Below are positions 1 to 64,000 of a DNA stretch of 64,000 nt, in pieces; position 1 is the first letter of the stretch, and each line of letters opens with the position of its first letter. This DNA comes from a virus. The notes below the pieces were generated by a model that was not told where the DNA came from, did no database searches, and saw nothing but the letters and a program-made list of their open reading frames with translations. The DNA lies in IMG/VR virus record IMGVR_UViG_3300047160_003799. One strand, written 5' to 3'. The position numbers were made by a program, and so were the translations under genes.

Positions 1-415
1 GCGCATCCTGAGCTTCCTCTAACGGAGACCGAAGCTCTACTTGGGGTGGTGGTCCTGGTGGTCCCATTGGTCCTGGGACTCCTTGTGGTCCTGTTGGTCC
101 TGGTGGACCAGCGGGACCTGGAGGTCCCATTAGCCCTGGTGCAATCCCACCTCTAACAAGCTCGTTTACATACTTGATGAAGGATACTGGAATACCGTCC
201 TCGATAGCCTTGCGCTCAAGTTCCCTGAGTTTCTCGTCGCTCAATGACCTACCCTCCTTGAAACGCGTACATTCGCACTTATGACTCTTGCACTTCTCGA
301 TACACTTCTTGCGGTTTACCTCGCGATGCTGATGGCGAGGATGATGGCAAGTGGCGCATAGTTCTAGATCGTAGAAGCTCATAGGTGACTGGACGGTTCT
401 GCCCCGTCGTATCAT
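1..415 (-). CDS. Collagen-like protein, partial (3' end beyond left window edge). Cys/His-rich N-terminus followed by G-x-y repeats
   Basis: Manual translation of minus strand from Met at 413-415 (alt. Met 380-382, upstream stop at 434-436): MIRRGRTVQSPMSFYDLELCATCHHPRHQHREVNRKKCIEKCKSHKCECTRF...GIAPGLMGPPGPAGPPGPTGPQGVPGPMGPPGPP, then runs off window. Not in ORF track because it has no stop in window. Confidence 0.5.
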   Translation of the reverse strand, partial: MIRRGRTVQSPMSFYDLELCATCHHPRHQHREVNRKKCIEKCKSHKCECTRFKEGRSLSDEKLRELERKAIEDGIPVSFIKYVNELVRGGIAPGLMGPPGPAGPPGPTGPQGVPGPMGPPGPPPQVELRSPLEEAQDA

Positions 416-460
416 GGGCCACAGCCACGCGCTCTACTATTGAGCTACAGCCACCATGCG

Positions 461-967
461 TTAGATTGACCAGTGTAGAAACAGTTGACAAACGTATTCA
501 TCGTCTTTACACACCAAAGGCTCGCGCCAGTGTTCCATCTTACGCCCAAACATGAGAGCACCGTCACCCCTCTTGATATCGAAGGCGACCTCTGTGTTAG
601 AGAGATCCTTTGCGTAGAGCAACCAAGGATGATCCACTGTATGTAGCGTAACTGAGAGTGTAACGTCTAACGGCGGTCGATCTACGTGCTTGTTCAGTGT
701 GCTGCCATTCATGTAGATCCGACAGTAGGAGTTTGCTGGCTTCAAGTCCTGTCCAACGAGATGAGTCATATCACGTGTTGAAGTGTTCAACAGCTCCTCG
801 AAGTCAGGGTAACGGGCTATCCCGACTGAATTCTTGTAATACCTGCCATCTGCCTCATTCACCAAGCTGCCAGCATCCTTCAAGGCTAGCATCGCAGCAG
901 TGTATCGTTCGCACTCTCTAAAAGAGAGCACAGAGGAAACGTAGATATAGCCGTTCTCGCTTATCAT
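461..967 (-). CDS. hypothetical protein (168 aa)
   Basis: ORF track; protein-like composition; abuts tRNA-Lys. Confidence 0.5.
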   Translation of the reverse strand: MISENGYIYVSSVLSFRECERYTAAMLALKDAGSLVNEADGRYYKNSVGIARYPDFEELLNTSTRDMTHLVGQDLKPANSYCRIYMNGSTLNKHVDRPPLDVTLSVTLHTVDHPWLLYAKDLSNTEVAFDIKRGDGALMFGRKMEHWREPLVCKDDEYVCQLFLHWSI

Positions 968-968
968 T

Positions 969-1043
969 TGGGCTCGGAGAGACTCGAACTCTCATCTTTC
1001 ACTTTAAGAGAATGACGCTCTTCGCGAATTGAGCTACGAGCCC
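969..1043 (-). tRNA. tRNA-Lys (anticodon CTT)
   Basis: RC gives acceptor GGGCTCG/CGAGCCC, T-arm GAGAG-TTCGAGT-CTCTC, anticodon stem TCATT/AGTGA, loop CTCTTAA. Confidence 0.8.
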
Positions 1044-1089
1044 GTAGGTCTTTCTTGTATTCCGAGTATTCTTCGCGTGATTTTGACAT

Positions 1090-1161
1090 TCGGGGCAGCG
1101 GGGATTGAACCCGCGACCTTTAGGTCCCAAACCTAACGCTCTTCCACTGAGCTACGCCCCG
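1090..1161 (-). tRNA. tRNA-Pro (anticodon TGG)
   Basis: RC: CGGGGCG..GCTC-AGTGGAA-GAGC..TTAGG-TTTGGGA-CCTAA..GCGGG-TTCAATC-CCCGC-TGCCCCG. Confidence 0.85.
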
Positions 1162-1397
1162 TCAACATAAACGATTGGCCCATCCCTTTCTGGATTGTAG
1201 ACGATATCGTTGACCTCTTGCCTGAGTGCCTCGGCTGTAACAGAGACGCCAAGATTCCGTAGAGCAAAGAGCCCTATTCCCTTGGATTCGAGAAGAGCAA
1301 TAGCAACATGCTCTGTACCGATCTCACTGTGGTGCATCCCACGAGCGATGCACTTAGCCCTCTTGAGGACACCTTTGAGCATAGCGGTTTGTTTCAT
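1152..1397 (-). CDS. Clp N-terminal (Clp_N/R) domain-like small protein, 81 aa
   Basis: Sequence ...EIGTEHVAIALLESKGIGLFALRNLGVSVTAEALRQEV resembles the Clp_N repeat (IGTEHLLLGLL...LG...LR.EV). Fills exactly the gap between tRNA-Pro and tRNA-Met; stop codon overlaps tRNA-Pro 5' end. Confidence 0.5.
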   Translation of the reverse strand: MKQTAMLKGVLKRAKCIARGMHHSEIGTEHVAIALLESKGIGLFALRNLGVSVTAEALRQEVNDIVYNPERDGPIVYVDGA

Positions 1398-1399
1398 AA

Positions 1400-1472
1400 T
1401 GGGTCCGCTCGGACTCGAACCGAGATTGTTCTCCTTATGAGGGAGGGGCCATAACCGTTAGGCGACGGACCC
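1400..1472 (-). tRNA. tRNA-Met (anticodon CAT, anticodon loop CTCATAA)
   Basis: RC: acceptor GGGTCCG/CGGACCC, T-arm CTCGG-TTCGAGT-CCGAG, anticodon loop C-T-CAT-A-A. Confidence 0.8.
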
Positions 1473-1480
1473 GATACGAC

Positions 1481-1819
1481 TCAGTCAGGGATATCGGGAC
1501 GGTTCAGATCCTTCATCTCCTCGATGGTAGCAAGCCCAGCTACCCAGAGCGCCCCTTGGACGAAGCCTAGCCAGCGCATTGCCTTCTCCCGTCGATCCTC
1601 CTTGACGAGCTTGGCGGTCTCTTGAAGCATGTACAAGAGATGCTGGGAAACCTTGTCATCTTCCTCAATGGTGAAGATAAGGGTTGCCAGCTCACTCTGA
1701 CTGAGAGGCGAAGGCTGGAGATTGTCGCAGGGGTAGCCGTGCTCATTCGGAGAGGCACGGATGATCCTCTCCATTGACTCACATACAGATTGGACCTTCT
1801 CGGCTGTCATAGCCATCAC
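1481..1819 (-). CDS. hypothetical protein (112 aa)
   Basis: ORF track; start overlaps stop of next gene (ATGA-type coupling). Confidence 0.5.
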   Translation of the reverse strand: MMAMTAEKVQSVCESMERIIRASPNEHGYPCDNLQPSPLSQSELATLIFTIEEDDKVSQHLLYMLQETAKLVKEDRREKAMRWLGFVQGALWVAGLATIEEMKDLNRPDIPD

Positions 1820-2031
1820 ATCTCCACCTTTCTTTCAGCAAGGAGCTTGCGCCGCTGGTCAGCTCGTCGGTGAAGCACATTGGCTCCAATGGCGAGAGGA
1901 AACGCTATCCCCAAAATAATAGCAAGATAGCGATGTGAGAATGCCTCAGTCGGAACCGCAAGGGATACAAGCAACACCCCGTACATGATAAGACTGAGAA
2001 GATTGTCACCGATCCTGTAGTTGCAGTTCAC
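1816..2031 (-). CDS. small membrane protein (71 aa, two hydrophobic helices)
   Basis: ORF track; hydrophobic segments LLSLIMYGVLLVSLAV and LAIILGIAFPLAIG. Confidence 0.45.
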   Translation of the reverse strand: MNCNYRIGDNLLSLIMYGVLLVSLAVPTEAFSHRYLAIILGIAFPLAIGANVLHRRADQRRKLLAERKVEM

Positions 2032-2100
2032 GTGCGCCTCCGTTAGAGCTAGAGCCTATACCATAAGCCAATGGTTGCGGTCAACAGGATTTCTAAAAGG

Positions 2101-2131
2101 AAACGCAGCAGGGCGATATCCTGCTGCGTTT
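2101..2131 (-). terminator. intrinsic terminator hairpin (12-bp perfect stem AAACGCAGCAGG/CCTGCTGCGTTT) with T-tract on the minus strand
   Basis: Inverted repeat read directly; on the minus strand it is followed by CCTTTTAGAAAT; lies downstream of minus gene 2155..2529. Confidence 0.55.
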
Positions 2132-2154
2132 ATTCGTTAGGAAGGTGCAGGGGA

Positions 2155-2529
2155 TTAGGCGGCTGCATCCTTTCGAGCTGACAGGATCCAGGCTTCCTCT
2201 GGGTCGAAGTCATGATGCGGCTTCCCAGGGGGCTTCTTCGGTAGAGCCATGCCAGCGTTCTCTAGTTCTTCCCACGTGACAAGGCGTTTCGCCACGTAGC
2301 GATTCACCTTGCTGTAGTGCCTTTGGCAGAACCCACGAGTCCCAGGATGCTCAATGCAAGCTGGCATCTTGCAGAAGTGGTAGCCATCGTTCTTCGAGTT
2401 CAGCTCCACAGGGATCAGTCGAATCGTATCCATCGCTCTCACCTTCCAACGGTGAAGGGCCATCAGCACCGCGCCTGCCTGGACTCCTCCACGAGATCCG
2501 AGCTTAGCGGAAGTGCAAGGCTCGCGCAA
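2155..2529 (-). CDS. Zn-finger protein with actinophage-type C..C..C..HY motif (CKMPACIEHPGTRGFCQRHY)
   Basis: ORF track. The motif resembles the CxxC...C..HYxR finger common in actinophage HNH/AP2-like proteins. True start may be an internal Met (MALHRW...). Confidence 0.45.
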   Translation of the reverse strand: MREPCTSAKLGSRGGVQAGAVLMALHRWKVRAMDTIRLIPVELNSKNDGYHFCKMPACIEHPGTRGFCQRHYSKVNRYVAKRLVTWEELENAGMALPKKPPGKPHHDFDPEEAWILSARKDAAA

Positions 2530-2775
2530 GAGATAAGGCTGTAGGGATCCGTTCGGGTCCAGCTCTCCGTTCCTTCATCATCTCCGCGAGCGCATCCTCC
2601 TCATCTACGGGAGCACGCATGGTAGGGGAAAATCATGAGCTTGTCAAGAGGCTAGTCCATAAGGGGTTAGGTCCCTCGCCAGAAAAAAGTGTATCTACCT
2701 GTTGTTTGCCGACAGGAGAGGTGTATCGTGGCGTTCGTGGGCGATACGAGGGGAAGACAAGAAAGGACGAGGACC
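2530..2775. promoter_or_regulatory. divergent intergenic region between leftward and rightward gene blocks (probable divergent promoters)
   Basis: 246-bp non-coding gap between a minus-strand gene and the first plus-strand gene; contains TTG..-like hexamers but no confident -35/-10 call. Confidence 0.3.
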
Positions 2776-4200
2776 ATGAGACTCAGCTACGAGATCCCCG
2801 CCGAGAACCTTCCCGAGCTGGAGAAGAAGATGGGTCTCCTGCAGAAGCGTGTCGCGAAGCTGGTCGCGAAGGGCTTCAAGCTCGACGGCGAGATGGTCGG
2901 GCTCAAGGTCATGGATAAGGGCGTGGTCAAGCCCGCGCCTGGCGAGGATCCCGAGCACCCCACGAAGTTCGTGTCCTACAGGCTGGTTGAGGTCACTGGC
3001 GACACGCCCAAGGTTTCGGGCTGGGAGTTCATCGCGACACTCCAGCACGAGGACGGTGGCACGATCCTGCGTCCGCTCCCGACTTCCGACGTGGCTGACC
3101 GTGAACTGGACCCGTTCCGCGCTGCGAGCCCTGTCTGCGATCACTGCGGGTTCAATCGCCGTCGCAACAACACCTACGTCGTCCGTAACGTGGACACGGG
3201 CGAAATGAAGCAGGTCGGCTCGACTTGCCTTGGCGACTTCCTGGGCACGGGCCAGAACCCGCACATGATCGCCACCTACGCTGAGCTGCTCGTGGCCGTG
3301 AAGCGGATGGTCGAGGCCGCGCGCGAGTTCAAGGGTGCGGTTTCCACGCGGACCCTGGTTCCGTTCGAGGAGTTCCTCGCGGCGTGTGTGTCCGTCGCCC
3401 GCGAGAACGGCTTCGTGTCCAAGGGCGAGGCGTGGAGGAGCAACGGTGCCAAGGTCGCGACCGCTTCCCTGGCGTGGCGCGCGATGTTCGTGACCGATCC
3501 CAAGAGCTACGACTTCGTCCAGGTCTCCGAAGACGACGTGCGCTGGGCGCAGAAGATCCTGGCTTGGGGCGAGGCGCGGCTGCAGGACGACGCTGAGCTG
3601 AACGACTACGAGCACAACCTTCGCGTGGTGGTCTACAGCGGCTACGTGGACACTTCCACGGCGGGTATCGGGGCGAGCCTCCTCAGCTACTACAAGCGGG
3701 AGCGCGAGGTCAAGCAGGGCCAGAACCAGCACAGCGAGCACTTCGGGACTGTCGGGAAGCGCGAGAGCTTCGTCCTGACCGTCAGGAGTGTCAAGGAATT
3801 CGACAGTCGGTTCGGGCTCCGCAAGCTGGTCACGTTCAATGACCCGAAGGGCAACGTGGCGATCTGGTGGACGGGCGCGGGCTCCTTCAAGAAGAGCGAC
3901 GAGGGTAAGACTTACATTATCAAGGCGACGGTCAAGGACCACACTGTCTGGGGTCAGCACAACCTCAAGCAGACCGTCCTGACCCGCGCGACGGTCGAGG
4001 GGCGCGTCGAGCTTCCCCCGACTCAGGCTTCCGAGCCCGTGAAAGAGGCCCAGAAGCCCGTTGCGGCCCCTTCCGTGAAGCGCGCTCGCCCCTGGGAACG
4101 GCGGTATTTCCGCGCTCCGAACGTGAACGTTGTCGAGCCTGCGCCAATCGAAGAGGAGAACGGCATGGGCCGTGCGGATGGGCAGGGTCGCGCCGCGTAG
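2776..4200 (+). CDS. hypothetical protein with internal Cys cluster (CDHCGF...GSTCLG)
   Basis: ORF track frame. ATG at 2776 preceded by AAGGACGAGGACC; 475 aa from this start. Confidence 0.6.
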   Translation: MRLSYEIPAENLPELEKKMGLLQKRVAKLVAKGFKLDGEMVGLKVMDKGVVKPAPGEDPEHPTKFVSYRLVEVTGDTPKVSGWEFIATLQHEDGGTILRPLPTSDVADRELDPFRAASPVCDHCGFNRRRNNTYVVRNVDTGEMKQVGSTCLGDFLGTGQNPHMIATYAELLVAVKRMVEAAREFKGAVSTRTLVPFEEFLAACVSVARENGFVSKGEAWRSNGAKVATASLAWRAMFVTDPKSYDFVQVSEDDVRWAQKILAWGEARLQDDAELNDYEHNLRVVVYSGYVDTSTAGIGASLLSYYKREREVKQGQNQHSEHFGTVGKRESFVLTVRSVKEFDSRFGLRKLVTFNDPKGNVAIWWTGAGSFKKSDEGKTYIIKATVKDHTVWGQHNLKQTVLTRATVEGRVELPPTQASEPVKEAQKPVAAPSVKRARPWERRYFRAPNVNVVEPAPIEEENGMGRADGQGRAA

Positions 4201-4233
4201 TGCGGTAAAAGGCCGAGAGAAGGAGATAGGCAA

Positions 4234-4752
4234 GTGGGTAAGAAGAACGATCACGACGCGGCTGGAGCCATGTTCGCCGCCCTGCTGGGCGGCGGGCTGG
4301 GCGACAAGGTGGAGACCATCGGGCCGTTTTCCATTCCGCGTCCTGCGATGAAGTACGACTCGATGGAGCAGGCCACCGCTCATGTCCTGAATGCCTTCAT
4401 GAACGACATCAGCGGCTACCTCAACTCGTTGGAGGACATGATCCGAATCGTGAACTCCACGCTCCAGTACAAGCCCGAAACCATTGCGCCCGCTCTCAGG
4501 ACCAAGCTGGAAAAGCTCGTGGCCCATTACGAGGAGCTGCAGGAAACGGCGGCAGCTTTCCGTCGCGAGGTGTTGTCCAACGGTGATGTGCTGTTCAAGG
4601 GCATCACGAAGGAATTCGAGGACAACCTCAAGGAGCTGCAGAAGCAATGGGGGCTCTACAAGGAAGGCAAGCACCCCCGTCTGGTGGCGGCTGCGGCCCA
4701 GCTCAAGGTCGAAGAAGGGCGGAAGAAGAGGGAGAAGGGCAAGGCTGCGTAG
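4234..4752 (+). CDS. hypothetical protein (172 aa)
   Basis: ORF track; GTG start after GGAGATAGGCAA. Confidence 0.55.
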   Translation: MGKKNDHDAAGAMFAALLGGGLGDKVETIGPFSIPRPAMKYDSMEQATAHVLNAFMNDISGYLNSLEDMIRIVNSTLQYKPETIAPALRTKLEKLVAHYEELQETAAAFRREVLSNGDVLFKGITKEFEDNLKELQKQWGLYKEGKHPRLVAAAAQLKVEEGRKKREKGKAA

Positions 4753-4785
4753 CCTACGTGGGAAGGGGCGACTAGGAGGTCTACC

Positions 4786-5085
4786 GTGCTCTTTGTGCCG
4801 CGTGAGGTCTACGAAGTCGTCAAGAACACCCGTAAGTGGGCTACCTTCCCGATCTTGGAGGTACGCCGCGATATCGGTAACGGCAAGCCTCAGACTGGCC
4901 TGCTGCTGGCTGAGGACGTGGAGAGCGGGGCTGGCGTGGTCTACGACGGAGACGCCTACGACTACCTTGCCATGCCTCACAAGGAGGTCTATAGCCGCAT
5001 CCGTGCGCGCGTCGTTGTTGGCTCATACCTCGATGTCGAGGAAATGATCGAGGAGGGCTGGGAGCCCGATGAGGTGCTGCCATGA
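4786..5085 (+). CDS. hypothetical protein (99 aa)
   Basis: ORF track; RBS GGAGG upstream. Confidence 0.5.
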   Translation: MLFVPREVYEVVKNTRKWATFPILEVRRDIGNGKPQTGLLLAEDVESGAGVVYDGDAYDYLAMPHKEVYSRIRARVVVGSYLDVEEMIEEGWEPDEVLP

Positions 5086-5273
5086 GTGCTGAGAAGAGCC
5101 CTTGGATTAAGGGGCTCAACGCGGACGGCGGAACGATGGTCAACTTCATTCTCAACGACGGTAAGACCTACTGGCGCACGTTTAGCACGGATTGCCCGAG
5201 CGCCATCAAGGGAGGGTGGTTCGAGCTGACCTACGACGAACTTTCTGGCTATGTTGAAGTTGTTAGCGGATAG
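5082..5273 (+). CDS. hypothetical protein (63 aa)
   Basis: ORF track; start overlaps previous stop. Confidence 0.45.
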   Translation: MSAEKSPWIKGLNADGGTMVNFILNDGKTYWRTFSTDCPSAIKGGWFELTYDELSGYVEVVSG

Positions 5274-5302
5274 GTGTAGCCTATCCCCTGGAGGAATGAC
5301 CT

Positions 5303-6283
5303 GTGAGAAAAGATGCTGACATTCTGATCGTCGGGGCTGGTCCCGCTGGCCTTGCGGCTGCGGTGAACGCTTCGAGCGAGGGCCTGCACACCGTCGTTGT
5401 GGACCGTGGGCCTTGCGGTGGTCAGGCTGGCGCGTCGGCCCTGATCGAGAACTATCCTGGCTTCCAATTCGGTATCCCTGGCGATGAGCTGATGCAGCGC
5501 ATGGCGCACCAGGCTGAGCGCTTCGGTGCCGATATCCGAGAACAGGCCGAAATCACGGCTTTCGAGCGCGCGGACGGCATGTTCATCGTGACGGCTGGTG
5601 GCGACGAGATCCACGCCCGTTCCGTCCTGGCGGCTACTGGAATCAAGTACGCCCAGCTCAACGTGCCTGGCATGAACCTCAAGGGTGTGCTTGTCGGAGC
5701 TGCGGCTGTGGAAGCTCCCAAGCACCGCGACGAGGACATCTTCATCGTGGGTGGTGGGAACAGCGCTGGACAGGCTGCGGTTCACTTCGCCCACTACGCC
5801 AGGAAGGTCTCGCTGGTGGTCCGCGACTGTGCGCTCTCGTCGTTCATGAGCGCGTACATGGTCGATAAGCTGGAACACACCGCGAACATCGAGATCATCT
5901 ACTGCTCGACGGTCGAGGAGATCATGGGCGACGGGCACGTCCAACAGCTTCGGATCAAGAACACGAGGGACGGCAAGGTGACGACGGTGCCCGCTGCGGC
6001 CCTAATCATCCACATCGGCGGCAAGCCCAGCTCTCAGTGGGGCCAAGGGCTCGGTATCCTGCTGGACCCCCTGGGATACGTGGTCACTGGCACCGACATC
6101 GGAGCTGGTTGGCCTGACGCTTCCAGAGCGCCGCTCTTCCTCGAAACCTGCGTGCCTGGCTGCTTCGTGGCTGGCGACGTGCGCCACAACGCAACGAAGC
6201 GCTGCGCTACCGCCGTGGGCGACGGTGCCATGGCAGTTGCACTGATCCACCAGTACCTCATGAAGTACACGAGGAGACCATGA
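5303..6283 (+). CDS. thioredoxin-reductase-like FAD/NAD(P)-binding oxidoreductase, apparently lacking the redox-active CxxC
   Basis: Motifs [15 protein letters not shown] (FAD GxGxxG), GGQAG...ENYPGF (TrxR-like GGQ...NFPG), [12 protein letters not shown] (NAD GxGxxG), CFVAGDV (C-terminal FAD motif). No CxxC seen between the two Rossmann motifs. Confidence 0.7.
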
Positions 6284-6408
6284 ACGCGGAGCAGAAGAGG
6301 CAAGTCGAGGAGGAGGTAGGGATCGGAGCTGTGGGGGTCGCGATAGTCGCGTCCTTGATCGCACTCTGGATCGCAAACCTCTTGGATCTGGTTTGGGTTC
6401 TCGGATAG
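6280..6408 (+). CDS. small hydrophobic peptide (42 aa)
   Basis: Manual: ATGA overlap with previous gene; [42 protein letters not shown]. Confidence 0.35.
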
Positions 6409-6418
6409 GAGGTGTGCC

Positions 6419-6901
6419 GTGATGCCGACTGTGGAGTCATTCACTGAGCCGCCTATCACTGCGGCGCGGATCGCATACCTGCAAAAGCAGGGAATCCCCA
6501 AGGCCATCGCGGAGATCGACCTGGAGATGGTCAAGAGCAAGATGCGGGAGCCCGTGAGAATGGGCGGGCTCCATTGGCGAACCCAATGGTGCGAAATCGC
6601 TGAGGTCGAGTACAAGCGCTTCCTCACCCTGCGGCTGCTCTGGCCGAAGCAAGTCGCCGTCCCGACGACGTTCATCGACCAGATGTGGCATTACCACATC
6701 CTCGCTACCAAGACTTACCGCGAGGACTGTAAGCGCGTGTTCGGCACCTTCCTTGACCATGACCCCTACTTCGGTGGCAGCGACTACATGCTGGCGGCTG
6801 CAGCTACCGAGAGGCACTACGAGCGAACCTTCGGTGAGCTGATGATTCGTCAGCTCATCCCGACGCAAGAAGAGCAGGACGGCAAGCGCCGCTTAGGATA
6901 G
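6419..6901 (+). CDS. hypothetical protein (160 aa), contains WHYHIL...DC motif
   Basis: ORF track. Confidence 0.55.
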   Translation: MMPTVESFTEPPITAARIAYLQKQGIPKAIAEIDLEMVKSKMREPVRMGGLHWRTQWCEIAEVEYKRFLTLRLLWPKQVAVPTTFIDQMWHYHILATKTYREDCKRVFGTFLDHDPYFGGSDYMLAAAATERHYERTFGELMIRQLIPTQEEQDGKRRLG

Positions 6902-6910
6902 GAGGACTGT

Positions 6911-7177
6911 ATGAGTCTCAAGACTGGCGTTACGCGGTTCACCCCCAAGGCGGCGAGATTGCTCGCTGCACACCTGGTCTCGAATCCCAGCTTTGTCGAG
7001 CTGGGCCAGCTCATCCTGCAAGTCGCGAACAGAGTCGGATCCAGGTACGTCATGGACTCCGTTGAGATCTGGATCGAGGACGAGAACGATCTCAAGCAAG
7101 AGGAGCTGGACGAGGCGTCGGACCCCTTCAAGGGAGTTCCCCAAGGCGACCAGGGTTTCTATCACGACCACGACTGA
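6911..7177 (+). CDS. hypothetical protein (88 aa)
   Basis: ORF track; GGAGG RBS. Confidence 0.5.
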   Translation: MSLKTGVTRFTPKAARLLAAHLVSNPSFVELGQLILQVANRVGSRYVMDSVEIWIEDENDLKQEELDEASDPFKGVPQGDQGFYHDHD

Positions 7178-7191
7178 GAAAGAGGTGATCT

Positions 7192-7542
7192 GTGGAACGA
7201 GGCAACATTCACGACGACATCGACATTGACAGCTCGGAGCCGTTCAGACCGATGACTACGAAGGAGCTGGGAGAGCGCTTCCTGGTCTACAAGAAGGATC
7301 CACTGGAAGCCGCGCGCCTGGCCTTCCGAGACGTTGTGCGGTTCGCTCCGCACACCGACTTCCCCGTCAAGGGCAAGGAGGAGCTGGGAATGCTCTACGC
7401 CTTCTCGGAGCCCTACTTGCAGGGCCTTTGGGGAGAGAAGAAGGCGCGCAAGCTCATCAAGCGGCTCAACAAGCTCGCCAGCTTGCTTGGGCTCAACAGC
7501 TACGAGGATCTCTGGCGAGAGGAGTGGGACGATGACGATTAG
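7192..7542 (+). CDS. hypothetical protein (116 aa)
   Basis: ORF track; GTG start in GAAAGAGGTGATCTGTG context. Confidence 0.5.
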   Translation: MERGNIHDDIDIDSSEPFRPMTTKELGERFLVYKKDPLEAARLAFRDVVRFAPHTDFPVKGKEELGMLYAFSEPYLQGLWGEKKARKLIKRLNKLASLLGLNSYEDLWREEWDDDD

Positions 7543-7717
7543 CTTTACCAGCGTAGCTGAGCTGACCTCGTACCTCAAGAACGCTGAAATGGAGCATCAC
7601 GAATACGAGAGGCAGCTCGGCCACCGTGACGAGGCGTGGGCGGATTGGTACGCCCGCTGGATCTTCTCTCAAAAACTTGACCCGCATGGGCGTGGAGCAT
7701 TGGAGAGGAACCCGTGA
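7532..7717 (+). CDS. hypothetical protein (61 aa)
   Basis: Manual start at ATG 7532 in frame of ORF 7334..7717; the longer ORF start overlaps the previous gene heavily. Confidence 0.4.
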   Translation: MTISFTSVAELTSYLKNAEMEHHEYERQLGHRDEAWADWYARWIFSQKLDPHGRGALERNP

Positions 7718-8100
7718 CTGAGACTGAGACGACGAAGGAAGCTCTGGTGGTTCTCAAGGAGACGAGGGAGCTACTCTCCGACCCGAGCCGCTGGACGCAA
7801 GGGGCGTTCGCCAGAGACAAGGCTGGAAATGTGGTGTATACGTCGAGTCCCGTGGCTCACAGCTTTTGTGCCCACGGGGCCATCTTGCACATCATCGAGA
7901 CGAAGCACAGCGGGACCGTCGAGCTGAGGGACAAGGTCTGGAGCACCCTTGGGAAGCTCCTTGGACCGAATCGGTCACTCATCTCCTACAACGACGGCTA
8001 CGTGGTGAACGGAGCTGGAGCCCCCACGGGCTACGACGACGTTATCCAGCTCTTCGACGCGGGCATCAGCGTTCTGGAAGCGGAGGTGAGCCATGGATGA
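7714..8100 (+). CDS. hypothetical protein, paralog A of a tandem pair
   Basis: ORF track; shares RWTQGAFARD...FCAHGA with next gene. Confidence 0.55.
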   Translation: MTETETTKEALVVLKETRELLSDPSRWTQGAFARDKAGNVVYTSSPVAHSFCAHGAILHIIETKHSGTVELRDKVWSTLGKLLGPNRSLISYNDGYVVNGAGAPTGYDDVIQLFDAGISVLEAEVSHG

Positions 8101-8476
8101 TCTGCTGAATCGCGCCCCGACGTTGCCTGAGCTGCAGGTCGCGCTCGACCTCGTATTGGAAGGCAAGAAGCTGATAGCAACCCCCGACCGCTGGACGAAG
8201 TTCGCTTTCGCCAGAGACGGTGCCGATGAGGCCGTCAATGAGCTGGATGCGCGAGCTTACAAGTTCTGCATGAGAGGCGCCCTCAACAGGGCGTACCTGA
8301 ATAGGGGGCTGAGCTTCACGCACCCTGCCTTCCAGCACGTCTTGGATACCTTTACCAAGGTTCTCAACGGGAAAGGAATGACAGGCTTCAACGACGATAG
8401 CCCCGAACACGCCCGTGTGATCGGAGCCTTCGATGAAGTCGCCAGCGTCATCAACGCGGAGGTGTGCCATGCCTGA
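8093..8476 (+). CDS. hypothetical protein, paralog B of a tandem pair
   Basis: ORF track; RWTKFAFARD...FCMRGA. Confidence 0.55.
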   Translation: MDDLLNRAPTLPELQVALDLVLEGKKLIATPDRWTKFAFARDGADEAVNELDARAYKFCMRGALNRAYLNRGLSFTHPAFQHVLDTFTKVLNGKGMTGFNDDSPEHARVIGAFDEVASVINAEVCHA

Positions 8477-8642
8477 GAAGAAGGACCACAACTGCTGGAG
8501 CTACAAGCCTGACGAGGAGGAGGACCATCGGCCCGTGCCGCCCCCGCCTCCCATCGTTCACCCCTCTGAGGACCATGCCTTCGGGGCGTGGAACAGCGAC
8601 GAGGGCAATGAGGACTACGAGGACCACATTTTCGGAGCGTGA
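8469..8642 (+). CDS. small acidic/proline-rich protein (57 aa)
   Basis: Manual ATG 8469 in frame of ORF 8433..8642. Confidence 0.4.
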   Translation: MPEKKDHNCWSYKPDEEEDHRPVPPPPPIVHPSEDHAFGAWNSDEGNEDYEDHIFGA

Positions 8643-8645
8643 ACC

Positions 8646-8864
8646 ATGACTCACTCATTCAGCGCCATGTTCAAGGAAGTTCCTTCCCCTGACCCGCTGG
8701 CCTACGTTATGGGCTACACCCACGCCGTCACGGGGCAACATCTCGGCAAGGGCAAGCACAGGAAGCATCTCGCAGAGCAGTACGTCGAGGGCTTCAAGCT
8801 CGGAATGAGGGTGAAGCACAAGCGAATTCCTCAGCCCAAGTGGGCGCGGGAGATCAGACGGTGA
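8646..8864 (+). CDS. hypothetical protein (72 aa)
   Basis: ORF track. Confidence 0.45.
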   Translation: MTHSFSAMFKEVPSPDPLAYVMGYTHAVTGQHLGKGKHRKHLAEQYVEGFKLGMRVKHKRIPQPKWAREIRR

Positions 8865-9340
8865 AGGCACGGACGCGGAAGCTCATCCATCTCCTCAAGG
8901 GCGGATACCCTGTTGTCGCTGACCTTCCCTGGCTCAAGGGGAACGTCTTTGGCTACAACGAGGAGCGGAAGGTCTTCCGCGTTCGTGAGGGGGCAGTAAC
9001 ACTTGAGATTCCATTCGAGGCACCAGAAAGAACGGATGTGGTGCTGGCACCTATCGAGGGAACGTGGACGTTGTGCCTGCCAGCTCACCTGCGGGTGAGA
9101 AACGCGCTCCGCGAGGGAACCCTCAAGAGGATCCACGTCAACCAGCACCACATCCGCGCCAACATGAAGGATGGGCTTGACCGTCCGATCTTCACCGTGA
9201 AGGTAGGCAAGCTCAACTTCTACGGGCGGCAGGTCAGAATTCTGGGACCATCCGAGCTGATTTACCGCCCGTGCAACCCCCTCTCTTGCGGGGCAATGGC
9301 ATGGGTCGAGACCCGTGCCGAAGTCGAGGTGATCCCGTAG
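8861..9340 (+). CDS. hypothetical protein (~159 aa)
   Basis: GTG 8861 in frame of ORF 8840..9340, overlapping previous stop. Confidence 0.5.
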   Translation: MKARTRKLIHLLKGGYPVVADLPWLKGNVFGYNEERKVFRVREGAVTLEIPFEAPERTDVVLAPIEGTWTLCLPAHLRVRNALREGTLKRIHVNQHHIRANMKDGLDRPIFTVKVGKLNFYGRQVRILGPSELIYRPCNPLSCGAMAWVETRAEVEVIP

Positions 9341-9407
9341 GTTAAGTAAAATCTCACTCGCTGCTTTACCGCGCGCTATCTTGCGATATGGTCGCGATAG
9401 GTGAGTT

Positions 9408-9752
9408 GTGAGCGTCAAAGGAACGGTTTACCTGCTTCACTTCGAGACGCCTTACAAGCACGCGGGACACTACATCGGCTGGACCAAGACACCTGCTGAG
9501 GAGCGCATGGCGCTACACGTTAGCGGGCGGGGCTCGCCTTTGGTTAAGGCAGCGGTCGGTGCGGGCTCGAATGTGCTGCTGGTTATGACCTGGGAGGACG
9601 AGGATCGGCATTTCGAGCGCGCCCTGAAAGAGCGACACAACGCCAAGGGGATCTGCCCGAAGTGCCGCGCCGCTTACAACGAGAAGGCCCGCAACAGGAT
9701 GCGGGAAACCCGAGCCAACGCGAGGAGTGTGTATCGTGAACGAGCAGCCTAA
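9408..9752 (+). CDS. GIY-YIG-like nuclease domain protein (free-standing, 114 aa)
   Basis: TVYLLHF(x10)HYIGWT then R and E downstream fits GIY-(10-11)-YIG spacing; CPKC Zn knuckle at C-terminus. Confidence 0.45.
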   Translation: MSVKGTVYLLHFETPYKHAGHYIGWTKTPAEERMALHVSGRGSPLVKAAVGAGSNVLLVMTWEDEDRHFERALKERHNAKGICPKCRAAYNEKARNRMRETRANARSVYRERAA

Positions 9753-10041
9753 GCCCGAGGTCGGTATGGGCGCCAGCCGTGGCTACGGATCGGACTCCTA
9801 CCCCGCTACCATCGTCAAGGTCAGCTCCTCTGGCAAGACACTCTGGATCGAAGAGGACGACTACACGTTCAATCCCAAGGCTGGGGAGCACGAGGACAAG
9901 TACATCTACTCGCGCCGCCCTGGCGGCAGACAGTTCAAGTACACGCTGCGTCAGGACGGCATGTTCCGCGAGGTGGGCGCCAGGCGTGGAGGGACGCTGG
10001 GCATCGGCTTCCGTAGGTTCTACAACGACCCGTGCTTCTAG
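9727..10041 (+). CDS. hypothetical protein (104 aa)
   Basis: ORF track; alternative GTG start at 9736. Confidence 0.45.
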   Translation: MCIVNEQPKPEVGMGASRGYGSDSYPATIVKVSSSGKTLWIEEDDYTFNPKAGEHEDKYIYSRRPGGRQFKYTLRQDGMFREVGARRGGTLGIGFRRFYNDPCF

Positions 10042-10133
10042 CAAGCACGTCTGGGGAGGCGACACCGCCTCCCCTGTGGCACGAGCTATGCAGAGTTTTC
10101 TGAGCCGATAGGGTGGAAGAAAGGAACTAAGTC

Positions 10134-10349
10134 ATGCTGCGAAACGAAGAGGTTCTTAGTCCGAGACCTGTAGGCGACCCGAGCTGCGTGGCGTGCGAGA
10201 GCAAGCTCTACGTCCACGGCATGAAGGCCGACCGCGTCATGAGGATCTTCGCGTGCGAGTTCTGCGCGCCTGGCATGAGTGACGACGAAGCGGACATGCT
10301 CCACTTCGAGGCGAACTGCTGCGAGGACGTTGGCGAAGTCCTGCGCTGA
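10134..10349 (+). CDS. Zn-ribbon protein (CxxC...CxxC)
   Basis: ORF track; CVACESKLY...ACEFCAPG. Confidence 0.5.
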   Translation: MLRNEEVLSPRPVGDPSCVACESKLYVHGMKADRVMRIFACEFCAPGMSDDEADMLHFEANCCEDVGEVLR

Positions 10350-10370
10350 GACAAGAAGGAAAGGTGCAAT

Positions 10371-10683
10371 CGTGAAACTCCTGACCAAAGACATCCTCAA
10401 GAAGCTCCCCAAGATCGGCTCGACTTCCGAGCTGGAGTCCAAGGACGTGAAGGTGCCGCTCAAGCTGTTCGGCGGCGGCTCGTGGACGTGGTACGTCACG
10501 GAGTTCGACGGGACGGACGAGATGTTCGGCTACGTGAAGGGCCTGGACAACGAGCTGGGCTACTTCTCGTACAAGGAGCTGGCGACGGCGAAGTTCCCCC
10601 CGTTCGGGCTTCCAGTCGAGCGCGACAAGTTCTGGGATCCGAACACGACTCTGGAACAGGTCATGAAGGGGGAGAAGTCGTGA
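10371..10683 (+). CDS. hypothetical protein, DUF2958-like (W-x-W-Y-V-T-E-F-D motif)
   Basis: GTG 10371 after AAGGAAAGGTGCAATC; sequence KLPKIGST...GGGSWTWYVTEFDG...FGYVKG recalled as DUF2958-like. Confidence 0.45.
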
Positions 10684-10934
10684 GCGCGGAGAAGGAACGC
10701 CCGAAGCAGACGCACGTGGAGACTTCGTGGGCGAGCCCGAATAAGAAGATGGCCGTTTTCCCTGGCCTCTTCGACTACAGCGGATTCGGCTACGGGACAC
10801 TGTTTCTCGACGCCGAAGGTACGAACGAGTGGCTGACAACGAGTCAGGCCGTGGCACGAGCCAGTGAGCTTGGGCTCAAGTTCAAGTATCACGACTCGCT
10901 TGAAGGCTACACAGGGACTTACCTGGGCGACTGA
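10680..10934 (+). CDS. hypothetical protein (84 aa)
   Basis: GTG 10680 overlapping previous stop (GTGA); ORF 10482..10934 frame. Confidence 0.45.
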   Translation: MSAEKERPKQTHVETSWASPNKKMAVFPGLFDYSGFGYGTLFLDAEGTNEWLTTSQAVARASELGLKFKYHDSLEGYTGTYLGD

Positions 10935-10954
10935 CCCAAGAAAGGACGTGATCT

Positions 10955-11088
10955 GTGCTTACGTTTATCGTCATCGTGTTTGTCCTGCTTCTCCTGCTTG
11001 GTCTCTGGGCGGTCATGGCCCGTCGCCAGAACGGTGGCTGGAGTGGCGGCAGCTTCGGCGGCTACGACGATTGGGATGACGACTGACC
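10955..11088 (+). CDS. micro membrane peptide 1 (44 aa; TM helix + GGWSGGSFGGYDDWDDD tail)
   Basis: Manual; GTG start in GAAAGGACGTGATCTGTG context. Confidence 0.4.
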
Positions 11089-11106
11089 CGAGGAAAGGAC
11101 AAGATC

Positions 11107-11187
11107 TGTGGAAGCACTTGTTGCTGTGCTTGGCACGCTCATCATCATAGGCATCCTCCTGGCGTTCGCGAGTAGTGCTAACGACTG
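11107..11187 (+). CDS. micro membrane peptide 2 (26 aa, single TM)
   Basis: Manual; same upstream motif GAAAGGACAAGATCTGTG; VEALVAVLGTLIIIGILLAFASSAND. Confidence 0.3.
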
Positions 11188-11208
11188 ACCAAAGAAAGGA
11201 TGTGACCT

Positions 11209-11326
11209 GTGTTCATTCTTCCGTGGACCGTTGTTGCTCAGATTGTTGTGCTTCTGATCGGGAGCGCGGTCGCGACGGCCATCGAGAAGGGCGGCGACGG
11301 CGAGAAGCCGAAGGAGAGTGCCTGAT
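11209..11326 (+). CDS. micro membrane peptide 3 (39 aa, single TM)
   Basis: Manual; upstream GAAAGGATGTGACCTGTG; VFILPWTVVAQIVVLLIGSAVATAIEKGGDGEKPKESA. Confidence 0.35.
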
Positions 11327-11504
11327 GGCCCCTGCGCGCGATACGGAGCCCGTGGCTGCAGCGCTGCAAGCTCTCGCGGCACTCTACGCCATCGAGGTGC
11401 GACTCGACTACGACGGCAAGCTCCAGCTCCACGCGAGCATCGTCCCGAAGGAGAACAAGCCCGCGAAGAAGGCGAAAAAGGCCAGGAATAAGGTCCTGGC
11501 ATGA
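11325..11504 (+). CDS. hypothetical protein (59 aa)
   Basis: ATG 11325 in frame of ORF 11175..11504, ATGA-coupled to previous. Confidence 0.35.
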   Translation: MAPARDTEPVAAALQALAALYAIEVRLDYDGKLQLHASIVPKENKPAKKAKKARNKVLA

Positions 11505-11541
11505 ACCGTGCATAAGGTTTTGGTCCCAACGGAGGTGTGAC

Positions 11542-11742
11542 GTGGATACGGACCTGGTGGACGGAATCATGCGCTACGAGAACGGAGACATGGAGCAGGA
11601 CGAGATGGTGGATCTGTTCCAGGCGCTCGTGGACAACGGGATGGCCTGGACACTCCAAGGACACTACGGACGTACGGCCAAGATGCTCATCGATGAGGGC
11701 CTCGTGAAGCTCTCTAAGACCCCTTCCAAGAAGGAGAAGTGA
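11542..11742 (+). CDS. hypothetical protein (66 aa)
   Basis: ORF track. Confidence 0.45.
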   Translation: MDTDLVDGIMRYENGDMEQDEMVDLFQALVDNGMAWTLQGHYGRTAKMLIDEGLVKLSKTPSKKEK

Positions 11743-11745
11743 TCT

Positions 11746-11895
11746 GTGGACAACTTGCGCGACCCCGACGACGTGAGACTGACCGACGCCGATAAGGAGC
11801 GTGAGGCGAACACGGACCCCAAGAGTGAGGTCGAGGACGACGACATCGACTGGACGGACGACATCCACTACCGCGAGCTTGGGGGAGGAGACTGA
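11746..11895 (+). CDS. small acidic protein (49 aa)
   Basis: Manual; GTG in GAGAAGTGATCTGTG context. Confidence 0.35.
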   Translation: MDNLRDPDDVRLTDADKEREANTDPKSEVEDDDIDWTDDIHYRELGGGD

Positions 11896-11898
11896 GCC

Positions 11899-12060
11899 AT
11901 GACTACAACGACGACTGAGGCGAATGAGCTGCACGCGCTTCGGAGCGAGGTTGTCAAGCTCCGCGAAGAGGTCAAGCTCCTCAACGAGATCCTGGTCATG
12001 TATCAGGACACAGAGAAGCGCCGTGTCGAGCGCGCCCGTACGACGGGCATCGAGCTGTAA
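11899..12060 (+). CDS. small coiled-coil protein (53 aa)
   Basis: Manual ATG 11899 after GGGAGGAGACTGAGCC. Confidence 0.4.
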   Translation: MTTTTTEANELHALRSEVVKLREEVKLLNEILVMYQDTEKRRVERARTTGIEL

Positions 12061-12063
12061 GCC

Positions 12064-12294
12064 ATGGTGGCGCTACGGGAAAAGAAGGGTGAGCCGCTAC
12101 GGCGGCTCACCGACACCGCGTTCATCGAGTGGGTCTGGCACGTGTTGGAACACGAGGCAGAGGAGCCTTTCAAGCTCTGGGACGCGCTCGAATTCGCGCA
12201 CCTGGCAGGCTACGAGGTTGTCTACGAAGACGACAAGCCTGGAACCCACGCGGACCCTGAGCTAGAGGTCAAGGTCTGGGAATTCCACAAGTAG
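12064..12294 (+). CDS. hypothetical protein (76 aa)
   Basis: ORF track. Confidence 0.5.
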   Translation: MVALREKKGEPLRRLTDTAFIEWVWHVLEHEAEEPFKLWDALEFAHLAGYEVVYEDDKPGTHADPELEVKVWEFHK

Positions 12295-12313
12295 TGTAAG
12301 AAAGGGCATAGTC

Positions 12314-12799
12314 ATGGAATGCGGCATCTGCGGCAAGAAGACCGATACGGCTCTCATGCACGCTGGGCCTTACTGCAGCCCGAAACACGAGAGGATGCTC
12401 AGGGCGCGTCGGACAGCGCTACACGACCAGCTCCTCGCGGAGCCTGACTTCTCGCTCCCCGACGAGCTTGACTTGCCCGCGTTCGAGCGGTTCTCGCTCA
12501 AGGTGGCGCTCAAGTCCCTGCAGACCTTGTGTCCCAAGCATCGCGCGGAGATCGAGGAGCGGATGCCTCTCTTGCTCGTTCCCGAAGAGATGGCGCTCAA
12601 GGTCAAGGAGGAGATCCTGCAGCACATCCCCGACGAGTACGTCGAGCTGCAAGAGGCGCGCGGGCATGAGCGGCTGTTCCACGGCGGAACCTTCTCCTTC
12701 AAGCGCAACATCCCCGCTCAGGTCATCATCGACGCGCTCGCTCAGACGAGCTTCGTTTCGCGGAAGCGGACGAAGAAGACGCGGCGGAAGGCTGGGTAA
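12314..12799 (+). CDS. hypothetical protein with N-terminal Cys4 knuckle (CGICGKK...CSPKHE)
   Basis: ORF track. Confidence 0.55.
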   Translation: MECGICGKKTDTALMHAGPYCSPKHERMLRARRTALHDQLLAEPDFSLPDELDLPAFERFSLKVALKSLQTLCPKHRAEIEERMPLLLVPEEMALKVKEEILQHIPDEYVELQEARGHERLFHGGTFSFKRNIPAQVIIDALAQTSFVSRKRTKKTRRKAG

Positions 12800-12802
12800 C
12801 TT

Positions 12803-12820
12803 CTACAAAATTGTAGAACA
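12803..12820. promoter_or_regulatory. perfect palindrome TTCTACAAAATTGTAGAA in a 150-bp intergenic gap (candidate operator)
   Basis: Read directly; 8-bp arms with 2-bp centre, immediately after stop of 12314..12799. Confidence 0.4.
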
Positions 12821-12951
12821 CATCGAGCTGTAACGCTGTGATATCGAGTTGGTCCGCAATATGCAAAGGTGACAATCCCCAGAGGTGAGCTAGGAAACGA
12901 ATGGTTCGTTAACTGACTCGCCTCTTTTCTGTGTGTGTTGGAGAGTGATCT

Positions 12952-13566
12952 GTGCTTCACGAGAACGAGAACATCGGCCCCGACGAGGCGCGCGAAGAGC
13001 AGCACGACTACGAGGACGCGGTCAACGAGGACATGGAGTCCATGAGCGACGAGGACGAGGACGACGAGACGGCCCCCGTGGACGACGCGCCCCTCAGCGA
13101 CGACGAGGACGACGAGGAAGAGGACAGCGAGGCCGTCGAGGACGAGCTGGCGAGCCCCGAGATCAAGGGCAGCGAAGGCAATCTCGGTTTCCTCGCGGCC
13201 ATGCTCGGCAACGTTCCCGACGCGGTTCAGTCCGTGTTCGAGGAAGAGGACGGGCACACCAAGAGAAGCCGTGAGCTGTTCGAGGGCCTTCCGTCCGTCG
13301 AGGTGGAGTCGCTTGACCAGCTCCGCGCCGACACCGACGCCTTCTTCATGCGCCGCGAGGACGCGCACGGCGATCTCACCAAGCTCTCGCTCCACGTTCT
13401 GCAGCGTGGCCTGGCGACCGCCGAAGAGCTGCTGCGGCGGATCAAGGACGGCAAGGTCGAGGGCGTCACGGAAGTGGCTCCCGACCACGTGATCTACAGC
13501 GACATCAAGGCGCTCAAGGCCGAGATCAAGAGTCGGCTCTCCAGCGAGGGCACGAAGGCCGCGTAA
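12952..13566 (+). CDS. highly acidic protein (204 aa; poly-D/E N-terminal half)
   Basis: ORF track; GTG in GAGAGTGATCTGTG context; DEDDEDDETAPVDDAPLSDDEDDEEEDSEAVEDE. Confidence 0.55.
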   Translation: MLHENENIGPDEAREEQHDYEDAVNEDMESMSDEDEDDETAPVDDAPLSDDEDDEEEDSEAVEDELASPEIKGSEGNLGFLAAMLGNVPDAVQSVFEEEDGHTKRSRELFEGLPSVEVESLDQLRADTDAFFMRREDAHGDLTKLSLHVLQRGLATAEELLRRIKDGKVEGVTEVAPDHVIYSDIKALKAEIKSRLSSEGTKAA

Positions 13567-13644
13567 CGGTTCCTTCCAGGGGGGAAGGGGCTCAACACTT
13601 GCAAGGTTCTTCAACGGTCCACAACAACTCAAGAAAAGAAAGCG

Positions 13645-13842
13645 ATGTGTGACATGGCTGCGAAGAAAACGACCAAGCGCACGACGAGCCGCAAGCCCGC
13701 GAAGGGACGCACGACGAAGACGCGGAAGCCTTCCGTCAAGCGGACTCCCAAGCTCCCCGAGCCCGAGCCCTACGGGTTCGAGCCCGAGCCCGAGCTTCCC
13801 CCGAGCGGCATGGGCGGCTGCGGAGCTGGCTGCGGTGGCTGA
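13645..13842 (+). CDS. small very basic K/R/T-rich protein (65 aa)
   Basis: ORF track; AKKTTKRTTSRKPAKGRTTKTRKPSVKRTPK. Confidence 0.4.
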   Translation: MCDMAAKKTTKRTTSRKPAKGRTTKTRKPSVKRTPKLPEPEPYGFEPEPELPPSGMGGCGAGCGG

Positions 13843-13918
13843 GAGCTAGCTCTAGCTCTCAACCATTGGTGGAAGGGGGAACTCTTACACAAAACCACAA
13901 AACCACCTGTTACGAGGA

Positions 13919-14368
13919 GTGTCTACCATGGCAAGCAAAGAGTCTGAGGGCATCGGCCCGTTCATCTACAAGGAGAAGCTCAAGGAGCTGGAGGAGCAGG
14001 CCACGCTGGCGATCAAGGCTCGCCAGGATCCCATGAACATGAACGAGATGCAACTCCAGGGCGAGATCGTCGCCTACCTGATGACGCTCAAGGCAGCGGG
14101 CGGCTACGCCAACATCCCCGACGTTGTCAACGAGCGCGGCGAGGCGATCCTTCGAGCTGCAATCGTCAAGGGCTACGTTCCGTCCGAGCTGGCGGGCACG
14201 CTCCAAGAGAAGGTCACGGAGCTGCAAGCGTGGAGTGGCATGAATCCTGCAGAGCGAAAGGAGAAGGTCGCGTCGGACCTGGAAAAGCGGGCTGACGAGA
14301 TCGAAAGAGACGCAGCCAAGGCTGTGAAGGAGCTGCGTGCGAACGCCGCGAAGCGTAGAGCGGCGTAA
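13919..14368 (+). CDS. hypothetical protein (149 aa)
   Basis: ORF track; GAGGAG RBS. Confidence 0.55.
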   Translation: MSTMASKESEGIGPFIYKEKLKELEEQATLAIKARQDPMNMNEMQLQGEIVAYLMTLKAAGGYANIPDVVNERGEAILRAAIVKGYVPSELAGTLQEKVTELQAWSGMNPAERKEKVASDLEKRADEIERDAAKAVKELRANAAKRRAA

Positions 14369-14419
14369 CTTCTACTCTAAACCACCCCGACGTTCCCCGA
14401 AGGGAGAGAGCAGAGGCTT

Positions 14420-14705
14420 GATGGGTCAGCGCCTTCTCAGACATCCCCATCTCAAGGACATCTTGCATCTCCCGCTGTTTACGAGGCTGACGCACAAGGT
14501 TACTCGTAGGCACGTGATCGCGTGGCTCCTGGGTATCGTGTTGATGCTCCTGGGCTCGCTGGTCGCATCGCTCTCGCACCATACCGAAGTTCTGCCCCCT
14601 GTCGTGTTGGAAGCGATTGGGAACTTCTTGCACGCGGTTGGTGCGCTTCCGATCATCAGGCATATCGAGCCTATGTGGCTGGTGCTTGCTGGTAGCGCTG
14701 AGTAG
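14420..14705 (+). CDS. membrane protein (94 aa)
   Basis: ATG 14420 in frame of ORF 14337..14705; hydrophobic helices. Confidence 0.45.
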
Positions 14706-14775
14706 CGGTGGACACGGGCACGGGGCTACGGTCCCGTGCCTGCCAAAAGAGAGGGGGTCCACAAGGAGGCACACC

Positions 14776-15039
14776 ATGCACTCTGTCAGAGACTTCAAAC
14801 GGATGATGGCAACCAAGTACGGCGGGCTCTGGCGCTACATGAACGAATTCGTGCAACGCTCCGAGAACCATCGCGACTTCCATAGCAAGCTCAACAGGCT
14901 AGGCTGGGAGCGCCGCACACTGGAGCCAGAGGAATGTTCCGACGTGGACGCTACGGCGTTCATTACGGAAGCTGAGTGGCACCAGCTTGAGGACGAGTTC
15001 TACAAGCTGCTGGGAGGAGAAGACCACCATGAGGATTGA
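14776..15039 (+). CDS. hypothetical protein (87 aa)
   Basis: ATG 14776 after AAGGAGGCACACC in frame of ORF 14617..15039. Confidence 0.5.
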   Translation: MHSVRDFKRMMATKYGGLWRYMNEFVQRSENHRDFHSKLNRLGWERRTLEPEECSDVDATAFITEAEWHQLEDEFYKLLGGEDHHED

Positions 15040-15280
15040 CGAGAGACTTGGACCGTCTAGCGAGAAGCTCAAGTGGCTCACTGAGAGGCATATCAGACGC
15101 TACCGCAATCATCTGCGGCACGCGGAGCGAGGCACCGACTTCGGCCATTCGGTCAACATCAACGAGACACGCTACTACCTTTCGATCTGGAAGTCTATCG
15201 AGTCGAAAGGCTATCTATGGAATCAACTGAACGAGCAAGAACGGCGGGAGGTCCGTGACGCTCTTGCCGACGAGGAGTAA
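15029..15280 (+). CDS. hypothetical protein (83 aa)
   Basis: ATG 15029 in frame of ORF 14987..15280, overlaps previous stop. Confidence 0.5.
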   Translation: MRIDERLGPSSEKLKWLTERHIRRYRNHLRHAERGTDFGHSVNINETRYYLSIWKSIESKGYLWNQLNEQERREVRDALADEE

Positions 15281-15286
15281 TTACAA

Positions 15287-15439
15287 TGTTCGCGGAGTTC
15301 TGTTTCCATGCGGCTTCGGTGCTGATGCTCATCCCGATCTCTTTCGGACTGGCGAGAGTGAACAAGCATCCCGACAAACACAAGATCGGCATCGCGGCGC
15401 TTTACGTCGCCACCCTGTTGACCGCGCTCTGGATGTAAC
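15287..15439 (+). CDS. small membrane protein (50 aa)
   Basis: Manual ORF MFAEFCFHAASVLMLIPISFGLARVNKHPDKHKIGIAALYVATLLTALWM. Confidence 0.35.
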
Positions 15440-15709
15440 ATGAGCGAGGTTTCCTATTGGCTCTCAGCAAGCAGGAATGTTCCCATGCCTGACTACATAG
15501 GGTTCATTGTTACTCCCAAGAGGCACGATGGCAAAGCCTTTTTCGAGAAGGCTGCAGGTGGGCCAAACGCGGACTCAGCCTACGTTTACTTCGATAAGGA
15601 TACAGCGCTGAGCTTCGCTAAGAACTTCAATGAGATCTATGGCGGCGAGTGGGAGGTCCACCCCGTCGATCTCTGGATCAAACCCGCTGTCTCAGAGGAG
15701 AAGGCATAG
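15440..15709 (+). CDS. hypothetical protein (89 aa)
   Basis: ORF track. Confidence 0.5.
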   Translation: MSEVSYWLSASRNVPMPDYIGFIVTPKRHDGKAFFEKAAGGPNADSAYVYFDKDTALSFAKNFNEIYGGEWEVHPVDLWIKPAVSEEKA

Positions 15710-15713
15710 ACAG

Positions 15714-16073
15714 ATGTTCGGTGGAATACTAGGCATGATGGACATGATGGACGACTACAAGGAACGGAAGGTCAAGCGCTTCGAGAAGGACAAGCTCGTC
15801 GTTGATACCGCAAGGGTCACGGACAGCACCAAGCCCTTCGAGACGGCGGTGGAGCACCCCGACTACAAGAGCGGCGAGTTCATCGTGGTGGAGAACTACG
15901 ATACAAAGGAGGATGCCGAGAAGGGGCACGAGCGCTGGGTCATGACGATGACCGCAGAGACGCTTCCAGAGGAGCTACGGGACGTTTCAGAATCCACCGC
16001 TGCGACCGACCTGGACGACGTGGCAGGAAACAAGGGTTGGCGAACGTACCCGAGAAAGAAGAAGGCATCGTGA
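15714..16073 (+). CDS. hypothetical protein (119 aa)
   Basis: ATG 15714 in frame of ORF 15630..16073. Confidence 0.5.
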   Translation: MFGGILGMMDMMDDYKERKVKRFEKDKLVVDTARVTDSTKPFETAVEHPDYKSGEFIVVENYDTKEDAEKGHERWVMTMTAETLPEELRDVSESTAATDLDDVAGNKGWRTYPRKKKAS

Positions 16074-16218
16074 GCAAGGCAAAGCAGCTTCCGCCGAAGC
16101 CGACGTGAGACCACAAGGACTCTGAGCGCATAGGTGCGTTCGAGTTCTACTGCTTCTCGTGCGGGAAGCTCTACAACTGGCGAACAGGCAAGGAAGTGAA
16201 GGACTGGAGGAGGATGCT

Positions 16219-16509
16219 ATGACTCCAGAGGTTGAAGCTCGCTTGAAGAACGTTACAATCCTCGTGCTCGGTATGCTCGACAAGATGCGCGATGCAGGAC
16301 TGGTGCGAGGTAGCAGCTTCCGACTCTCAGAAGAGGGACAGAAGCGCTATCTTGCCATCCTTGACGAGAACTTCATTCCGACCGAGAATGAAATCGTCAA
16401 GGTCTTGGACCAACTCAACGCCATCTCTGGGCTGCAAGTAGAGCCAGAAGCCAAGGCAGAAATCGAGCGGCTGGAGGAGCGCTATGACTCGCATACCACG
16501 AAAAACTGA
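16219..16509 (+). CDS. hypothetical protein (96 aa)
   Basis: ATG 16219 after GGAGGAGGATGCT in frame of ORF 16159..16509. Confidence 0.5.
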   Translation: MTPEVEARLKNVTILVLGMLDKMRDAGLVRGSSFRLSEEGQKRYLAILDENFIPTENEIVKVLDQLNAISGLQVEPEAKAEIERLEERYDSHTTKN

Positions 16510-16786
16510 TGTAAACCCAGACATGCTGAACATGCGAATGGCTGAGATGATTGCCTCTGGAGAGGCTATCGATGTCAGCGACTTCGAGCGCACGCCCGAA
16601 GGCTACTACATCTTCCCCTACGACCTGTACGGCATGGACACCGACGACAAGGACTTCTGCGATGCCAAGCGGGAGATGTGGATCTGGTCGATAGGACGGG
16701 ATAGGAGGACGGGGCAGCGCTTCGCTTCTACGTCATCCGTGTTCTATCCCTCGAACGAGAAGTTCGAGTGCGTCTGGCTGAGGTGA
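16484..16786 (+). CDS. hypothetical protein (100 aa)
   Basis: ORF track; possible later start ATG 16519. Confidence 0.45.
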   Translation: MTRIPRKTDVNPDMLNMRMAEMIASGEAIDVSDFERTPEGYYIFPYDLYGMDTDDKDFCDAKREMWIWSIGRDRRTGQRFASTSSVFYPSNEKFECVWLR

Positions 16787-16789
16787 AGG

Positions 16790-17047
16790 ATGTCCTGGGA
16801 AAAGTTTGACGACGCCTGCAAGGGATGCGAGCCTGCGATGCTCGATCTGCAGACTGGCAAACCGTTGCCGCTTGACTCTGCGCCTATGAAGGCGATCATG
16901 GGCGTCTGGAAAGAAACGACAAAACAGGAGCGCCAAGCCTTCCACGAGTTCACCTGCAAGAACAGTCGTGCCCCCTGGGTCATGCGCTTCATGCAGGAGT
17001 TCTACGAGAAGGTCCAGGCCGCACTCAAGGAGGCAGAGGCAGCTTGA
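16790..17047 (+). CDS. hypothetical protein (85 aa)
   Basis: ORF track. Confidence 0.5.
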   Translation: MSWEKFDDACKGCEPAMLDLQTGKPLPLDSAPMKAIMGVWKETTKQERQAFHEFTCKNSRAPWVMRFMQEFYEKVQAALKEAEAA

Positions 17048-17298
17048 GCTGGCAAGAGCGGGAGGAACGATGGTTAGCAGCCTGGCGGAAACGCCGTACA
17101 GACTTGATGACTGAGTGTCTACAGGCGCTCGTCAGGAACGACAGGCTTGAAGCGAGAGTGGAGAGCACGCTATCAAGAGTCCCATCGTCCCTCCCGCTGG
17201 TGGCTGAGGAGCTACGGAAGACAAGAGCTGGAGTGAGAGATGAGCGCCAACATTGGATCGCTCTACTCAACAAGCTCCGTTCTCAGGAAGAACCATGA
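17044..17298 (+). CDS. hypothetical protein (84 aa)
   Basis: ORF track; coupled start/stop. Confidence 0.5.
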   Translation: MSWQEREERWLAAWRKRRTDLMTECLQALVRNDRLEARVESTLSRVPSSLPLVAEELRKTRAGVRDERQHWIALLNKLRSQEEP

Positions 17299-17501
17299 AG
17301 AGGCGTATGAACAAGCAGAAGCTACGGGAAGCTCTACACCAGGTCGCAGAGCGTAGAGACGACCTGGACGAGCTTGTCCGCGAGTTCAAGCAAGAGATCG
17401 CGGACAAGTTCGAGATGGAGGTGTTTCCAGCTATCGAGGCGCTCGACGCCGCACTAGCTGGGGCCTCCCAGCTCTTGCAGGACGAGAAGGAAGCAGCATG
17501 A
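17295..17501 (+). CDS. hypothetical protein (68 aa)
   Basis: ATG 17295 in frame of ORF 17253..17501. Confidence 0.5.
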   Translation: MKRRMNKQKLREALHQVAERRDDLDELVREFKQEIADKFEMEVFPAIEALDAALAGASQLLQDEKEAA

Positions 17502-17761
17502 ACGGCAGAGGCACAGACGCTTATCAGATGGAGTCCGACGAGGTCGATACCCTCAATGAGCGGTACATCAAGATGCTCAAAAAGGGTGACAACCCGAAGA
17601 ACGTCGTCTCCAAGGTGCTCAAGGACTACCGCGAGGCTATCAAGCGAGGAAGCCTGGACAGCATCGGGAAGACGCTCGACCTCTACAACGAGGCGCTCTA
17701 TCGCCTCTCGGACGAAGCGATACCGAAGTACTATCCGAGAGAGAAGAAGGCCGCAGCTTAG
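17498..17761 (+). CDS. hypothetical protein (87 aa)
   Basis: ORF track. Confidence 0.5.
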   Translation: MNGRGTDAYQMESDEVDTLNERYIKMLKKGDNPKNVVSKVLKDYREAIKRGSLDSIGKTLDLYNEALYRLSDEAIPKYYPREKKAAA

Positions 17762-17795
17762 CCTACTCGATCTCGTGGTAGAGTAGGGGAAGAGA

Positions 17796-18026
17796 GTGTG
17801 GCTAATGGCTAACCAGCTTCCCCCTGATTTCGGAAAGAAGACGCAAAAAGACATCGCCAAGTCTCGAAACCAGAGATGGTTCGAGGTCAGGATCGAAGGC
17901 GACACGAAGTCGCCTCCAGAGCGACAGAACCTATTTCACATATCTGGAGCATTGCCAGACGATATCTACACAGAGCTGATGGCCTTCTTAGGTCAGCGAC
18001 TCAGTGCTGGCAGGCTCGGCAAGTAG
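17796..18026 (+). CDS. hypothetical protein (76 aa)
   Basis: ORF track. Confidence 0.4.
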   Translation: MWLMANQLPPDFGKKTQKDIAKSRNQRWFEVRIEGDTKSPPERQNLFHISGALPDDIYTELMAFLGQRLSAGRLGK

Positions 18027-18038
18027 GGAGGCAAAGCC

Positions 18039-18521
18039 ATGGAACGCTCACTCAAAGGCACGCATCCGTGCCTCGCGAAGTATTCTCACCTCAAAGACGA
18101 CAATGTCTGGGGTTCCTTCGAGCGCAGGTTCAAAACCTACCGCGTCGATAGGGACATCGCAGAGGCAACCCTGGAACGGATCAAGGATGAGGAAGAGCTA
18201 GCTTATCTTCCTCAGCCCGCCCGTAGGGACTTCGAGCAGCCGATCCAGTACTTCCGCAACCTGGCTGGACTCAAGGGCGAAGTCTTCGTCATTGAGCAGC
18301 TCAACTTCGTCATCGCCAACAGGCTCTACGGCGAGCCTGTGGACGCTGAGGACTCCGACATTCCCTATGCTCCGCTCTCTGAGAAGGCGCTGAGGAGCAA
18401 GGGACGGCGTGCGGAGCGGAAGGCCAAGCGCGAGAAGAAGGGCCAGGCCAAGCCCTACCAGCCCCCGAAGGCGGGAGAAGTCCGACGCCGCGCCGAAGCG
18501 AAGGCCAAGGGCAATCGGTGA
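18039..18521 (+). CDS. hypothetical protein (160 aa) with basic C-terminal tail
   Basis: ORF track. Confidence 0.5.
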   Translation: MERSLKGTHPCLAKYSHLKDDNVWGSFERRFKTYRVDRDIAEATLERIKDEEELAYLPQPARRDFEQPIQYFRNLAGLKGEVFVIEQLNFVIANRLYGEPVDAEDSDIPYAPLSEKALRSKGRRAERKAKREKKGQAKPYQPPKAGEVRRRAEAKAKGNR

Positions 18522-18742
18522 GGCTCGTTCTAGGTAAGCGGCTGCATTACAACTCTGGCGGATCGCCTCTCTGCGGGGCCATCCGCCAGGGTGTTTTCGG
18601 CAAACAGAAGGTCAAGCTATCGCCGCTCGATACCCCTGATAAGGGCGTGAATTGTAAGCGGTGCCTGGAGAAACTGCGGAAGGGTCACGATGAGCACGTT
18701 CAAGGTGGAGGTGGTCAGAGTCGGACAGATAGTTCGCCATGA
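18518..18742 (+). CDS. possible small Zn-ribbon protein (74 aa); overlaps RNA ligase start by 53 nt
   Basis: ORF track; CGAIRQG...CKRC. Confidence 0.3.
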   Translation: MRLVLGKRLHYNSGGSPLCGAIRQGVFGKQKVKLSPLDTPDKGVNCKRCLEKLRKGHDEHVQGGGGQSRTDSSP

Positions 18743-19697
18743 AAACTCTGACTTTGGCCTTGGTCAAACCAGGGTAAAAGGCTACACGTTCATCGTCAAC
18801 ACGAACGATACGAAAGAGGACGACCTTCGAGCCTGTGTCCCGCTGGATGCTCACGTCCCTCTCGATAGCCCGCTCTTCGCGTTCCTTCGAGACAAGAACT
18901 ACAAGCCTGGCGACAGGCACCGTGTCAGGGCGAAGAAGCTGAGGGGCATCTTCTCCTACGGGATCCTTATCGCCGCACCAGAGGGCTCCCGCGAGGGCCA
19001 GGACGTAGCTGAGCAGCTCGGTATCATCAAGTATGAGCCCCCGCCCCCGAAGAGCCCTGACAACATCGTTGACCCTGGCTTCATCGTCACCTACACGAAC
19101 ATCGAGACGCTTAGGGCCTATCCCGATATGCTCAAGCCCGATGAGGAAGTCGTGGTCACGGAGAAGATCCACGGAGAGAACGCCCGCTTCGTCTACTCGA
19201 AGGGGCAGCTCTGGTGTGGCTCTCACACCAACATCAAGGCTGACCACCCCGATAGCGGCTGGTGGAACGCTGCGCGCCGTTACAAGCTGGAGGAGAAGCT
19301 TAAGGAGATCCCTGGCTTCATCATCTTCGGTGAGGTATTCGGCAAGAACAAGCACATGCGCTACGGCGAGAAGGGCAAGGCCAGGGGAGACCTGTTCCAA
19401 GCTTTCGATGTCTTCAACATCGGGCTTGGTCAGTTCCTCGACCACCAGCACGCGAAGAACATGGTGGAGAGCCTTGGGTTGGATTTCGTGCCAGAACTCT
19501 ATCGTGGCCCCTACAGCTTCGCTAAAATGGAGGAGCTTGCAGAGGGCCGAAGTCAGGTCCAAGGAGCAAACCATATCCGTGAGGGAATCGTCATCAAGCC
19601 GCTCAGAGAGCGATTCGATGACCGCGTAGGACGTGTCATCCTCAAGATGCACTCCCAGGCGTATCTGCTCAAGGATTGGGATAGCGGAGAACACTAG
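18690..19697 (+). CDS. RNA ligase (Rnl2-like nucleotidyltransferase) with ~110-aa N-terminal extension
   Basis: Motif I EKIHGENARFVY matches T4 Rnl2 EKIHGTNFSI (K-x-H-G adenylylation lysine); downstream FGEVFG and KMHSQAYL-type motifs consistent with ligase motifs IV/V. Confidence 0.65.
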   Translation: MSTFKVEVVRVGQIVRHENSDFGLGQTRVKGYTFIVNTNDTKEDDLRACVPLDAHVPLDSPLFAFLRDKNYKPGDRHRVRAKKLRGIFSYGILIAAPEGSREGQDVAEQLGIIKYEPPPPKSPDNIVDPGFIVTYTNIETLRAYPDMLKPDEEVVVTEKIHGENARFVYSKGQLWCGSHTNIKADHPDSGWWNAARRYKLEEKLKEIPGFIIFGEVFGKNKHMRYGEKGKARGDLFQAFDVFNIGLGQFLDHQHAKNMVESLGLDFVPELYRGPYSFAKMEELAEGRSQVQGANHIREGIVIKPLRERFDDRVGRVILKMHSQAYLLKDWDSGEH

Positions 19698-19699
19698 CC

Positions 19700-20026
19700 A
19701 TGACTCTCAAGACTAAGCTCCCCGAAGGCGCTCGCCTTCCAAAATTCTTTCCCAAGCTGATCGACAAGAACATCTTCTACTTCGATACGTGGAAAGATGG
19801 GTTCAAGGAGCGGCTCATCAGGTTCTACGGCTTCGATGAAGCCTCTGCGGAGAGCTACTTCAACGAGGTCCGTGAGGCTCTCGCTGGCAAGCGAAAGACT
19901 GACGGTATGCCCTCGATGTTCTTCCCAGAGGACGATGAGGAAGGGATCTGGTACGGGCGGGTGGCGGCAGCTCTACCTTCCGATCCAGCGATGGACCTGA
20001 TAGGGGAGATCGAAATCGAACCATAA
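19700..20026 (+). CDS. hypothetical protein (108 aa)
   Basis: ORF track. Confidence 0.5.
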   Translation: MTLKTKLPEGARLPKFFPKLIDKNIFYFDTWKDGFKERLIRFYGFDEASAESYFNEVREALAGKRKTDGMPSMFFPEDDEEGIWYGRVAAALPSDPAMDLIGEIEIEP

Positions 20027-20065
20027 ATCTCCGTCTCTAGTGAGTAGCTAGAAACGGAGAATACA

Positions 20066-20806
20066 GTGCGATGGTTATTTAAGTCGCTGGCGCTTGCGCT
20101 CGTTGTTAGTATTTTCAACGTGATGGCGCTAGTCGCGCTCATTGAACTAGCACCACACCACCTTCCAGTTTTACCGAGCCAAGAAGCTAACTTCTTTGTC
20201 CCACCTACCTTCAAGAAAGCAACACCACACGACTTCCTGACAGATGATGTCTACAAAGACCTGGTCATCGAAGTTGTCTTCATGACTGGCGCACCGCCTG
20301 ATAAGGAAGCTCTTGACTACCTGGTGGACAACGTTCTCAAGCTTTGTCACAAGGATAGAGTCGATCTCATCATCCATCCTATCGGGCCACAACAGATCGT
20401 CATCCCGATGCTATGGAGCCCGTCGCTGCTAGATTACTTCGAGCAACAAACCCGCGTCTTCCACACTACAACGAAAAAGCTAGCGCTCTACATTGCCTAT
20501 CTTCCAGGGATGGCGGCTCCTCCTGATAGCTGGGCTGGTATAACGATACATAGCGACTCTTTCTTCATCGCCCGCTGGGCTGTCGAACAAGGAATGGAGG
20601 AGAGAGCTACCCTAATGCACGAGTTCGGCCACATACTTGGGCTCGTCAACGTTGGAACACCTATGGGGTTTCAGCACAACGATACAGAACATCCGCCTCA
20701 TTGCACAGGTCATTGCTGTATGTGGTGGCAAACCGATGGGGAGGCCCAATCAGACGAATTCGATGCGATGTGTCTCTTCGATCTTCATCAAGCTGGAGGC
20801 CGCTGA
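20066..20806 (+). CDS. membrane-anchored zincin-like metallopeptidase (HEFGHILGL)
   Basis: N-terminal TM (LALALVVSIFNVMALVALI) and HExxHxxG motif MHEFGHILGLVN; Cys-rich C-terminus HCTGHCCMWW. Confidence 0.6.
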   Translation: MRWLFKSLALALVVSIFNVMALVALIELAPHHLPVLPSQEANFFVPPTFKKATPHDFLTDDVYKDLVIEVVFMTGAPPDKEALDYLVDNVLKLCHKDRVDLIIHPIGPQQIVIPMLWSPSLLDYFEQQTRVFHTTTKKLALYIAYLPGMAAPPDSWAGITIHSDSFFIARWAVEQGMEERATLMHEFGHILGLVNVGTPMGFQHNDTEHPPHCTGHCCMWWQTDGEAQSDEFDAMCLFDLHQAGGR

Positions 20807-20808
20807 GA

Positions 20809-21147
20809 ATGGCTGACGATTCTGAGACGCTGGACACGCAAACGAAGGCTCGTGACGACCTTATGAAGAAGGTCCGCGAAATCTCAGAAAACATCTATAC
20901 CTCTAGCTGGAAACCTGGTATAGAGTTTGACCTCTGGGAAAACCTGCATGACAAGCGCTACAAGGTCGGGGGTGAGCGAATCGCCCAGACAGACCGCGTT
21001 ACCCTCGTCATGCTCGCTCAGGAGGCGGGTGGCTGGGTCATAGCCGAGAATGAGGAAGAGCCCCACTTCATCGAGGGTGATGACTGGCTCAAGAAGTTCC
21101 AGAACTGGAAGTACCTTGGCACCAACTCTGACTTCGATCTGCTGTGA
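20809..21147 (+). CDS. hypothetical protein (112 aa)
   Basis: ATG 20809 in frame of ORF 20701..21147. Confidence 0.5.
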   Translation: MADDSETLDTQTKARDDLMKKVREISENIYTSSWKPGIEFDLWENLHDKRYKVGGERIAQTDRVTLVMLAQEAGGWVIAENEEEPHFIEGDDWLKKFQNWKYLGTNSDFDLL

Positions 21148-21395
21148 TGGAGTATCTGTATGAGGCAGTTCTTGGTGGATCTCGCTGGCAATACTCAGCG
21201 TTGTAACTGCTGTCCTAGCAAAAAAGGTCGGCGGGTCTCCTCCACGCGGGAGGAGACGCAAGCGTCGTGGGTGGGTGCCGCGTTCGACGTAGACTTTCCC
21301 CGCCGACTTCCAATTGATCTTTTGGAGGTGTGCGCAGCGTTCGTGGTAGGCTTTGCGCTCGGACTCCTGCTCATACCACCGAAGAGGGAAACACA

Positions 21396-21800
21396 ATGAT
21401 CGTAGGCCCAGACGGACGACCAATCATCAACATGGACGACAAGGAGGAACGGACCAAGTTCCTCCTTCGTGCAATCGGGCAGCTCGTTGCTACTGGATTG
21501 AGTAACCTGGCAAACCAGGGTCTAGAGCCTCCACAAGTCGTCACAATCGTGATAGACGGAGCTAGGATCCACCTGGCATCGAATCCAGAGATCGCTCGCC
21601 AGCTTGCGCAAGACGATGCACACTGTCCGAGCTGTGGAAGGCCACAGGAAAAGAAGCTCCAGGTTCCAGAAGATCAGCAGAAGGCTGAGGAGCCGAAGCC
21701 CACGAAGAGAGGGCGGAAGATTGACCTGCAGGCAAAGGACTCCATCGAGGACAAGGAAGAACCTTCAACGCACAAGATCCTCAAGTTCCCAGAACAGTAG
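21396..21800 (+). CDS. hypothetical protein (134 aa)
   Basis: ATG 21396 in frame of ORF 21330..21800. Confidence 0.45.
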   Translation: MIVGPDGRPIINMDDKEERTKFLLRAIGQLVATGLSNLANQGLEPPQVVTIVIDGARIHLASNPEIARQLAQDDAHCPSCGRPQEKKLQVPEDQQKAEEPKPTKRGRKIDLQAKDSIEDKEEPSTHKILKFPEQ

Positions 21801-21810
21801 GATAGGGTGA

Positions 21811-22086
21811 ATGGTAGCTGAAAAAGGGCTCGTCTGCCCAGGATGTGACGGACCTGTCTTCCGTGACCTGCGGTTCACAATGCACTTGCCTGGGCGCCGT
21901 CTTAGGGTATACCTCTACGCCTACTGCTGTGCAGGTCCCAATTTCGGATGTGGAACGCTAGCCCACATCGAGATCAGAGGGAGGGCTCCTTCCGCGAAGA
22001 GGATTCAAGACGAGATTGACAAGCAGTACGCCAACATCGTCGCCCGCAAGCTGGAGGCAGCAGATGACGCACAGATGGGACACTGA
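21811..22086 (+). CDS. hypothetical Cys-rich protein (91 aa)
   Basis: ORF track. Confidence 0.45.
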   Translation: MVAEKGLVCPGCDGPVFRDLRFTMHLPGRRLRVYLYAYCCAGPNFGCGTLAHIEIRGRAPSAKRIQDEIDKQYANIVARKLEAADDAQMGH

Positions 22087-22243
22087 CAAGTACCACTACA
22101 TTCTGAAACGAACGACGGAGCGCTGCTTGGACTGTGGGAAAGTCCGTCAGTGGGTTGCTAGCGATGCTCCAGAGCAACGGCCATTCGAGGCAGAAGTCTG
22201 CCCTGGTCCGAAGCCGAAGGTGAAAGAAAAGAGAGTGAAATGA
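22067..22243 (+). CDS. small Zn-ribbon protein (58 aa)
   Basis: ATG 22067 in frame of ORF 22016..22243; CLDCGK...C. Confidence 0.4.
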   Translation, partial: THRWDTDKYHYILKRTTERCLDCGKVRQWVASDAPEQRPFEAEVCPGPKPKVKEKRVK

Positions 22244-22512
22244 ACTTCATAGCAGCTATGAAGGCTGTGAAGAAGGAGAAATTCGTCAAACGTCCCTGGC
22301 CTGACTTTGACCCAGAGACACACATAGGAGAGGATAAGGACGGCCTCTTTGAACGGATCGGATTCTCACCTCCAGTCGTTACTTTCGATCCTATGTTCAC
22401 GACAGAAGACTACACAGCGGAAGACTGGAAAGTCATTCCGAAGATCAAGTTCTCGAAGGCTTATTTCATGCTGCTCTCAAGGAGAAAGCGGACCTGTGCA
22501 TCAAAGCGATGA
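22240..22512 (+). CDS. hypothetical protein (90 aa)
   Basis: ORF track. Confidence 0.45.
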   Translation: MNFIAAMKAVKKEKFVKRPWPDFDPETHIGEDKDGLFERIGFSPPVVTFDPMFTTEDYTAEDWKVIPKIKFSKAYFMLLSRRKRTCASKR

Positions 22513-23368
22513 CATCACCAAGGGCCAAATTGCAACTGGATGTGGGCTAGCTCTGTTCCTTATCTTCCTCATCGTTGGGTTCGAGAGCTACAAGATCGTG
22601 CCACCTGGCGCCGTTGGAATTCAAGCGACGTTCGGCTCGGTGAGCGACACGACCCTCCAGCCAGGGCTCAGCTTCATCAATCCGCTCAGCGGTGTCACCA
22701 TCATGACGACGCAGATCCAGAAGCACGAAGCTAGCTATGGTGGTGCTTCCAAGGATATGCAAGCCGTTCACGTCAAGATGATCATGAACTATAAGCTGGA
22801 CGGTACAAAGGCCATCGATGTCTATAAGACCATCGGTCAGGAATACGAGAACACGATCATAGACCCTGCTGCGAACGAAGTGCTCAGGGCTATTCTCGCC
22901 AAGCACCAGGCAAGCGATATCCTCTGGCATCGGTCAGAAATCAAAACCGACGTGCAGACCACGCTGGAGAAGTGGCTAGGCAAGTACGGCATCCACCTCT
23001 CTGAGATCGCGCTCTCTGAGATCAAGTTCGACCCTGCTTACGAGCACGCTATCGAGCAGAAGCAGGTGCAAGAGCAGCTCGCGCAGCAGAAGGTCTACGA
23101 GCTGGAGCAAGCGCAGAAGCAAGCTGAGATCCGTGCAGCTCAAGCAAAGGGCGAGGGTGACGCGGCCATCGCCAAGGCAAAGGGTGAAGCGGACGCTCTT
23201 AGGCTGCGTGGTGACGCGGAGGCAGCTTACAACCAGCAGGTCTCCAAGTCTCTCAGTCCAGTCCTGATCCAGCAACAGTACCTCAAGACCTGGGACGGGA
23301 AGCTGCCGAAGATCATGACGGGTGACAAGAGCGGAACGACGCTCATGTTTCCAGTAGATGAGAAGTGA
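22496..23368 (+). CDS. SPFH/Band-7 (prohibitin/HflC-like) membrane protein
   Basis: GTG 22496 in frame of ORF 22349..23368; N-terminal TM then SPFH core and Ala/Gln/Glu-rich coiled coil EQKQVQEQLAQQKVYELEQAQKQAEIRAAQAKGEGDAAIAKAKGEADA typical of HflK/C-like proteins. Confidence 0.7.
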   Translation: MHQSDDITKGQIATGCGLALFLIFLIVGFESYKIVPPGAVGIQATFGSVSDTTLQPGLSFINPLSGVTIMTTQIQKHEASYGGASKDMQAVHVKMIMNYKLDGTKAIDVYKTIGQEYENTIIDPAANEVLRAILAKHQASDILWHRSEIKTDVQTTLEKWLGKYGIHLSEIALSEIKFDPAYEHAIEQKQVQEQLAQQKVYELEQAQKQAEIRAAQAKGEGDAAIAKAKGEADALRLRGDAEAAYNQQVSKSLSPVLIQQQYLKTWDGKLPKIMTGDKSGTTLMFPVDEK

Positions 23369-23649
23369 AGCATCACAACTGGACAGATAGACGAACTGGT
23401 AGAGCTATTCCGCCTCCTATTGGTAAACGAATCGTGAAGCCCAAGCTTGTGCCTGAGCCTGGGCTCCGCGATCTCCGTACCTGCTTCCGCTGCTCTGCAC
23501 AGGCTCAAGCATTGGTAGAGGTTGAAACCTCAAGCGGAAGAACCACCTTTCCGTTCTGTAAGACTCACTTAGACACCTATCGGCTCGAACAGAAGGAACA
23601 GGGTAGGGAAGTGAAAATAACACTTTTTTCGAGGTTGCCGAAGCTCTGA
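23365..23649 (+). CDS. small Zn-finger protein (94 aa)
   Basis: ORF track; CFRC...CKTH. Confidence 0.45.
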   Translation: MKHHNWTDRRTGRAIPPPIGKRIVKPKLVPEPGLRDLRTCFRCSAQAQALVEVETSSGRTTFPFCKTHLDTYRLEQKEQGREVKITLFSRLPKL

Positions 23650-23751
23650 TGTCGGCGGTAACTGGTAGACTACTGGCGTTGCCTACACGGGCTATATTGC
23701 GCATTGTGCGCAGTACCCTCAATTTAGGCAACATTCTACGAAGGAACCCTA

Positions 23752-25130
23752 TGAGCAACACAGAGAACATCGAAGTCGTAATCTCATTCGACACCACAGG
23801 CTCAATGTATCCCGTCCTCACGCAAGTCCGACGCAATGTGGAAGACGTTGTCAACCGCCTCTTCCGCGAGATCCCCAACATCCGTATCGGCGTCATTACG
23901 CATGGATGCGCCCACGACGGTCCTCCTCGCTATCAGGACTTGACAGACAACCGCAATTCCCTCATCGACTTTATCCGCAACGTCCCTGCCACGGGCGGCG
24001 GTGGAGCGCACGCTTCCTACGAGCTGGTGCTCCAGAAGGTTCGCTCGTTCGCCTGGACGCTTGGCAAGAGCCGCGCGCTCATCATGATCGGTGACGAGCC
24101 GCCCCACGAGCCTCATGGCCTTTTCGGCAGGCGTGCAGAGACAGGCGATGACATTCCTAACTGGCGTGAGCAGCTCGATGCCCTTGCCAGGGATAGTGTC
24201 CACGTCTACGGTGTCCAGGCGCTCAACAACTCCTATGCAGAGGACTTCTATCACGCTCTTGCACAGGTGTCAGGCGGCGCCTACATGCGCCTCAACCAGT
24301 TCGCCTCTGCAGTGGACTTCATCCTCGCCATCGCGTTCCGCCAGATCTCTCCTGAGCGCCTCAAGACGTTCGAGGAAGAGGTCGTTCGCGAAGGTCGCTT
24401 TGACCGCAGCTACGACGAGATGTTCTCGGCGCTCGACCCCACGCGCGCCAGGAAGGTCGCGAAGAAGCTTGGCCTCACGCCTGTCCCGAATGGTCGCTTC
24501 CAGATCATCGATGTGCCCGCTCAGAACGAGATCGAGCGCCTCAATCGAGCTGGAAAGACCGCTCTTGCGGATCGCATCACGATCATGGAGCTGGTGGAAA
24601 GCCTTGGTATCCCCTTCAAGGAGGGCAATGGCTTCTACGAGTTCAACAAGCGTGAGGAGATCCAGTGGTACAAGGAAGTCGTCGTGCAGGATCGTACCAC
24701 GGGCGATCTCTACAGCGGAGACGCAGCTCGTGATATGGTTGCGCTTCCGAAGTCCTCGTCTCACGTCAACGCGACGATCAAGCCTGAGAAGTTCGGTGAG
24801 TGGCGGGTGTTCGTGCAGAGCACAAGCAACAATCGCATCCTCGCCCGCTTCGACAAGGGCTTCCAGTTGCCGTCGAAGTTCCTCTACGACGTGAGCGGCG
24901 ACTACAATCTGCCTATCAACGGCCCGCCGCAGGGCGTGTCGGCTGCGGACTTCTACGGCTCGAAGAGCAAGGGCACAAAGAAGAAGCCGACGACGAAGGC
25001 GAAGAAGCCCAAGGCCCCGCCCGTTGCTGTAACCCATCCCTCGTCGGGATTGGGGCAGCGGACGAAGGCCAAGGCAACGCGGGGAAACACCTCGCGCACC
25101 ACCAAGAAGGTGGGAACAAGGAGTAGATGA
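23752..25130 (+). CDS. von Willebrand factor A (vWA) domain protein with Lys-rich C-terminal tail
   Basis: ATG 23752; MIDAS motif ISFDTTGSM (DxSxS variant); C-terminus KSKGTKKKPTTKAKKPKAPP. Confidence 0.65.
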
Positions 25131-25352
25131 ATGGGAAATGGCTACGGCGATACGCCTATCACTGTGACTGTGCGCTCCAGCTACGGTTCCTCTGAGGTTC
25201 GGCTTCGCATCGGGAATCGGACGTTCGTTCTCGACCGCAATCTCGGAGAGAACCGCGCAGAGGCGCTTCGGAACCAGATCATCGACATCCTCAACGAAGG
25301 AACGTTCGAGGTGAAGTCGAAGGTCACAGTGACCGCTGACGACGATATCTGA
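25131..25352 (+). CDS. hypothetical protein (73 aa)
   Basis: ORF track. Confidence 0.45.
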   Translation: MGNGYGDTPITVTVRSSYGSSEVRLRIGNRTFVLDRNLGENRAEALRNQIIDILNEGTFEVKSKVTVTADDDI

Positions 25353-25383
25353 GCTGCTACTGCTGCTGAGTTCTGTATCGTGT

Positions 25384-25424
25384 GCCCCTGAGTGGGATAT
25401 CAGTCCTACTCAGGGGCGCGTTTA
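25384..25424 (+). terminator. intrinsic terminator (stem CCCCTGAGT...ACTCAGGGG followed by GCGTTTATT)
   Basis: Inverted repeat and T-tract read directly, 30 nt after stop of 25131..25352. Confidence 0.55.
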
Positions 25425-25460
25425 TTGATTATCAACACATTGATAATAAGGGGATTGATA
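25425..25460 (+). promoter_or_regulatory. AT-rich element with three TTGATAAT/ATTATCAA half-sites (candidate promoter/operator) upstream of gene 25461
   Basis: TTGATTATCAA palindrome plus ATTGATAAT twice, in an otherwise ~60% GC genome. Confidence 0.4.
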
Positions 25461-25907
25461 ATGAAGTGCCCTGGTTGCGGAAACGCGGACGCCTATGTCG
25501 GACTCCGTGATGTCAAGTGTGCTTCGCTTCTCTGTCGCTTCTTTGACAACGACTACGCGACGGAATACGCGGCAGAGCTTCTGGATAAGATCCCAGAGAT
25601 CGACCTACAGATCACGACTACAGAGGTCAAGCCAGCTTCGGAGCTACAGAGATACAGCTCTTCTGCTGGCTATCGCCAAGCAGCGGTAATACCACAAGCT
25701 GTTGAGGGGCAACAGTCCTTTACCATTGGAACGAGGTGGACACCGATCATGCTGGATCGAGTGTATCTTCTAGCCAATACGCTATCGTATCCTCCTCCAT
25801 TCATAGATGTCACGGATGTGCCTGGTGTCAGCTTCACTGTGACCTGGCTCGGTAGCTTCGACCTTACTCCAACCGATGACGTGATTATCGCCTGGTTCAC
25901 TGACTGA
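25461..25907 (+). CDS. hypothetical protein with N-terminal Zn-ribbon (CPGC...C)
   Basis: ATG 25461 in frame of ORF 25392..25907. Confidence 0.5.
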   Translation: MKCPGCGNADAYVGLRDVKCASLLCRFFDNDYATEYAAELLDKIPEIDLQITTTEVKPASELQRYSSSAGYRQAAVIPQAVEGQQSFTIGTRWTPIMLDRVYLLANTLSYPPPFIDVTDVPGVSFTVTWLGSFDLTPTDDVIIAWFTD

Positions 25908-26149
25908 TGGACACTGCACTGCGAGTTCGGACCATGCCGCTCCAAGGTGACACACTCAAGTTCCAGGGCGGGATGCTGGAGTACATGTACCTTGGTAGCT
26001 CGTGGAACGGCGACAAGTTCGTGCAACGCACGAAGCTGTGGCGCAACGGTGACAACTACAATACTGAGGTCACGCGGGAGCGCGTGGGCCTAACTGTATG
26101 GCAGGATCTCGTTCGGATGGCCTGCACAATTGAGGAAGGAAAAGAGTGA
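25907..26149 (+). CDS. hypothetical protein (80 aa)
   Basis: ORF track. Confidence 0.45.
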   Translation: MDTALRVRTMPLQGDTLKFQGGMLEYMYLGSSWNGDKFVQRTKLWRNGDNYNTEVTRERVGLTVWQDLVRMACTIEEGKE

Positions 26150-26463
26150 TGAACTGGCGCTACTACTATCGGACAGTCAAGGGCTGGTTCTGGCGTGAGA
26201 AGCCTGAGATCCGCTGGGCTGTCGATGGTGAGCATCGGGAGCTGGACGAAATCGTCGTGGACCAGCCACGCTACTTCCACCTGGAAATGATGGGTGACAA
26301 TCACTACTGGATGGCGATCTATCTAGCTGACAGACGAGCGATACACGTTGACATCGTCGCTACCAAGAAGACAGAGAAGGGACTCCCAATCGTCGTTGGG
26401 TCAGTCTGGACGGACGGGCCACCAGGGATGAAGCCAGTCAAGGAAGTCGAGCAAGGATGGTAG
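26146..26463 (+). CDS. hypothetical protein (105 aa)
   Basis: ORF track. Confidence 0.5.
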   Translation: MMNWRYYYRTVKGWFWREKPEIRWAVDGEHRELDEIVVDQPRYFHLEMMGDNHYWMAIYLADRRAIHVDIVATKKTEKGLPIVVGSVWTDGPPGMKPVKEVEQGW

Positions 26464-26645
26464 AGCTGAGCTGCTGGGAGGTCATGGGGGTTCCCATGAC
26501 GAAAGCTGAGTGTAAAGAGTGTGGCTCTACGGAGTCGTGCTACGGTCTGAATACCTACGCACGAGCTGAGAAGTGGAGCCAGGAGCATGTATGCACGCCT
26601 ACGCCAACGCACGAAGCGCCATTCGAGCTTCACAGGAGCGATTAG
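26457..26645 (+). CDS. possible small Zn-ribbon protein (62 aa); overlaps the next gene by 59 nt
   Basis: ORF track; CKECGSTESC. Confidence 0.3.
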   Translation: MVELSCWEVMGVPMTKAECKECGSTESCYGLNTYARAEKWSQEHVCTPTPTHEAPFELHRSD

Positions 26646-27204
26646 GCTCTACGACAACGTCCTCGCCTCAGATACCTGCAAGGCTATCATCGAGAAGTTC
26701 GAGCTTGACCCAAGGCAATACCAAGGGACTTTGTATCCGAACAAGATAAATCTGAAATTGAAACGCTGTACAGACCTAGCTGTATCTAGGCATGATGACT
26801 GGAAACCGCTGGACGAGGAGATCAAGAAGGCTGTCAACACTTCGCTTCACCTCTATGCTAAGGACGTTCCAGCCTTGAAGCGCCATCTCATGACAGAGGT
26901 GGCGCGCATCGATGACTCAGGGTATCAGCTACAGCGCTACTTGCCTAAGAAGAACGAAGGCTTCAACTGGCACATTGACGTGGGAGGATTGGGAAGCTGC
27001 GTCCGCTATCTTGCAATGATCCTCTACCTCAACACGGTCAAGAGGGGTGGCGAGACAGCATTCAAGCACCAAGGCTTGAAGATTAAGCCAAAGGAGGGGT
27101 CTATCCTGTGGTTCCCTCCCTATTGGGAATACATTCACTGTGGGCTATCACCTGTAAGTGGCCCAAAATACATCATAACGACGTTCCTCGAATACAAGGA
27201 GTGA
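26587..27204 (+). CDS. 2OG-Fe(II) oxygenase (prolyl-4-hydroxylase-like)
   Basis: WHIDVGG (HxD iron ligands), distal His in EYIHCG, RxS-like 2OG-binding region; IRLYDNVL N-terminal signature common in phage P4H-like proteins. Confidence 0.6.
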   Translation: MYARLRQRTKRHSSFTGAIRLYDNVLASDTCKAIIEKFELDPRQYQGTLYPNKINLKLKRCTDLAVSRHDDWKPLDEEIKKAVNTSLHLYAKDVPALKRHLMTEVARIDDSGYQLQRYLPKKNEGFNWHIDVGGLGSCVRYLAMILYLNTVKRGGETAFKHQGLKIKPKEGSILWFPPYWEYIHCGLSPVSGPKYIITTFLEYKE

Positions 27205-27205
27205 T

Positions 27206-27595
27206 ATGGACATCGAGAAAAAGCGCTATCCTGGCTATTACTCAGTGATACAGTACATGCCTGACCAGGGGCGAAGGGAAGGCGTAAACGTCGGGCTTGT
27301 GCTCTTACGAGAGGATCCCTACTTCTTCAACACACGGATGAATGGAGATAACTCCCGTGCCAAGCGCTTCTTCCCAGGCGTTGACGTTTTTCACCTTGAC
27401 ATGGCGAAGGCATCTTTCTATAACGCTCTAGAGAGACTCAACAAGGAATACGGCCCGCTCGTGAGAGCGTCTCTACAGATGGAGCTACATCGAAGGTCTG
27501 CGAACACGCTAGTAGCTGTAGAGCTAAGAGCCTGTGCGTTGGACGAGGATGCCTTTCCTGAGTACGAGGAGATGTTCAAAGAGCTGGTGCTCTGA
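27206..27595 (+). CDS. hypothetical protein (129 aa)
   Basis: ORF track. Confidence 0.5.
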   Translation: MDIEKKRYPGYYSVIQYMPDQGRREGVNVGLVLLREDPYFFNTRMNGDNSRAKRFFPGVDVFHLDMAKASFYNALERLNKEYGPLVRASLQMELHRRSANTLVAVELRACALDEDAFPEYEEMFKELVL

Positions 27596-27613
27596 CTCGT
27601 ATCTACATTTCTA

Positions 27614-27686
27614 GCCCACATAGCTCAACTGGTAGAGCACTTCATTTGTAATGAAGATGTTGGGGGTTCGACTCCCTCTGTGGGCT
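27614..27686 (+). tRNA. tRNA-Thr (anticodon TGT)
   Basis: Acceptor GCCCACA/TGTGGGC, D-arm GCTC-AACTGGTA-GAGC, anticodon arm CTTCA-TTTGTAA-TGAAG, T-arm GGGGG-TTCGACT-CCCTC. Confidence 0.85.
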
Positions 27687-27713
27687 TGTTCGTTTTCAAA
27701 AGGGGGGATTCCA

Positions 27714-27959
27714 ATGACCACTATAAGGGAAGAGATAAAGAGCGTTTTCAAGATGATAACTGAATTCTTTGGGAACTACACTGGCACCGCCACTCAGCCT
27801 AAGAAGGAGGAGAAGGCGGAACGTAAGCTCGATGACGCGACCGCTGAGCAGGGCCTCTACTTGGGGAACCTCGACGGCGATGAGCGCACGACAGACTACC
27901 TCGCCAACGAGGAGCTGGGACACGATATCCCGCCGCCCCCAGAGGCTAAGCGTGACTAA
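27714..27959 (+). CDS. hypothetical protein (81 aa)
   Basis: ATG 27714 after GGGGGGATTCCA in frame of ORF 27651..27959 (longer ORF would overlap the tRNA). Confidence 0.45.
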   Translation: MTTIREEIKSVFKMITEFFGNYTGTATQPKKEEKAERKLDDATAEQGLYLGNLDGDERTTDYLANEELGHDIPPPPEAKRD

Positions 27960-28359
27960 GAAGCGTCGAGCAACGACAAAGTGCTGGTACTGCAAGATAC
28001 CGCTGGTGAAGCGGAACGGTGACAAGTACAGCGAGTGCCCGAAGTGCGGATCCAAGGTCCGCGTCTACTTCCGCCTGGACGGAGAAGCTCTGCTTGAAAC
28101 AGGCTACGATTCCGTTCTGCATCTGTGGTATGCACTTGTCAACGTCAACATCCCGACACCAAGCGGGATCTACAGAGGGTTGTCTTCACAGACCAGGAAG
28201 GGCGGATCCGAAGCAGAAGCTCTAGCTCGCGCTATTCCGCTCCTTCTGTACAAGATCAATGAGGTTTGCTGTGGCAAAGAAGACGATAGACGAGGTAGCG
28301 AGCATCGTAGCGCAGATCCAGTTCATGGATCGAAGCTTCCGTCTGCTCCCGAAGGGTAG
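27952..28359 (+). CDS. Zn-ribbon protein (CWYC...CPKC); 3' end uncertain
   Basis: GTG 27952 in frame of ORF 27769..28359; C-terminal 30 aa low-complexity and overlapping next gene. Confidence 0.3.
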   Translation: MTKKRRATTKCWYCKIPLVKRNGDKYSECPKCGSKVRVYFRLDGEALLETGYDSVLHLWYALVNVNIPTPSGIYRGLSSQTRKGGSEAEALARAIPLLLYKINEVCCGKEDDRRGSEHRSADPVHGSKLPSAPEG

Positions 28360-28675
28360 TGGCTTCCTGCTCCAGATCCAGTACCATGAAGCTGACATCG
28401 AAACGGGTGAGCTAGCTCTGCAGAGGGCGAGGAAGTGGTACATCAGCCCATGGTCAACGGAAACGGAGATCGTAGAGACAGCTTTCAAGGCTTGTCGAGT
28501 CTCTATGGACCATGTGCTCAAGGAGCACTTCACCTACAAGGGATGCCGCGTCTACTCGCCTCACTTCGATGTCAACGCTCGCGTCGAGATGTGCCAGCAG
28601 AAGCGATTCGACCGTCGCCCCGATGAGCGGACTCCAGAGGAGAAGGCTTTGGGGCTCGACGTGCGAACGGTATGA
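28271..28675 (+). CDS. hypothetical protein (~134 aa)
   Basis: GTG 28271 in frame of ORF 28259..28675. Confidence 0.45.
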   Translation: MAKKTIDEVASIVAQIQFMDRSFRLLPKGSGFLLQIQYHEADIETGELALQRARKWYISPWSTETEIVETAFKACRVSMDHVLKEHFTYKGCRVYSPHFDVNARVEMCQQKRFDRRPDERTPEEKALGLDVRTV

Positions 28676-28893
28676 GCCTTCGAGTATCCGATAGGTGTGT
28701 CTACTGCGACGGGAAGATCCGTGAAGGTGAGGAGGTCATCCACGTCGCAGCGGCAACAGCCACACGGAAAAGCTCCTACTCGCTTCACTTGAAGCGTGGG
28801 CAAGCACGTCTCGTTCACAAAAGAAGCGCGCCGAATCGTAATCTCTACGAGGGCGTGTATCATGTGATGTGCTGGATTCTATGGCTCAGGTGA
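28672..28893 (+). CDS. small Cys-containing protein (73 aa)
   Basis: ORF track. Confidence 0.4.
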   Translation: MSLRVSDRCVYCDGKIREGEEVIHVAAATATRKSSYSLHLKRGQARLVHKRSAPNRNLYEGVYHVMCWILWLR

Positions 28894-28901
28894 GGTGAAA
28901 T

Positions 28902-29378
28902 ATGGCCTTCTTCAACAGCGAAGAGGAAAGACAAACGTTCCTGCGGAAGTTCGACATCCCGCCTCCGATGAAGAAGCTCATCGTAACGGACGGCGAAGGA
29001 AAGCCCTATCTCACGCGATACGTGGTGAACGAGGCGCCAGACGGTAGCAAGGTCTACTTGCACTTCATCCACCAAAGCGACGACGATAGGGACTTCCACG
29101 ACCATCCCTGGGACTGGCATAGTGAGATCATCAAGGGCTCCTACAAGGAGTTCAGGCCAGAAAGCTCCACGATCTTCAAGCCTGGCGATGTGAATGTGAA
29201 GGTCGCAGAGCAGCTCCATAGGCTCGTGGTCCTCGAAGGTCCCGTCATCACGATGGTCTTCCGTGGACCAAAGCGCAGAGAATGGGGCTTCCAGACACCA
29301 GGCAAGCCATGGGTCCACCACGAAACCTATCTTGACCAGAAGTTCGGCAAGGGCAAGTGGTCGAAGGAGTACGAATGA
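28902..29378 (+). CDS. hypothetical protein (158 aa) with HDHPWDWHS motif
   Basis: ORF track; AGGTGAGGTGAAAT RBS. Confidence 0.5.
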   Translation: MAFFNSEEERQTFLRKFDIPPPMKKLIVTDGEGKPYLTRYVVNEAPDGSKVYLHFIHQSDDDRDFHDHPWDWHSEIIKGSYKEFRPESSTIFKPGDVNVKVAEQLHRLVVLEGPVITMVFRGPKRREWGFQTPGKPWVHHETYLDQKFGKGKWSKEYE

Positions 29379-29548
29379 CACCTTTTGAAATCGTTGTAGG
29401 TTCTATTCTTCTTCTCTTTTTCGCAGATCTCGTCCATAGCACATACGCTATGGTAAAGTTGTGGCGCAATCGAGGCGAATACCGCGAGGCTGATATAGCG
29501 CGCAGGGAAATGGAAATCCGTGAGCGCCTGCCGAAAAGGACTGACTGA
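29375..29548 (+). CDS. small membrane protein (57 aa)
   Basis: ATG 29375 (ATGA overlap) in frame of ORF 29357..29548. Confidence 0.4.
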   Translation: MTPFEIVVGSILLLFFADLVHSTYAMVKLWRNRGEYREADIARREMEIRERLPKRTD

Positions 29549-29580
29549 CGATGGATGTGTGGTGGAGGAATATGGTGTTT

Positions 29581-29608
29581 TTGCCACTTGACCCGTTTTT
29601 CCTACAAT
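29581..29608 (+). promoter_or_regulatory. sigma70-like promoter candidate: -35 TTGCCA, 16-nt spacer, -10 TACAAT
   Basis: Read directly; 60 nt upstream of ATG 29668. Confidence 0.4.
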
Positions 29609-29667
29609 TCCAGCTAGGAGCTGCGAGGGAGCTGGATCGAAAAGATAGGGAAGAAAAGGAAATGAAG

Positions 29668-30279
29668 ATGAACTTGCATGATGCCAGCAATGAGTCGCCC
29701 GTCGTAATGGAGGATAGGGAGCTGATCGCACAGCTCGCCTCTGAGACGGATAGGATGCTCTTCACGGTCGATCTGATGAAGGCCAAGCCTTTCGAGGGAC
29801 TCTCCTCTGCGAAGCGCTCGCTTCTCAAGGCGAAGCTCAAGGAGCAGGCGCGTCGTGACGCCGACGACGAGCAAAGCTCCTACTTCAAGTGGAAGGTCAA
29901 GAAGCTCGCAGCAGAGAAGGAAGCGAAGAGGATCGCTGCCAGGACCGAGATGGAGCGCAAGGTCGGAGACAACGACGAGCGCGCCAAGCTGGGCCTTCCT
30001 CCGCTCACTGAGAAGCAGTTGAGGCTGCGCGCGAAGTGGGAAGCAGAGGACACTGAGAAGCTGTTCGAGGCTCAGGCGAGGACCGAATGGGCAGCGGTCA
30101 AGAGCCGTATCCGCTGGCGCCGCTTCAAGAAGGTCAGCGCAGCGACTCTCGTAGCGCTGGCTGCGTCCTTCATTACCCTCGCTGCGATTCATCCACAGAC
30201 GATCAAGGATGCCATCCACGCGGTCTTCTACCGCTATGGAGAGCAGATCGTCAACTCGACGCCTCACATCGAGAAGTAA
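29668..30279 (+). CDS. coiled-coil protein with C-terminal TM segment; last gene of rightward block
   Basis: ATG 29668 in frame of ORF 29551..30279. Confidence 0.5.
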   Translation: MNLHDASNESPVVMEDRELIAQLASETDRMLFTVDLMKAKPFEGLSSAKRSLLKAKLKEQARRDADDEQSSYFKWKVKKLAAEKEAKRIAARTEMERKVGDNDERAKLGLPPLTEKQLRLRAKWEAEDTEKLFEAQARTEWAAVKSRIRWRRFKKVSAATLVALAASFITLAAIHPQTIKDAIHAVFYRYGEQIVNSTPHIEK

Positions 30280-30287
30280 CAAAAACA

Positions 30288-30312
30288 ACACCCTGGTTAT
30301 TCCAGGGTGTTG
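30288..30312. terminator. bidirectional terminator hairpin AACACCCTGG-TTATT-CCAGGGTGTT at the convergence point of the two long gene blocks
   Basis: Perfect 10-bp inverted repeat; A-run upstream gives a T-run for the minus strand. Confidence 0.6.
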
Positions 30313-30421
30313 CTATGTACCTAGAACTCGATGATAACTCCGACCTCGATGCCGAAGTTAGGTGGGTTCCCACCTGAATCGTAGAGCTTCTCGTCGTTGG
30401 TGTAGAGGCTAACGCATCCGC

Positions 30422-30682
30422 TCAGTGTGGACAGGAGCAGGAGCCCGAAGAGCAACCGCATACCGATGGATCTCCTGGGCACGGCATGATAGGAGCGCAA
30501 CAGCTATCGCACGGGATGGAGCACGAGCCCTCTGGTGCCTTGCAGCCGCAGTGAAGACCGATGTGCCGCTTAACGCGCTCTGACTCAGTCAGCGGATTTG
30601 CGGCTTGCAGATATGGTGCAGCGAAGGCAATGAAGATAGCTGCTACCCAGCAAGCGATAAGTATCCAAAGGTTCCTTGACAT
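30422..30682 (-). CDS. secreted Cys-rich small protein (86 aa; signal peptide + 12 Cys in ~55 mature residues)
   Basis: ORF track; N-terminal hydrophobic signal WILIACWVAAIFIAFAAP; CGCKAPEGSCSIPCDSCCAPIMPCPGDPSVCGCSSGSCSCPH. Confidence 0.5.
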   Translation of the reverse strand: MSRNLWILIACWVAAIFIAFAAPYLQAANPLTESERVKRHIGLHCGCKAPEGSCSIPCDSCCAPIMPCPGDPSVCGCSSGSCSCPH

Positions 30683-31045
30683 TTAGACCTCCTTGATGCT
30701 TCTGATAAACCCCAATGACTTGAGGATGAGAAGACCCTTCTCGATGTCGTTCAAGTCGTCGGAGTTCAGTTCAACACAGCCGATCCTGATTGGTTCAATG
30801 AGCTGGACCACAAAGCAGCCTTGCTCAATGACCTTCTGTAGACTACGGACGAGGACGTGCGCGGGGGCGTAGCTCGGAGGCTTGAGAGGCCATCGAAAGC
30901 CCTTGTCTTCGCTATCGCTCCAGTAATCAAATTCCCCGCACCATTCCCCTTCGCGACGGAGAGCTAGCACTATCCCACGCCCGCCACCGTCGTTGACGGC
31001 CCATATCGCTAGAAGATGATCCCCCTCGTAGATGTCCATGTCCAT
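30683..31045 (-). CDS. hypothetical protein (121 aa from Met 31045; ORF track extends to 31132 through a repeat array)
   Basis: In-frame MDMDIYEGDH start with GAGG RBS; the upstream 29 codons would be translated from the ATCCCGACA repeats (SGFLSGFF), more likely regulatory. Confidence 0.45.
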   Translation of the reverse strand: MDMDIYEGDHLLAIWAVNDGGGRGIVLALRREGEWCGEFDYWSDSEDKGFRWPLKPPSYAPAHVLVRSLQKVIEQGCFVVQLIEPIRIGCVELNSDDLNDIEKGLLILKSLGFIRSIKEV

Positions 31046-31071
31046 AGGGCCTCTACTGACAAAGACGAAGA

Positions 31072-31152
31072 ATCCCGACAAGAATCCCGACAAACTGTCG
31101 GGATCCCTGTCGGGATAAAGAAGCTGGCCCAAAGGAAGGTTGAAATCCCGAC
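31072..31152 (-). promoter_or_regulatory. operator-like array: ATCCCGACA x2 direct (31072-80, 31084-92), TGTCGGGAT x2 inverted (31096-104, 31108-116), plus ATCCCGAC (31145-52)
   Basis: Read directly; 9-mers separated by exactly 3 nt, forming a dyad-symmetric 45-bp site upstream of gene start 31045. Confidence 0.55.
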
Positions 31153-31170
31153 CAGCTTCCTATTTCGCAA

Positions 31171-31506
31171 TTACACCCTGATAGGACGCTTGTTGAGTGC
31201 AGCGTCGATGGCCTGGACAGCCTCACTGACGGTGGCACAGAAGACGGTGTTCTCAGGCATGGTGCCAACGAAGAGGCCCTTGCCGCTCTTGCTGCTCCAG
31301 ACGTAGGTGTGGCGCGGATGAGGCATAGGGCCTCGCTCGAACGAGAGCGAGGCCATGGACACGCCTGGGATAACGTCGAGCTGGCGAGCTTCCTTGAGTA
31401 GCTCTAGGATCGGCTCGACAGGACCGAAGAGGCTTGGCCTAGCGGTCCAGTCCCTCTTGACGGTTTCCTCGACGTAGTTCCAGCGGTCCTTATGGCCTTC
31501 AATCAC
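31171..31506 (-). CDS. hypothetical protein (111 aa)
   Basis: ORF track. Confidence 0.5.
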   Translation of the reverse strand: MIEGHKDRWNYVEETVKRDWTARPSLFGPVEPILELLKEARQLDVIPGVSMASLSFERGPMPHPRHTYVWSSKSGKGLFVGTMPENTVFCATVSEAVQAIDAALNKRPIRV

Positions 31507-31994
31507 CAGGGTAACTCCTTCTTTCCTTCGTTGAGAACCTCGAAGATCTGAGCGACGGTTGCGTCCTTCGGGAGCGCGTCCAGCTTGGGCTGGATCCTCT
31601 TGTGGCGCTCCAGCATCTCCACGTTGTAGGCGTCCTGAGCTTCCTTGATCTCTCTGAGAGCTTGCTCCTTACCTTCCCACACGTAGCCGAGATCCGCTGC
31701 TGTCTTGAAGCGGCTCTGCTCCTTCTCCTTCTTGGCCTTCGCGCGGAGCCTGGCAGCTTCTTCCTTGCAGGCACAGTCGTCGGGGTTCCCGAACGGCGGG
31801 ACGAGCTGGTTCATCATAGCTCGTGCGTTTCCCGCTTCAAGTGGGATCACGTTCAGAGGCACCTTGACCTTTGCCTTCGCCTTCTCGATGTCGGCCTTGA
31901 TCTTGTCAAGCATGGCTAATGCCTTCGACTTCGAGTTCTCCTGCAGCTTGATGAGGCCGTTGAGCTTTTCTAGCCCTCTTGCCTTGCTGTCCAT
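31503..31994 (-). CDS. coiled-coil protein (163 aa; start may be internal Met)
   Basis: ORF track; K/E/A-rich heptads. Confidence 0.5.
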   Translation of the reverse strand: MDSKARGLEKLNGLIKLQENSKSKALAMLDKIKADIEKAKAKVKVPLNVIPLEAGNARAMMNQLVPPFGNPDDCACKEEAARLRAKAKKEKEQSRFKTAADLGYVWEGKEQALREIKEAQDAYNVEMLERHKRIQPKLDALPKDATVAQIFEVLNEGKKELPW

Positions 31995-32694
31995 GGGCTA
32001 CCTCCTCGCGGTCTACTAGCTCCAGCGTTCCATAGGTCTGACAGTAGAGGAACAGCCGAAGATCGACCTCTCCTAGTAGCTCTATATCATACACCACGGA
32101 CAGATACGAGCACAAGGCATGAGGTGAAGAGAATCCGAAGCGCTGAGCAACACGTATCAGGTGTAAATCAGGCTTTACGGTGTCAAAGCCTAGATTCCTA
32201 GCGAGGTGGTGTGCGATGATCGAGCCCACGTTGGGGAGCTTGTCCAGGTTCGCGATGACCTCCGCTGTTGATAGTTGCCCGAAGTCGAAGTAGCGCTCTG
32301 AGAAGATGACCCAATCAATCGCTTGGAGGTGAGCAGCCACCGCGTAGATCCCGTTGAGCTTACGTCTGTTACCGAAGATCCTCATGGCAGCTTCAAGAGA
32401 GTCTGGCTTGACCTTGAAGGGATCGCGCCCAATCGTATCCATGAGCTTGTCGAAGAAGCCAGTGACGACGGCAGCGTTGAAGCCAGCGACACACGAGCAC
32501 CAAACGTACTCACGCCAAAAGCGCTCTGGTGTCACGGCATCCTTAGCCGTAGAACGAACCCACGCGATGTGCTCTGGATAGTTCACGTCGGACCATCGTT
32601 TGACGGTCTGCCAGAGGTCGTCTGGTCGTTTCCATTTGTTCCAGTGAGGCGGTAGGTCGAGCTTGAGCTGCTCGCGAGGCTTGATCTTTTCCAT
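31906..32694 (-). CDS. HhH-GPD-superfamily (EndoIII/AlkA-like) DNA-glycosylase-fold protein, putative
   Basis: LDKLPNVGSIIAHHLARNLGFDTVKPDLHLIRVAQRFG resembles the helix-hairpin-helix + Gly/Pro...Asp loop (LPGVG.KTA...VDTHV.RV..RLG); no Fe-S Cys cluster. Confidence 0.35.
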   Translation of the reverse strand: MEKIKPREQLKLDLPPHWNKWKRPDDLWQTVKRWSDVNYPEHIAWVRSTAKDAVTPERFWREYVWCSCVAGFNAAVVTGFFDKLMDTIGRDPFKVKPDSLEAAMRIFGNRRKLNGIYAVAAHLQAIDWVIFSERYFDFGQLSTAEVIANLDKLPNVGSIIAHHLARNLGFDTVKPDLHLIRVAQRFGFSSPHALCSYLSVVYDIELLGEVDLRLFLYCQTYGTLELVDREEVAHGQQGKRARKAQRPHQAAGELEVEGISHA

Positions 32695-32750
32695 GGGAGC
32701 CCATTGTACACGACGAGGCCCACCGTGGAAGGGTGGGCGTCGATTGGACT

Positions 32751-33788
32751 CTAGGCGACGGCGGCGAGCTTCTTATCCGACGCAAGCTCACCGAAGTCCT
32801 GTCCCGCACGCGCGGGGTGCGCGCAGAGATCCTTGTAGGACAGCGGGCGACCCTGGAGGGCGGCACGAATTGCCGTCACCGCCATAGGGTAAACCTGGAA
32901 AGACGTGAGATAGCCTTCCTTGCCATCCTTCCGCTGCTCGTGCCGCTCCTCGATCCACTCGCGGAACGCGAACATAGGATCGTTGTGCAGCAGCTTGTGC
33001 CCGTTCTCGTCGGCGCCTTCGACGTAGCGCTGCGCGATCCGCGTGACGGCGGGCTCGCCGTAGTAGAACGCGGCCTTGCAGAGCGCGCCGCCGAAACCGT
33101 GGCTGTAGCAGGGGCATCCGAGCTTGGGCGAACCACGCTGCGGCTTCTTGCCGTACATCACGCTCGCGAGCACGTTGCGGATGAGCGTCTCGTGCTTCTT
33201 CGCGAACTTGGCCGTAGCGTGAGCCCTCGCCTTCCAGTTGCCGACCGTGATGCCACGTAGCCAGACCTTCGCAGCTCCCGTCACCTGCTTGGCGTGGGTC
33301 TTGACGCCGCCGAGAGCGATGAAAAGGTGCTCTTGCGTGCGGATCCAGCCCTGGTCGATCTTCATGAAGAGCGAAGGCAAGCAATCGGGGAAGATCCACA
33401 TCGGGATTCTAAGTCCAGGTCGCTCTTGCATCGCCATCTTCATGCCGAGAAGACGATGCGTAAGGTCGAGGCTCTCACCGTCCTCCGCGACCGCGCCACC
33501 CTGGTGAGTGAGCGCGTAGTCGCCTTCCAAGAATTTGTCCCTCCAGTCCTCAGCGCGAGTCATGCTGGGAACGCGGTTTCGTCTGTGGATGTTCGCGATG
33601 AACTGATCCACGAGTGCTTCATCGAGCCACACAAGGATCGGTGCCTTTGGAGCGAGCAACTCGTAGTGAACGGGGTTGTCTTTCGGGGGAGTCGTTCGCT
33701 TCATGAGATCTTCAATGGTGATCCGTCTATTGCGCCCCACTTGGGACTTCTCCTTTCGCCCATCATTGGGCTGGCCGAAGTCTCGCAC
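32751..33788 (-). CDS. hypothetical protein (345 aa)
   Basis: ORF track. Confidence 0.5.
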   Translation of the reverse strand: MRDFGQPNDGRKEKSQVGRNRRITIEDLMKRTTPPKDNPVHYELLAPKAPILVWLDEALVDQFIANIHRRNRVPSMTRAEDWRDKFLEGDYALTHQGGAVAEDGESLDLTHRLLGMKMAMQERPGLRIPMWIFPDCLPSLFMKIDQGWIRTQEHLFIALGGVKTHAKQVTGAAKVWLRGITVGNWKARAHATAKFAKKHETLIRNVLASVMYGKKPQRGSPKLGCPCYSHGFGGALCKAAFYYGEPAVTRIAQRYVEGADENGHKLLHNDPMFAFREWIEERHEQRKDGKEGYLTSFQVYPMAVTAIRAALQGRPLSYKDLCAHPARAGQDFGELASDKKLAAVA

Positions 33789-33891
33789 AGGTTAGAGCAA
33801 TTCGTCAACACCATCGCGGATAATTTCTTGACCTTGAGAGTTCAAACCCGCGTTCAGCAAAGGTTTAGTCCGAAAACAATTTGAAATTGAT

Positions 33892-34656
33892 TCAGATGCA
33901 GGGGTCCGCTGCCAGCCGCTTTTTCGAGATGGCTGAGAAGAACGGATCGAATTCCATCCCGATGTAGTGGCGCTTTAATCGCTTTGCCGCCACGAGAAAG
34001 CTTCCGCTTCCACAAGCGTTATCGAGCACGACGGCCCCTTCGTTCGTGAAGGTCTTGATGAGGTATTCGCCAAGAGCAACTGGCTTCTGCGTGGGGTGCG
34101 TGTGGATCGGATCGTCGTTGTTCACCACTGGAATTGCGACCACAGAGGTAGGGTAACGCTCTGTGCTTCCGCCGCCACTATGTTCCTTGCTCTTGCCGTA
34201 ATTGGTGCTGGAAGTGCGGCTAGTGAAGGCGTGGACGGGTGAATGTCCAGTCGTCTTCTGCGGATTGTAGACGGGCTGTTTGTCGTAGAAGATGAGGATA
34301 TCTTCGTGGCAGCGAAGAGGTTGCTTCTTCGCATTCAAGTGCCCACGAACCTTATTCTTCTTCCATACTAGCGAGTACTTGTAGATAGACTCGCCTGCTA
34401 GCATCAGTTTAGCTGAGAAGAGACCGTAGCCTGTCAGAGCAATCACGCCATTTGGTTTGAGTATCCTTCGATATTCAGCCCATAGAGGCTCCATCGGGAT
34501 TGTGGAGTCCCATGGGTTCTGCGTGTGTCCGTAAGGCAGATCGCAGAGGATGAGATCAATGCTCGCATCGTCTACGAATGGCAGGATAAACAGGCAATCA
34601 CCTGTAAGAACATAATCCGTTAGCACGACAACCCCCTCTTGAGTGAAACCGCCCAT
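33892..34656 (-). CDS. DNA methyltransferase, beta-class N6-adenine/N4-cytosine (motif IV DLPY before motif I)
   Basis: IDLILCDLPYG (DPPY-type motif IV) near N-terminus and VLDNACGSGS (FxGxG motif I) near C-terminus = beta-class permutation. Confidence 0.75.
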   Translation of the reverse strand: MGGFTQEGVVVLTDYVLTGDCLFILPFVDDASIDLILCDLPYGHTQNPWDSTIPMEPLWAEYRRILKPNGVIALTGYGLFSAKLMLAGESIYKYSLVWKKNKVRGHLNAKKQPLRCHEDILIFYDKQPVYNPQKTTGHSPVHAFTSRTSSTNYGKSKEHSGGGSTERYPTSVVAIPVVNNDDPIHTHPTQKPVALGEYLIKTFTNEGAVVLDNACGSGSFLVAAKRLKRHYIGMEFDPFFSAISKKRLAADPCI

Positions 34657-34698
34657 CTCACCGTAATAGGTGAGATGGGCGTTAAGGCGGGAGACTTC

Positions 34699-34720
34699 TA
34701 ATAAAGGGGAGCGCCCCCTA
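34699..34720 (-). terminator. intrinsic terminator for the 1134-aa gene (GGGGGCGCTCCCC stem then TTTATTA on minus strand)
   Basis: Read directly. Confidence 0.45.
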
Positions 34721-34837
34721 GTACTTAGCCATCAAGCCGTTTTCCCATCTCGTCCCTTCACCTGCTAGCCCAGGTGTCCGTGGGTTGGGGGTGTGGACTC
34801 CACGAAGCGGGCCTTGCTCCACCGTCAATAGAGACGG

Positions 34838-37800
34838 TTACTCGAAGGCTCCAATCGATGGTGCCGTCGAAGAGCGGACGACGCCGATGATATCTAGCGG
34901 GCAGACCGTGTTAGCGAAGCCCTTGCTCTTGGCTGGACTACCTGCCACGAGCGCGTACTTCGCCTTAGCATCTGCTAGGCCCATAACTCCAGTTGGACTC
35001 TCGTTGACGAGAACCTGAGCACTCGTAACAACGTCGCTTGCAAGCGGGAATGACGGGAGCGCAGGACCAGACTGGCCGTTGAAGCTACCCTTCCAGAGAT
35101 CGTTGGAGACCGTCATGGTTAGGTCGCTATTGCCATCATTCTCAGCATATAGCGGCTTGCCTGTAGCGATGATCAGGTTGTTACGGACATCTAGGCCATA
35201 GTTCCCGATCTGCGTTCCAGAGCCAGATCCGCCCCACGTTGGGCGATAGACGACGAAGCTCGACTGAGTGACGATGGTGTTGTTGTAGATCTGCGCGCCT
35301 TGGATTCCACGGAACTCGATGCAGGAGTCCGTATTGTTGCAGATGAGGTTGTTACGGTAGATCTGGTTGACAGCTTCGACCTTCGGGTTCATGTGGTTTG
35401 GATCGAAGAACGATGCGCCAGTGTCACCGCCGCACATGATAGCTGCAGCCTTGATGATGCCGCTGATGAGGCAATCCTCTACGAGCAAGTTCTCTGAACC
35501 ACCCTTGAAGAAGATGCCTGGGCAAGTGAGGGAACCGTTGACTCCATCGTGGAGCCAGCAACGGCGCACGACGGCATGACGAACGGCGACAGCATCTACG
35601 ATGGCGTTCGATAGTGAACCCGAGAAGTCGCAATCCTCAAGATAGAGGCCATCCACAGGATTGAACGAAGAACCGCTATAGACACCAGCGATCTTGATCG
35701 AGGCGCCTACACCAGATGCCATCGCCTTGCTTGTGACATTGCGCAGAATGAGGTTCGATGCAGGGCCAACAACGTGGATGTTATTGCCCTTACCGTTGAT
35801 GACCGTGAGGTTCTGCACAAGCACGTTGGAAGCCTGGACAGCCATCTCGCCAGTGTTCTTGAGGTCGATGATAACGGTGGCTCCTGCTGCACCACGGACG
35901 ATAGACCAAGCCGCCGCCGTCCCTGACTTCGTGATGCCAGGGTAGTTCGACCCGTCGTAGGTTCCAGCAGCCAGTTCAACAATCGTTCCTGGGGCGACCT
36001 TGTTGAAGGCGTTCTGGACGTTACCTATCGACGGATCGACGGCGACAACATTGGTTGCCCCCACGACGGTCGGAGCCGTGAACCATGCTGGTTCGCCTGG
36101 GCTCGGAGTCGGGGTAGGCGTTGGTGTCGGTGTAGGAGTAGGTGTCGGCGTTGGAGTCGGTGTCGGAGTAGGCGTTGGTGTTGGAGGAGATGGAGTAGGT
36201 GTTGGAGGCGTCGGTGTTGGCGTAGGGGGTGTCGGAGTCGGTGTTGGTGGTGTTGGAGTTGGCGTAGGTGGTGACGGCGGGCCACCACCTGGAGGTGCAT
36301 CGCCCTTCTGCGTTAGGAAGTAGGCGTTGTACCACATCTGCCAAGCGAAGTAACGAGGCTTGCCAGCGAACTCCGACGCCTGGATCTTGTTGTACTGCCC
36401 GTATGCGCGGAGGCACGACTGTTGAGCAAGAGTCTTCTTCGTAGCTGGGTCTGGGCAGTATGCAGCGTGCTGCGAGACATAGAGCGGCGTCGAGCTACCA
36501 GCCTGATTGACCCACATCGTCAGATCTGGCGTATTCGACACAGAGTCATAGCAGACAACAAGGTTGCTGTTCTGACCACCAGTCGGATCCGTCCACGGGA
36601 ACCCGATAACCTGCAGATACGCTTGCTGCTGGTTGTAAGACATCTGAGCGAGGGACACATCGCCAGTAACCTGAGCAGCTACACGGAGAGCGTGCATGAG
36701 CATCGTATCTTGGAACGACGCGATGCCAGGGAAGCCGACGAAGTTATAGGTCGTTGGCCCCGTAATGAGCAGCGCTCCAGAAGCGTTCTTGAAGTTCGCG
36801 TTCTTCGGGAAGAGAACTCGAAGATCCGAACCTGCTGGCTGGTTATCGAATGTTCCACTTCCGTTGACATAGAACTTCGGCATCGAGATGAAGCCGTTGT
36901 AGACTGGCGCAGCCTTGATGCCAGCAATGACGGCCTGGATCTGAGGCATTACGTTACGGATGCCGATCTTCTGCTGGTAGTAGGCGAGGCACTGGAGCGG
37001 ACGTGCTGCTCCACGAGTCTCAACGTACTTCGTCGGAAGCTGAGCAGACGACGTGATGAAGTCAAGCAGACGGTTGATCGCGTCGAGCGTCGGCTGGTCC
37101 TGGTTATCAACGTACCAGTCAACGAGACCCATCATGTAGAAGTGAGTCTGGTTGGCGAAAGCCTTGCCTGACGCTGGCACAGAGTAGACGTTGACCATCC
37201 AGTCATGCTCGTACTGAGCTTGCTTGAGGAAGCCGAGATTACCTGTGCGCTTGTAGAGGCGATAGTAATCGCGGAGGTCATCCGACTCTGTATCCCACTC
37301 TACGTTAGTAGATGTGCTCTTGTTCTGCTTCGGCACGAACGAGGCGTAGCTCGCTTGGAGATCTGCAACAGTTGTGTTGAAGCCAAGAGAGTTGTACCAA
37401 GCAACCTCTTCATCCTCAGTCATCCAGTCCGTCGAGGCAGGATAGCCCCAGATGCCACCGCTTGGCGGCGACGGTGTTGGAGTCGGGGGAGACGGAGTTG
37501 GTGTAGGCGGCGAGGGTGTTGGCGTCGGAGGAGAAGGCGTGGGTGTAGGCGGGGAAGGTGTCGGTGTCGGGGGCGACGGAGTAGGAGTCGGAGGAGACGG
37601 TGTTGGTGTAGGAGGCGAAGGTGTTGGTGATGGCGGCGACGTAACTGTGAAGTCGCCTGCAGGTAGGTCAGCCATACCTGCTGCATTTACCGTGACTGGA
37701 CCTGTGACCGCATTTGCGGGAACTGGCAGAAGAAGTGTGCTTGTAGTGCCTACGTCGGTCCTCTGCAAGTTCTGAGTTGAGGTCGAACCAGAGAACGTGA

Positions 37801-38242
37801 CACCAACAGGAGTCGGAAGATTCTCGCCAACGATTGTTACTGGCGTTCCAACAGGCCCCGATGTAGGTGACATCGAGTCGATGATTGGAGTTGGCGTCGG
37901 TGTAGGTGTGGGCGGGCTAGGTGTTGGAGTCGGTGGCGATGGTGTTGGCGTAGGAGGAGACGGGGTAGGTGTCGGAGGTGAAGGAGTAGGAGTAGGCGGG
38001 GAAGGTGTAGGAGAAGGCGGGATTGGCGCATTCTGCTGAATGAGCCAGTTGTAGTAACCAACCGCCGAATAAAGATCCGCCTGGACTTGATTGAGAAGTC
38101 CAGCGAGCTTGTTAACCTGGAATGGGTTCAATGTGATGGGATACGTCACATCGTCCTGAGCATGGAATTGCTCTATCAGGGACGAGAAGTCGAAAGTAGG
38201 TCCTGTGTCTGTCATGGCAATTCCTTTGTGGGCTAGGTGCAA
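34838..38242 (-). CDS. large multi-domain protein with three Pro-Thr linkers, TIG/Ig-like module and C-terminal right-handed beta-helix (pectate-lyase fold): tailspike/depolymerase-like
   Basis: ORF track. (PTPSPPT)n linkers at three sites. VTIVGENL...VTFSGS Ig-like segment. C-terminal repeats NNTIV / RNNLI / NIHVVG / EDCDFSG typical of parallel beta-helix. Confidence 0.7.
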   Translation of the reverse strand: MHLAHKGIAMTDTGPTFDFSSLIEQFHAQDDVTYPITLNPFQVNKLAGLLNQVQADLYSAVGYYNWLIQQNAPIPPSPTPSPPTPTPSPPTPTPSPPTPTPSPPTPTPSPPTPTPTPTPIIDSMSPTSGPVGTPVTIVGENLPTPVGVTFSGSTSTQNLQRTDVGTTSTLLLPVPANAVTGPVTVNAAGMADLPAGDFTVTSPPSPTPSPPTPTPSPPTPTPSPPTPTPSPPTPTPSPPTPTPSPPTPTPSPPTPTPSPPSGGIWGYPASTDWMTEDEEVAWYNSLGFNTTVADLQASYASFVPKQNKSTSTNVEWDTESDDLRDYYRLYKRTGNLGFLKQAQYEHDWMVNVYSVPASGKAFANQTHFYMMGLVDWYVDNQDQPTLDAINRLLDFITSSAQLPTKYVETRGAARPLQCLAYYQQKIGIRNVMPQIQAVIAGIKAAPVYNGFISMPKFYVNGSGTFDNQPAGSDLRVLFPKNANFKNASGALLITGPTTYNFVGFPGIASFQDTMLMHALRVAAQVTGDVSLAQMSYNQQQAYLQVIGFPWTDPTGGQNSNLVVCYDSVSNTPDLTMWVNQAGSSTPLYVSQHAAYCPDPATKKTLAQQSCLRAYGQYNKIQASEFAGKPRYFAWQMWYNAYFLTQKGDAPPGGGPPSPPTPTPTPPTPTPTPPTPTPTPPTPTPSPPTPTPTPTPTPTPTPTPTPTPTPTPTPSPGEPAWFTAPTVVGATNVVAVDPSIGNVQNAFNKVAPGTIVELAAGTYDGSNYPGITKSGTAAAWSIVRGAAGATVIIDLKNTGEMAVQASNVLVQNLTVINGKGNNIHVVGPASNLILRNVTSKAMASGVGASIKIAGVYSGSSFNPVDGLYLEDCDFSGSLSNAIVDAVAVRHAVVRRCWLHDGVNGSLTCPGIFFKGGSENLLVEDCLISGIIKAAAIMCGGDTGASFFDPNHMNPKVEAVNQIYRNNLICNNTDSCIEFRGIQGAQIYNNTIVTQSSFVVYRPTWGGSGSGTQIGNYGLDVRNNLIIATGKPLYAENDGNSDLTMTVSNDLWKGSFNGQSGPALPSFPLASDVVTSAQVLVNESPTGVMGLADAKAKYALVAGSPAKSKGFANTVCPLDIIGVVRSSTAPSIGAFE
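36098..36288. repeat. PT-linker coding microsatellite 3 (GGTGTNGGNGTNGG... repeats)
   Basis: Read directly; encodes PPTPTPTPTPTPTPTPTP on minus strand. Confidence 0.7.
37462..37642. repeat. PT-linker coding microsatellite 2
   Basis: Read directly; encodes SPPTPTPSPPTPTPSPPT... x8. Confidence 0.7.
37889..38030. repeat. PT-linker coding microsatellite 1
   Basis: Read directly. Confidence 0.7.
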
Positions 38243-38308
38243 ACGACTGTGCGTGGAACAGCACTCATCCAGATTAGACGTGTATGGACACGTCGGCCTG
38301 ATGAATGC

Positions 38309-38731
38309 TCACTCTTCGGAGACCACATATTCGATTGTAACCACATTCGCTGAGTCAGGGTGAACTACCCTGGTGCGACGATCAGGAAAACTTTGGGTGG
38401 CGAGTTTCTCAACCCAGGGGCGTTTTAGTGTACTGTCTATCCTGACCGTATTGACAGAAAGGTCACATGCTGCAGCGACGATCTCCTTCGCCAGCGTGCG
38501 CTTCTGATATTGCGGGTAGACCTCAAAGGTCTTGATAGCTATGACGCTAGTGTACGGATCATAGCAGTACTGGATCTTACCTTCGCGTCCTTCTATCCAT
38601 CCAGCCTCACGAGATCCATTGAATGTGCTGATGGTCTGTGCGAAACGCTGCAGCAATGTAAAATTGGGCACCCCACCCTCCTTTTGTTTAGGTGATAGAA
38701 CGAGGATCACGTCCAGCGATGATCTGTGCAA
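38309..38731 (-). CDS. hypothetical protein (140 aa), possibly GNAT-like
   Basis: ORF track; weak Q/R-x-x-G-x-A-like segment; low confidence on function. Confidence 0.4.
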   Translation of the reverse strand: MHRSSLDVILVLSPKQKEGGVPNFTLLQRFAQTISTFNGSREAGWIEGREGKIQYCYDPYTSVIAIKTFEVYPQYQKRTLAKEIVAAACDLSVNTVRIDSTLKRPWVEKLATQSFPDRRTRVVHPDSANVVTIEYVVSEE

Positions 38732-39377
38732 TCAGGTTCTCGAAGTGGAAACTACGTTCTTTCGATGGTGGTATCCGCCCGAGAGCCCGATCTCGTATTC
38801 CACGAAGGATAGCCTGCTTGAACTCGTGCGCTTGATCGTGTGGAGACTTATCTCCCCACTTTGCGCGGATAAGAGCTTGGTTGTTTAGCTGCGAGTGGAA
38901 GCCAGAAGTACCAGCTCCACGCTCTAGACCACCGAAGCTCATATCAGGCTTACGAGTATCCACATTGAAAAGAGTAGCACCTTGCGTCGGCTCATGGTGA
39001 GCGATGAACTCTTGGGCATAATGTGGGCCAGCGATGTGCGCAAGCTCGAACATCTTGTTCAAGAAGTCAGGATGTGGTGTCCCATCGGCTCTTTTGTTGA
39101 CGATAAGGAAGCTCGCCTCCCGAGAAGGACGGATCTGCCCTGTGTCGGGATCCGTTTCCTGCCCGAAGCCTTCGATACGAACGTAACCAAGACCTTCACC
39201 ACGGACAGCACGAAGAAGCTTGTTGGTATTCGCCACGTTCACGAACCGTGGAACGGTGTGCGCCGTGAGACGGTCAGTCTGCCGCCAGGCTGAGATGATG
39301 ACGAACTCATCGTTCTTGAAATGTTTCTCAATGCGGCTGATAGAGACTTCAAGAAGATCCATGCTGCTATTCCTCAT
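38688..39377 (-). CDS. hypothetical protein (229 aa)
   Basis: ORF track. Confidence 0.5.
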   Translation of the reverse strand: MRNSSMDLLEVSISRIEKHFKNDEFVIISAWRQTDRLTAHTVPRFVNVANTNKLLRAVRGEGLGYVRIEGFGQETDPDTGQIRPSREASFLIVNKRADGTPHPDFLNKMFELAHIAGPHYAQEFIAHHEPTQGATLFNVDTRKPDMSFGGLERGAGTSGFHSQLNNQALIRAKWGDKSPHDQAHEFKQAILRGIRDRALGRIPPSKERSFHFENLIAQIIAGRDPRSIT

Positions 39378-39741
39378 CGGGAACTGTGTCGCCTGCGGCA
39401 GTGATGTAGAAGATTGTGTTTCCCTCTTGAACTAGCTTATTGTCGAAGTAGTGAAAGGCGAAGAAGTAATCCTTAGCTCCTAGCTTGTGTAGTTCCGCTA
39501 GGACGCTGCCATCTAGTGTAGTGATGTGTGGGTTTTCAAGCACATTGCGGGAGGTTAGTGGATTTTTGGCACGCCCATAGCCGATGCCGTTCATGAGCTT
39601 GGCGCAGAACCGTTTGGTCTGAGCATTGGTGGCTTTGTGCTCTATCTGTCTCTGAAAGTGCAGTATGGCCTGACGAAGCTTCATCTCTTCAAGGTTCGCT
39701 TCCAGTAGCTCTCTGAGCTTGAGGTTGACGTGTTCTCTCAT
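39367..39741 (-). CDS. leader-A family protein (MREHVNLKLRELLEA...), 124 aa
   Basis: ORF track 39367..39759; motif starts at second Met (39741), which abuts the upstream gene stop. Confidence 0.5.
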   Translation of the reverse strand: MREHVNLKLRELLEANLEEMKLRQAILHFQRQIEHKATNAQTKRFCAKLMNGIGYGRAKNPLTSRNVLENPHITTLDGSVLAELHKLGAKDYFFAFHYFDNKLVQEGNTIFYITAAGDTVPDEE

Positions 39742-40706
39742 GGCTGCTCCGCGAACCACCAGTCAATGTTTCCTGCATTCATCTTGAGATAGACATCTTG
39801 ATCTACCTCGTAGACGGACAATGTAAACAATCGCCCGCCTCTCGTGACCACGACTGAATGCCTTGTTGCAGGATCTACTCCAATACGTACTGAACCAGTG
39901 AAGAGCGGAGCATGTCCCTTTACGGCCTCTGGTTCTATATCCATCTCTATCTCGTGCATACGGAATGGATCTAGAACAACGGCCAGGAAGGTCTCGCCCT
40001 CATGAGGCTCTGGTGGCGTGCCTCTGTCACCACGAGTCGCGGAGTGTGCAAGAGGATTCTCCACAAACTCTTTGACCGCTGCGATGAGAGCGCGAGCTAG
40101 GTGCGTCGTCTCGTCAAGCTCTTCGTGCTTCTGGAACTGCCACTTCTTCTGGAGCTTGTCGTATCCGATTCCAGCGAGCTGCTGAGGACTTGCTTCGTTA
40201 AGCAAATGGAGCTTTGAGTGAGCTTCCTCGATGGCGTGCTTCATGCCCTGCCAACGATGACGAGGAGAGCCAAGATACAGCTCCCACCTTCCAAGGCCAT
40301 TTCCATGACGCAAGGAGTAGGAGTAGTCAGTAGGTTCCACCTCTTCGGATTCAGCGTGCTTAGCTCCATAGAGCGTCAGCTCAACCAAGCCACCAGTAGC
40401 GAAGTTCTCTCCGTTCTCCAGCACGTAAGGCGAGCCCTTGGCTAGTGAGATCTGGACCTGGTTGAACCTTCCACCGAAAGCACCCCTGATAATGAAGCGT
40501 GAGTCATGGTACTGGCCGATGGCTATCGGCTCCTTATCCGACTGATGGATGACATGCCCGCCCATCACGGCAACAGCACTATCAAAGAAATCGTTGGCGT
40601 CCTCGTAATGCGGCTTCTCAGGTACGCCTTGAGGTGGCTCAACTGCTTCTCTGATAGAGATAGAGCCTTTGATGATGCGAGCTACGGTTTCATCCAGTTC
40701 TCGCAT
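39738..40706 (-). CDS. leader-B family protein (MRELDETVARIIKGSISIREAV...), 322 aa
   Basis: ORF track. Confidence 0.5.
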   Translation of the reverse strand: MRELDETVARIIKGSISIREAVEPPQGVPEKPHYEDANDFFDSAVAVMGGHVIHQSDKEPIAIGQYHDSRFIIRGAFGGRFNQVQISLAKGSPYVLENGENFATGGLVELTLYGAKHAESEEVEPTDYSYSLRHGNGLGRWELYLGSPRHRWQGMKHAIEEAHSKLHLLNEASPQQLAGIGYDKLQKKWQFQKHEELDETTHLARALIAAVKEFVENPLAHSATRGDRGTPPEPHEGETFLAVVLDPFRMHEIEMDIEPEAVKGHAPLFTGSVRIGVDPATRHSVVVTRGGRLFTLSVYEVDQDVYLKMNAGNIDWWFAEQP

Positions 40707-41067
40707 AGAGCTTCGTCACCTTCGAGTCGTTGTGCCCATCGTAGCGGGCTTCTCGGATCTCTATCTGGTGCCCACGGGCCGTTCGGAAGAGTTCGATTAC
40801 GCCCTCAGCGTAGACGTTACCATTCGTCCTCACAGGAATAGAGACCCTGTAGAGGGAGATCCTAGCTGGATCTGGTGACTCGAAGAGATTGAAGGAGAAG
40901 CGATCAAGAAGACTAGCCGCTTCTGTAAGACGCGCAATCGGGCCGATGAGCGCAGCACGCAGTTCAAGCTGCATGGCGTGGATCATCTCGTTCTCGAAGG
41001 GTGTTACCTGCACCCCTGCAACTTCAAGTAGCTGGCGAGACAAAGCTCTCAGGTTCTCCTGGCGCAT
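40690..41067 (-). CDS. hypothetical protein (125 aa) with degenerate leader-A-like N-terminus (MRQENLRALSRQLLEVAG)
   Basis: ORF track. Confidence 0.4.
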   Translation of the reverse strand: MRQENLRALSRQLLEVAGVQVTPFENEMIHAMQLELRAALIGPIARLTEAASLLDRFSFNLFESPDPARISLYRVSIPVRTNGNVYAEGVIELFRTARGHQIEIREARYDGHNDSKVTKLYARTG

Positions 41068-41136
41068 GGATGGACCTCACTAGAAACGAAGACGCCCGAA
41101 GCCACAGTATATGTAGCTTCGGGCGCCAGTTAGAAG

Positions 41137-41589
41137 TCACTCTTCTTTTGAGAAGTAGCCGTATACGCAGCGCGTTCCGCCACGAGTCGGATCGTGAGTG
41201 TCGTGCGGCTTGCCGTCGATGACGGCTACGATGTGCTTGCTCACGCTCACGATGAGCCGCCCCTTGGGCAGCTCGCTCTCCTTGAGGTGGACCTTGCAGC
41301 CTGAGCCGATGAACATCGTCGGGGTCCACTTCCAGCCCCATGCATCGAGAAGCCTGTGGATCGTCGCCTTGTAGACGCCAGAGCGGGCACTTGACTTCCC
41401 GCGACGGCGCTTACTGCGGCGCTCCTTCTTGGCGCACTCGTTGATGGCGTCGTAGACCTCTTGGTAAGGCTTCTCGCTGGCGATTGCGATTGCGCGACAC
41501 ACGCAATCGCCAGTCGCGCCGCTGTAGCCAGCCTTCCGACGCCCTCCGTCGTTGTAGACGAAGTTCTTCGTCATGAAGTTCTCTACCAC
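41137..41589 (-). CDS. hypothetical protein (150 aa), conserved Cys/His (possible peptidase-like)
   Basis: ORF track. Confidence 0.5.
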   Translation of the reverse strand: MVENFMTKNFVYNDGGRRKAGYSGATGDCVCRAIAIASEKPYQEVYDAINECAKKERRSKRRRGKSSARSGVYKATIHRLLDAWGWKWTPTMFIGSGCKVHLKESELPKGRLIVSVSKHIVAVIDGKPHDTHDPTRGGTRCVYGYFSKEE

Positions 41590-42050
41590 GGGCGCTCCGC
41601 AGCCTCCAGGGCCAGCTTCTCTCGCTTGGAGATCTTCTTGGCCTTGACGGCTTGCTGCACGTCGCGGTTGATCGTCGCCTTCATCGCAGCCTTGGCGGGC
41701 TTGGCGTGGCCCTTGAGGCTCGCGGCCATGATCCCTTCCATGAGCCCCAACGTCTTGCCCACGGTAGCGATCTCCTCCTTCGTCGGGGGAGCCTTGGCCT
41801 CGTCCTCCTCGACATTGCGGGGCTTCTTGACGGGCTTGATCTCAGGCTCGCCCAGCGTGCCCTCCAGCTCGAAGTTGTCGATGACCCGCTCGTAGTAGTT
41901 CACCTTCTTGCGTGCTGCCAAGAAGCGTGTCATGCTCCTGGCGAGCTTGTCTTCGGCTTTCTCCAGCTTGGACTTCGCCTGCACGAGCTTGGACTCGTAG
42001 TCCTTGAGCGCAAGCTTTCTGCGCTTAGCCATTGCACACCTCATTGTCAA
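41583..42050 (-). CDS. coiled-coil protein (155 aa)
   Basis: ORF track. Confidence 0.5.
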   Translation of the reverse strand: MTMRCAMAKRRKLALKDYESKLVQAKSKLEKAEDKLARSMTRFLAARKKVNYYERVIDNFELEGTLGEPEIKPVKKPRNVEEDEAKAPPTKEEIATVGKTLGLMEGIMAASLKGHAKPAKAAMKATINRDVQQAVKAKKISKREKLALEAAERPW

Positions 42051-42215
42051 AGAACCAGGTTGCTAGGAGACGATCTCCTCACATCACAACCTAGACACAT
42101 TATATCATGTGCTCGATAATACAAGATAGAGACAGAGATTTTCTAAGTGGCTAGTGTACAAAGAGAAAGGACAGTGTAGGAGTTCTACACTGTCCTCAAT
42201 CGTAACTGTCCTGTT

Positions 42216-42638
42216 TTACCGATTCCTACGAAGTGCTTCCTCGATCTCCGCTATGTTGCCTCGCTCGATGTAGAACCATTGATCCTTCATAGGATCTTTC
42301 GAGCCAAGGTAGAAAGCCATGTCCTTGGTCTCATACTCGAAGATACAGAGAATAGCCTCATTGCCATCGGCATCACACGACTTGAATCCTGAGAAGCGCT
42401 GAACCTTCGCGTCTTCATCGTTGGTTCGAGCCTTGTGGTAAGCTCGCTTCAAGGCGTCATCGATGTCGAGCTTCGGAGTAGAAGGACGTGGCTTCTTCGG
42501 AGGTGTAGCATCGTCGTCATCAAGCTTTTGTGGATCTGCCTTTTTCTCTGGTGGCTTGGTCTGATCCTGCGAGCCAGCGAAAAGCCCAGAGGCAAGAACC
42601 AGTGACAGAGCCCAACAGAAGACCAACGACTTCCTCAT
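42216..42638 (-). CDS. secreted protein (signal peptide; 140 aa)
   Basis: ORF track; MRKSLVFCWALSLVLASGLFAGS. Confidence 0.5.
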   Translation of the reverse strand: MRKSLVFCWALSLVLASGLFAGSQDQTKPPEKKADPQKLDDDDATPPKKPRPSTPKLDIDDALKRAYHKARTNDEDAKVQRFSGFKSCDADGNEAILCIFEYETKDMAFYLGSKDPMKDQWFYIERGNIAEIEEALRRNR

Positions 42639-42868
42639 AGTCTTTTCAGCCTCGCACTCAAGTAGTCCATAGCCTTGTAGTCATCGGGGTTGAGCCGTTC
42701 GTTATTGACGTAGCGCTTAACCACGGACTTTCGAGGATACCAAGTCTGCTTGGAGCCGTCAGGAAAAATCAATGTGATGCGCATCCAGTAGATATTGAAC
42801 CGAGCGCAGGTCTTCCGAAACGCCCAATAGAGTTCGTACCGAAGCTTGAACAGCTTGTACCGAAGCAT
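42635..42868 (-). CDS. hypothetical basic protein (77 aa from Met 42868)
   Basis: ORF 42635..42940 trimmed to internal Met that abuts the upstream stop. Confidence 0.4.
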   Translation of the reverse strand: MLRYKLFKLRYELYWAFRKTCARFNIYWMRITLIFPDGSKQTWYPRKSVVKRYVNNERLNPDDYKAMDYLSARLKRL

Positions 42869-43614
42869 CAACGAACCTCCACAGTGTTCGCACGCTTCAC
42901 AGAACGACGAGCGCGGCACCAACGTCCGCACTCCTGGCATTGGAACCTAGCATACTCATAGGTCGTGGCTCTGGCAACACCCCGACGATGAAGTTTCGTA
43001 CTGCCACAGTTAGGACAACGTGGCTCCTTCTCGTCCGTCATCAAGTTGAGGTTCGGGTGCTGGTCTATCCATGGCAAGAGCTTCTCATAAAGACGTTCGA
43101 GCAGGACCACGTCCTGCTCGTTGTACTTACGCATCGTTTTCCATGATTCCTTGTTGCCGTCGATGCAACCGCGCCACAAGTCCCAACCTTCGTGCTTCAC
43201 CTTCTCACCGATCTCAAGATACGGTCCCACGAAGGCGAGCTTTGTAGATAGCATCGAGAACTGCTTGTTGATGACGAGCTTCAAGTCTATCTGCGGAATC
43301 GGAGGTGGTGGCGACATATCAAGCTTCAAAAACTCTTGGTTGAGTCGAGGTATGTCGAAGCTCTTGCCGTTGTAGTGGCACACAGCATCAGCTTCGGATA
43401 GAAGTGAGTGAATACGCTGGATCATTACCTCGAAGCTGCGATCTCCGTTGCGAGATCCGCACCACATGATTTTGTCCGACCCATGCCACTTCGCTGCCCA
43501 ACACAGAACGGATGTTGGCTCAACTATCTGATCGACGGTTATTGTTTGCTCAAAGAGACCCCACGTGTAAACAAGAGCTGGTGTAGTCTCGATGTCAAGG
43601 AGAAGTGTCTTCAA
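42868..43614 (-). CDS. DEDD-type 3'-5' exonuclease (RNase H-like fold) with C-terminal Zn-ribbon
   Basis: LLLDIETTP (Exo I DxE), later YNGKSFDIP (Exo II-like), CPNCGS...CQECG. Confidence 0.6.
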   Translation of the reverse strand: MKTLLLDIETTPALVYTWGLFEQTITVDQIVEPTSVLCWAAKWHGSDKIMWCGSRNGDRSFEVMIQRIHSLLSEADAVCHYNGKSFDIPRLNQEFLKLDMSPPPPIPQIDLKLVINKQFSMLSTKLAFVGPYLEIGEKVKHEGWDLWRGCIDGNKESWKTMRKYNEQDVVLLERLYEKLLPWIDQHPNLNLMTDEKEPRCPNCGSTKLHRRGVARATTYEYARFQCQECGRWCRARRSVKRANTVEVR

Positions 43615-43652
43615 GCTCCTGCCTCCAATTCGGCATTTGCTTCTTCTGTTCC

Positions 43653-44084
43653 CTATACCAGAGCCGAAGGCGGTAGAAGGTCAAAATCTACTAGGTAGCC
43701 TCGAATTGTGGTTCGACCTTCTTTGATAGCTTTCCAAAGCCTATGCCTTCCGTCAATTACGTCTGGCCCCTTGTGGTCGATACCGACGAGTATCGGATAG
43801 TCGAGAAGGGATTCCTGCGCACGAAGAGTGAAGGCAGGCGTGCCATCTCGTTCGTCAGAGAGTTTACCTTTCGTGAAGGTGTGTGCGACAAGGTCGATTG
43901 GCAGCTCTTGCAGAGGATAGTTCTCTTGAGCCCAATCGAACAGCGCAGAGACGTGGTACTTCTTGCCGTCGTCGTGCCTATATGAAGACCGCTGGAAACG
44001 CTCAGTGCCGACAAGCTCGGACACGATGCGTTCGGGATCGTAGCCCCTTAGCGCGCCATTGATAGCTGCTCTGACGGGGTTCAT
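43653..44084 (-). CDS. ParB-like nuclease domain protein
   Basis: ILVGIDHKGPDVIDGRHRLWKAIKEG matches ParB/Srx DGxHR signature; start trimmed to MNPVRAA abutting the upstream gene. Confidence 0.55.
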   Translation of the reverse strand: MNPVRAAINGALRGYDPERIVSELVGTERFQRSSYRHDDGKKYHVSALFDWAQENYPLQELPIDLVAHTFTKGKLSDERDGTPAFTLRAQESLLDYPILVGIDHKGPDVIDGRHRLWKAIKEGRTTIRGYLVDFDLLPPSALV

Positions 44085-45133
44085 ATCTTCAAGATCCATG
44101 CAGTACGCGCTGCTGGGGCGCCACTGGCTGATGGCATACGCATTGGCGAACCAGGTTCGGTTGCTACCTCGAACGCAAGAACGTAGCAATCAGCTCCGTC
44201 GAAGCGACCCCTGCCGAATACAAGCCGTGCTTGTGTAAGATGGATGCCGATGAGAGAAACGATGTCAACGTGAACATCGTGGATAAAGGGATGTTCAATT
44301 GGAACTTCACTATCACCTGCTGGTGAGAAGCCGTGTAGATTCGCGAGGTCTTCTACTGCGTCCATCGCTGGGAACATGCGATACGAGCGCTTCTCAGCAA
44401 ATTTATTCATAGCGATGATGATTTGAGATTCGATCTTATGAGAGAGGGGGCTCTCTGTAAGACTCTCCTCACGGAAGTCGCTGCCTGAAAGTTGAGGAGG
44501 TGTATCTGGATTACGAGTGAATCTGAGATGACTACCTGTTTTGGAGAGCGAGATGTCTACCTCAATGCCGCCGTCTGGCAGGCGATAGACGATTGCTACG
44601 GTAGCTGCGACCCTTTGTTCCGAAGGTGGGCGATCAACAGGATGAACGCGGATTGGTGACGACACCCTCTGGCGACCTTGGGTCGGGCCAGTCGTATTGC
44701 TACGGAAGCCTGCACGGTTCAACCCATGACCAACTCGTGTATCGTGACCTTGTGCTGCGTCCTTGAGTTCCCGCTCAAGGAAATCGAGGATGTCACGCTC
44801 ATCGTCATTCGGTGCTAGCGCCTCTTCAAGCGGATCCATCTTATGAAGCGAAGTGCGCTGCAGGCGCTTCAAGAAAGCGGCGCGGAAGCCATCCTTGTAG
44901 CCCTGTAGAAAGCGCTCGCTCTCATTGTGGAGATGGCGCATTCTGGCAAAAGCCATGATCGTCTCGTCTTTGGCAAGTCCTTTGATTAGTTGCTTACGTT
45001 GCGCAATGTCCTTTTCAGCAGCGATGTACTCGATGCTCACGGACTTCGACAAGAACTCGCCTGCCTTGTATCCCCTCTTATAGTCGGCATTGTCGCCAGT
45101 AGCTTCGTGGAGCCTAAGAGCATCTCGTATCAT
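44081..45133 (-). CDS. hypothetical protein (350 aa)
   Basis: ORF track. Confidence 0.5.
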   Translation of the reverse strand: MIRDALRLHEATGDNADYKRGYKAGEFLSKSVSIEYIAAEKDIAQRKQLIKGLAKDETIMAFARMRHLHNESERFLQGYKDGFRAAFLKRLQRTSLHKMDPLEEALAPNDDERDILDFLERELKDAAQGHDTRVGHGLNRAGFRSNTTGPTQGRQRVSSPIRVHPVDRPPSEQRVAATVAIVYRLPDGGIEVDISLSKTGSHLRFTRNPDTPPQLSGSDFREESLTESPLSHKIESQIIIAMNKFAEKRSYRMFPAMDAVEDLANLHGFSPAGDSEVPIEHPFIHDVHVDIVSLIGIHLTQARLVFGRGRFDGADCYVLAFEVATEPGSPMRMPSASGAPAARTAWILKI

Positions 45134-45992
45134 AGACCACTATCTGCTGTCTCGGAGAGAAGAGAGCAATGACTTGCCACATCTTCTGAGCCGTGAATGT
45201 GAAGCGGTTGCGATGCTTCTGGTTGATCCTGATAGGCGTGATGATCTCGTTCTCACCGACCTGCTCTGGCGTTGAACCTGGAACTGCTGGGTTGACACGT
45301 GAGCGCCCGAGCGAATCGAAGTTGACACCGTAGATGTCGTAGAGCCCTTGGTCAGTAACAGGGCCAGAAACGCTTGTCGTGAACTGCTGGTGCAAGTACG
45401 CTTGGAATTCTGGATCGTTCACGTCCGCTGGCTTACCCTTCCAGTTGAACGGCGGATATTCTGGTGACGGGTATGGTGGTGGAAGGTTCCTATCGACAGG
45501 CGAGAACGGGTAGTCGGAGAACTCGTTGACGTAGCCTGCTGGCGTTCTCTTTGGCTTGCAGCACGGTGGCTTCGGATAGTCGATTGAAACGACGCACATC
45601 CCGTAGCCGTTCACCGTAGGAATGCTGTTCGGTGTGATGTACCAGAAAAGCTGCTGCCATGGCGAATGAAAACGTACGCTGCCTACAGGAATCGTGAACG
45701 ACTGGACAGGGATGGTCTTTGAGAAAGGGTCAGGCCAATTAGGAATGGCTGTGTCAAGCTCGACGTAAGGCACGTGCTGCTTATCTAGCAGATACTTGAC
45801 CTTATCCATCTCATTCGCATAGACAGCTCTGAACGCCCCATCTAGATCATGGGTCTGCTTGAGCTGGAGCTGCTGGTCGTACTCTTGAACCTGGTTAGTG
45901 ATCGCGAGTTTCTGGCTGTTCCAGGCTTGGTAGGCAGCTTCGAGATTATCTTCGGCAGAGGGCATCGATGATCTCCCTTGGGCTCTCACCAA
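45114..45992 (-). CDS. hypothetical protein (292 aa)
   Basis: ORF track. Confidence 0.5.
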   Translation of the reverse strand: MVRAQGRSSMPSAEDNLEAAYQAWNSQKLAITNQVQEYDQQLQLKQTHDLDGAFRAVYANEMDKVKYLLDKQHVPYVELDTAIPNWPDPFSKTIPVQSFTIPVGSVRFHSPWQQLFWYITPNSIPTVNGYGMCVVSIDYPKPPCCKPKRTPAGYVNEFSDYPFSPVDRNLPPPYPSPEYPPFNWKGKPADVNDPEFQAYLHQQFTTSVSGPVTDQGLYDIYGVNFDSLGRSRVNPAVPGSTPEQVGENEIITPIRINQKHRNRFTFTAQKMWQVIALFSPRQQIVVYDTRCS

Positions 45993-47244
45993 AGATGATC
46001 TTCGCTACGACTGACGAAAGGGACTCACCAAGATCCTTCGGATAGAACCACTTCATTGTTTCGTGACGAAGCTGCTTGTCGTGTCGCCAACGCACTTGAG
46101 CTGCATAAACATACTGATCTGGGTTTCTGACGCCCATACGCGAGAGCCCACCCTTGAGTAGATCTACAAGCCGCTCTGCGACGACTCTGCGCTTCGCAAA
46201 CATCGACCACTTACCATCGCCTGGTACGTTAGGCGTGACTTCTTCGATCTTCCTTCCAGCCGATGAGTGCTTGAGGAGACCGTCAACAAAGGCAGCGTCG
46301 GGACCACCACCAAGGGCGGCGCCTACTCCATGTGTGCTCATAATCTGCGTGCCAAGCGGTCGAAGACCAGACTTCTCTCTGAGCTGCTTGACGTTTTTGA
46401 TCGTGATCCTATAGATAGGTGGCCTATCGTCGCCCTCGACTTCGTGCTGGCGCCTCTGGCTAAAGTTCTCGCACCAACTGTTAGGGCACTTGATGAGCGA
46501 TGGATCGTTCATCTTCTCGTCGGCTGTATTACGAGTACGACGAGCTAGAGGATGGTCACACTTTGGGCAACGGATGTCATCGTCCTGCGCTTCGTCCATA
46601 GCTTCCTGCTTCCCGATGTAGTCAGCTAGCCAGCGAACCTGTTCAAGCGTATGCTGCCCTTTACTCTTGTTAGCTAGATCCTTCTCGACGGCATCCATAT
46701 CACCGTCGTGACTAGCGTATAGGCAAAACACTTCTGCAAAATCTTCTTGCGGATGAGCCTGAGCGTACTTACTGACGAAGCTCGTATCGTTCGGTTTGAC
46801 GCCTGGCTTGCGCTTGTAAACCTTGTGGTAGTCTCCAAACAAGGAGAGGAACTCAGGGCTGCGCCGTACTTCATCAGAGATCTTCTGCGTAAGAAACTTG
46901 TGCCCTAGCTCGTGCATGACCAGGTTGAGCAAGCCACCTTTGACTGAACCTGGAAAGTTCTTATCGCGCTTGTCTAGGTAGACAGGCTGGCCTTGATCTG
47001 ATGCCTCACTGCCACCGCGAGTCGGTTCAATGCGGTAGTCTAGCTCAATACCGAGCCGTTGGAGCTTGGCATCAGCTTCGGCTTTCAAACGCTCCAGCTC
47101 TCTAGGCATCAAGGCGGCTCCTGTTGCAACCACCGACGACCGCAGAGAGCACACCATCGGTTCGGTATGAGATCCTCGTAGTGCTTCTGCTTCGGCTTCT
47201 CTGTTAGAAACGAGCGGACATACATCTCGTGACCTTTGGGGCAA
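45946..47244 (-). CDS. SprT/Wss1-like or DUF4157-like HExxH metallopeptidase-domain protein with Zn-ribbon
   Basis: LLNLVMHELGHKFL plus CPKCDHPLARR...CPNSWC. Confidence 0.45.
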   Translation of the reverse strand: MPQRSRDVCPLVSNREAEAEALRGSHTEPMVCSLRSSVVATGAALMPRELERLKAEADAKLQRLGIELDYRIEPTRGGSEASDQGQPVYLDKRDKNFPGSVKGGLLNLVMHELGHKFLTQKISDEVRRSPEFLSLFGDYHKVYKRKPGVKPNDTSFVSKYAQAHPQEDFAEVFCLYASHDGDMDAVEKDLANKSKGQHTLEQVRWLADYIGKQEAMDEAQDDDIRCPKCDHPLARRTRNTADEKMNDPSLIKCPNSWCENFSQRRQHEVEGDDRPPIYRITIKNVKQLREKSGLRPLGTQIMSTHGVGAALGGGPDAAFVDGLLKHSSAGRKIEEVTPNVPGDGKWSMFAKRRVVAERLVDLLKGGLSRMGVRNPDQYVYAAQVRWRHDKQLRHETMKWFYPKDLGESLSSVVAKIIFGESPREIIDALCRR

Positions 47245-47336
47245 CGCTCCCGCTTTCCTTCTTGGGGTATCGGCATTTCAGGGATGTTGCCACCTCCACT
47301 GTATCCCATGACTACCTCCCAAATAGGAAGACCCTA

Positions 47337-47816
47337 TCATGGCCGTGGTTGTCGTAGCTGTACTAGTCCAGCAGGAGGCGGTGGAATAGAGTGAGCAATG
47401 ATCTCAAGCGTCTGGTGGAATGGAGCGTGTGAGATGTCGAATACGGTGTGGTCGCGCCATAGGCGGAACGGAAAATTGTTGCCTGTCGCGTACTCTATAG
47501 TCCACACAGAATTGGCATAGTGAAACGTGATCTCGCCAACAACCGAACCTCCAGGGGGCGGAAGATAGGATGGTCTTGTCGTTGTAAGAAGTCTGACGAA
47601 GTCAAGGATCCAGTCAAGTTGAATGCTTCTGTAAGGGTTACGGTAAGGCAAAACAGGATTGTCATACTGGATCCTAGCCGCTATCCGAGCGATTCGCATC
47701 GGATGCGTTGGATCTTGGAGCCAGTGCTTGAGGGCTTGCTCCGTTCGATAGCTGATAGCTTCTAGGAGCGTAAGCCTGACGTTCTCACTCATCGAAGCTC
47801 CTAGTAGGAGTACCAA
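47337..47816 (-). CDS. hypothetical protein (159 aa)
   Basis: ORF track. Confidence 0.5.
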   Translation of the reverse strand: MVLLLGASMSENVRLTLLEAISYRTEQALKHWLQDPTHPMRIARIAARIQYDNPVLPYRNPYRSIQLDWILDFVRLLTTTRPSYLPPPGGSVVGEITFHYANSVWTIEYATGNNFPFRLWRDHTVFDISHAPFHQTLEIIAHSIPPPPAGLVQLRQPRP

Positions 47817-48703
47817 ACAGATTCGTCTGGTGGGGCGCCGTCTGCCTGCACTTCAACGGCGAACTCCCCATAAAGTGAACGAAAGATACGGATATCGGTA
47901 CGAAGACCCGTCAAGGTAATGTGATTGCCCCAGACCTGGTGCCAGATACCTGCTGGCTTAGTTTCGTCATCGTGGAAGAAGCCGAAGACTTCGTGAAGAA
48001 GATCATGCAAGGTGTCGAATGCAGCTTCTTCATTACTTGACGGCGCATGTTTCATCCATACGAGGATACCAGTAGCGAGCTTGCCGAAGAAGCCTGGATC
48101 CACTGGATCAAATCTCGGTTGAGAAGGGATCTTGACCTTCGCCTTGATCTCTGTGATCGGCTTGGCAAGCGGGCGTGCCCAGCGCTTGACCTTATCCTGC
48201 TCACCTACGACAGAATGGCTGTATACGAGGATGTAGTTAGATGATTCTGGAATGAAGTTGAAGGTGATCTCCGTATCACTGTTCGGAACGGCTGGAGTCA
48301 GCTTGACGCGAATGGAGAACTTTGCGCCAATAGCCTTCTCACTCGTTACCTTGAAACCATTGGCGTTTGCGATACCGTTGATTTCTTGGAGAACAGCGTT
48401 TTCATCCATCCCTTTCGTCTTCTCAGCAATGGCACGAAGCTTATCTTTGAGATCATTCTCGAATCTCAGATCGCGCGCAGCCTCTTCTTGTGGCTTGTGC
48501 TGTTCCTTTTCTCTTTCTTTCGCTTTGTCTGCCATCCACTGAGCCCAGAGCGCCTTGGCACAGCCAGGACAAATGCCGTGCGTTGTCGGTTCTCCCTTTG
48601 TCGTACCACCAGGGAGATCCAGATCAACTTTGCACCAGGCACAGATCTTCTTGGCCTCTAGCAAGAGCTTGAGCTTGAGCCCTACGTGTTCGCGCTCCCG
48701 CAT
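47801..48703 (-). CDS. leader-A family protein with Zn knuckle (MREREHVGLKLKLLLEAKKICAWC...CPGC)
   Basis: ORF track. Confidence 0.55.
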   Translation of the reverse strand: MREREHVGLKLKLLLEAKKICAWCKVDLDLPGGTTKGEPTTHGICPGCAKALWAQWMADKAKEREKEQHKPQEEAARDLRFENDLKDKLRAIAEKTKGMDENAVLQEINGIANANGFKVTSEKAIGAKFSIRVKLTPAVPNSDTEITFNFIPESSNYILVYSHSVVGEQDKVKRWARPLAKPITEIKAKVKIPSQPRFDPVDPGFFGKLATGILVWMKHAPSSNEEAAFDTLHDLLHEVFGFFHDDETKPAGIWHQVWGNHITLTGLRTDIRIFRSLYGEFAVEVQADGAPPDESVWYSY

Positions 48704-48743
48704 GGCTAATCCTTCCTACGGAATAGAGACTTGCTCATAGCGA

Positions 48744-49667
48744 TCATCTCTTCTTCCAGTTGAGCTTCTGGCCGCTGAGATGCTCCACGAGCGCGACGAC
48801 ATCCTCTTCTGGTATTCCAGTGATCTTGGCTACCCGTTCCACAGCCATGCGAATACCGCGCTCGTTCCAGCCCTCGCGTCCAGCTATGATCTTGAAGTGC
48901 CCGTAGACATCGAGTGCTTTCATAGCGTCGTAACGTTGTGAAGCTGGAAGAGGAGCTGGAGCGGGCGAGGGCGTTTGCTTTTTCTTCTTCTTGTCATCAC
49001 CATTGCCTAGATCAGTCTTGACGGACTCCAACAGTTGCTTGAGCTTGAGGCCGACGTACTCGCGGCTTTCATCTTGCTCTTTAGGTGAGATGTCTTTCAT
49101 GTGACTTACTCTCGGTTGACCATAGCGAAGAAGCCCAAACAGTTGTGTGAGCTTGTGCTGTGGATTCGTTGGCTGTTTGCCTACTATCGGCCTAACAAGA
49201 CCTGTGCTACCGAAGTCAGGCTCAAACGGATTCGAGAAGAACCACTGAACCAGCTTGAGCCATTCGCTCTTATCGCTTGGCTTGGTCACAGAGTTCATGA
49301 TCTTCGACATACCAGAAGCAAGCTGGAACTCGATGCCATGAGCCTGTGCAATGTCGGATGGGTGCATTCCATTGAGGATGTCCTTAGCGATACGAGCTAG
49401 CTTAGGAATAGGGAGCGCACGGGCTTGATCCTCGATCTCCGCTTTAGGCTCTCTGATTGTTCTTCGAGTAAGCGCGCTACTTTTTGCTTTCGTTGCTCGA
49501 TCATAGAGCATCTTGACGAACTTCGGTGATACACCTTCCTTAGCGGCGATCTCCTCGACAGTCTCGCCAGCATGAATGCGACTCATGACCTCATCTCTAT
49601 CGAGTGGCTTTTTCTTTTCCTCCGCTTCGAGCAGCTCCATGAGCTTGAGGTAGACGCTTTCTTTCAT
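48744..49667 (-). CDS. leader-A family protein with HTH-like segment and a second internal leader-A copy (res ~201-215)
   Basis: ORF track; MKESVYLKLMELLEA at N-terminus and SREYVGLKLKQLLESV internally (DNA ~49022-49067). Confidence 0.55.
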   Translation of the reverse strand: MKESVYLKLMELLEAEEKKKPLDRDEVMSRIHAGETVEEIAAKEGVSPKFVKMLYDRATKAKSSALTRRTIREPKAEIEDQARALPIPKLARIAKDILNGMHPSDIAQAHGIEFQLASGMSKIMNSVTKPSDKSEWLKLVQWFFSNPFEPDFGSTGLVRPIVGKQPTNPQHKLTQLFGLLRYGQPRVSHMKDISPKEQDESREYVGLKLKQLLESVKTDLGNGDDKKKKKQTPSPAPAPLPASQRYDAMKALDVYGHFKIIAGREGWNERGIRMAVERVAKITGIPEEDVVALVEHLSGQKLNWKKR

Positions 49668-51127
49668 GCCTTCCTCCAGTAGCTCAAGTAGTAAACGTCC
49701 TGGTCAGTCGGATTCTCTAGTGTTTCAATCGATGCATGTAGCTCAAGCTGCTTCGTCGCATGACCGCCAGATATAGCGTGGTAGATGTGGACCTTGACCT
49801 TGATCCCTTCCGTCGTCGTGTAATGTTCGAGGAAAAGACTAGTGTGATTGATCTTGGAGTGGAATCTGTACTCCTGTAGCTTGTACTTTGTACTGGTAAC
49901 GAGATCCTCGAACTTCTGGCAGAAGTCGGTGTAGGTCAAGCCTTGCGTCTTGCAAAGGTTCTCGGCGTCATCAATGAGATCTTGTTCATTTGGCTTCAAG
50001 TTCCCAGGCGGCGTGACTAGGTTCTCAGCAAGGTGCTCCTTCAAACTCTTGTGGTAAGCATCGGAGAACCAGGATGGTCCCTTCGCCTCCGCTTGCTTTA
50101 CTGCGGATGAGATAGCTGGCTTCGCTACGAGGATCGGGCGATGGTGCTGCGATGCTATCGCTGTGACCTTGTTCGCCTGCTCGTGGTCAACCCAACGAAG
50201 GACGAGGACAGCATCAGGTATCCGCTCTCCAAGAGTGTTTACAATCTTCGTTGGTGAATCAGACCTTGGGAAGTGCTTGACCTCGAATGAAGACTTGATC
50301 CACTGAGGAATGTCTCTCTCCAAGCCGCCAACGACCATGACGAAAGGCTTGTGCGCATGAGGCCATCCCGTTAGTCCAGTCGATGGAGCCTGCTGAGAAA
50401 TGGCCTTCACTGGCCTCACCCAAGGAGCAGGCTTGAATGGCTCTGGTTCTACGACTACTGTTTGCCCACTAGGCTCATGCGGCGCAACGACTGGCTTGTC
50501 AAAGCTATCCGCTAGATCCATTGCCTTATCGACTTCCTTGGTATGGAAGATCATCCAAGACATGAGAGCGCCGTAATGGATACCGTACTGCTCGCTCACC
50601 TCTTTCATCTTGGCCCAGAGCTGCTCTTTGATTTCCTTTTCAGTTTGCGGTGCGAGCTTATGTGCTCTATACAGCACATCAGCGAACAGCTCTATCCACT
50701 CTTCTTGGGTGAGATGGTCGCCGTAGTAGCTCCAATCTATCGTGCCGTTCTTGAGACCAGCGATGAGTTCCTCCTCAGATGGAAGCGGAGCCCTGAGTGG
50801 TACCTTAGCGGCGTTCGCGATTTCGTCCTCTATCTTTTTCAGGCGTCCCTTAGCGTTCATGAGCTTGGCGCCGTGGTAATCGACCTTCGCTTGCAGCGTC
50901 GATGGATTCTCCTGGGAGAGCGTTATCATCGCAGTGAGATCAGAGGGACGGATGCCAGTCATATGCGCATAGGTGATAGGCGAAACCTTCGCGTAGCCGA
51001 ACTTCTTCGATACGCCGTGCATCGCTGCCAGGTAGGCAAGGTGTTTGATGATCTCCTGCTCTTGTGGATCAGGAGGTTTCGTAGCCTCTAGCAAGGCTCT
51101 GAGCTTGAGTCCTACGAACTCTTTCAT
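49664..51127 (-). CDS. leader-A family protein (487 aa)
   Basis: ORF track; MKEFVGLKLRALLEA. Confidence 0.55.
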   Translation of the reverse strand: MKEFVGLKLRALLEATKPPDPQEQEIIKHLAYLAAMHGVSKKFGYAKVSPITYAHMTGIRPSDLTAMITLSQENPSTLQAKVDYHGAKLMNAKGRLKKIEDEIANAAKVPLRAPLPSEEELIAGLKNGTIDWSYYGDHLTQEEWIELFADVLYRAHKLAPQTEKEIKEQLWAKMKEVSEQYGIHYGALMSWMIFHTKEVDKAMDLADSFDKPVVAPHEPSGQTVVVEPEPFKPAPWVRPVKAISQQAPSTGLTGWPHAHKPFVMVVGGLERDIPQWIKSSFEVKHFPRSDSPTKIVNTLGERIPDAVLVLRWVDHEQANKVTAIASQHHRPILVAKPAISSAVKQAEAKGPSWFSDAYHKSLKEHLAENLVTPPGNLKPNEQDLIDDAENLCKTQGLTYTDFCQKFEDLVTSTKYKLQEYRFHSKINHTSLFLEHYTTTEGIKVKVHIYHAISGGHATKQLELHASIETLENPTDQDVYYLSYWRKA

Positions 51128-51954
51128 AGGATCTGGCCCTCCCGACGAGAGTGCATGTAGTAGGAGGGATTTGTTTGTAGACGACCACCGAAGGCTCCGT
51201 CATGAAGGTTCCCAACCAAGATGTAAGCTTTGGCGAGAGGGAACCAGGACAAGACCAAGATGACCGAACGAGAGTAAATCACTTCAATAGGATCGCTCGT
51301 AAGCATGGGATCAACTGTCTGCGCAAAAATGCCTTGATGTGAAAATGGTTCTGAGAAGTCCCAGGCTTGAGTAACCTCGTGCCACAAGTCAATAGGAACA
51401 TCAGCAAAGGAACGATGGGTGTGCAAGTGCAAGTTGCGCTGTACCCACTGCTCTATCTGATGGCAGAGCTTCTGTTCGCCTGGCGTATTGGTGAAGTTGA
51501 CGGTTTCAGTCTGCTGGCGTTCATGCTGAACGTAACGATAACCTATCTCTTGATCGCCACGATTCACAGGATCGCCGTAGAGCACTGGCTTGCCTTGCTC
51601 GAAGGTCATGGAGTCCAATGCTAGGCGACCCTCCACACGCGCTAGCTGAATGATGCTGCCGTGCCGTCCAGGGCTTTCTGGACTGAGGAGCGGATCCTGC
51701 TGCGCAGCTCTTTCATTACTTACGGCTACTGTCACGAGAATAGTTCGCCCCCTAAGATCACGGCGATGGAGTGCCCGCCCTCGTCCGAAGCCCAAGCTTT
51801 CTGCCAGAATGTGGAGATAACGGAAAACTTCCCCCTGGTGTTCTTGCTTGGCCCAGAGCTGGAGCTTCTTCCTGAGTTCTTCCTCTTCTGGAGTAAGCTT
51901 TGGAGCATCCGCTTCTAGCAGTTGCCTGAGCTTGAGTCCTACGAACTCTTTCAT
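51124..51954 (-). CDS. leader-A family protein (276 aa from MKEFVGLKLRQLLEA)
   Basis: ORF 51124..51972 trimmed to Met preceding the motif. Confidence 0.55.
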   Translation of the reverse strand: MKEFVGLKLRQLLEADAPKLTPEEEELRKKLQLWAKQEHQGEVFRYLHILAESLGFGRGRALHRRDLRGRTILVTVAVSNERAAQQDPLLSPESPGRHGSIIQLARVEGRLALDSMTFEQGKPVLYGDPVNRGDQEIGYRYVQHERQQTETVNFTNTPGEQKLCHQIEQWVQRNLHLHTHRSFADVPIDLWHEVTQAWDFSEPFSHQGIFAQTVDPMLTSDPIEVIYSRSVILVLSWFPLAKAYILVGNLHDGAFGGRLQTNPSYYMHSRREGQIL

Positions 51955-52808
51955 ACTTCCACCCTGAACCAAGGGCTAAAAGCAGCGATGCAGCACCATA
52001 GCTCTTGCCCTGTGTAGGTCTCGTGGCCTGTGAAGGGGTAGTGAGTCCATAGGAGATGAACGTCAGGGTGCGGTTTCTCTGCCTCAAAGTCACGAGTTGG
52101 ACTACCAACAGAATGTGGCTCAATCGCATAATCGCCAACAAGCCACGCTGACGGTCCCTTGTGCCACTTGTCTTCGATTTCTATAGCGCCAGGAAACAAG
52201 TGAAAGTCGCCAGCGACTTTCCGATGCTCGTACTTATAGTGCTTGAATGGATAGCCGATCATCTGGAGGAAGTACTGGAACGCGACCTTGGCAGTACTGC
52301 CATGAACGCGGATGATGGCGGTCGCTAGAGCTTTTGCTTGTATAGTGTCTCTGTTGCGCGATGAGATGTCGTGTATGGTGTCTCCAGTCTTAACAAGCTC
52401 GTCACGCTGAGCCTTCCAAGCGTCATACGCCTCATCAATCGACTGGTTCCTCTTGGCTACGATGGCTGCGTCACGGAGCTTGACGATATCGTTGAGGTAG
52501 TTGGAAGCGGTCAACAGATCGTTCTCATCCCAATCGGGGTATTGCTCACGAACGAATGGGATACCGACCATCTTGAAGTTGTAGATCGTCTCTGGGTAGA
52601 ACGTGAGCTTCTTGCCCGCTGCAAGCTGGCGAAGCCCGAAGGCGATGTCAGTAAGCTTCTCCTTGACCCAGCGAGGATCACGGCTATAGCGCCTGGCTTC
52701 CTGCTTAGAGATCTCGCGCTCGATCTTCTGGATGAAGCGAGCGATGTCGTCGTAGGGCTTGAGCCCATCGAGCAGGCGCTTGAGCTTGAGTCCTACGTGC
52801 TCAATCAT
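51951..52808 (-). CDS. leader-A family protein (285 aa from MIEHVGLKLKRLLDG)
   Basis: ORF 51951..52874 trimmed to Met 52808, which abuts the upstream stop. Confidence 0.55.
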   Translation of the reverse strand: MIEHVGLKLKRLLDGLKPYDDIARFIQKIEREISKQEARRYSRDPRWVKEKLTDIAFGLRQLAAGKKLTFYPETIYNFKMVGIPFVREQYPDWDENDLLTASNYLNDIVKLRDAAIVAKRNQSIDEAYDAWKAQRDELVKTGDTIHDISSRNRDTIQAKALATAIIRVHGSTAKVAFQYFLQMIGYPFKHYKYEHRKVAGDFHLFPGAIEIEDKWHKGPSAWLVGDYAIEPHSVGSPTRDFEAEKPHPDVHLLWTHYPFTGHETYTGQELWCCIAAFSPWFRVEV

Positions 52809-53100
52809 CTTGCACCCCCGCTGGCCGTCCATGAACGACGTTTGCAGCCCATCCTCGCTTCTCGGCTGCAGCAATGGCTCGTTGTATAACCTCTTTGAGC
52901 TTGACGCTGTTCCTGTCCATCAATGGAAACCAGCCAACGCCTCCGAAGATCCCCAAAGTAGGATCGTCCACAGGGAATGGCTCCCACTGGAGCATCGTGC
53001 CTCCACCAGATGGATACCAAACGTGCAGATTGATTGGCTTCCCAGGCGTAGGGTTAGCTTCAATGAGCTGTTTGACCTTCTCTCCAACGCACTCTCTCAT
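52801..53100 (-). CDS. small protein with degenerate leader-A (MRECVGEKVKQLIEA), 99 aa
   Basis: ORF track. Confidence 0.45.
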   Translation of the reverse strand: MRECVGEKVKQLIEANPTPGKPINLHVWYPSGGGTMLQWEPFPVDDPTLGIFGGVGWFPLMDRNSVKLKEVIQRAIAAAEKRGWAANVVHGRPAGVQDD

Positions 53101-53372
53101 GCGCCTGAGTCTCCCGTCGCTATCGTGCTCTTGATGGTCGGCGTGCCTTGAGGATGCTGCTTCGGAACGAACTGCCGTGGTGTCTGAGTCTTGGCCTTCT
53201 GCTTCTGAGCTTGACCCACCTGAGTTGGATCAACTGGTGGCTCTGGCTCTGGTGGTGGTGAGGCTTGCTGAGGAGCTGTTGACGGAGGCACGTTCTGGCC
53301 TTGCTCGATGATGGAGCGAGGGCTTGTGCCAGCGATGATAGCTGCAAGTACTTCGGATAGGTTCATCGCCAA
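53097..53372 (-). CDS. leader-B family small protein (MAMNLSEVLAAIIAGTSPRSIIEQ), Pro/Gln-rich
   Basis: ORF track. Confidence 0.45.
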   Translation of the reverse strand: MAMNLSEVLAAIIAGTSPRSIIEQGQNVPPSTAPQQASPPPEPEPPVDPTQVGQAQKQKAKTQTPRQFVPKQHPQGTPTIKSTIATGDSGA

Positions 53373-55066
53373 GTCTCCTGTCGATCATTGACCCACCAAT
53401 GCCAACGATCATCGGTAGGGCGCGGAGGCTCATCGATCAGGATGATGACGTAGCGTTCTGGCAAGCCCATGAAACGAGAGATCCAACGTTCTTGCTCTGG
53501 AGATCCTCCAGTCTGTCCACGGCGCCAGTTGGCGGCTGCTTCATCGAAAGCATTGACGTGGAAGCAGTGGATGATGGCTCTGTGCCCATCGTTGGTTCGT
53601 GGCTGTGCGAAGAAGACAGAACCAAGATCGCCCTGCGGCTGCGACCCTTGCCTATCCCAGACCGTGTGACTATCAGGTGTGTGCTCGTTCGCCAAGTACC
53701 GAAAATGACGGTGATTCGCTATGTTGGAAATCTCCGTAAATAGGTCAGCGAACGACACGGCGATTCTATAGTTGTGGATCTGGTCGCGGAGCTTGTTGAA
53801 GGCAGAAACAAGGCTTGCCTCGAACGCTGGGCTACGAGCTTCACTCAACTCGTCCTCATAGACGTTGAGCTTGAACTTAGAGGCTAGCGTCTTGCGAATC
53901 TCCTTCGAGATCGTCTCTGGATCTTCCGTCGTATCGACGTGCTCGTAGTTCTCCTGAGTTGGCAGAAGCTCGTGATAGAGCTTCGCAGCCTCGTGCTGGT
54001 AGTGCATCGCGCTCTCCTCTTTGCTCTTGGAGTAGCCGATGTCCATGCCAGAGCCGTAGTAGGTGAGGCCCTTGCCCTTCATGAGCCGTGAGAAGGCGAT
54101 CTCATCGCTTACGTCACAGTGGAAGATGATGTCTGGGCGCCGCATGTCGTGATAGGCCGCTTCGATGATGCCAGGATCGGCACCACGGAGCTTGTCCCTT
54201 ACGAGGCTCGTATAGACATAGCGGTCGGAGAGCACGATAGCGTTGCGCTTGAGCGCAGGTTCGATGACAGTCTCGTAACGTGCTACTAGATCCGAAGCAT
54301 GAATCAAGCTATACATCGTTGGCGTAAGGATGCGCTCGTCCTTCGCCTTTCTGATTGTATCCTTCAAGAGATCGGATGAGGCCCACTTCGTTGTTACGAC
54401 CTCGTGGCCTTGATCCTCAAGCCAGTTGACGAGCGCCTCTACCTGTGTGCTCTTGCCCGCACCGTCTATACCCTCGAAGACAATCAATAGGCCCTTGCCG
54501 CCATCATCGGCAAACATCTTGTCGGCCATGGCGGCAAGGTCCGATGTGTCCTCCGCCTCTTCGACCTTATGTGGGTTGAAAAGCTGGTGAGCAGCCCGAT
54601 AGACGTACTGGTTGCTGTGGAAGGCGAGCTTAGGCAAGTCCTCAAGAGGACACCAATAGCCGTCCTTCAAGTCCGAACCAGATTCGGCCTTCTCGTCGTC
54701 ACGAACTTCGCTGTAGAAGATGTGATCGTGTACGTCTCGGCCAGCTTCGGGGCTCTTACGAACGGTTAGCTTCGTAAGCTCGTCTGGCTTGCGCTTGATT
54801 GCCGTCTCTTCGCCTAGCTCACGGCAAGCGGCTTCTTCGGGGGTCTCGCCGTCGTCAACGTGACCGCCAGCGAAGAGCCACTCTTTGCCGTCCTTGAACC
54901 CGCCCTTGTGTCGGCCTATGAAGGTCTCGATGGCCTTACTAGTCTTACGCAGGAGGATGATGGAGGCGACGTGCTTTGGAGCATCCTTGCGTTCGAGCAG
55001 AGACTCAACAACCGCTGTAGCAGCCGTTCCGTGGAGGATAGAGGAGATCTGCTCGTTGAGGTCCAT
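53363..55066 (-). CDS. Nudix hydrolase - thymidylate (dNMP) kinase fusion protein with leader-B N-terminus
   Basis: Nudix box GGHVDDGETPEEAACRELGEETAI (GX5EX7REUXEEXGU); P-loop LLIVFEGIDGAGKSTQ and DRYVYTS (TMK DRY/F motif); ~200-aa extra C-terminal domain. Confidence 0.7.
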   Translation of the reverse strand: MDLNEQISSILHGTAATAVVESLLERKDAPKHVASIILLRKTSKAIETFIGRHKGGFKDGKEWLFAGGHVDDGETPEEAACRELGEETAIKRKPDELTKLTVRKSPEAGRDVHDHIFYSEVRDDEKAESGSDLKDGYWCPLEDLPKLAFHSNQYVYRAAHQLFNPHKVEEAEDTSDLAAMADKMFADDGGKGLLIVFEGIDGAGKSTQVEALVNWLEDQGHEVVTTKWASSDLLKDTIRKAKDERILTPTMYSLIHASDLVARYETVIEPALKRNAIVLSDRYVYTSLVRDKLRGADPGIIEAAYHDMRRPDIIFHCDVSDEIAFSRLMKGKGLTYYGSGMDIGYSKSKEESAMHYQHEAAKLYHELLPTQENYEHVDTTEDPETISKEIRKTLASKFKLNVYEDELSEARSPAFEASLVSAFNKLRDQIHNYRIAVSFADLFTEISNIANHRHFRYLANEHTPDSHTVWDRQGSQPQGDLGSVFFAQPRTNDGHRAIIHCFHVNAFDEAAANWRRGQTGGSPEQERWISRFMGLPERYVIILIDEPPRPTDDRWHWWVNDRQETWR

Positions 55067-55073
55067 CTATGAC

Positions 55074-55307
55074 TCACCTTGACGAGTATGCGTGCTCTTC
55101 TACCCGTTCTTTCGGCTTTCGTTTCAACCGTTTCGGCTCTGTAGTAGCCTCGTGGTCGAACGGGAAGTAGGAGTCGATGCTCTTCACAATGAATAGACCC
55201 ACAAACATCGTGAATATCCTGAGTCTATCGAGGTCGGGCGCAAAGATGAGGAAGAAAAGGAATGCTGTGATAGCCCGCACGATCACAGGCTTCCAGTGAT
55301 GGTGCAT
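55074..55307 (-). CDS. small membrane protein (77 aa)
   Basis: ORF track. Confidence 0.4.
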   Translation of the reverse strand: MHHHWKPVIVRAITAFLFFLIFAPDLDRLRIFTMFVGLFIVKSIDSYFPFDHEATTEPKRLKRKPKERVEEHAYSSR

Positions 55308-55438
55308 AGAAACCTCCCTTGCCAGAAGAAGGAGACGCCCTGGACCGACCGTATTTCTACGGCCAGTCCAGAGCGCGGTCCCAAGGTGAATTGGTACTAA
55401 GTCAGGCTGTTTGTCAAGCCTAATCTTCTGAAAAGGTC

Positions 55439-58279
55439 TCAGGTCTCGTAGAAAGCCTTCATCTTCTTGATCCAGTAGTCGCTTTCTTCGGAAAACTCGC
55501 CCTCGTCCATCCAGTGCATCGCGTAGCCATTGCCAGTGCGACCGAACAAGACGACGTGAGGGAAAGCCTCTAGATCGTTCCGCTCCTCGTAATCCTCGCG
55601 CTCCTTGTCGGTCATGGAGGCAAGATCGAAGAGTTCATGGATAATATCTTCTCCATCTTCCAAGTGTTTTGTCTGATGTAGCTTGAAGCCTTCACGTTCA
55701 GCGATCTCACGAATGATATGACGCCATTCATGAGCGTTAGAGCGCTTGACGCGCCTCTTTAGCTCTTTAACGATCTCTTCTTCCCACTTAGGATTGTGCT
55801 TGCCTGCACCAGCAGGGAAGTCGAGTTCGTCTAGCTGCGACTCGTGCTTCTTCTTGTGGCAGTACGGATCATAGGGCGGGCAAGCTCCCAGAGCGTAGCC
55901 AACACGACCGAAAGGAGGCGGCACGATCTTGTCAGATTGGAGCTGCTGTGCTCTACCAGTTCCAGTTCTTCCTGTTCCCATGCCAGTTGGAGCGTGAGCT
56001 GTACCAACGGTCATGCCTGGTCCCATGCTGGAAGCCCCGCCTGAGCTTGTACCAGCCCCGCCAGCAGCTCCGCTAGCTCCACCTGCACCGCCAGCACCAC
56101 CGCCCCCACCTGCGCCTCCTCCACCGCCTCCCCCTCCACCAGCACCTTGCTCAGCTAGACGACGGGCGCGAAGAGCGGCAATCGCTGTATCCTTGAGTGA
56201 TTCTGGCTTAGCTTTCCTCTTCTCTTGCTTCTTCTGTAGGACGCTCTGGCCCATCATCGTGGTGCTTAGATCGGAACGCCACTGTGCAGGATCATCGCCA
56301 CGCATACGCATGAGCTTGAGGGCAGCATCGGACACCTTGCTGTCCTCGATGCCCTTCATCCTGTCAGCTACCTCAGTGCCCCACTTCTTCCTTTCGGTGT
56401 CACGCCTATACTGCCTGAGCTTCTCGATAGCCTTAGCTACGCTATCCTTCTTCGGTGGCCGTGGCCTCTGACCTGCTTCATGGCCGATGTGACTGTGAGC
56501 TTCGGACTCTGATTCGTTGAACTCGTGAAACGACTTCCGCCAGATCGTCCGATACGGTATGGGCGCATTGACAGCAGCTACGAGACTTGGCTGCTGGGAA
56601 GTGATAGTCATCTCGACTTCGTAGCTACCATGCGACGAATCGCTGTATAGCGCAATCTTTTCGAGAGCGTCCTTGAAGTCCTCATCCTTCGGTGGGTACT
56701 TCCATATAGGATGAACGTAACGACCCTTGCTTGCATCATATGGATCGTTCATCGTATGTGCGCTCGATTTCAACGGACCTTCAAAGTGGTAAGTCGAGGT
56801 CCGAAATAGCGATTCCATGTGATTAGGCCACGTTTTCGGATTGGCCTTGATTGTTTGATTCAAAATGTCTTTGAGATCGCCCTCGAACTCAAACCTATTG
56901 CTCTCCTCTAGCTCAGGCTCAGCTTCGAGGTCGAGCGCAGCTTGCCACTTCGCCTTCTCCTTGCGATGACGACGTACAGCATCATCGTCGCCACGATACT
57001 GAGCTTCCTTCTCCTCACGCTCGTGGTGAGCGATGAGAGCATTGAGATCGAGCGCTCCTGGGTTCATGCCTTGCGTCTGGATGGCTTCTTCTGGTCCACG
57101 GGAACGCATTGGCCCAGCCTGGCCTTGACGTTCAAGGTTACAGTCTGGGCAAATTAGGCCAGTCTCGCCAGGGTCATCATCACCTGCGCCAAAGCAGTGC
57201 TTGTCACAGTGAGCAGCCCCACATTCGGAGCACCAACCTGTAGCACGTCCTTGTTCTCTCTCCTTACGGGAGCAGAACTCACAGGCTGGCATCCTGGCTT
57301 CGTAGAAGGTGCTAGTTTCTGTTGAAACTGTATCAACAGAAGTGTCTCCCAGGAGGGGGGTCGCCACTCTTCGGAACTGGTTAGAAATACTCTCTTCCTT
57401 CTTCTTTGCATTCTCTACAGGCGTTGGCTTGCCAATAGGCTGGATCTTGATCGGCTCCTTCGGCTTCTTCTTAGGTTCAGACCCGCTTTTGGCTTCCCCT
57501 GGTGCAGAAGCGGGCTCAGATCTCTTCGTTACCATCTCAGGCTTGCTGAGAGCCTTGAAAGCCTTGCGGACCTTCTTGAGCTTCTTGTGAACCTCTGGAT
57601 CGAGACCCTTCAAGGTCTTCTCGTAATGACGGATCATGCCAGCGTGATAGTGATAGGCGTCCTGCTCCTGTTCCTTCGCTGCCTTGAGCGCCATCTTGAC
57701 GTGGTGCTGTAGAAGGGACACATGAGGATGGGCATCCTCATTGACGCTCTCTGAGCGGCTCTTGCCCTTCCTTGCTTTCCTATAGCCGAAGACAGCCTTC
57801 TTAGCTGCAGCGACAACGTTAGAGGCAGCTCCAGCAGCAGCAATGGTACGGCCAACAGGAGCGTGGAAAGGATGGAGTGTATGGAGCGTGTCTATGGCAG
57901 CTCTCTGCAGGTGGGTCTTGACAGTGGTCTCTGGATCGAAAGCTCCTACAACGGACTTGGCGCCATGGTAGATGGCGTGAGCAGCCACAGCATGTTGTAC
58001 ATGCGGCTGGATAGGCTTGGTGTGAGCATCGAGGTTCTTGAACATACCCTTCGACTGGTACGTAGATGCTAGAGCATGGGAACCAGTCGGAGGTGTGGGC
58101 GGATGATGAGGTGCTGGAGTTGGCTCTGGAGCAGGAGCGGGTGCTGCTCTCCTGGTTTGCCTCTTCCTGGCTTCATCGAGTGTCAGGGAGCCGTCAAGGA
58201 CGGCTTGAATCGTATCCTCGAATTCATTGCACTCAGGCTCGGCCATAGTGATATCTCCATACGATACGAGGCGTGACAC
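55439..58279 (-). CDS. large protein (946 aa) with leader-B-like N-terminus, Cys-rich Zn module and a ~40-residue poly-Gly/Ala tract
   Basis: ORF track; EDTIQAVLDGSLTLDEARK; CEFCSRK...CSECGAAHCDKHC...CPDCN; GAGGGGGGGGGAGGGGGAGGAGGASGAAGGAG. Confidence 0.55.
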   Translation of the reverse strand: MSRLVSYGDITMAEPECNEFEDTIQAVLDGSLTLDEARKRQTRRAAPAPAPEPTPAPHHPPTPPTGSHALASTYQSKGMFKNLDAHTKPIQPHVQHAVAAHAIYHGAKSVVGAFDPETTVKTHLQRAAIDTLHTLHPFHAPVGRTIAAAGAASNVVAAAKKAVFGYRKARKGKSRSESVNEDAHPHVSLLQHHVKMALKAAKEQEQDAYHYHAGMIRHYEKTLKGLDPEVHKKLKKVRKAFKALSKPEMVTKRSEPASAPGEAKSGSEPKKKPKEPIKIQPIGKPTPVENAKKKEESISNQFRRVATPLLGDTSVDTVSTETSTFYEARMPACEFCSRKEREQGRATGWCSECGAAHCDKHCFGAGDDDPGETGLICPDCNLERQGQAGPMRSRGPEEAIQTQGMNPGALDLNALIAHHEREEKEAQYRGDDDAVRRHRKEKAKWQAALDLEAEPELEESNRFEFEGDLKDILNQTIKANPKTWPNHMESLFRTSTYHFEGPLKSSAHTMNDPYDASKGRYVHPIWKYPPKDEDFKDALEKIALYSDSSHGSYEVEMTITSQQPSLVAAVNAPIPYRTIWRKSFHEFNESESEAHSHIGHEAGQRPRPPKKDSVAKAIEKLRQYRRDTERKKWGTEVADRMKGIEDSKVSDAALKLMRMRGDDPAQWRSDLSTTMMGQSVLQKKQEKRKAKPESLKDTAIAALRARRLAEQGAGGGGGGGGGAGGGGGAGGAGGASGAAGGAGTSSGGASSMGPGMTVGTAHAPTGMGTGRTGTGRAQQLQSDKIVPPPFGRVGYALGACPPYDPYCHKKKHESQLDELDFPAGAGKHNPKWEEEIVKELKRRVKRSNAHEWRHIIREIAEREGFKLHQTKHLEDGEDIIHELFDLASMTDKEREDYEERNDLEAFPHVVLFGRTGNGYAMHWMDEGEFSEESDYWIKKMKAFYET

Positions 58280-58331
58280 TCATCAGTAAAAGACTTAGCG
58301 CTCTATCTGCTCAAAGCGCCTGGATTCATTT

Positions 58332-58352
58332 AGCGCCCAAAGGGCGCTTTTC
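58332..58352 (+). terminator. hairpin AGCGCCC-AAA-GGGCGCT followed by TTTTCTG (terminator-like in plus orientation) inside a 208-bp intergenic gap
   Basis: Read directly; gap 58280..58487 also contains an AT-rich stretch (58380-58470) likely carrying the promoter for the 946-aa gene. Confidence 0.35.
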
Positions 58353-58487
58353 TGCTGGTTCCCTAGCACATGCAACTCACACGTGCAACTTCTCATCAAA
58401 CCAAGACAGAATCACGTAAGTTTTGCGGTCTTTCGTAAGAAACTAGATCTAACACTTAGAGCATTAAGCACAGGCTCGCTATGCTCG

Positions 58488-58724
58488 CTACTTCTCTATG
58501 ACTGGATCCTTGAGTGATAGACTCTTCCTCGCTGCTTGGATCGACTTCCTCAGATCTTCCTCTGTATGCTCATCCATTCCGATAGCTAGGTGCCTTGCTC
58601 CATCTGGCATATCTGCTAGCAACTCACCTATGGTACGTGCTGACTTCGTGTGATCGAAGGTGAGCACGAGTATTCCATCGTGTTGAGTTACTGTGAGTCC
58701 GAGCTTAGACAAGTCGCCTAGCAT
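58488..58724 (-). CDS. hypothetical protein (78 aa from internal Met; ORF track 58488..58814)
   Basis: Trimmed so that it abuts rather than overlaps 58729..59181. Confidence 0.4.
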   Translation of the reverse strand: MLGDLSKLGLTVTQHDGILVLTFDHTKSARTIGELLADMPDGARHLAIGMDEHTEEDLRKSIQAARKSLSLKDPVIEK

Positions 58725-58728
58725 ATGG

Positions 58729-59181
58729 TTACATTCCCTTTCTGAGATATCTGAGCTTGTTGGCTTGGTGTTGTGGTGTACTCGTCTTTGAGAAGAATGC
58801 GAACTTGATGTCATCTGGTACTGATACCGTGTGTATCCTCGTTGGATGATAGTATGGGCTGGATGGATCCTGTGCTTGAGTCTGGAGGTTCATCTCATGG
58901 TATTTGAGCCATGCGGCTGCTGTCTCTGGCTCGTGCATAGCTCCACCCATTGTCCTAGCGGTATTGATGGATGCGGCTCCTAGCCTTAGATAGCGCTTGC
59001 CGAATACGGCTGATGGTTCGCCGTGAGAGCGGATAGCATTGGCTACCCACTTAGATACGGCGCCTGTGTCACCCTTCTGACCTTCACGCTGTAGTCTGCG
59101 CTGCTCTGCATCTGATTCGAGCAATGCGTTGATTACATCGTGAGGAGAGGTGCCTTTGATAATGGCATGAATCGGGTCCAT
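58729..59181 (-). CDS. leader-B family protein (MDPIHAIIKGTSPHDVINALL...), 150 aa
   Basis: ORF track. Confidence 0.5.
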   Translation of the reverse strand: MDPIHAIIKGTSPHDVINALLESDAEQRRLQREGQKGDTGAVSKWVANAIRSHGEPSAVFGKRYLRLGAASINTARTMGGAMHEPETAAAWLKYHEMNLQTQAQDPSSPYYHPTRIHTVSVPDDIKFAFFSKTSTPQHQANKLRYLRKGM

Positions 59182-59183
59182 AG

Positions 59184-60422
59184 CTATTCCTCAGCTATTA
59201 CATTCTTGCCGAAATGAGGGATGAGTGGCTTGCCCATGCAGGTCTTGTGAACGTATATGGGGCGCCCGAACTTCTTGCTTAGCACTTCGAGATGTACTAG
59301 TTGGGACATCATCCCCATGTTGCCACATACCTTGCAGGTACGCTTGCCCTCTGCTTCAAGTAGCTCTTTCAGCTTGATACGTGTGTATTCCATGGTGTGC
59401 TCCTTGAGCATGGCTTGAGCGCAGGCCCATGCGGATTGCCACGTGCGGTGCTTGTGGTTGCACGGCGTATCGCTCTTGCTCAGTCCTGCCCATCCTGAGC
59501 CAGAGTAGTGCCTGACGTGATCCTTGGCCTGTTCCCACGCTTTCTTATCTTTGTCCTCTGACTCGTGTTGAGCTGGAGGCGGTGTAGGTAGCTCGTAGTT
59601 GTATGCGAGGGCACGGACCCAATAGTATGGACCAACGATATCATCAGTCCTATCTGGTTCCTCGAACTCGTTCTCTACATCACGAGGGCGGTGAGGATTG
59701 TATGGATGCTTGTAGATAACTTGTACCATGTGTCGCTGTCGAGCTGTATCCCTGTAAACGATTGCGGTAGCGCTGCTGATGTTGGGATACTTACGCTGTC
59801 TGCGATTCTGTGGGAACTTGATAGAGAAGGCACCGATGCGCAGGCCATGGTCGCGTGGAGCACGCTCGTAGTGCTGTAGTAGCTCTACGAAGCTGTTGAC
59901 ACGTAGCCATTCAGCAATGGAGCTGCGCCCTTGTGGGCCTGGACCCACCTGCGCCATACGTTTCATGGCAGCATCGATGCGTGAAAGCATCTCTTGCTCA
60001 GCAGGCGTTAGCTCTGGCTGCTCACGAGCCTCTTGCACAGGGCGATGCAAGCGTTCCCATGTGGTCCAGTGGTTCGTGCTTACCTGCAGTTCGTATGGTG
60101 CGAGTGCTATGGCATGGCCTGTCGGTGTGCGGAAGAGCAGAACACGACGATCTGGGAAAGGTCGTTCTTCTTGTCGTAGATCTACTTGTGTGAGATACTG
60201 CCAATCCTTTGGAACTTTCCAGATACGGTCTTGAAAGTGTGGACCGTAGAAAGCGTTGTCCACAGCCCAATGGTATAGGCGCTCAGCCATGAGCGGCCCT
60301 TGAGCCCTCTCTTTCGAGAAGGCTTGCAGCCTGGTGATGAGCAGCGTATCCTCTGGCGTTAGCTCTGGCATCTTTCGAGCTTCGAGGAGCTGCCTCAGCT
60401 TGAGGCCAACGTACTCAATCAT
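59184..60422 (-). CDS. leader-A family protein (412 aa from MIEYVGLKLRQLLEA) with second leader-A-like copy (MEYTRIKLKELLEAEG) before a C-terminal Zn-ribbon module
   Basis: ORF 59184..60455 trimmed to Met 60422 (ATGA-coupled to upstream gene); internal copy at ~59349-59393. Confidence 0.55.
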   Translation of the reverse strand: MIEYVGLKLRQLLEARKMPELTPEDTLLITRLQAFSKERAQGPLMAERLYHWAVDNAFYGPHFQDRIWKVPKDWQYLTQVDLRQEERPFPDRRVLLFRTPTGHAIALAPYELQVSTNHWTTWERLHRPVQEAREQPELTPAEQEMLSRIDAAMKRMAQVGPGPQGRSSIAEWLRVNSFVELLQHYERAPRDHGLRIGAFSIKFPQNRRQRKYPNISSATAIVYRDTARQRHMVQVIYKHPYNPHRPRDVENEFEEPDRTDDIVGPYYWVRALAYNYELPTPPPAQHESEDKDKKAWEQAKDHVRHYSGSGWAGLSKSDTPCNHKHRTWQSAWACAQAMLKEHTMEYTRIKLKELLEAEGKRTCKVCGNMGMMSQLVHLEVLSKKFGRPIYVHKTCMGKPLIPHFGKNVIAEE

Positions 60423-60814
60423 GGCTGTCCACCCGCCGTATTGCGCCAATACCAATGCTCAGTGTTCGTCCACATTTCATTGGCGCTGGTATCAGCTAGC
60501 AAACGAATGTAGTGGTCGTTGCCTTGAGGCCAGTATGCAATAGCTACTGCATGATAGGCCGTATCTGGGTTGTGGAAGGCCACACGCTCGTTGAACTCAG
60601 CCTTGGTGTGGAGTGGATCGAATGGAACATCTGTGTTATCTATAGGATCGAAGTCACCAAGAACTTCTTCATGGTGTATCCACATATGTGTGGTCAGTTC
60701 TGTGAGATTGCGAAAACGGCCTTGGATAACTTGATATAGAGCTTTGACGACTTGGCCTGCAAAGCCAGTCGCTTCGAGTATTTGCTTGAGCTTTAGTGAT
60801 ACGTGCTCACGCAT
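60419..60814 (-). CDS. leader-A family protein (MREHVSLKLKQILEA), 131 aa
   Basis: ORF track. Confidence 0.5.
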   Translation of the reverse strand: MREHVSLKLKQILEATGFAGQVVKALYQVIQGRFRNLTELTTHMWIHHEEVLGDFDPIDNTDVPFDPLHTKAEFNERVAFHNPDTAYHAVAIAYWPQGNDHYIRLLADTSANEMWTNTEHWYWRNTAGGQP

Positions 60815-61165
60815 TCATTCGCCTTGGCTGTGTGGATCCTGATTCACGTAGCAAGAGATGCAGGTGTGATACTGGCCCTCTGGGATATCTCTGTTGCAGC
60901 CTGGGCACTTGTAAGCTGGCATGTGTCCGTTCGGCTGTGGGAACAGAGGTGGGCGAACAGGCAACCCTGGGATCGGAACCATTGGAACGAGTGGTGGAAT
61001 AAGTTGCATGATTGGCATTGGCGGATTGATTAGAGGCATGATGCCGTGACCTACCTCAAGCCTAGCGATGCTCAGCTCCGCATTTGCAAGGCGCGCTTCG
61101 AGCAGCGTAATACGGTCTATCAATACTTTCATAGTTGATACCAATGCCAATTCCGTCTCGTTCAT
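60815..61165 (-). CDS. coiled-coil / Pro-rich protein with C-terminal Zn-ribbon (CPGC...CISC)
   Basis: ORF 60815..61189 trimmed to Met 61165. Confidence 0.45.
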   Translation of the reverse strand: MNETELALVSTMKVLIDRITLLEARLANAELSIARLEVGHGIMPLINPPMPIMQLIPPLVPMVPIPGLPVRPPLFPQPNGHMPAYKCPGCNRDIPEGQYHTCISCYVNQDPHSQGE

Positions 61166-61596
61166 GTGACATCTTCCCTTCGTGTCCACGAGTATACGGT
61201 GTAACCGCCTTCTGGCAGTGCCCCTGGGTCATCTGCTTCTATGTAGTCAAACAAATAGACCCAGCCGTATTCCTCCCGTCGTGCATGACGTGTAAGTATG
61301 AACGTGGCGTCGGGGGATAGATCATCTATCCGCCAGACAATGCGTGGGCGCAGTGAGTTGATGTAGCTATCTCTGTTGAACAGAGGAACAGAGAGAGCTT
61401 CATTGTGTGCGAAACCATACTCGCGGCTAGTGAGTATGTTCCCCAGCTCGTCATGTTCCCAGCCCTGCGGCTTCTCTATCAGGGCCTTGATCCTGTTCTT
61501 TAGCTGCTGCTCCCATTTGTTCGCAGCTTGATGTTTTGGCCTACGCCCAGCTTCGAGCAATGCTCTGAGCTTGAGGTTGACGAACTCGATTGACAC
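61162..61596 (-). CDS. leader-A family protein (MSIEFVNLKLRALLEA), 144 aa
   Basis: ORF track. Confidence 0.5.
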   Translation of the reverse strand: MSIEFVNLKLRALLEAGRRPKHQAANKWEQQLKNRIKALIEKPQGWEHDELGNILTSREYGFAHNEALSVPLFNRDSYINSLRPRIVWRIDDLSPDATFILTRHARREEYGWVYLFDYIEADDPGALPEGGYTVYSWTRREDVT

Positions 61597-61599
61597 AGA

Positions 61600-61983
61600 T
61601 CACGACTTCGGCTTCTCCAGCTTGGGAGCTGGGCTTGGCTGCATGACCTTCTTGATCGCCTTGCCCTGGTGATGTGCTGCAAGCGCTGCTGCGATTTGGG
61701 CAGGCACAGTCTTTGGCTGAGCTGGTTTCATTCTAGGTGCGGACCAGCCGAAAGGACCAGACTGATGCTCTAGATCATGAGCAGCTAGATGAGCACCGAT
61801 GCGGATACCACGTACCTTACGAGCTGCACGTGTGAGATCCCCCTTGTTGTCCTTAGTATGCCCTGCACTTCTAAACCATCCGATTGACCTCTGTTCGTCA
61901 AGATACGAAGGATCGGTGAGTAGGAGAGCTTGTACAGTCTCCTGCACGCTTCGACCATTCATAACCTGATGGATAGCGTTCAT
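61600..61983 (-). CDS. leader-B family protein (MNAIHQVMNGRSVQETVQALL...), 127 aa
   Basis: ORF track. Confidence 0.5.
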   Translation of the reverse strand: MNAIHQVMNGRSVQETVQALLLTDPSYLDEQRSIGWFRSAGHTKDNKGDLTRAARKVRGIRIGAHLAAHDLEHQSGPFGWSAPRMKPAQPKTVPAQIAAALAAHHQGKAIKKVMQPSPAPKLEKPKS

Positions 61984-61986
61984 AAC

Positions 61987-62280
61987 TTACTTGGTGGACG
62001 CCTTCGGTGACATCTTCGACGGTGCTGGCGCTGGACACACTGGTGACGCTACTGGTGCTACAGGGCAAGCGTCATGGTGATGATGGTGATGGTGGTGCCA
62101 TGGGCAGTGATGGCACTCACACGACTCTACCGTGCAATCGCAGTGGTCCACGTCGCAGTGGTGCTGTGGGCAAGCCTTGTGGTGGTGATGGTGATGGTGA
62201 TGGTCGTGGTTGAACACGACGACGCAGCCTGGCGCGACGAGCGCGAGAGCTAGTGCCGTGACTATGGCGTAGTAGCGCAT
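61987..62280 (-). CDS. secreted His/Cys-rich metal-binding-like protein (two H8 runs)
   Basis: ORF track; signal-like MRYYAIVTALALALVAPGC then HDHHHHHHHHKACPQHHCDVDHCDCTVESCECHHCPWHHHHHHHHDACP. Confidence 0.5.
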   Translation of the reverse strand: MRYYAIVTALALALVAPGCVVVFNHDHHHHHHHHKACPQHHCDVDHCDCTVESCECHHCPWHHHHHHHHDACPVAPVASPVCPAPAPSKMSPKASTK

Positions 62281-62642
62281 GTTTTCTCTTCCTTCTTCCC
62301 CTTCTTGTCTGGTAGAGGCTTTACCTTTTCCATGAGGTGCTGTTGATCTTGACGGAGAGCGGTCGCATCTGTCAACGGTGGCGTGACTATGAACTTCGGA
62401 GTAGTTGTCGGATCTTTCTCAGGTTGACCCCATTGAACCGCTACGATCTTGCCCTGCTTGTCACGGATGTAATCCAGGCTTTCGGCAGGGATAGGAACGT
62501 TGTGGGACTGAAAGATCTTTCGCAGTGTCATGATCTCTTCATTCGTTCCTGCTTGCTGAGCCTGAGCAACGAGACGCTGCGTTGTCAGTTGCTTCTCCAA
62601 GAGCCAGTCAGCTTCCGACGCAAAGAAGTCCAGACGAGGCAT
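62262..62642 (-). CDS. hypothetical protein (126 aa)
   Basis: ORF track. Confidence 0.45.
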   Translation of the reverse strand: MPRLDFFASEADWLLEKQLTTQRLVAQAQQAGTNEEIMTLRKIFQSHNVPIPAESLDYIRDKQGKIVAVQWGQPEKDPTTTPKFIVTPPLTDATALRQDQQHLMEKVKPLPDKKGKKEEKTCATTP

Positions 62643-62644
62643 TG

Positions 62645-63001
62645 TTACTCTCCTTTTGTTTCCTTTGAGTGGTCATCGTGCTTCGGCTTCGGCTTAGCTT
62701 CTGCCTTCGGCTTCGGCGCATCGTGCTTCGCTTCATCAGCCTTCGATACGACAGCAACCATATCATCGCCCTCAGATACGAGCTGAACAGATGCTCCAGC
62801 GGGAACATCTATGCCTTCGTCTTTGCACACAGCCGCTAGAGCAGACTCAGCGTCTTTCTCTCTCGATTGGGCCAAGACAACCCGTTCTTTTGCCATTGAT
62901 AGGTGGCGCTTCATCACGTTCAAGTGGCCTAGCGCCGCTGCGAGCGCACTGGCTTGCTCTGTCTTGAGCTTCTTCTTGGATAGGATAGCCATGTTAGTCA
63001 T
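62645..63001 (-). CDS. hypothetical protein (118 aa), K/P/E-rich tail
   Basis: ORF track. Confidence 0.45.
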   Translation of the reverse strand: MTNMAILSKKKLKTEQASALAAALGHLNVMKRHLSMAKERVVLAQSREKDAESALAAVCKDEGIDVPAGASVQLVSEGDDMVAVVSKADEAKHDAPKPKAEAKPKPKHDDHSKETKGE

Positions 63002-63004
63002 CCT

Positions 63005-64000
63005 TTATGCGAATACCGTGGTCTTCTTCCAGCCGCCGTTGTAGATGTAGAGGAAGTTGTTGGTCGTATCGTACCACATCGGCACGTGACCAGAGAACGC
63101 AGTTGGTACGCCTGTCGGCGGTCCAGATGCTCCAGCGGGTATGTGAACGAAACCGTCAGTTGACGTATTAGTCGTGCTGCTGAGACCAAGAACAGCGTTG
63201 CCGAAGTGATCGAAGATACCAACGTCATTGACAGTACCGATAACACCTGCGCCTGCGACATTAGAGGTCTGGAGGTGTAGATCGCCACCAGCTCCAGTGT
63301 CCCAACCACGACCAGCGACGATATTGAGCCGTCCACCAGTCTTGTTCGAGGACGAACCCCAATTCTCGCTACCACGTAGGTTCCATGCTGTTGGCGCTGA
63401 GCCGCCAGTGTTCATGCCTGAGCCGAACCACACATCAGTAATCGGGAAGCTGAACGAACCGCCAATGAGAGAGTTCGACTGGCTGTTTGTTCCACCCCAA
63501 TCGGCTGTTGCTGCGCCTAGTAGGACTGTATCGTGCGCTGTGCCAGTGGTAATTGATGTCCCGAAGCCGATGCCTACGTTTCTCACGCCGTAAACAATGT
63601 TTGAGTTACCAATGGATACATCATCGTGATCGGTTGACGAGCCACCTGACGAGTTACCAGCTTGTCCAGAATCACCAAGTACGATGCAATCGTGTAGACC
63701 CTGAGCCGATGAGTTGTCACCGATTGCGATGTTATCGTATGCACCAGTGACACCAGTGAGCCCGTCACCAGCTCCGTAACCAATCGCGATACTTGACGAT
63801 GCCGTGTTAAGATAGGCAGAACTACCGAGCGCGACTGAATTAGAGCAGGTGGCTGCGAGATTTGCACCTGTGCCTACAGCCGTACCGTTGTGGGAATGAA
63901 CTATAGTTGAGGAGCCAACGGCAGTACTATCGTCATCGTCAACTGTAACGGTGTTACCAATGGCTACGCCACCACTTGCGTGCAATGTAACGGTTTGGCC
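63005..64000 (-). CDS. Gly/Ser/Thr/Asn-rich fibre-like protein, partial (5' end likely beyond right window edge)
   Basis: ORF track 63005..63985; composition (GS/GT/NS repeats, IAIGDNSS, LLGAATADWGG) typical of phage tail-fibre / receptor-binding proteins. Confidence 0.5.
   Translation of the reverse strand, partial: GQTVTLHASGGVAIGNTVTVDDDDSTAVGSSTIVHSHNGTAVGTGANLAATCSNSVALGSSAYLNTASSSIAIGYGAGDGLTGVTGAYDNIAIGDNSSAQGLHDCIVLGDSGQAGNSSGGSSTDHDDVSIGNSNIVYGVRNVGIGFGTSITTGTAHDTVLLGAATADWGGTNSQSNSLIGGSFSFPITDVWFGSGMNTGGSAPTAWNLRGSENWGSSSNKTGGRLNIVAGRGWDTGAGGDLHLQTSNVAGAGVIGTVNDVGIFDHFGNAVLGLSSTTNTSTDGFVHIPAGASGPPTGVPTAFSGHVPMWYDTTNNFLYIYNGGWKKTTVFA

What the first reader, a model, noticed from the sequence alone, without database searches (positions are those of the whole stretch)
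49022..49067. Internal second copies of leader A exactly at domain junctions inside two proteins
Gene 48744..49667 carries MKESVYLKLMELLEA at its N-terminus and ...HMKDISPKEQDESREYVGLKLKQLLESV at residues ~190-216, with a Met just before the copy. Gene 59184..60422 carries MEYTRIKLKELLEAEGKRTCKVCGN ~69 aa before its C-terminus (DNA ~59349-59393). This suggests gene fusions, internal processing sites that release C-terminal modules, or the leader-coding DNA acting as a recombination joint for domain shuffling.
Basis: seen in the sequence. Interest (0 to 1): 0.6.

Follow-up and report, generated by a model that had tools for sequence, protein, structure and literature searches.

The report
Leader-tagged gene modules fused in-frame
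Two proteins of an uncultivated soil phage carry internal copies of a 15-residue peptide that normally begins a dozen neighbouring genes, and the only known relative shows these copies mark where separate peptide-headed gene units were joined into one protein; this is real cassette-style protein evolution, but what the peptide does is still unknown.

Summary
Leader A (M-[KRI]-E-x-V-x-L-K-L-[KR]-x-L-L-E-A) heads at least 10 minus-strand genes. It recurs inside p307 (aa 201-216, 49020-49067) and p412 (aa 344-358, 59349-59393), far above chance. p412 also has a third, decayed copy (aa 127-133).

An exhaustive profile search found the leader in only one other genome, a related phage (R) from run SRR32120253. 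In R the same modules occur either free-standing or fused. The p276 body sits behind a 119-aa extension with an intact internal leader. The p143 unit occurs three times inside larger R proteins with decayed leaders. The zinc-ribbon unit again ends a multi-unit protein. R's p307 ortholog diverges within about 15 residues of where the internal leader region begins, and carries a different C-terminal module.

So the internal copies mark boundaries of leader-headed units joined in frame (confidence about 0.75). All ten junctions keep E-[AS], and nine keep [LIV]-x-E-[AS].

The leader's function is inferred only. The best guess is a T4-like capsid-targeting and cleavage tag (about 0.3). Proteolytic processing, internal initiation at p412 Met344 (AAGGAG 6 nt upstream) and leader-mediated recombination remain untested.

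The parts
48744..49667 (-). Gene p307 (307 aa): a two-unit protein made of leader plus LuxR/sigma-r4-like HTH region, then internal leader plus linker plus small helical module
   Evidence: ORF. Identical on 8 contigs. Weak HTH_23 hit. The R ortholog hits Sigma70_r4_2/GerE at 2e-4. Foldseek gives local TraR matches. The AF2 model is confident only at aa 21-60 and 250-300.
49620..49667 (-). N-terminal leader A of p307 (MKESVYLKLMELLEAE)
49020..49067 (-). Internal leader A copy of p307 (SREYVGLKLKQLLESV, aa 201-216); this is the finding's coordinates
   Evidence: PSSM 34.8 against a null maximum of 15.7. Sequence checked.
49098..49100 (-). In-frame Met190 (M-K-D) 11 residues before the internal copy; no Shine-Dalgarno core upstream
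48927..49019 (-). Lys/Pro-rich linker after the internal leader (aa 217-247, KTDLGNGDDKKKKKQTPSPAPAPLPASQRYD)
   Evidence: Sequence. pLDDT below 50 in the AF2 model.
48744..48926 (-). C-terminal three-helix module of p307 (aa 248-307); no counterpart in the 17 kb of the relative that was recovered
   Evidence: pLDDT 73-88. No BLAST match in the R contigs.
59184..60422 (-). Gene p412 (412 aa): a three-unit protein
60375..60422 (-). N-terminal leader A of p412 (MIEYVGLKLRQLLEAR)
60024..60044 (-). Decayed leader at the unit 1/unit 2 junction of p412 (RPVQEAR, aa 127-133); conserved in the R ortholog as RPVIEEAR
59889..60023 (-). Start of unit 2 of p412, a diverged repeat of the post-leader part of unit 1 (together with the junction, aa 127-178 matches aa 10-58 at 36.5% identity)
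59349..59393 (-). Internal leader A copy of p412 (MEYTRIKLKELLEAE, aa 344-358), starting with Met344
   Evidence: PSSM 19.8. Sequence checked.
59400..59405 (-). AAGGAG Shine-Dalgarno-like hexamer 6 nt upstream of the Met344 codon
   Evidence: Only 2 of 44 internal in-frame ATGs in the ten leader genes have a 5-nt or longer SD core at 4-10 nt spacing.
59184..59348 (-). Zinc-ribbon-like unit (CxxC...HKxC) after the internal leader of p412
   Evidence: 49% identical over 37 aa to the C-terminal unit of R protein P0018.
61546..61596 (-). Leader A of p143, the free-standing version of a unit that is internal in three places in the relative
60767..60814 (-). Leader A of p131
53053..53100 (-). Leader A of p99, a single unit here; its R ortholog carries an extra unit after SILEAR
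52761..52808 (-). Leader A of p285
51907..51954 (-). Leader A of p276, free-standing here; fused behind a 119-aa extension in R protein p391
51080..51127 (-). Leader A of p487; shares a 29-nt exact run with the leader of adjacent p276
48650..48703 (-). Leader A of p300 (MREREHVGLKLKLLLEAK), followed by a CxxC zinc-ribbon-like motif
39694..39741 (-). Leader A of p124, an outlying member about 9 kb from the main array

Best explanation
Leader A is a lineage-specific 15-residue peptide tag, M-[KRI]-E-[FHY]-V-x-L-K-L-[KR]-x-L-L-E-A. It is selected at the protein level. It heads many otherwise unrelated small proteins (HTH, zinc-ribbon and unknown bodies) in two operon-like, fast-changing gene arrays of an uncultivated soil phage.

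The internal copies are the heads of such leader-plus-body units joined in frame to the unit before them. p307 has two units. p412 has three: an intact leader, a decayed leader, then an intact leader with a zinc ribbon.

Shown:
- The internal copies are real and non-random.
- They sit at module boundaries.
- The same modules are free-standing in one genome and internal in the other.
- When a leader is internal, its N-terminal half decays but the tail [LIV]-x-E-[AS] persists.

Inferred, in order of my belief:
(a) The leader is a sorting and processing tag analogous to the T4 capsid-targeting sequence. It would bind a common partner and be cut after the Glu of L-L-E|A by a prohead-type protease. 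Internal copies or remnants would then be cleavage points that release the downstream unit. I put this at about 0.3.
(b) In p412 the last unit is additionally, or instead, translated on its own from Met344. I put this at about 0.25.
(c) Similarity among leader-coding sequences lets whole units be exchanged in frame between genes. I put this at about 0.3.

The confidence value given applies to the fusion and module-boundary claim only.
For: Statistics: internal copies score 34.8 and 19.8 against a null maximum of 15.7.

Protein-level selection: first and second codon positions are conserved while third positions vary, and the common CTC-AAG-CTC matches the genome's preferred codons.

The leader is attached to unrelated bodies: paralogy among the ten proteins is confined to the leader, plus about 45 further residues in one subgroup.

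Distribution: a profile search of 1.84 billion representative proteins finds the leader only in this phage and one relative. The relative's contigs L121 and L120 are syntenic with window 44-55 kb and 59-64 kb.

Split versus fused versions:
- R p391 is a 119-aa extension plus RKEFVGLKLKELLEAE (PSSM 43.2) plus a body 36% identical to free-standing W p276 (E 3e-40). There is no start codon at that leader.
- W p143 matches internal units at R p447 150-256 and at R p319t 134-235 and 264-319 (E 1e-10 to 3e-11).
- The zinc-ribbon unit is C-terminal in both W p412 and R p447.
- W p99 corresponds to R p216 aa 1-98, after which R continues with SILEAR and another unit.

Breakpoints at junctions: W p412 and R p319t align at 48% identity up to WER..RPV.EAR and then diverge. 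W p307 and R p314 align over aa 1-140; by eye a weaker resemblance continues to about aa 185. R then carries a module related to the C-terminus of W p487.

Junction motif: 10 of 10 junctions keep E-[AS] and 9 of 10 keep [LIV]-x-E-[AS]. Of 27 occurrences of the latter in 5305 residues, 15 are N-terminal leaders, 9 are junctions and only 3 lie elsewhere. In the bodies there are 3 against 8.2 +/- 2.8 expected (P 0.035). Asp, Gln and reversed control motifs, non-leader proteins and leader-B proteins show no depletion.

Architecture: in p307 each leader is followed by a low-confidence linker and then a confident small helical domain.

Internal start in p412: AAGGAG lies 6 nt before Met344, and only 2 of 44 internal ATGs have such a core.

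Precedent: T4 internal proteins are diverse cargo sharing only a 10-residue N-terminal targeting sequence, cut after L/I-x-E, first seen as a Glu-Ala bond (PMC9026906, PMC3012670).
Against: - Only one relative exists, from a single assembly, so every comparison is a two-genome comparison.
- No free-standing version of the p307 C-terminal module was found.
- There is no trace of a recent frameshift or lost stop codon at either junction. Alternative frames are closed upstream. The direction of change (fusion, or fission of an ancestral multi-unit protein) is therefore not resolved.
- The function of the leader is unproven. The 64-kb window and 17 kb of the relative contain no capsid, scaffold or prohead-protease gene.
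- The leader is not a classical amphipathic helix by hydrophobic moment. AF2 confidence on it is low.
- The plain T4-type motif [LIV]-x-E is not depleted in the bodies (54 against 61). The depletion test for the longer motif was post hoc and is marginal.
- The persistent E-A-R/K could simply be the first residues of the following domain.
Confidence: 0.75

Rival explanations
1. Ancestral polyproteins. Multi-unit proteins with a leader at every unit start are the original state, cut at [LIV]-x-E|A into separate products. Free-standing leader genes arose by fission, and their Met is a later addition.
For: Multi-unit proteins exist in both genomes: W p412 and p307, and R p447, p319t, p391 and p216. 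The cleavage-like tail is the most persistent part of every junction. The motif is rare inside the bodies.
Against: Most leader genes in both genomes are single units whose Met sits exactly at leader position 1 or 2. Internal leaders are usually decayed, whereas a functional targeting element at each unit should be kept. No protease was identified. Polyproteins are unusual in tailed phages (background knowledge).
Confidence: 0.2
2. Nested genes. The internal copies head separately translated proteins made from internal in-frame starts (Met344 in p412, Met190 in p307), as with other in-frame internal starts in phage genes.
For: Met344 lies at leader position 2, exactly as in the R ortholog's own N-terminus (MEFVSLKLK). 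AAGGAG lies 6 nt upstream, and only 2 of 44 internal ATGs have an SD core, against 6 of 10 annotated starts with a core of 4 nt or more. T4 gene 21 has an essential internal start at Met45 (PMC9026906).
Against: p307 Met190 has no SD core and lies 11 residues before the leader. The R p391 internal leader has no ATG, GTG or TTG at its head. The decayed junctions have no Met. The AAGGAG also simply encodes Lys-Glu.
Confidence: 0.25
3. The leader-coding DNA is itself the agent. Homologous recombination between leader copies moves or swaps whole units in frame, as PeSL cassettes do for T4-type ORFans, and the internal copies are recombination scars.
For: Gene order and content inside the arrays differ between the two phages while the flanks are syntenic. 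Units are exchanged exactly at junctions, as in W p412 against R p319t and W p307 against R p314. The adjacent p276 and p487 leaders share a 29-nt exact run. T4-type recombination needs less than 50 bp of homology (PMC2839356).
Against: The internal copies share at most 13 nt of exact identity with any other copy, and overall 50-67%. Third positions vary freely. Identical synonymous codons between orthologous leaders are 31/52, against 224/476 in bodies, which is not clearly higher. Leader-to-leader exchange cannot by itself create the first internal leader.
Confidence: 0.3
4. There is no tag function. The leader is just the first structural element of a paralogous N-terminal domain, and the internal copies reflect ordinary tandem domain duplication.
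For: One subgroup (p276, p412 units 1 and 2, p487, p124, R p272, R p319t) shares about 45 further residues after the leader. The low-confidence p412 model repeats a helix-helix-helix-strand-strand-strand pattern in units 1 and 2.
Against: The same leader heads at least seven body types with no detectable similarity: HTH, zinc ribbon, DUF4379, p143-type, p131, p285 and p99. The leader is usually followed by a variable Pro- or charge-rich linker. A second peptide, leader B, behaves the same way and also occurs at C-termini.
Confidence: 0.12
5. The conserved sequence is an RNA- or DNA-level signal at gene starts (translation-initiation region, protein-binding site), and the peptide is incidental.
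For: It lies at the first 45 nt of many genes that overlap their upstream neighbour by ATGA.
Against: Amino acids are conserved through synonymous changes, for example CTC GAA, CTA GAG and TTG GAG. Two intact internal copies (p307 and R p391) lie in mid-ORF with no start codon at their head. Rfam and RNA folding were not run, so this rests on codon patterns only.
Confidence: 0.04
6. Chance match or assembly artefact.
For: The core V-x-LKLK-x-LLEA-like string occurs by convergence in many unrelated proteins such as amidases, aspartokinase and triosephosphate isomerase.
Against: Scores are far above the shuffle null within this proteome. The ORF is identical on 8 independent contigs. A related genome has the same kind of internal copies.
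Confidence: 0.01

Closest known systems
T4 capsid-targeting sequence (CTS) of internal proteins IPI/II/III and Alt, removed by prohead protease gp21
   Same: A short N-terminal peptide is shared by otherwise unrelated, fast-evolving small proteins clustered in a variable locus. The peptide ends in [L/I]-x-E followed by Ala, the gp21 cleavage pattern. A variable body follows (PMC9026906, PMC3012670).
   Different: No detectable sequence relation was established. Here the peptide is 15 aa rather than 10. There are 12 or more carriers plus a second peptide type. The copies also occur inside ORFs as unit joints, which is not described for the T4 CTS. Packaging, cleavage and a gp21-like protease are all undemonstrated here.
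N-terminal propeptides of giant-phage inner-head/ejection proteins (SPN3US gp53/gp54 share MANFVKSKLARESVE; phiKZ gp93 is cut at SLE-13)
   Same: An identical 15-residue N-terminus is shared by paralogous head proteins. It contains x-x-E cleavage motifs, and the families expand and contract between phages (PMC5694885).
   Different: By eye they share M..FV..KL with leader A, but my PSSM scores them -12 and -9, so no significant similarity. Those proteins are true paralogs (pfam12699), whereas leader-A bodies are mostly unrelated. No pfam12699 hit was found here.
PeSL promoter/stem-loop cassettes mediating modular shuffling in T4-type hyperplastic regions
   Same: A repeated conserved sequence at the start of each ORFan in a hyperplastic region. 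Differences between related phages are insertions, deletions or replacements bounded by the repeat (PMC2839356, PMC4122927).
   Different: PeSLs are intergenic promoter-terminator elements about 100 bp long. Leader A is coding, about 45 nt, without sigma-70-like promoters (3 found against 12.2 expected). An exchange here would be in frame and could build multi-unit proteins.
Viral polyproteins and in-frame nested genes (for example the T4 gene 21 internal start at Met45)
   Same: Several functional units lie in one ORF with a recurrent short motif at each joint. One joint has its own Met and SD.
   Different: No cognate protease or cleavage has been shown. Most units also exist as ordinary separate genes.
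Cargo-loading or encapsulation peptides of encapsulins and bacterial microcompartments (from background knowledge, not tested)
   Same: Short terminal peptides plus a flexible linker direct diverse cargo to a protein shell, and they can be N- or C-terminal. Leader B here occurs at both termini.
   Different: No shell gene is in view, there is no sequence similarity, and those peptides are amphipathic helices, whereas leader A is not by hydrophobic moment.

Membership tests
T4-type capsid-targeting propeptide (CTS) | Short N-terminal peptide shared by otherwise unrelated proteins of one phage | tested here: met
   Ten N-terminal copies in the window and ten in the relative. Bodies are unrelated beyond the leader in most pairs.
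T4-type capsid-targeting propeptide (CTS) | Peptide ends in the prohead-protease motif L/I-x-E, with cleavage after Glu | tested here: inconclusive
   The sequence pattern is present: L-L-E-A in most copies, and [LIV]-x-E-[AS] at 15 N-termini and 9 of 10 junctions. Actual cleavage cannot be tested in silico.
T4-type capsid-targeting propeptide (CTS) | Phage encodes a gp21-like prohead protease and scaffold core to which the peptide binds | tested here: inconclusive
   None was found among about 50 ORFs scanned against Pfam and PHROGs. The window has no head genes at all, and the genome is incomplete (contig 71.6 kb).
T4-type capsid-targeting propeptide (CTS) | Carrier proteins are present in virions in processed form | not testable with these tools
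   Needs virion proteomics.
T4-type capsid-targeting propeptide (CTS) | Sequence homology to the T4 CTS or to giant-phage propeptides | tested here: not met
   SPN3US gp53/gp54 N-termini score -12 and -9 on the leader PSSM. There were no PHROG or Pfam hits for the leader proteins. The T4 CTS itself was not compared with a tool.
PeSL-type recombination linker | Repeated conserved DNA at ORFan boundaries in a region that differs between close relatives | tested here: met
   Leader DNA is 50-79% identical between copies, with exact runs up to 29 nt. Array content and order differ between W and R while the flanks are syntenic.
PeSL-type recombination linker | Composite sigma-70 promoter plus stem-loop terminator in intergenic space | tested here: not met
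   The repeat is coding, and the genes overlap by ATGA. Promoter-like sites are depleted (3 against 12.2 expected) and terminator-like sites are at chance.
PeSL-type recombination linker | Recombination breakpoints mapped inside the repeat; excised mini-circles | not testable with these tools
   The two genomes are too diverged (about 59% nt identity in bodies) to map crossovers. Needs population data or inverse PCR.
Protease-processed polyprotein | Several independent functional units in one ORF | tested here: met
   p412 has 3 units, p307 has 2, R p447 has 4, R p319t has at least 3. The units have free-standing homologues.
Protease-processed polyprotein | Conserved cleavage motif at each joint and avoidance of it elsewhere | tested here: inconclusive
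   10 of 10 joints have E-[AS]. In the bodies the motif occurs 3 times against 8.2 expected (P 0.035), and controls are not depleted. The test was post hoc and is marginal.
Protease-processed polyprotein | Cognate protease | tested here: inconclusive
   A Peptidase_Mx-domain gene (45946-47244) adjoins the array, but the relative's homologue covers only the non-peptidase C-terminal half. No other protease is in view.
In-frame nested gene (internal initiation) | Internal in-frame start codon with a ribosome-binding site at proper spacing | tested here: met
   p412 Met344 has AAGGAG, a 6-nt spacer, then ATG. This is not met for p307 Met190 (no SD core) or for R p391 (no start codon).
In-frame nested gene (internal initiation) | Detected separate short product | not testable with these tools
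   Needs ribosome profiling or proteomics.

The most novel reading that the evidence does not exclude
The phage maintains an in-frame cassette system. Each small effector body (HTH, zinc ribbon and others) carries a 15-residue leader with two roles. As a peptide, it targets the protein to the assembling capsid or another common partner and supplies a [LIV]-x-E|A cleavage site. As DNA, it supplies the homology that lets bodies be swapped, duplicated or strung together into polyproteins that are later cut apart. That would be a coding-sequence analogue of integron or PeSL cassettes, coupled to a delivery signal. A second peptide (leader B), usable at either terminus, would define a second cargo class.
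Probability: 0.12. Interest if true: 0.8.

Novelty: new variant of a known kind. Interest (0 to 1): 0.5.

Why it matters
If the leader is a targeting and cleavage tag, this lineage would extend the T4 internal-protein principle (diverse cargo, one short address) in three ways. It would have a much larger cargo set, a second tag type, and cargo units concatenated and exchanged in frame. That links protein sorting to a mechanism for rapid diversification of host-takeover or anti-defence proteins. It would also give a ready-made short tag for loading foreign proteins into a non-model phage.

Even without a known function, the two-genome comparison is a clean natural example of gene fusion and fission occurring repeatedly at one recognisable peptide joint. 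It also shows that naive ORF annotation hides multi-unit proteins. The family is absent from Pfam, PHROGs, GenBank phages, IMG/VR and GTDB genomes. It is so far known from two soil metagenome phages only.

Tried and rejected
Searches for relatives that found nothing:
- megablast and tblastn of the region and of p307 and p412 against GenBank phages: no match.
- Word-seeded homology search with p307: none.
- The same search with a leader alignment: only a protein from the same contig.
- The same search with the conserved neighbour gene at 45114-45965: only itself and the one relative.
- IMG/VR scans with p307, with a degenerate leader DNA pattern and with the NUDIX-Tmk alignment: nothing.
- Five IMG/VR loci with a related exonuclease gene carry no leader.
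- The leader DNA pattern in JGI metagenomes gave 98 hits. All were either this same phage (L016, L033, L095) or unrelated housekeeping proteins with a convergent LKLK.LLEA string.
- The same was true of the 4 GTDB genome hits.

Ideas tested and dropped:
- Leader as helix 1 of an XRE-type HTH: no HTH_3-like Pfam hit even at E up to 10.
- Leader as a classical amphipathic helix: the hydrophobic moment at 100 degrees is no higher than in shuffles. The N-half alternates with a strand-like period instead.
- Recent frameshift or stop-loss at the junctions: the alternative frames are closed upstream.
- Homology to the SPN3US gp53/54 propeptide: negative PSSM score.

Uninformative results:
- The AF2 model of p412 (mean pLDDT 37.7).
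- Foldseek with the p307 model gave only local LuxR/sigma-r4-like HTH matches, none significant.
- The promoter and terminator scan.
- A literature string search for the leader: no paper.
- The remaining 7.6 kb of the 71.6-kb source contig could not be retrieved.
Full report
**What the window is.** The 64-kb window comes from an uncultivated phage. Genes include:
- a DNA-polymerase exonuclease subunit (phrog_403, 1.8e-81) and a DNA methyltransferase;
- a NUDIX-thymidylate kinase fusion;
- an RNA ligase, a thioredoxin-reductase-like flavoprotein and a 2OG-Fe(II) oxygenase;
- SPFH and VWA proteins.

No head genes are present. Identical proteins occur on short ENA soil-metagenome contigs and on a 71.6-kb JGI contig. 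There is no close relative among GenBank phages. The best exonuclease match is 46% identical.

**The observation.** On the minus strand, ten genes start with M-[KRI]-E-x-V-x-L-K-L-[KR]-x-L-L-E-A. Their starts are at 39741, 48703, 49667, 51127, 51954, 52808, 53100, 60422, 60814 and 61596.

- SREYVGLKLKQLLESV at aa 201-216 of the 307-aa protein (49020-49067), with Met190 upstream;
- MEYTRIKLKELLEAE at aa 344-358 of the 412-aa protein (59349-59393), 69 aa from the end.

A PSSM built only from the N-terminal copies, with the Met column omitted, scores them 34.8 and 19.8. The best score anywhere in 200 shuffled proteomes was 15.7. Nothing else in six frames exceeds 10.4. The 307-aa ORF is identical on eight independent contigs.

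p412 holds a third, decayed copy. Residues 127-178 (RPVQEAREQPELTPAEQ...) repeat residues 10-58 (RQLLEARKMPELTPED...) at 36.5% identity.

**Peptide or nucleic acid?** Across the 12 copies, first and second codon positions are conserved and third positions vary. The common CTC-AAG-CTC simply matches the preferred Leu and Lys codons. Selection therefore acts on the peptide.

Exact DNA identity between an internal copy and any other copy is at most 13 nt. The only long run (29 nt) is between the adjacent p276 and p487 leaders.

**Relatives.** These searches returned nothing beyond this phage or unrelated proteins with a convergent LKLK.LLEA string:
- word-seeded protein searches;
- IMG/VR scans;
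- a degenerate DNA pattern run over JGI metagenomes;
- the same pattern run over GTDB genomes.

An exhaustive HMMER profile search of 1.84 billion representative proteins found 14 hits. Ten are from this phage. Two are ankyrin-like or repetitive false positives (P0015, P0017). Three (P0014, P0016, P0018; P0014 lies on the same contig as P0016) are from a second phage, R, in run SRR32120253. Its two contigs are syntenic with window 44-55 kb (L121) and 59-64 kb (L120). Orthologue identity is 35-88%. R carries leader A on ten genes in the same two arrays. A further search with a well-conserved neighbour gene confirmed that only these two genomes are known.

**What the comparison shows**.

1. R p391 consists of three parts:
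   - a 119-aa N-terminal extension;
   - an intact internal leader, RKEFVGLKLKELLEAE (PSSM 43.2), with no start codon at its head;
   - a body homologous to free-standing W p276 and R p272 (E 3e-40).

   This is a direct split-versus-fused pair.
2. W p143, free-standing with an intact leader, corresponds to internal units in R p447 (aa 150-256) and R p319t (aa 134-235 and 264-319). Their leaders have decayed to SLDEARRRP, VIEEARRRP and PVTEARRRP.
3. The zinc-ribbon unit that follows the internal leader of p412 is also the last unit of R p447, after TLLEAKK (49% identity over 37 aa).
4. W p99 equals the first 98 residues of R p216. R p216 continues with SILEARSQKHEEQ..., a unit also found inside R p447.
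5. The orthologues W p412 and R p319t align at 48% identity through unit 1 up to WER..RPV.EAR. After that, different units follow.
6. W p307 and R p314 align over aa 1-140 (38%). By eye a weaker resemblance continues to about aa 185. R then carries a module related to the C-terminus of W p487, in place of the internal leader and p307's C-terminal module.

The internal leaders therefore sit at module boundaries. Fusion or fission at such boundaries has happened repeatedly in this lineage.

**Anatomy of the two proteins.** A single-sequence AF2 model of p307 is confident only for two small helical domains, aa 21-60 and aa 250-300. Each lies downstream of a leader and a low-confidence linker. The second linker is the Lys/Pro-rich stretch aa 217-247. 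The first domain looks like a LuxR/sigma-r4-type HTH, on weak evidence:
- weak Pfam hits;
- the R orthologue's hits to Sigma70_r4_2 and GerE at 2e-4;
- local Foldseek matches to TraR.

The p412 model is too poor to use.

**The junction motif.** All ten internal junctions in the two genomes keep E-[AS], and nine keep [LIV]-x-E-[AS]. Of 27 occurrences of the latter in the 20 leader proteins (5305 residues), 15 are N-terminal leaders, 9 are junctions and only 3 lie elsewhere.

In the masked bodies the motif is under-represented: 3 observed against 8.2 +/- 2.8 expected, P 0.035. Four kinds of control show no depletion:
- Asp, Gln and reversed versions of the motif;
- 16 non-leader proteins;
- the leader-B proteins.

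The plain [LIV]-x-E motif is not depleted. This test was post hoc and marginal, so I treat it as a hint only.

**Mechanism.** What is shown is the modular, fused architecture and the peptide-level conservation of the tag. What the tag does is inferred.

The best analogy is the T4 capsid-targeting sequence. That is a 10-residue N-terminal peptide shared by otherwise diverse internal proteins. It binds the scaffold core and is removed by gp21 after L/I-x-E, at a bond first characterised as Glu-Ala (PMC9026906, PMC3012670). Giant phages show the same theme: SPN3US gp53 and gp54 share an identical 15-residue N-terminus containing cleavage motifs (PMC5694885). Under this reading the internal copies or remnants would be cleavage points that release downstream units. 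I put this at about 0.3, for these reasons:
- no head or protease genes are in view;
- the leader shows no significant similarity to the SPN3US propeptide;
- the leader is not a classical amphipathic helix.

For p412, the internal Met344 with AAGGAG 6 nt upstream also allows separate translation of the 69-aa zinc-ribbon unit. Only 2 of 44 internal ATGs have such a core. I put this at about 0.25.

Leader-mediated in-frame cassette exchange is the coding analogue of PeSL shuffling (PMC2839356). It fits the rearranged gene order and the unit swaps at junctions. It is not supported by elevated DNA or synonymous conservation. I put it at about 0.3.

There is no remnant of a recent frameshift at either junction. 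The direction of change, fusion or fission, is unresolved.

**Verdict.** The fusion and domain-shuffling reading is supported by the only available related genome. The processing and recombination-joint readings remain open. The system resembles known phage targeting-propeptide families but cannot be filed as a member. The concatenation of tag-headed units is, as far as I could find, not described for them (one search found no literature match to the motif).

Noticed in passing
window 53298-53372, 54998-55066, 59122-59181, 61924-61983, 40635-40706, 58163-58246 (all minus strand): A second shared N-terminal peptide, 'leader B' (roughly M-[DN]-x-I-x-x-I-[IL]-x-G-x-[ST]-x-x-x-[VI]-[IV]-x-x-L-L-E), heads six further genes. 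These include the NUDIX-thymidylate kinase fusion and the 946-aa protein. It is conserved on the orthologues in the relative.
   Followed up: partly
window 45946-46017 (-) and 38688-38741 (-); L121 about 8950-9023: Leader-B-like peptides also occur at the extreme C-terminus of two proteins: ...SSVVAKIIFGESPREIIDALCRR* at the end of the Peptidase_Mx ORF, and ...ENLIAQIIAGRDPRSIT*. The first is conserved in the relative (...ALAWIIVGKSPREIIDGLCRR). The tag therefore works at either terminus, as cargo-loading peptides do.
   Followed up: partly
window 47757-47792 (-) and 41017-41067 (-): There are shortened or diverged leader-A-like N-termini: MSENVRLTLLEA (MSENVRLKLFEA in the relative) and MRQENLRALSRQLLEVA. 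The family is therefore larger than the ten clear members.
   Followed up: partly
window 44081-45133 (-) versus L121 9837-11297: The relative's orthologue is 136 aa longer. The extra segment lies between two ESL[TI]E[AS] strings, where the window protein has a single ESLTES. This is another indel bounded by an L-x-E-[AS] motif, outside the leader-A family.
   Followed up: no
window 49098-49100 (M190 of p307); L121 about 5048-5056: Both intact Met-less internal leaders (W p307 and R p391) are preceded, 11-21 residues upstream, by an in-frame M-[KR]-[DE] (MKD, MRE). This resembles the first three leader residues, as if the leader head had been split by an insertion. The significance is unclear.
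   Followed up: partly
window 45946-47244 (-): A gene with a Peptidase_Mx zinc-metallopeptidase domain (E 3.8e-10) lies directly downstream of the leader-A array. In the relative, only the non-peptidase C-terminal half is conserved, and it is split into 67-aa and 224-aa ORFs.
   Followed up: partly
window 51907-51954 and 51080-51127 (-): The leaders of the adjacent genes p276 and p487 share a 29-nt exact run (ATGAAAGAGTTCGTAGGACTCAAGCTCAG). This suggests recent duplication or gene conversion between neighbours.
   Followed up: partly
window 55335-55376 (-) and 58297-58320 (-): A 19-bp stem hairpin lies just downstream of the 946-aa gene, and a 9-bp stem lies in the spacer just upstream of it. 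Sigma-70-like promoters are depleted across 44-64 kb (3 found, 12.2 expected).
   Followed up: no
window 55439-58279 (-): The 946-aa ORFan has a leader-B-like N-terminus, Pro-rich tracts, CxxC zinc-finger-like motifs and a long Gly/Ala run (GGGGGGGGAGGGGGAGGAGGASGAAGGAG).
   Followed up: no
window 1152-1397 (-): An 81-aa protein consists of a Clp_N domain only (precomputed Pfam hit on the matching ENA contig). It could be an adaptor or decoy for host Clp unfoldases, which would be relevant if the leaders were degrons.
   Followed up: no
window about 2700-30300: Long ORFs on the minus strand here (for example 2695-4980, 18612-19694, 11062-11934) are shadow ORFs. A codon-usage score and family hits show that the coding strand is plus (for example 2689-4200 phrog_2319, 18690-19697 RNA ligase).
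   Followed up: yes
window 34838-38242 (-): The 1134-aa protein has a right-handed beta-helix region and several Pro/Ser/Ala-rich 7-residue-period repeats (aa about 67-116, 187-260, 643-700). It is probably a tail fibre or depolymerase. The 63005-63985 product is 69% identical to a fibre-like protein of the relative.
   Followed up: no
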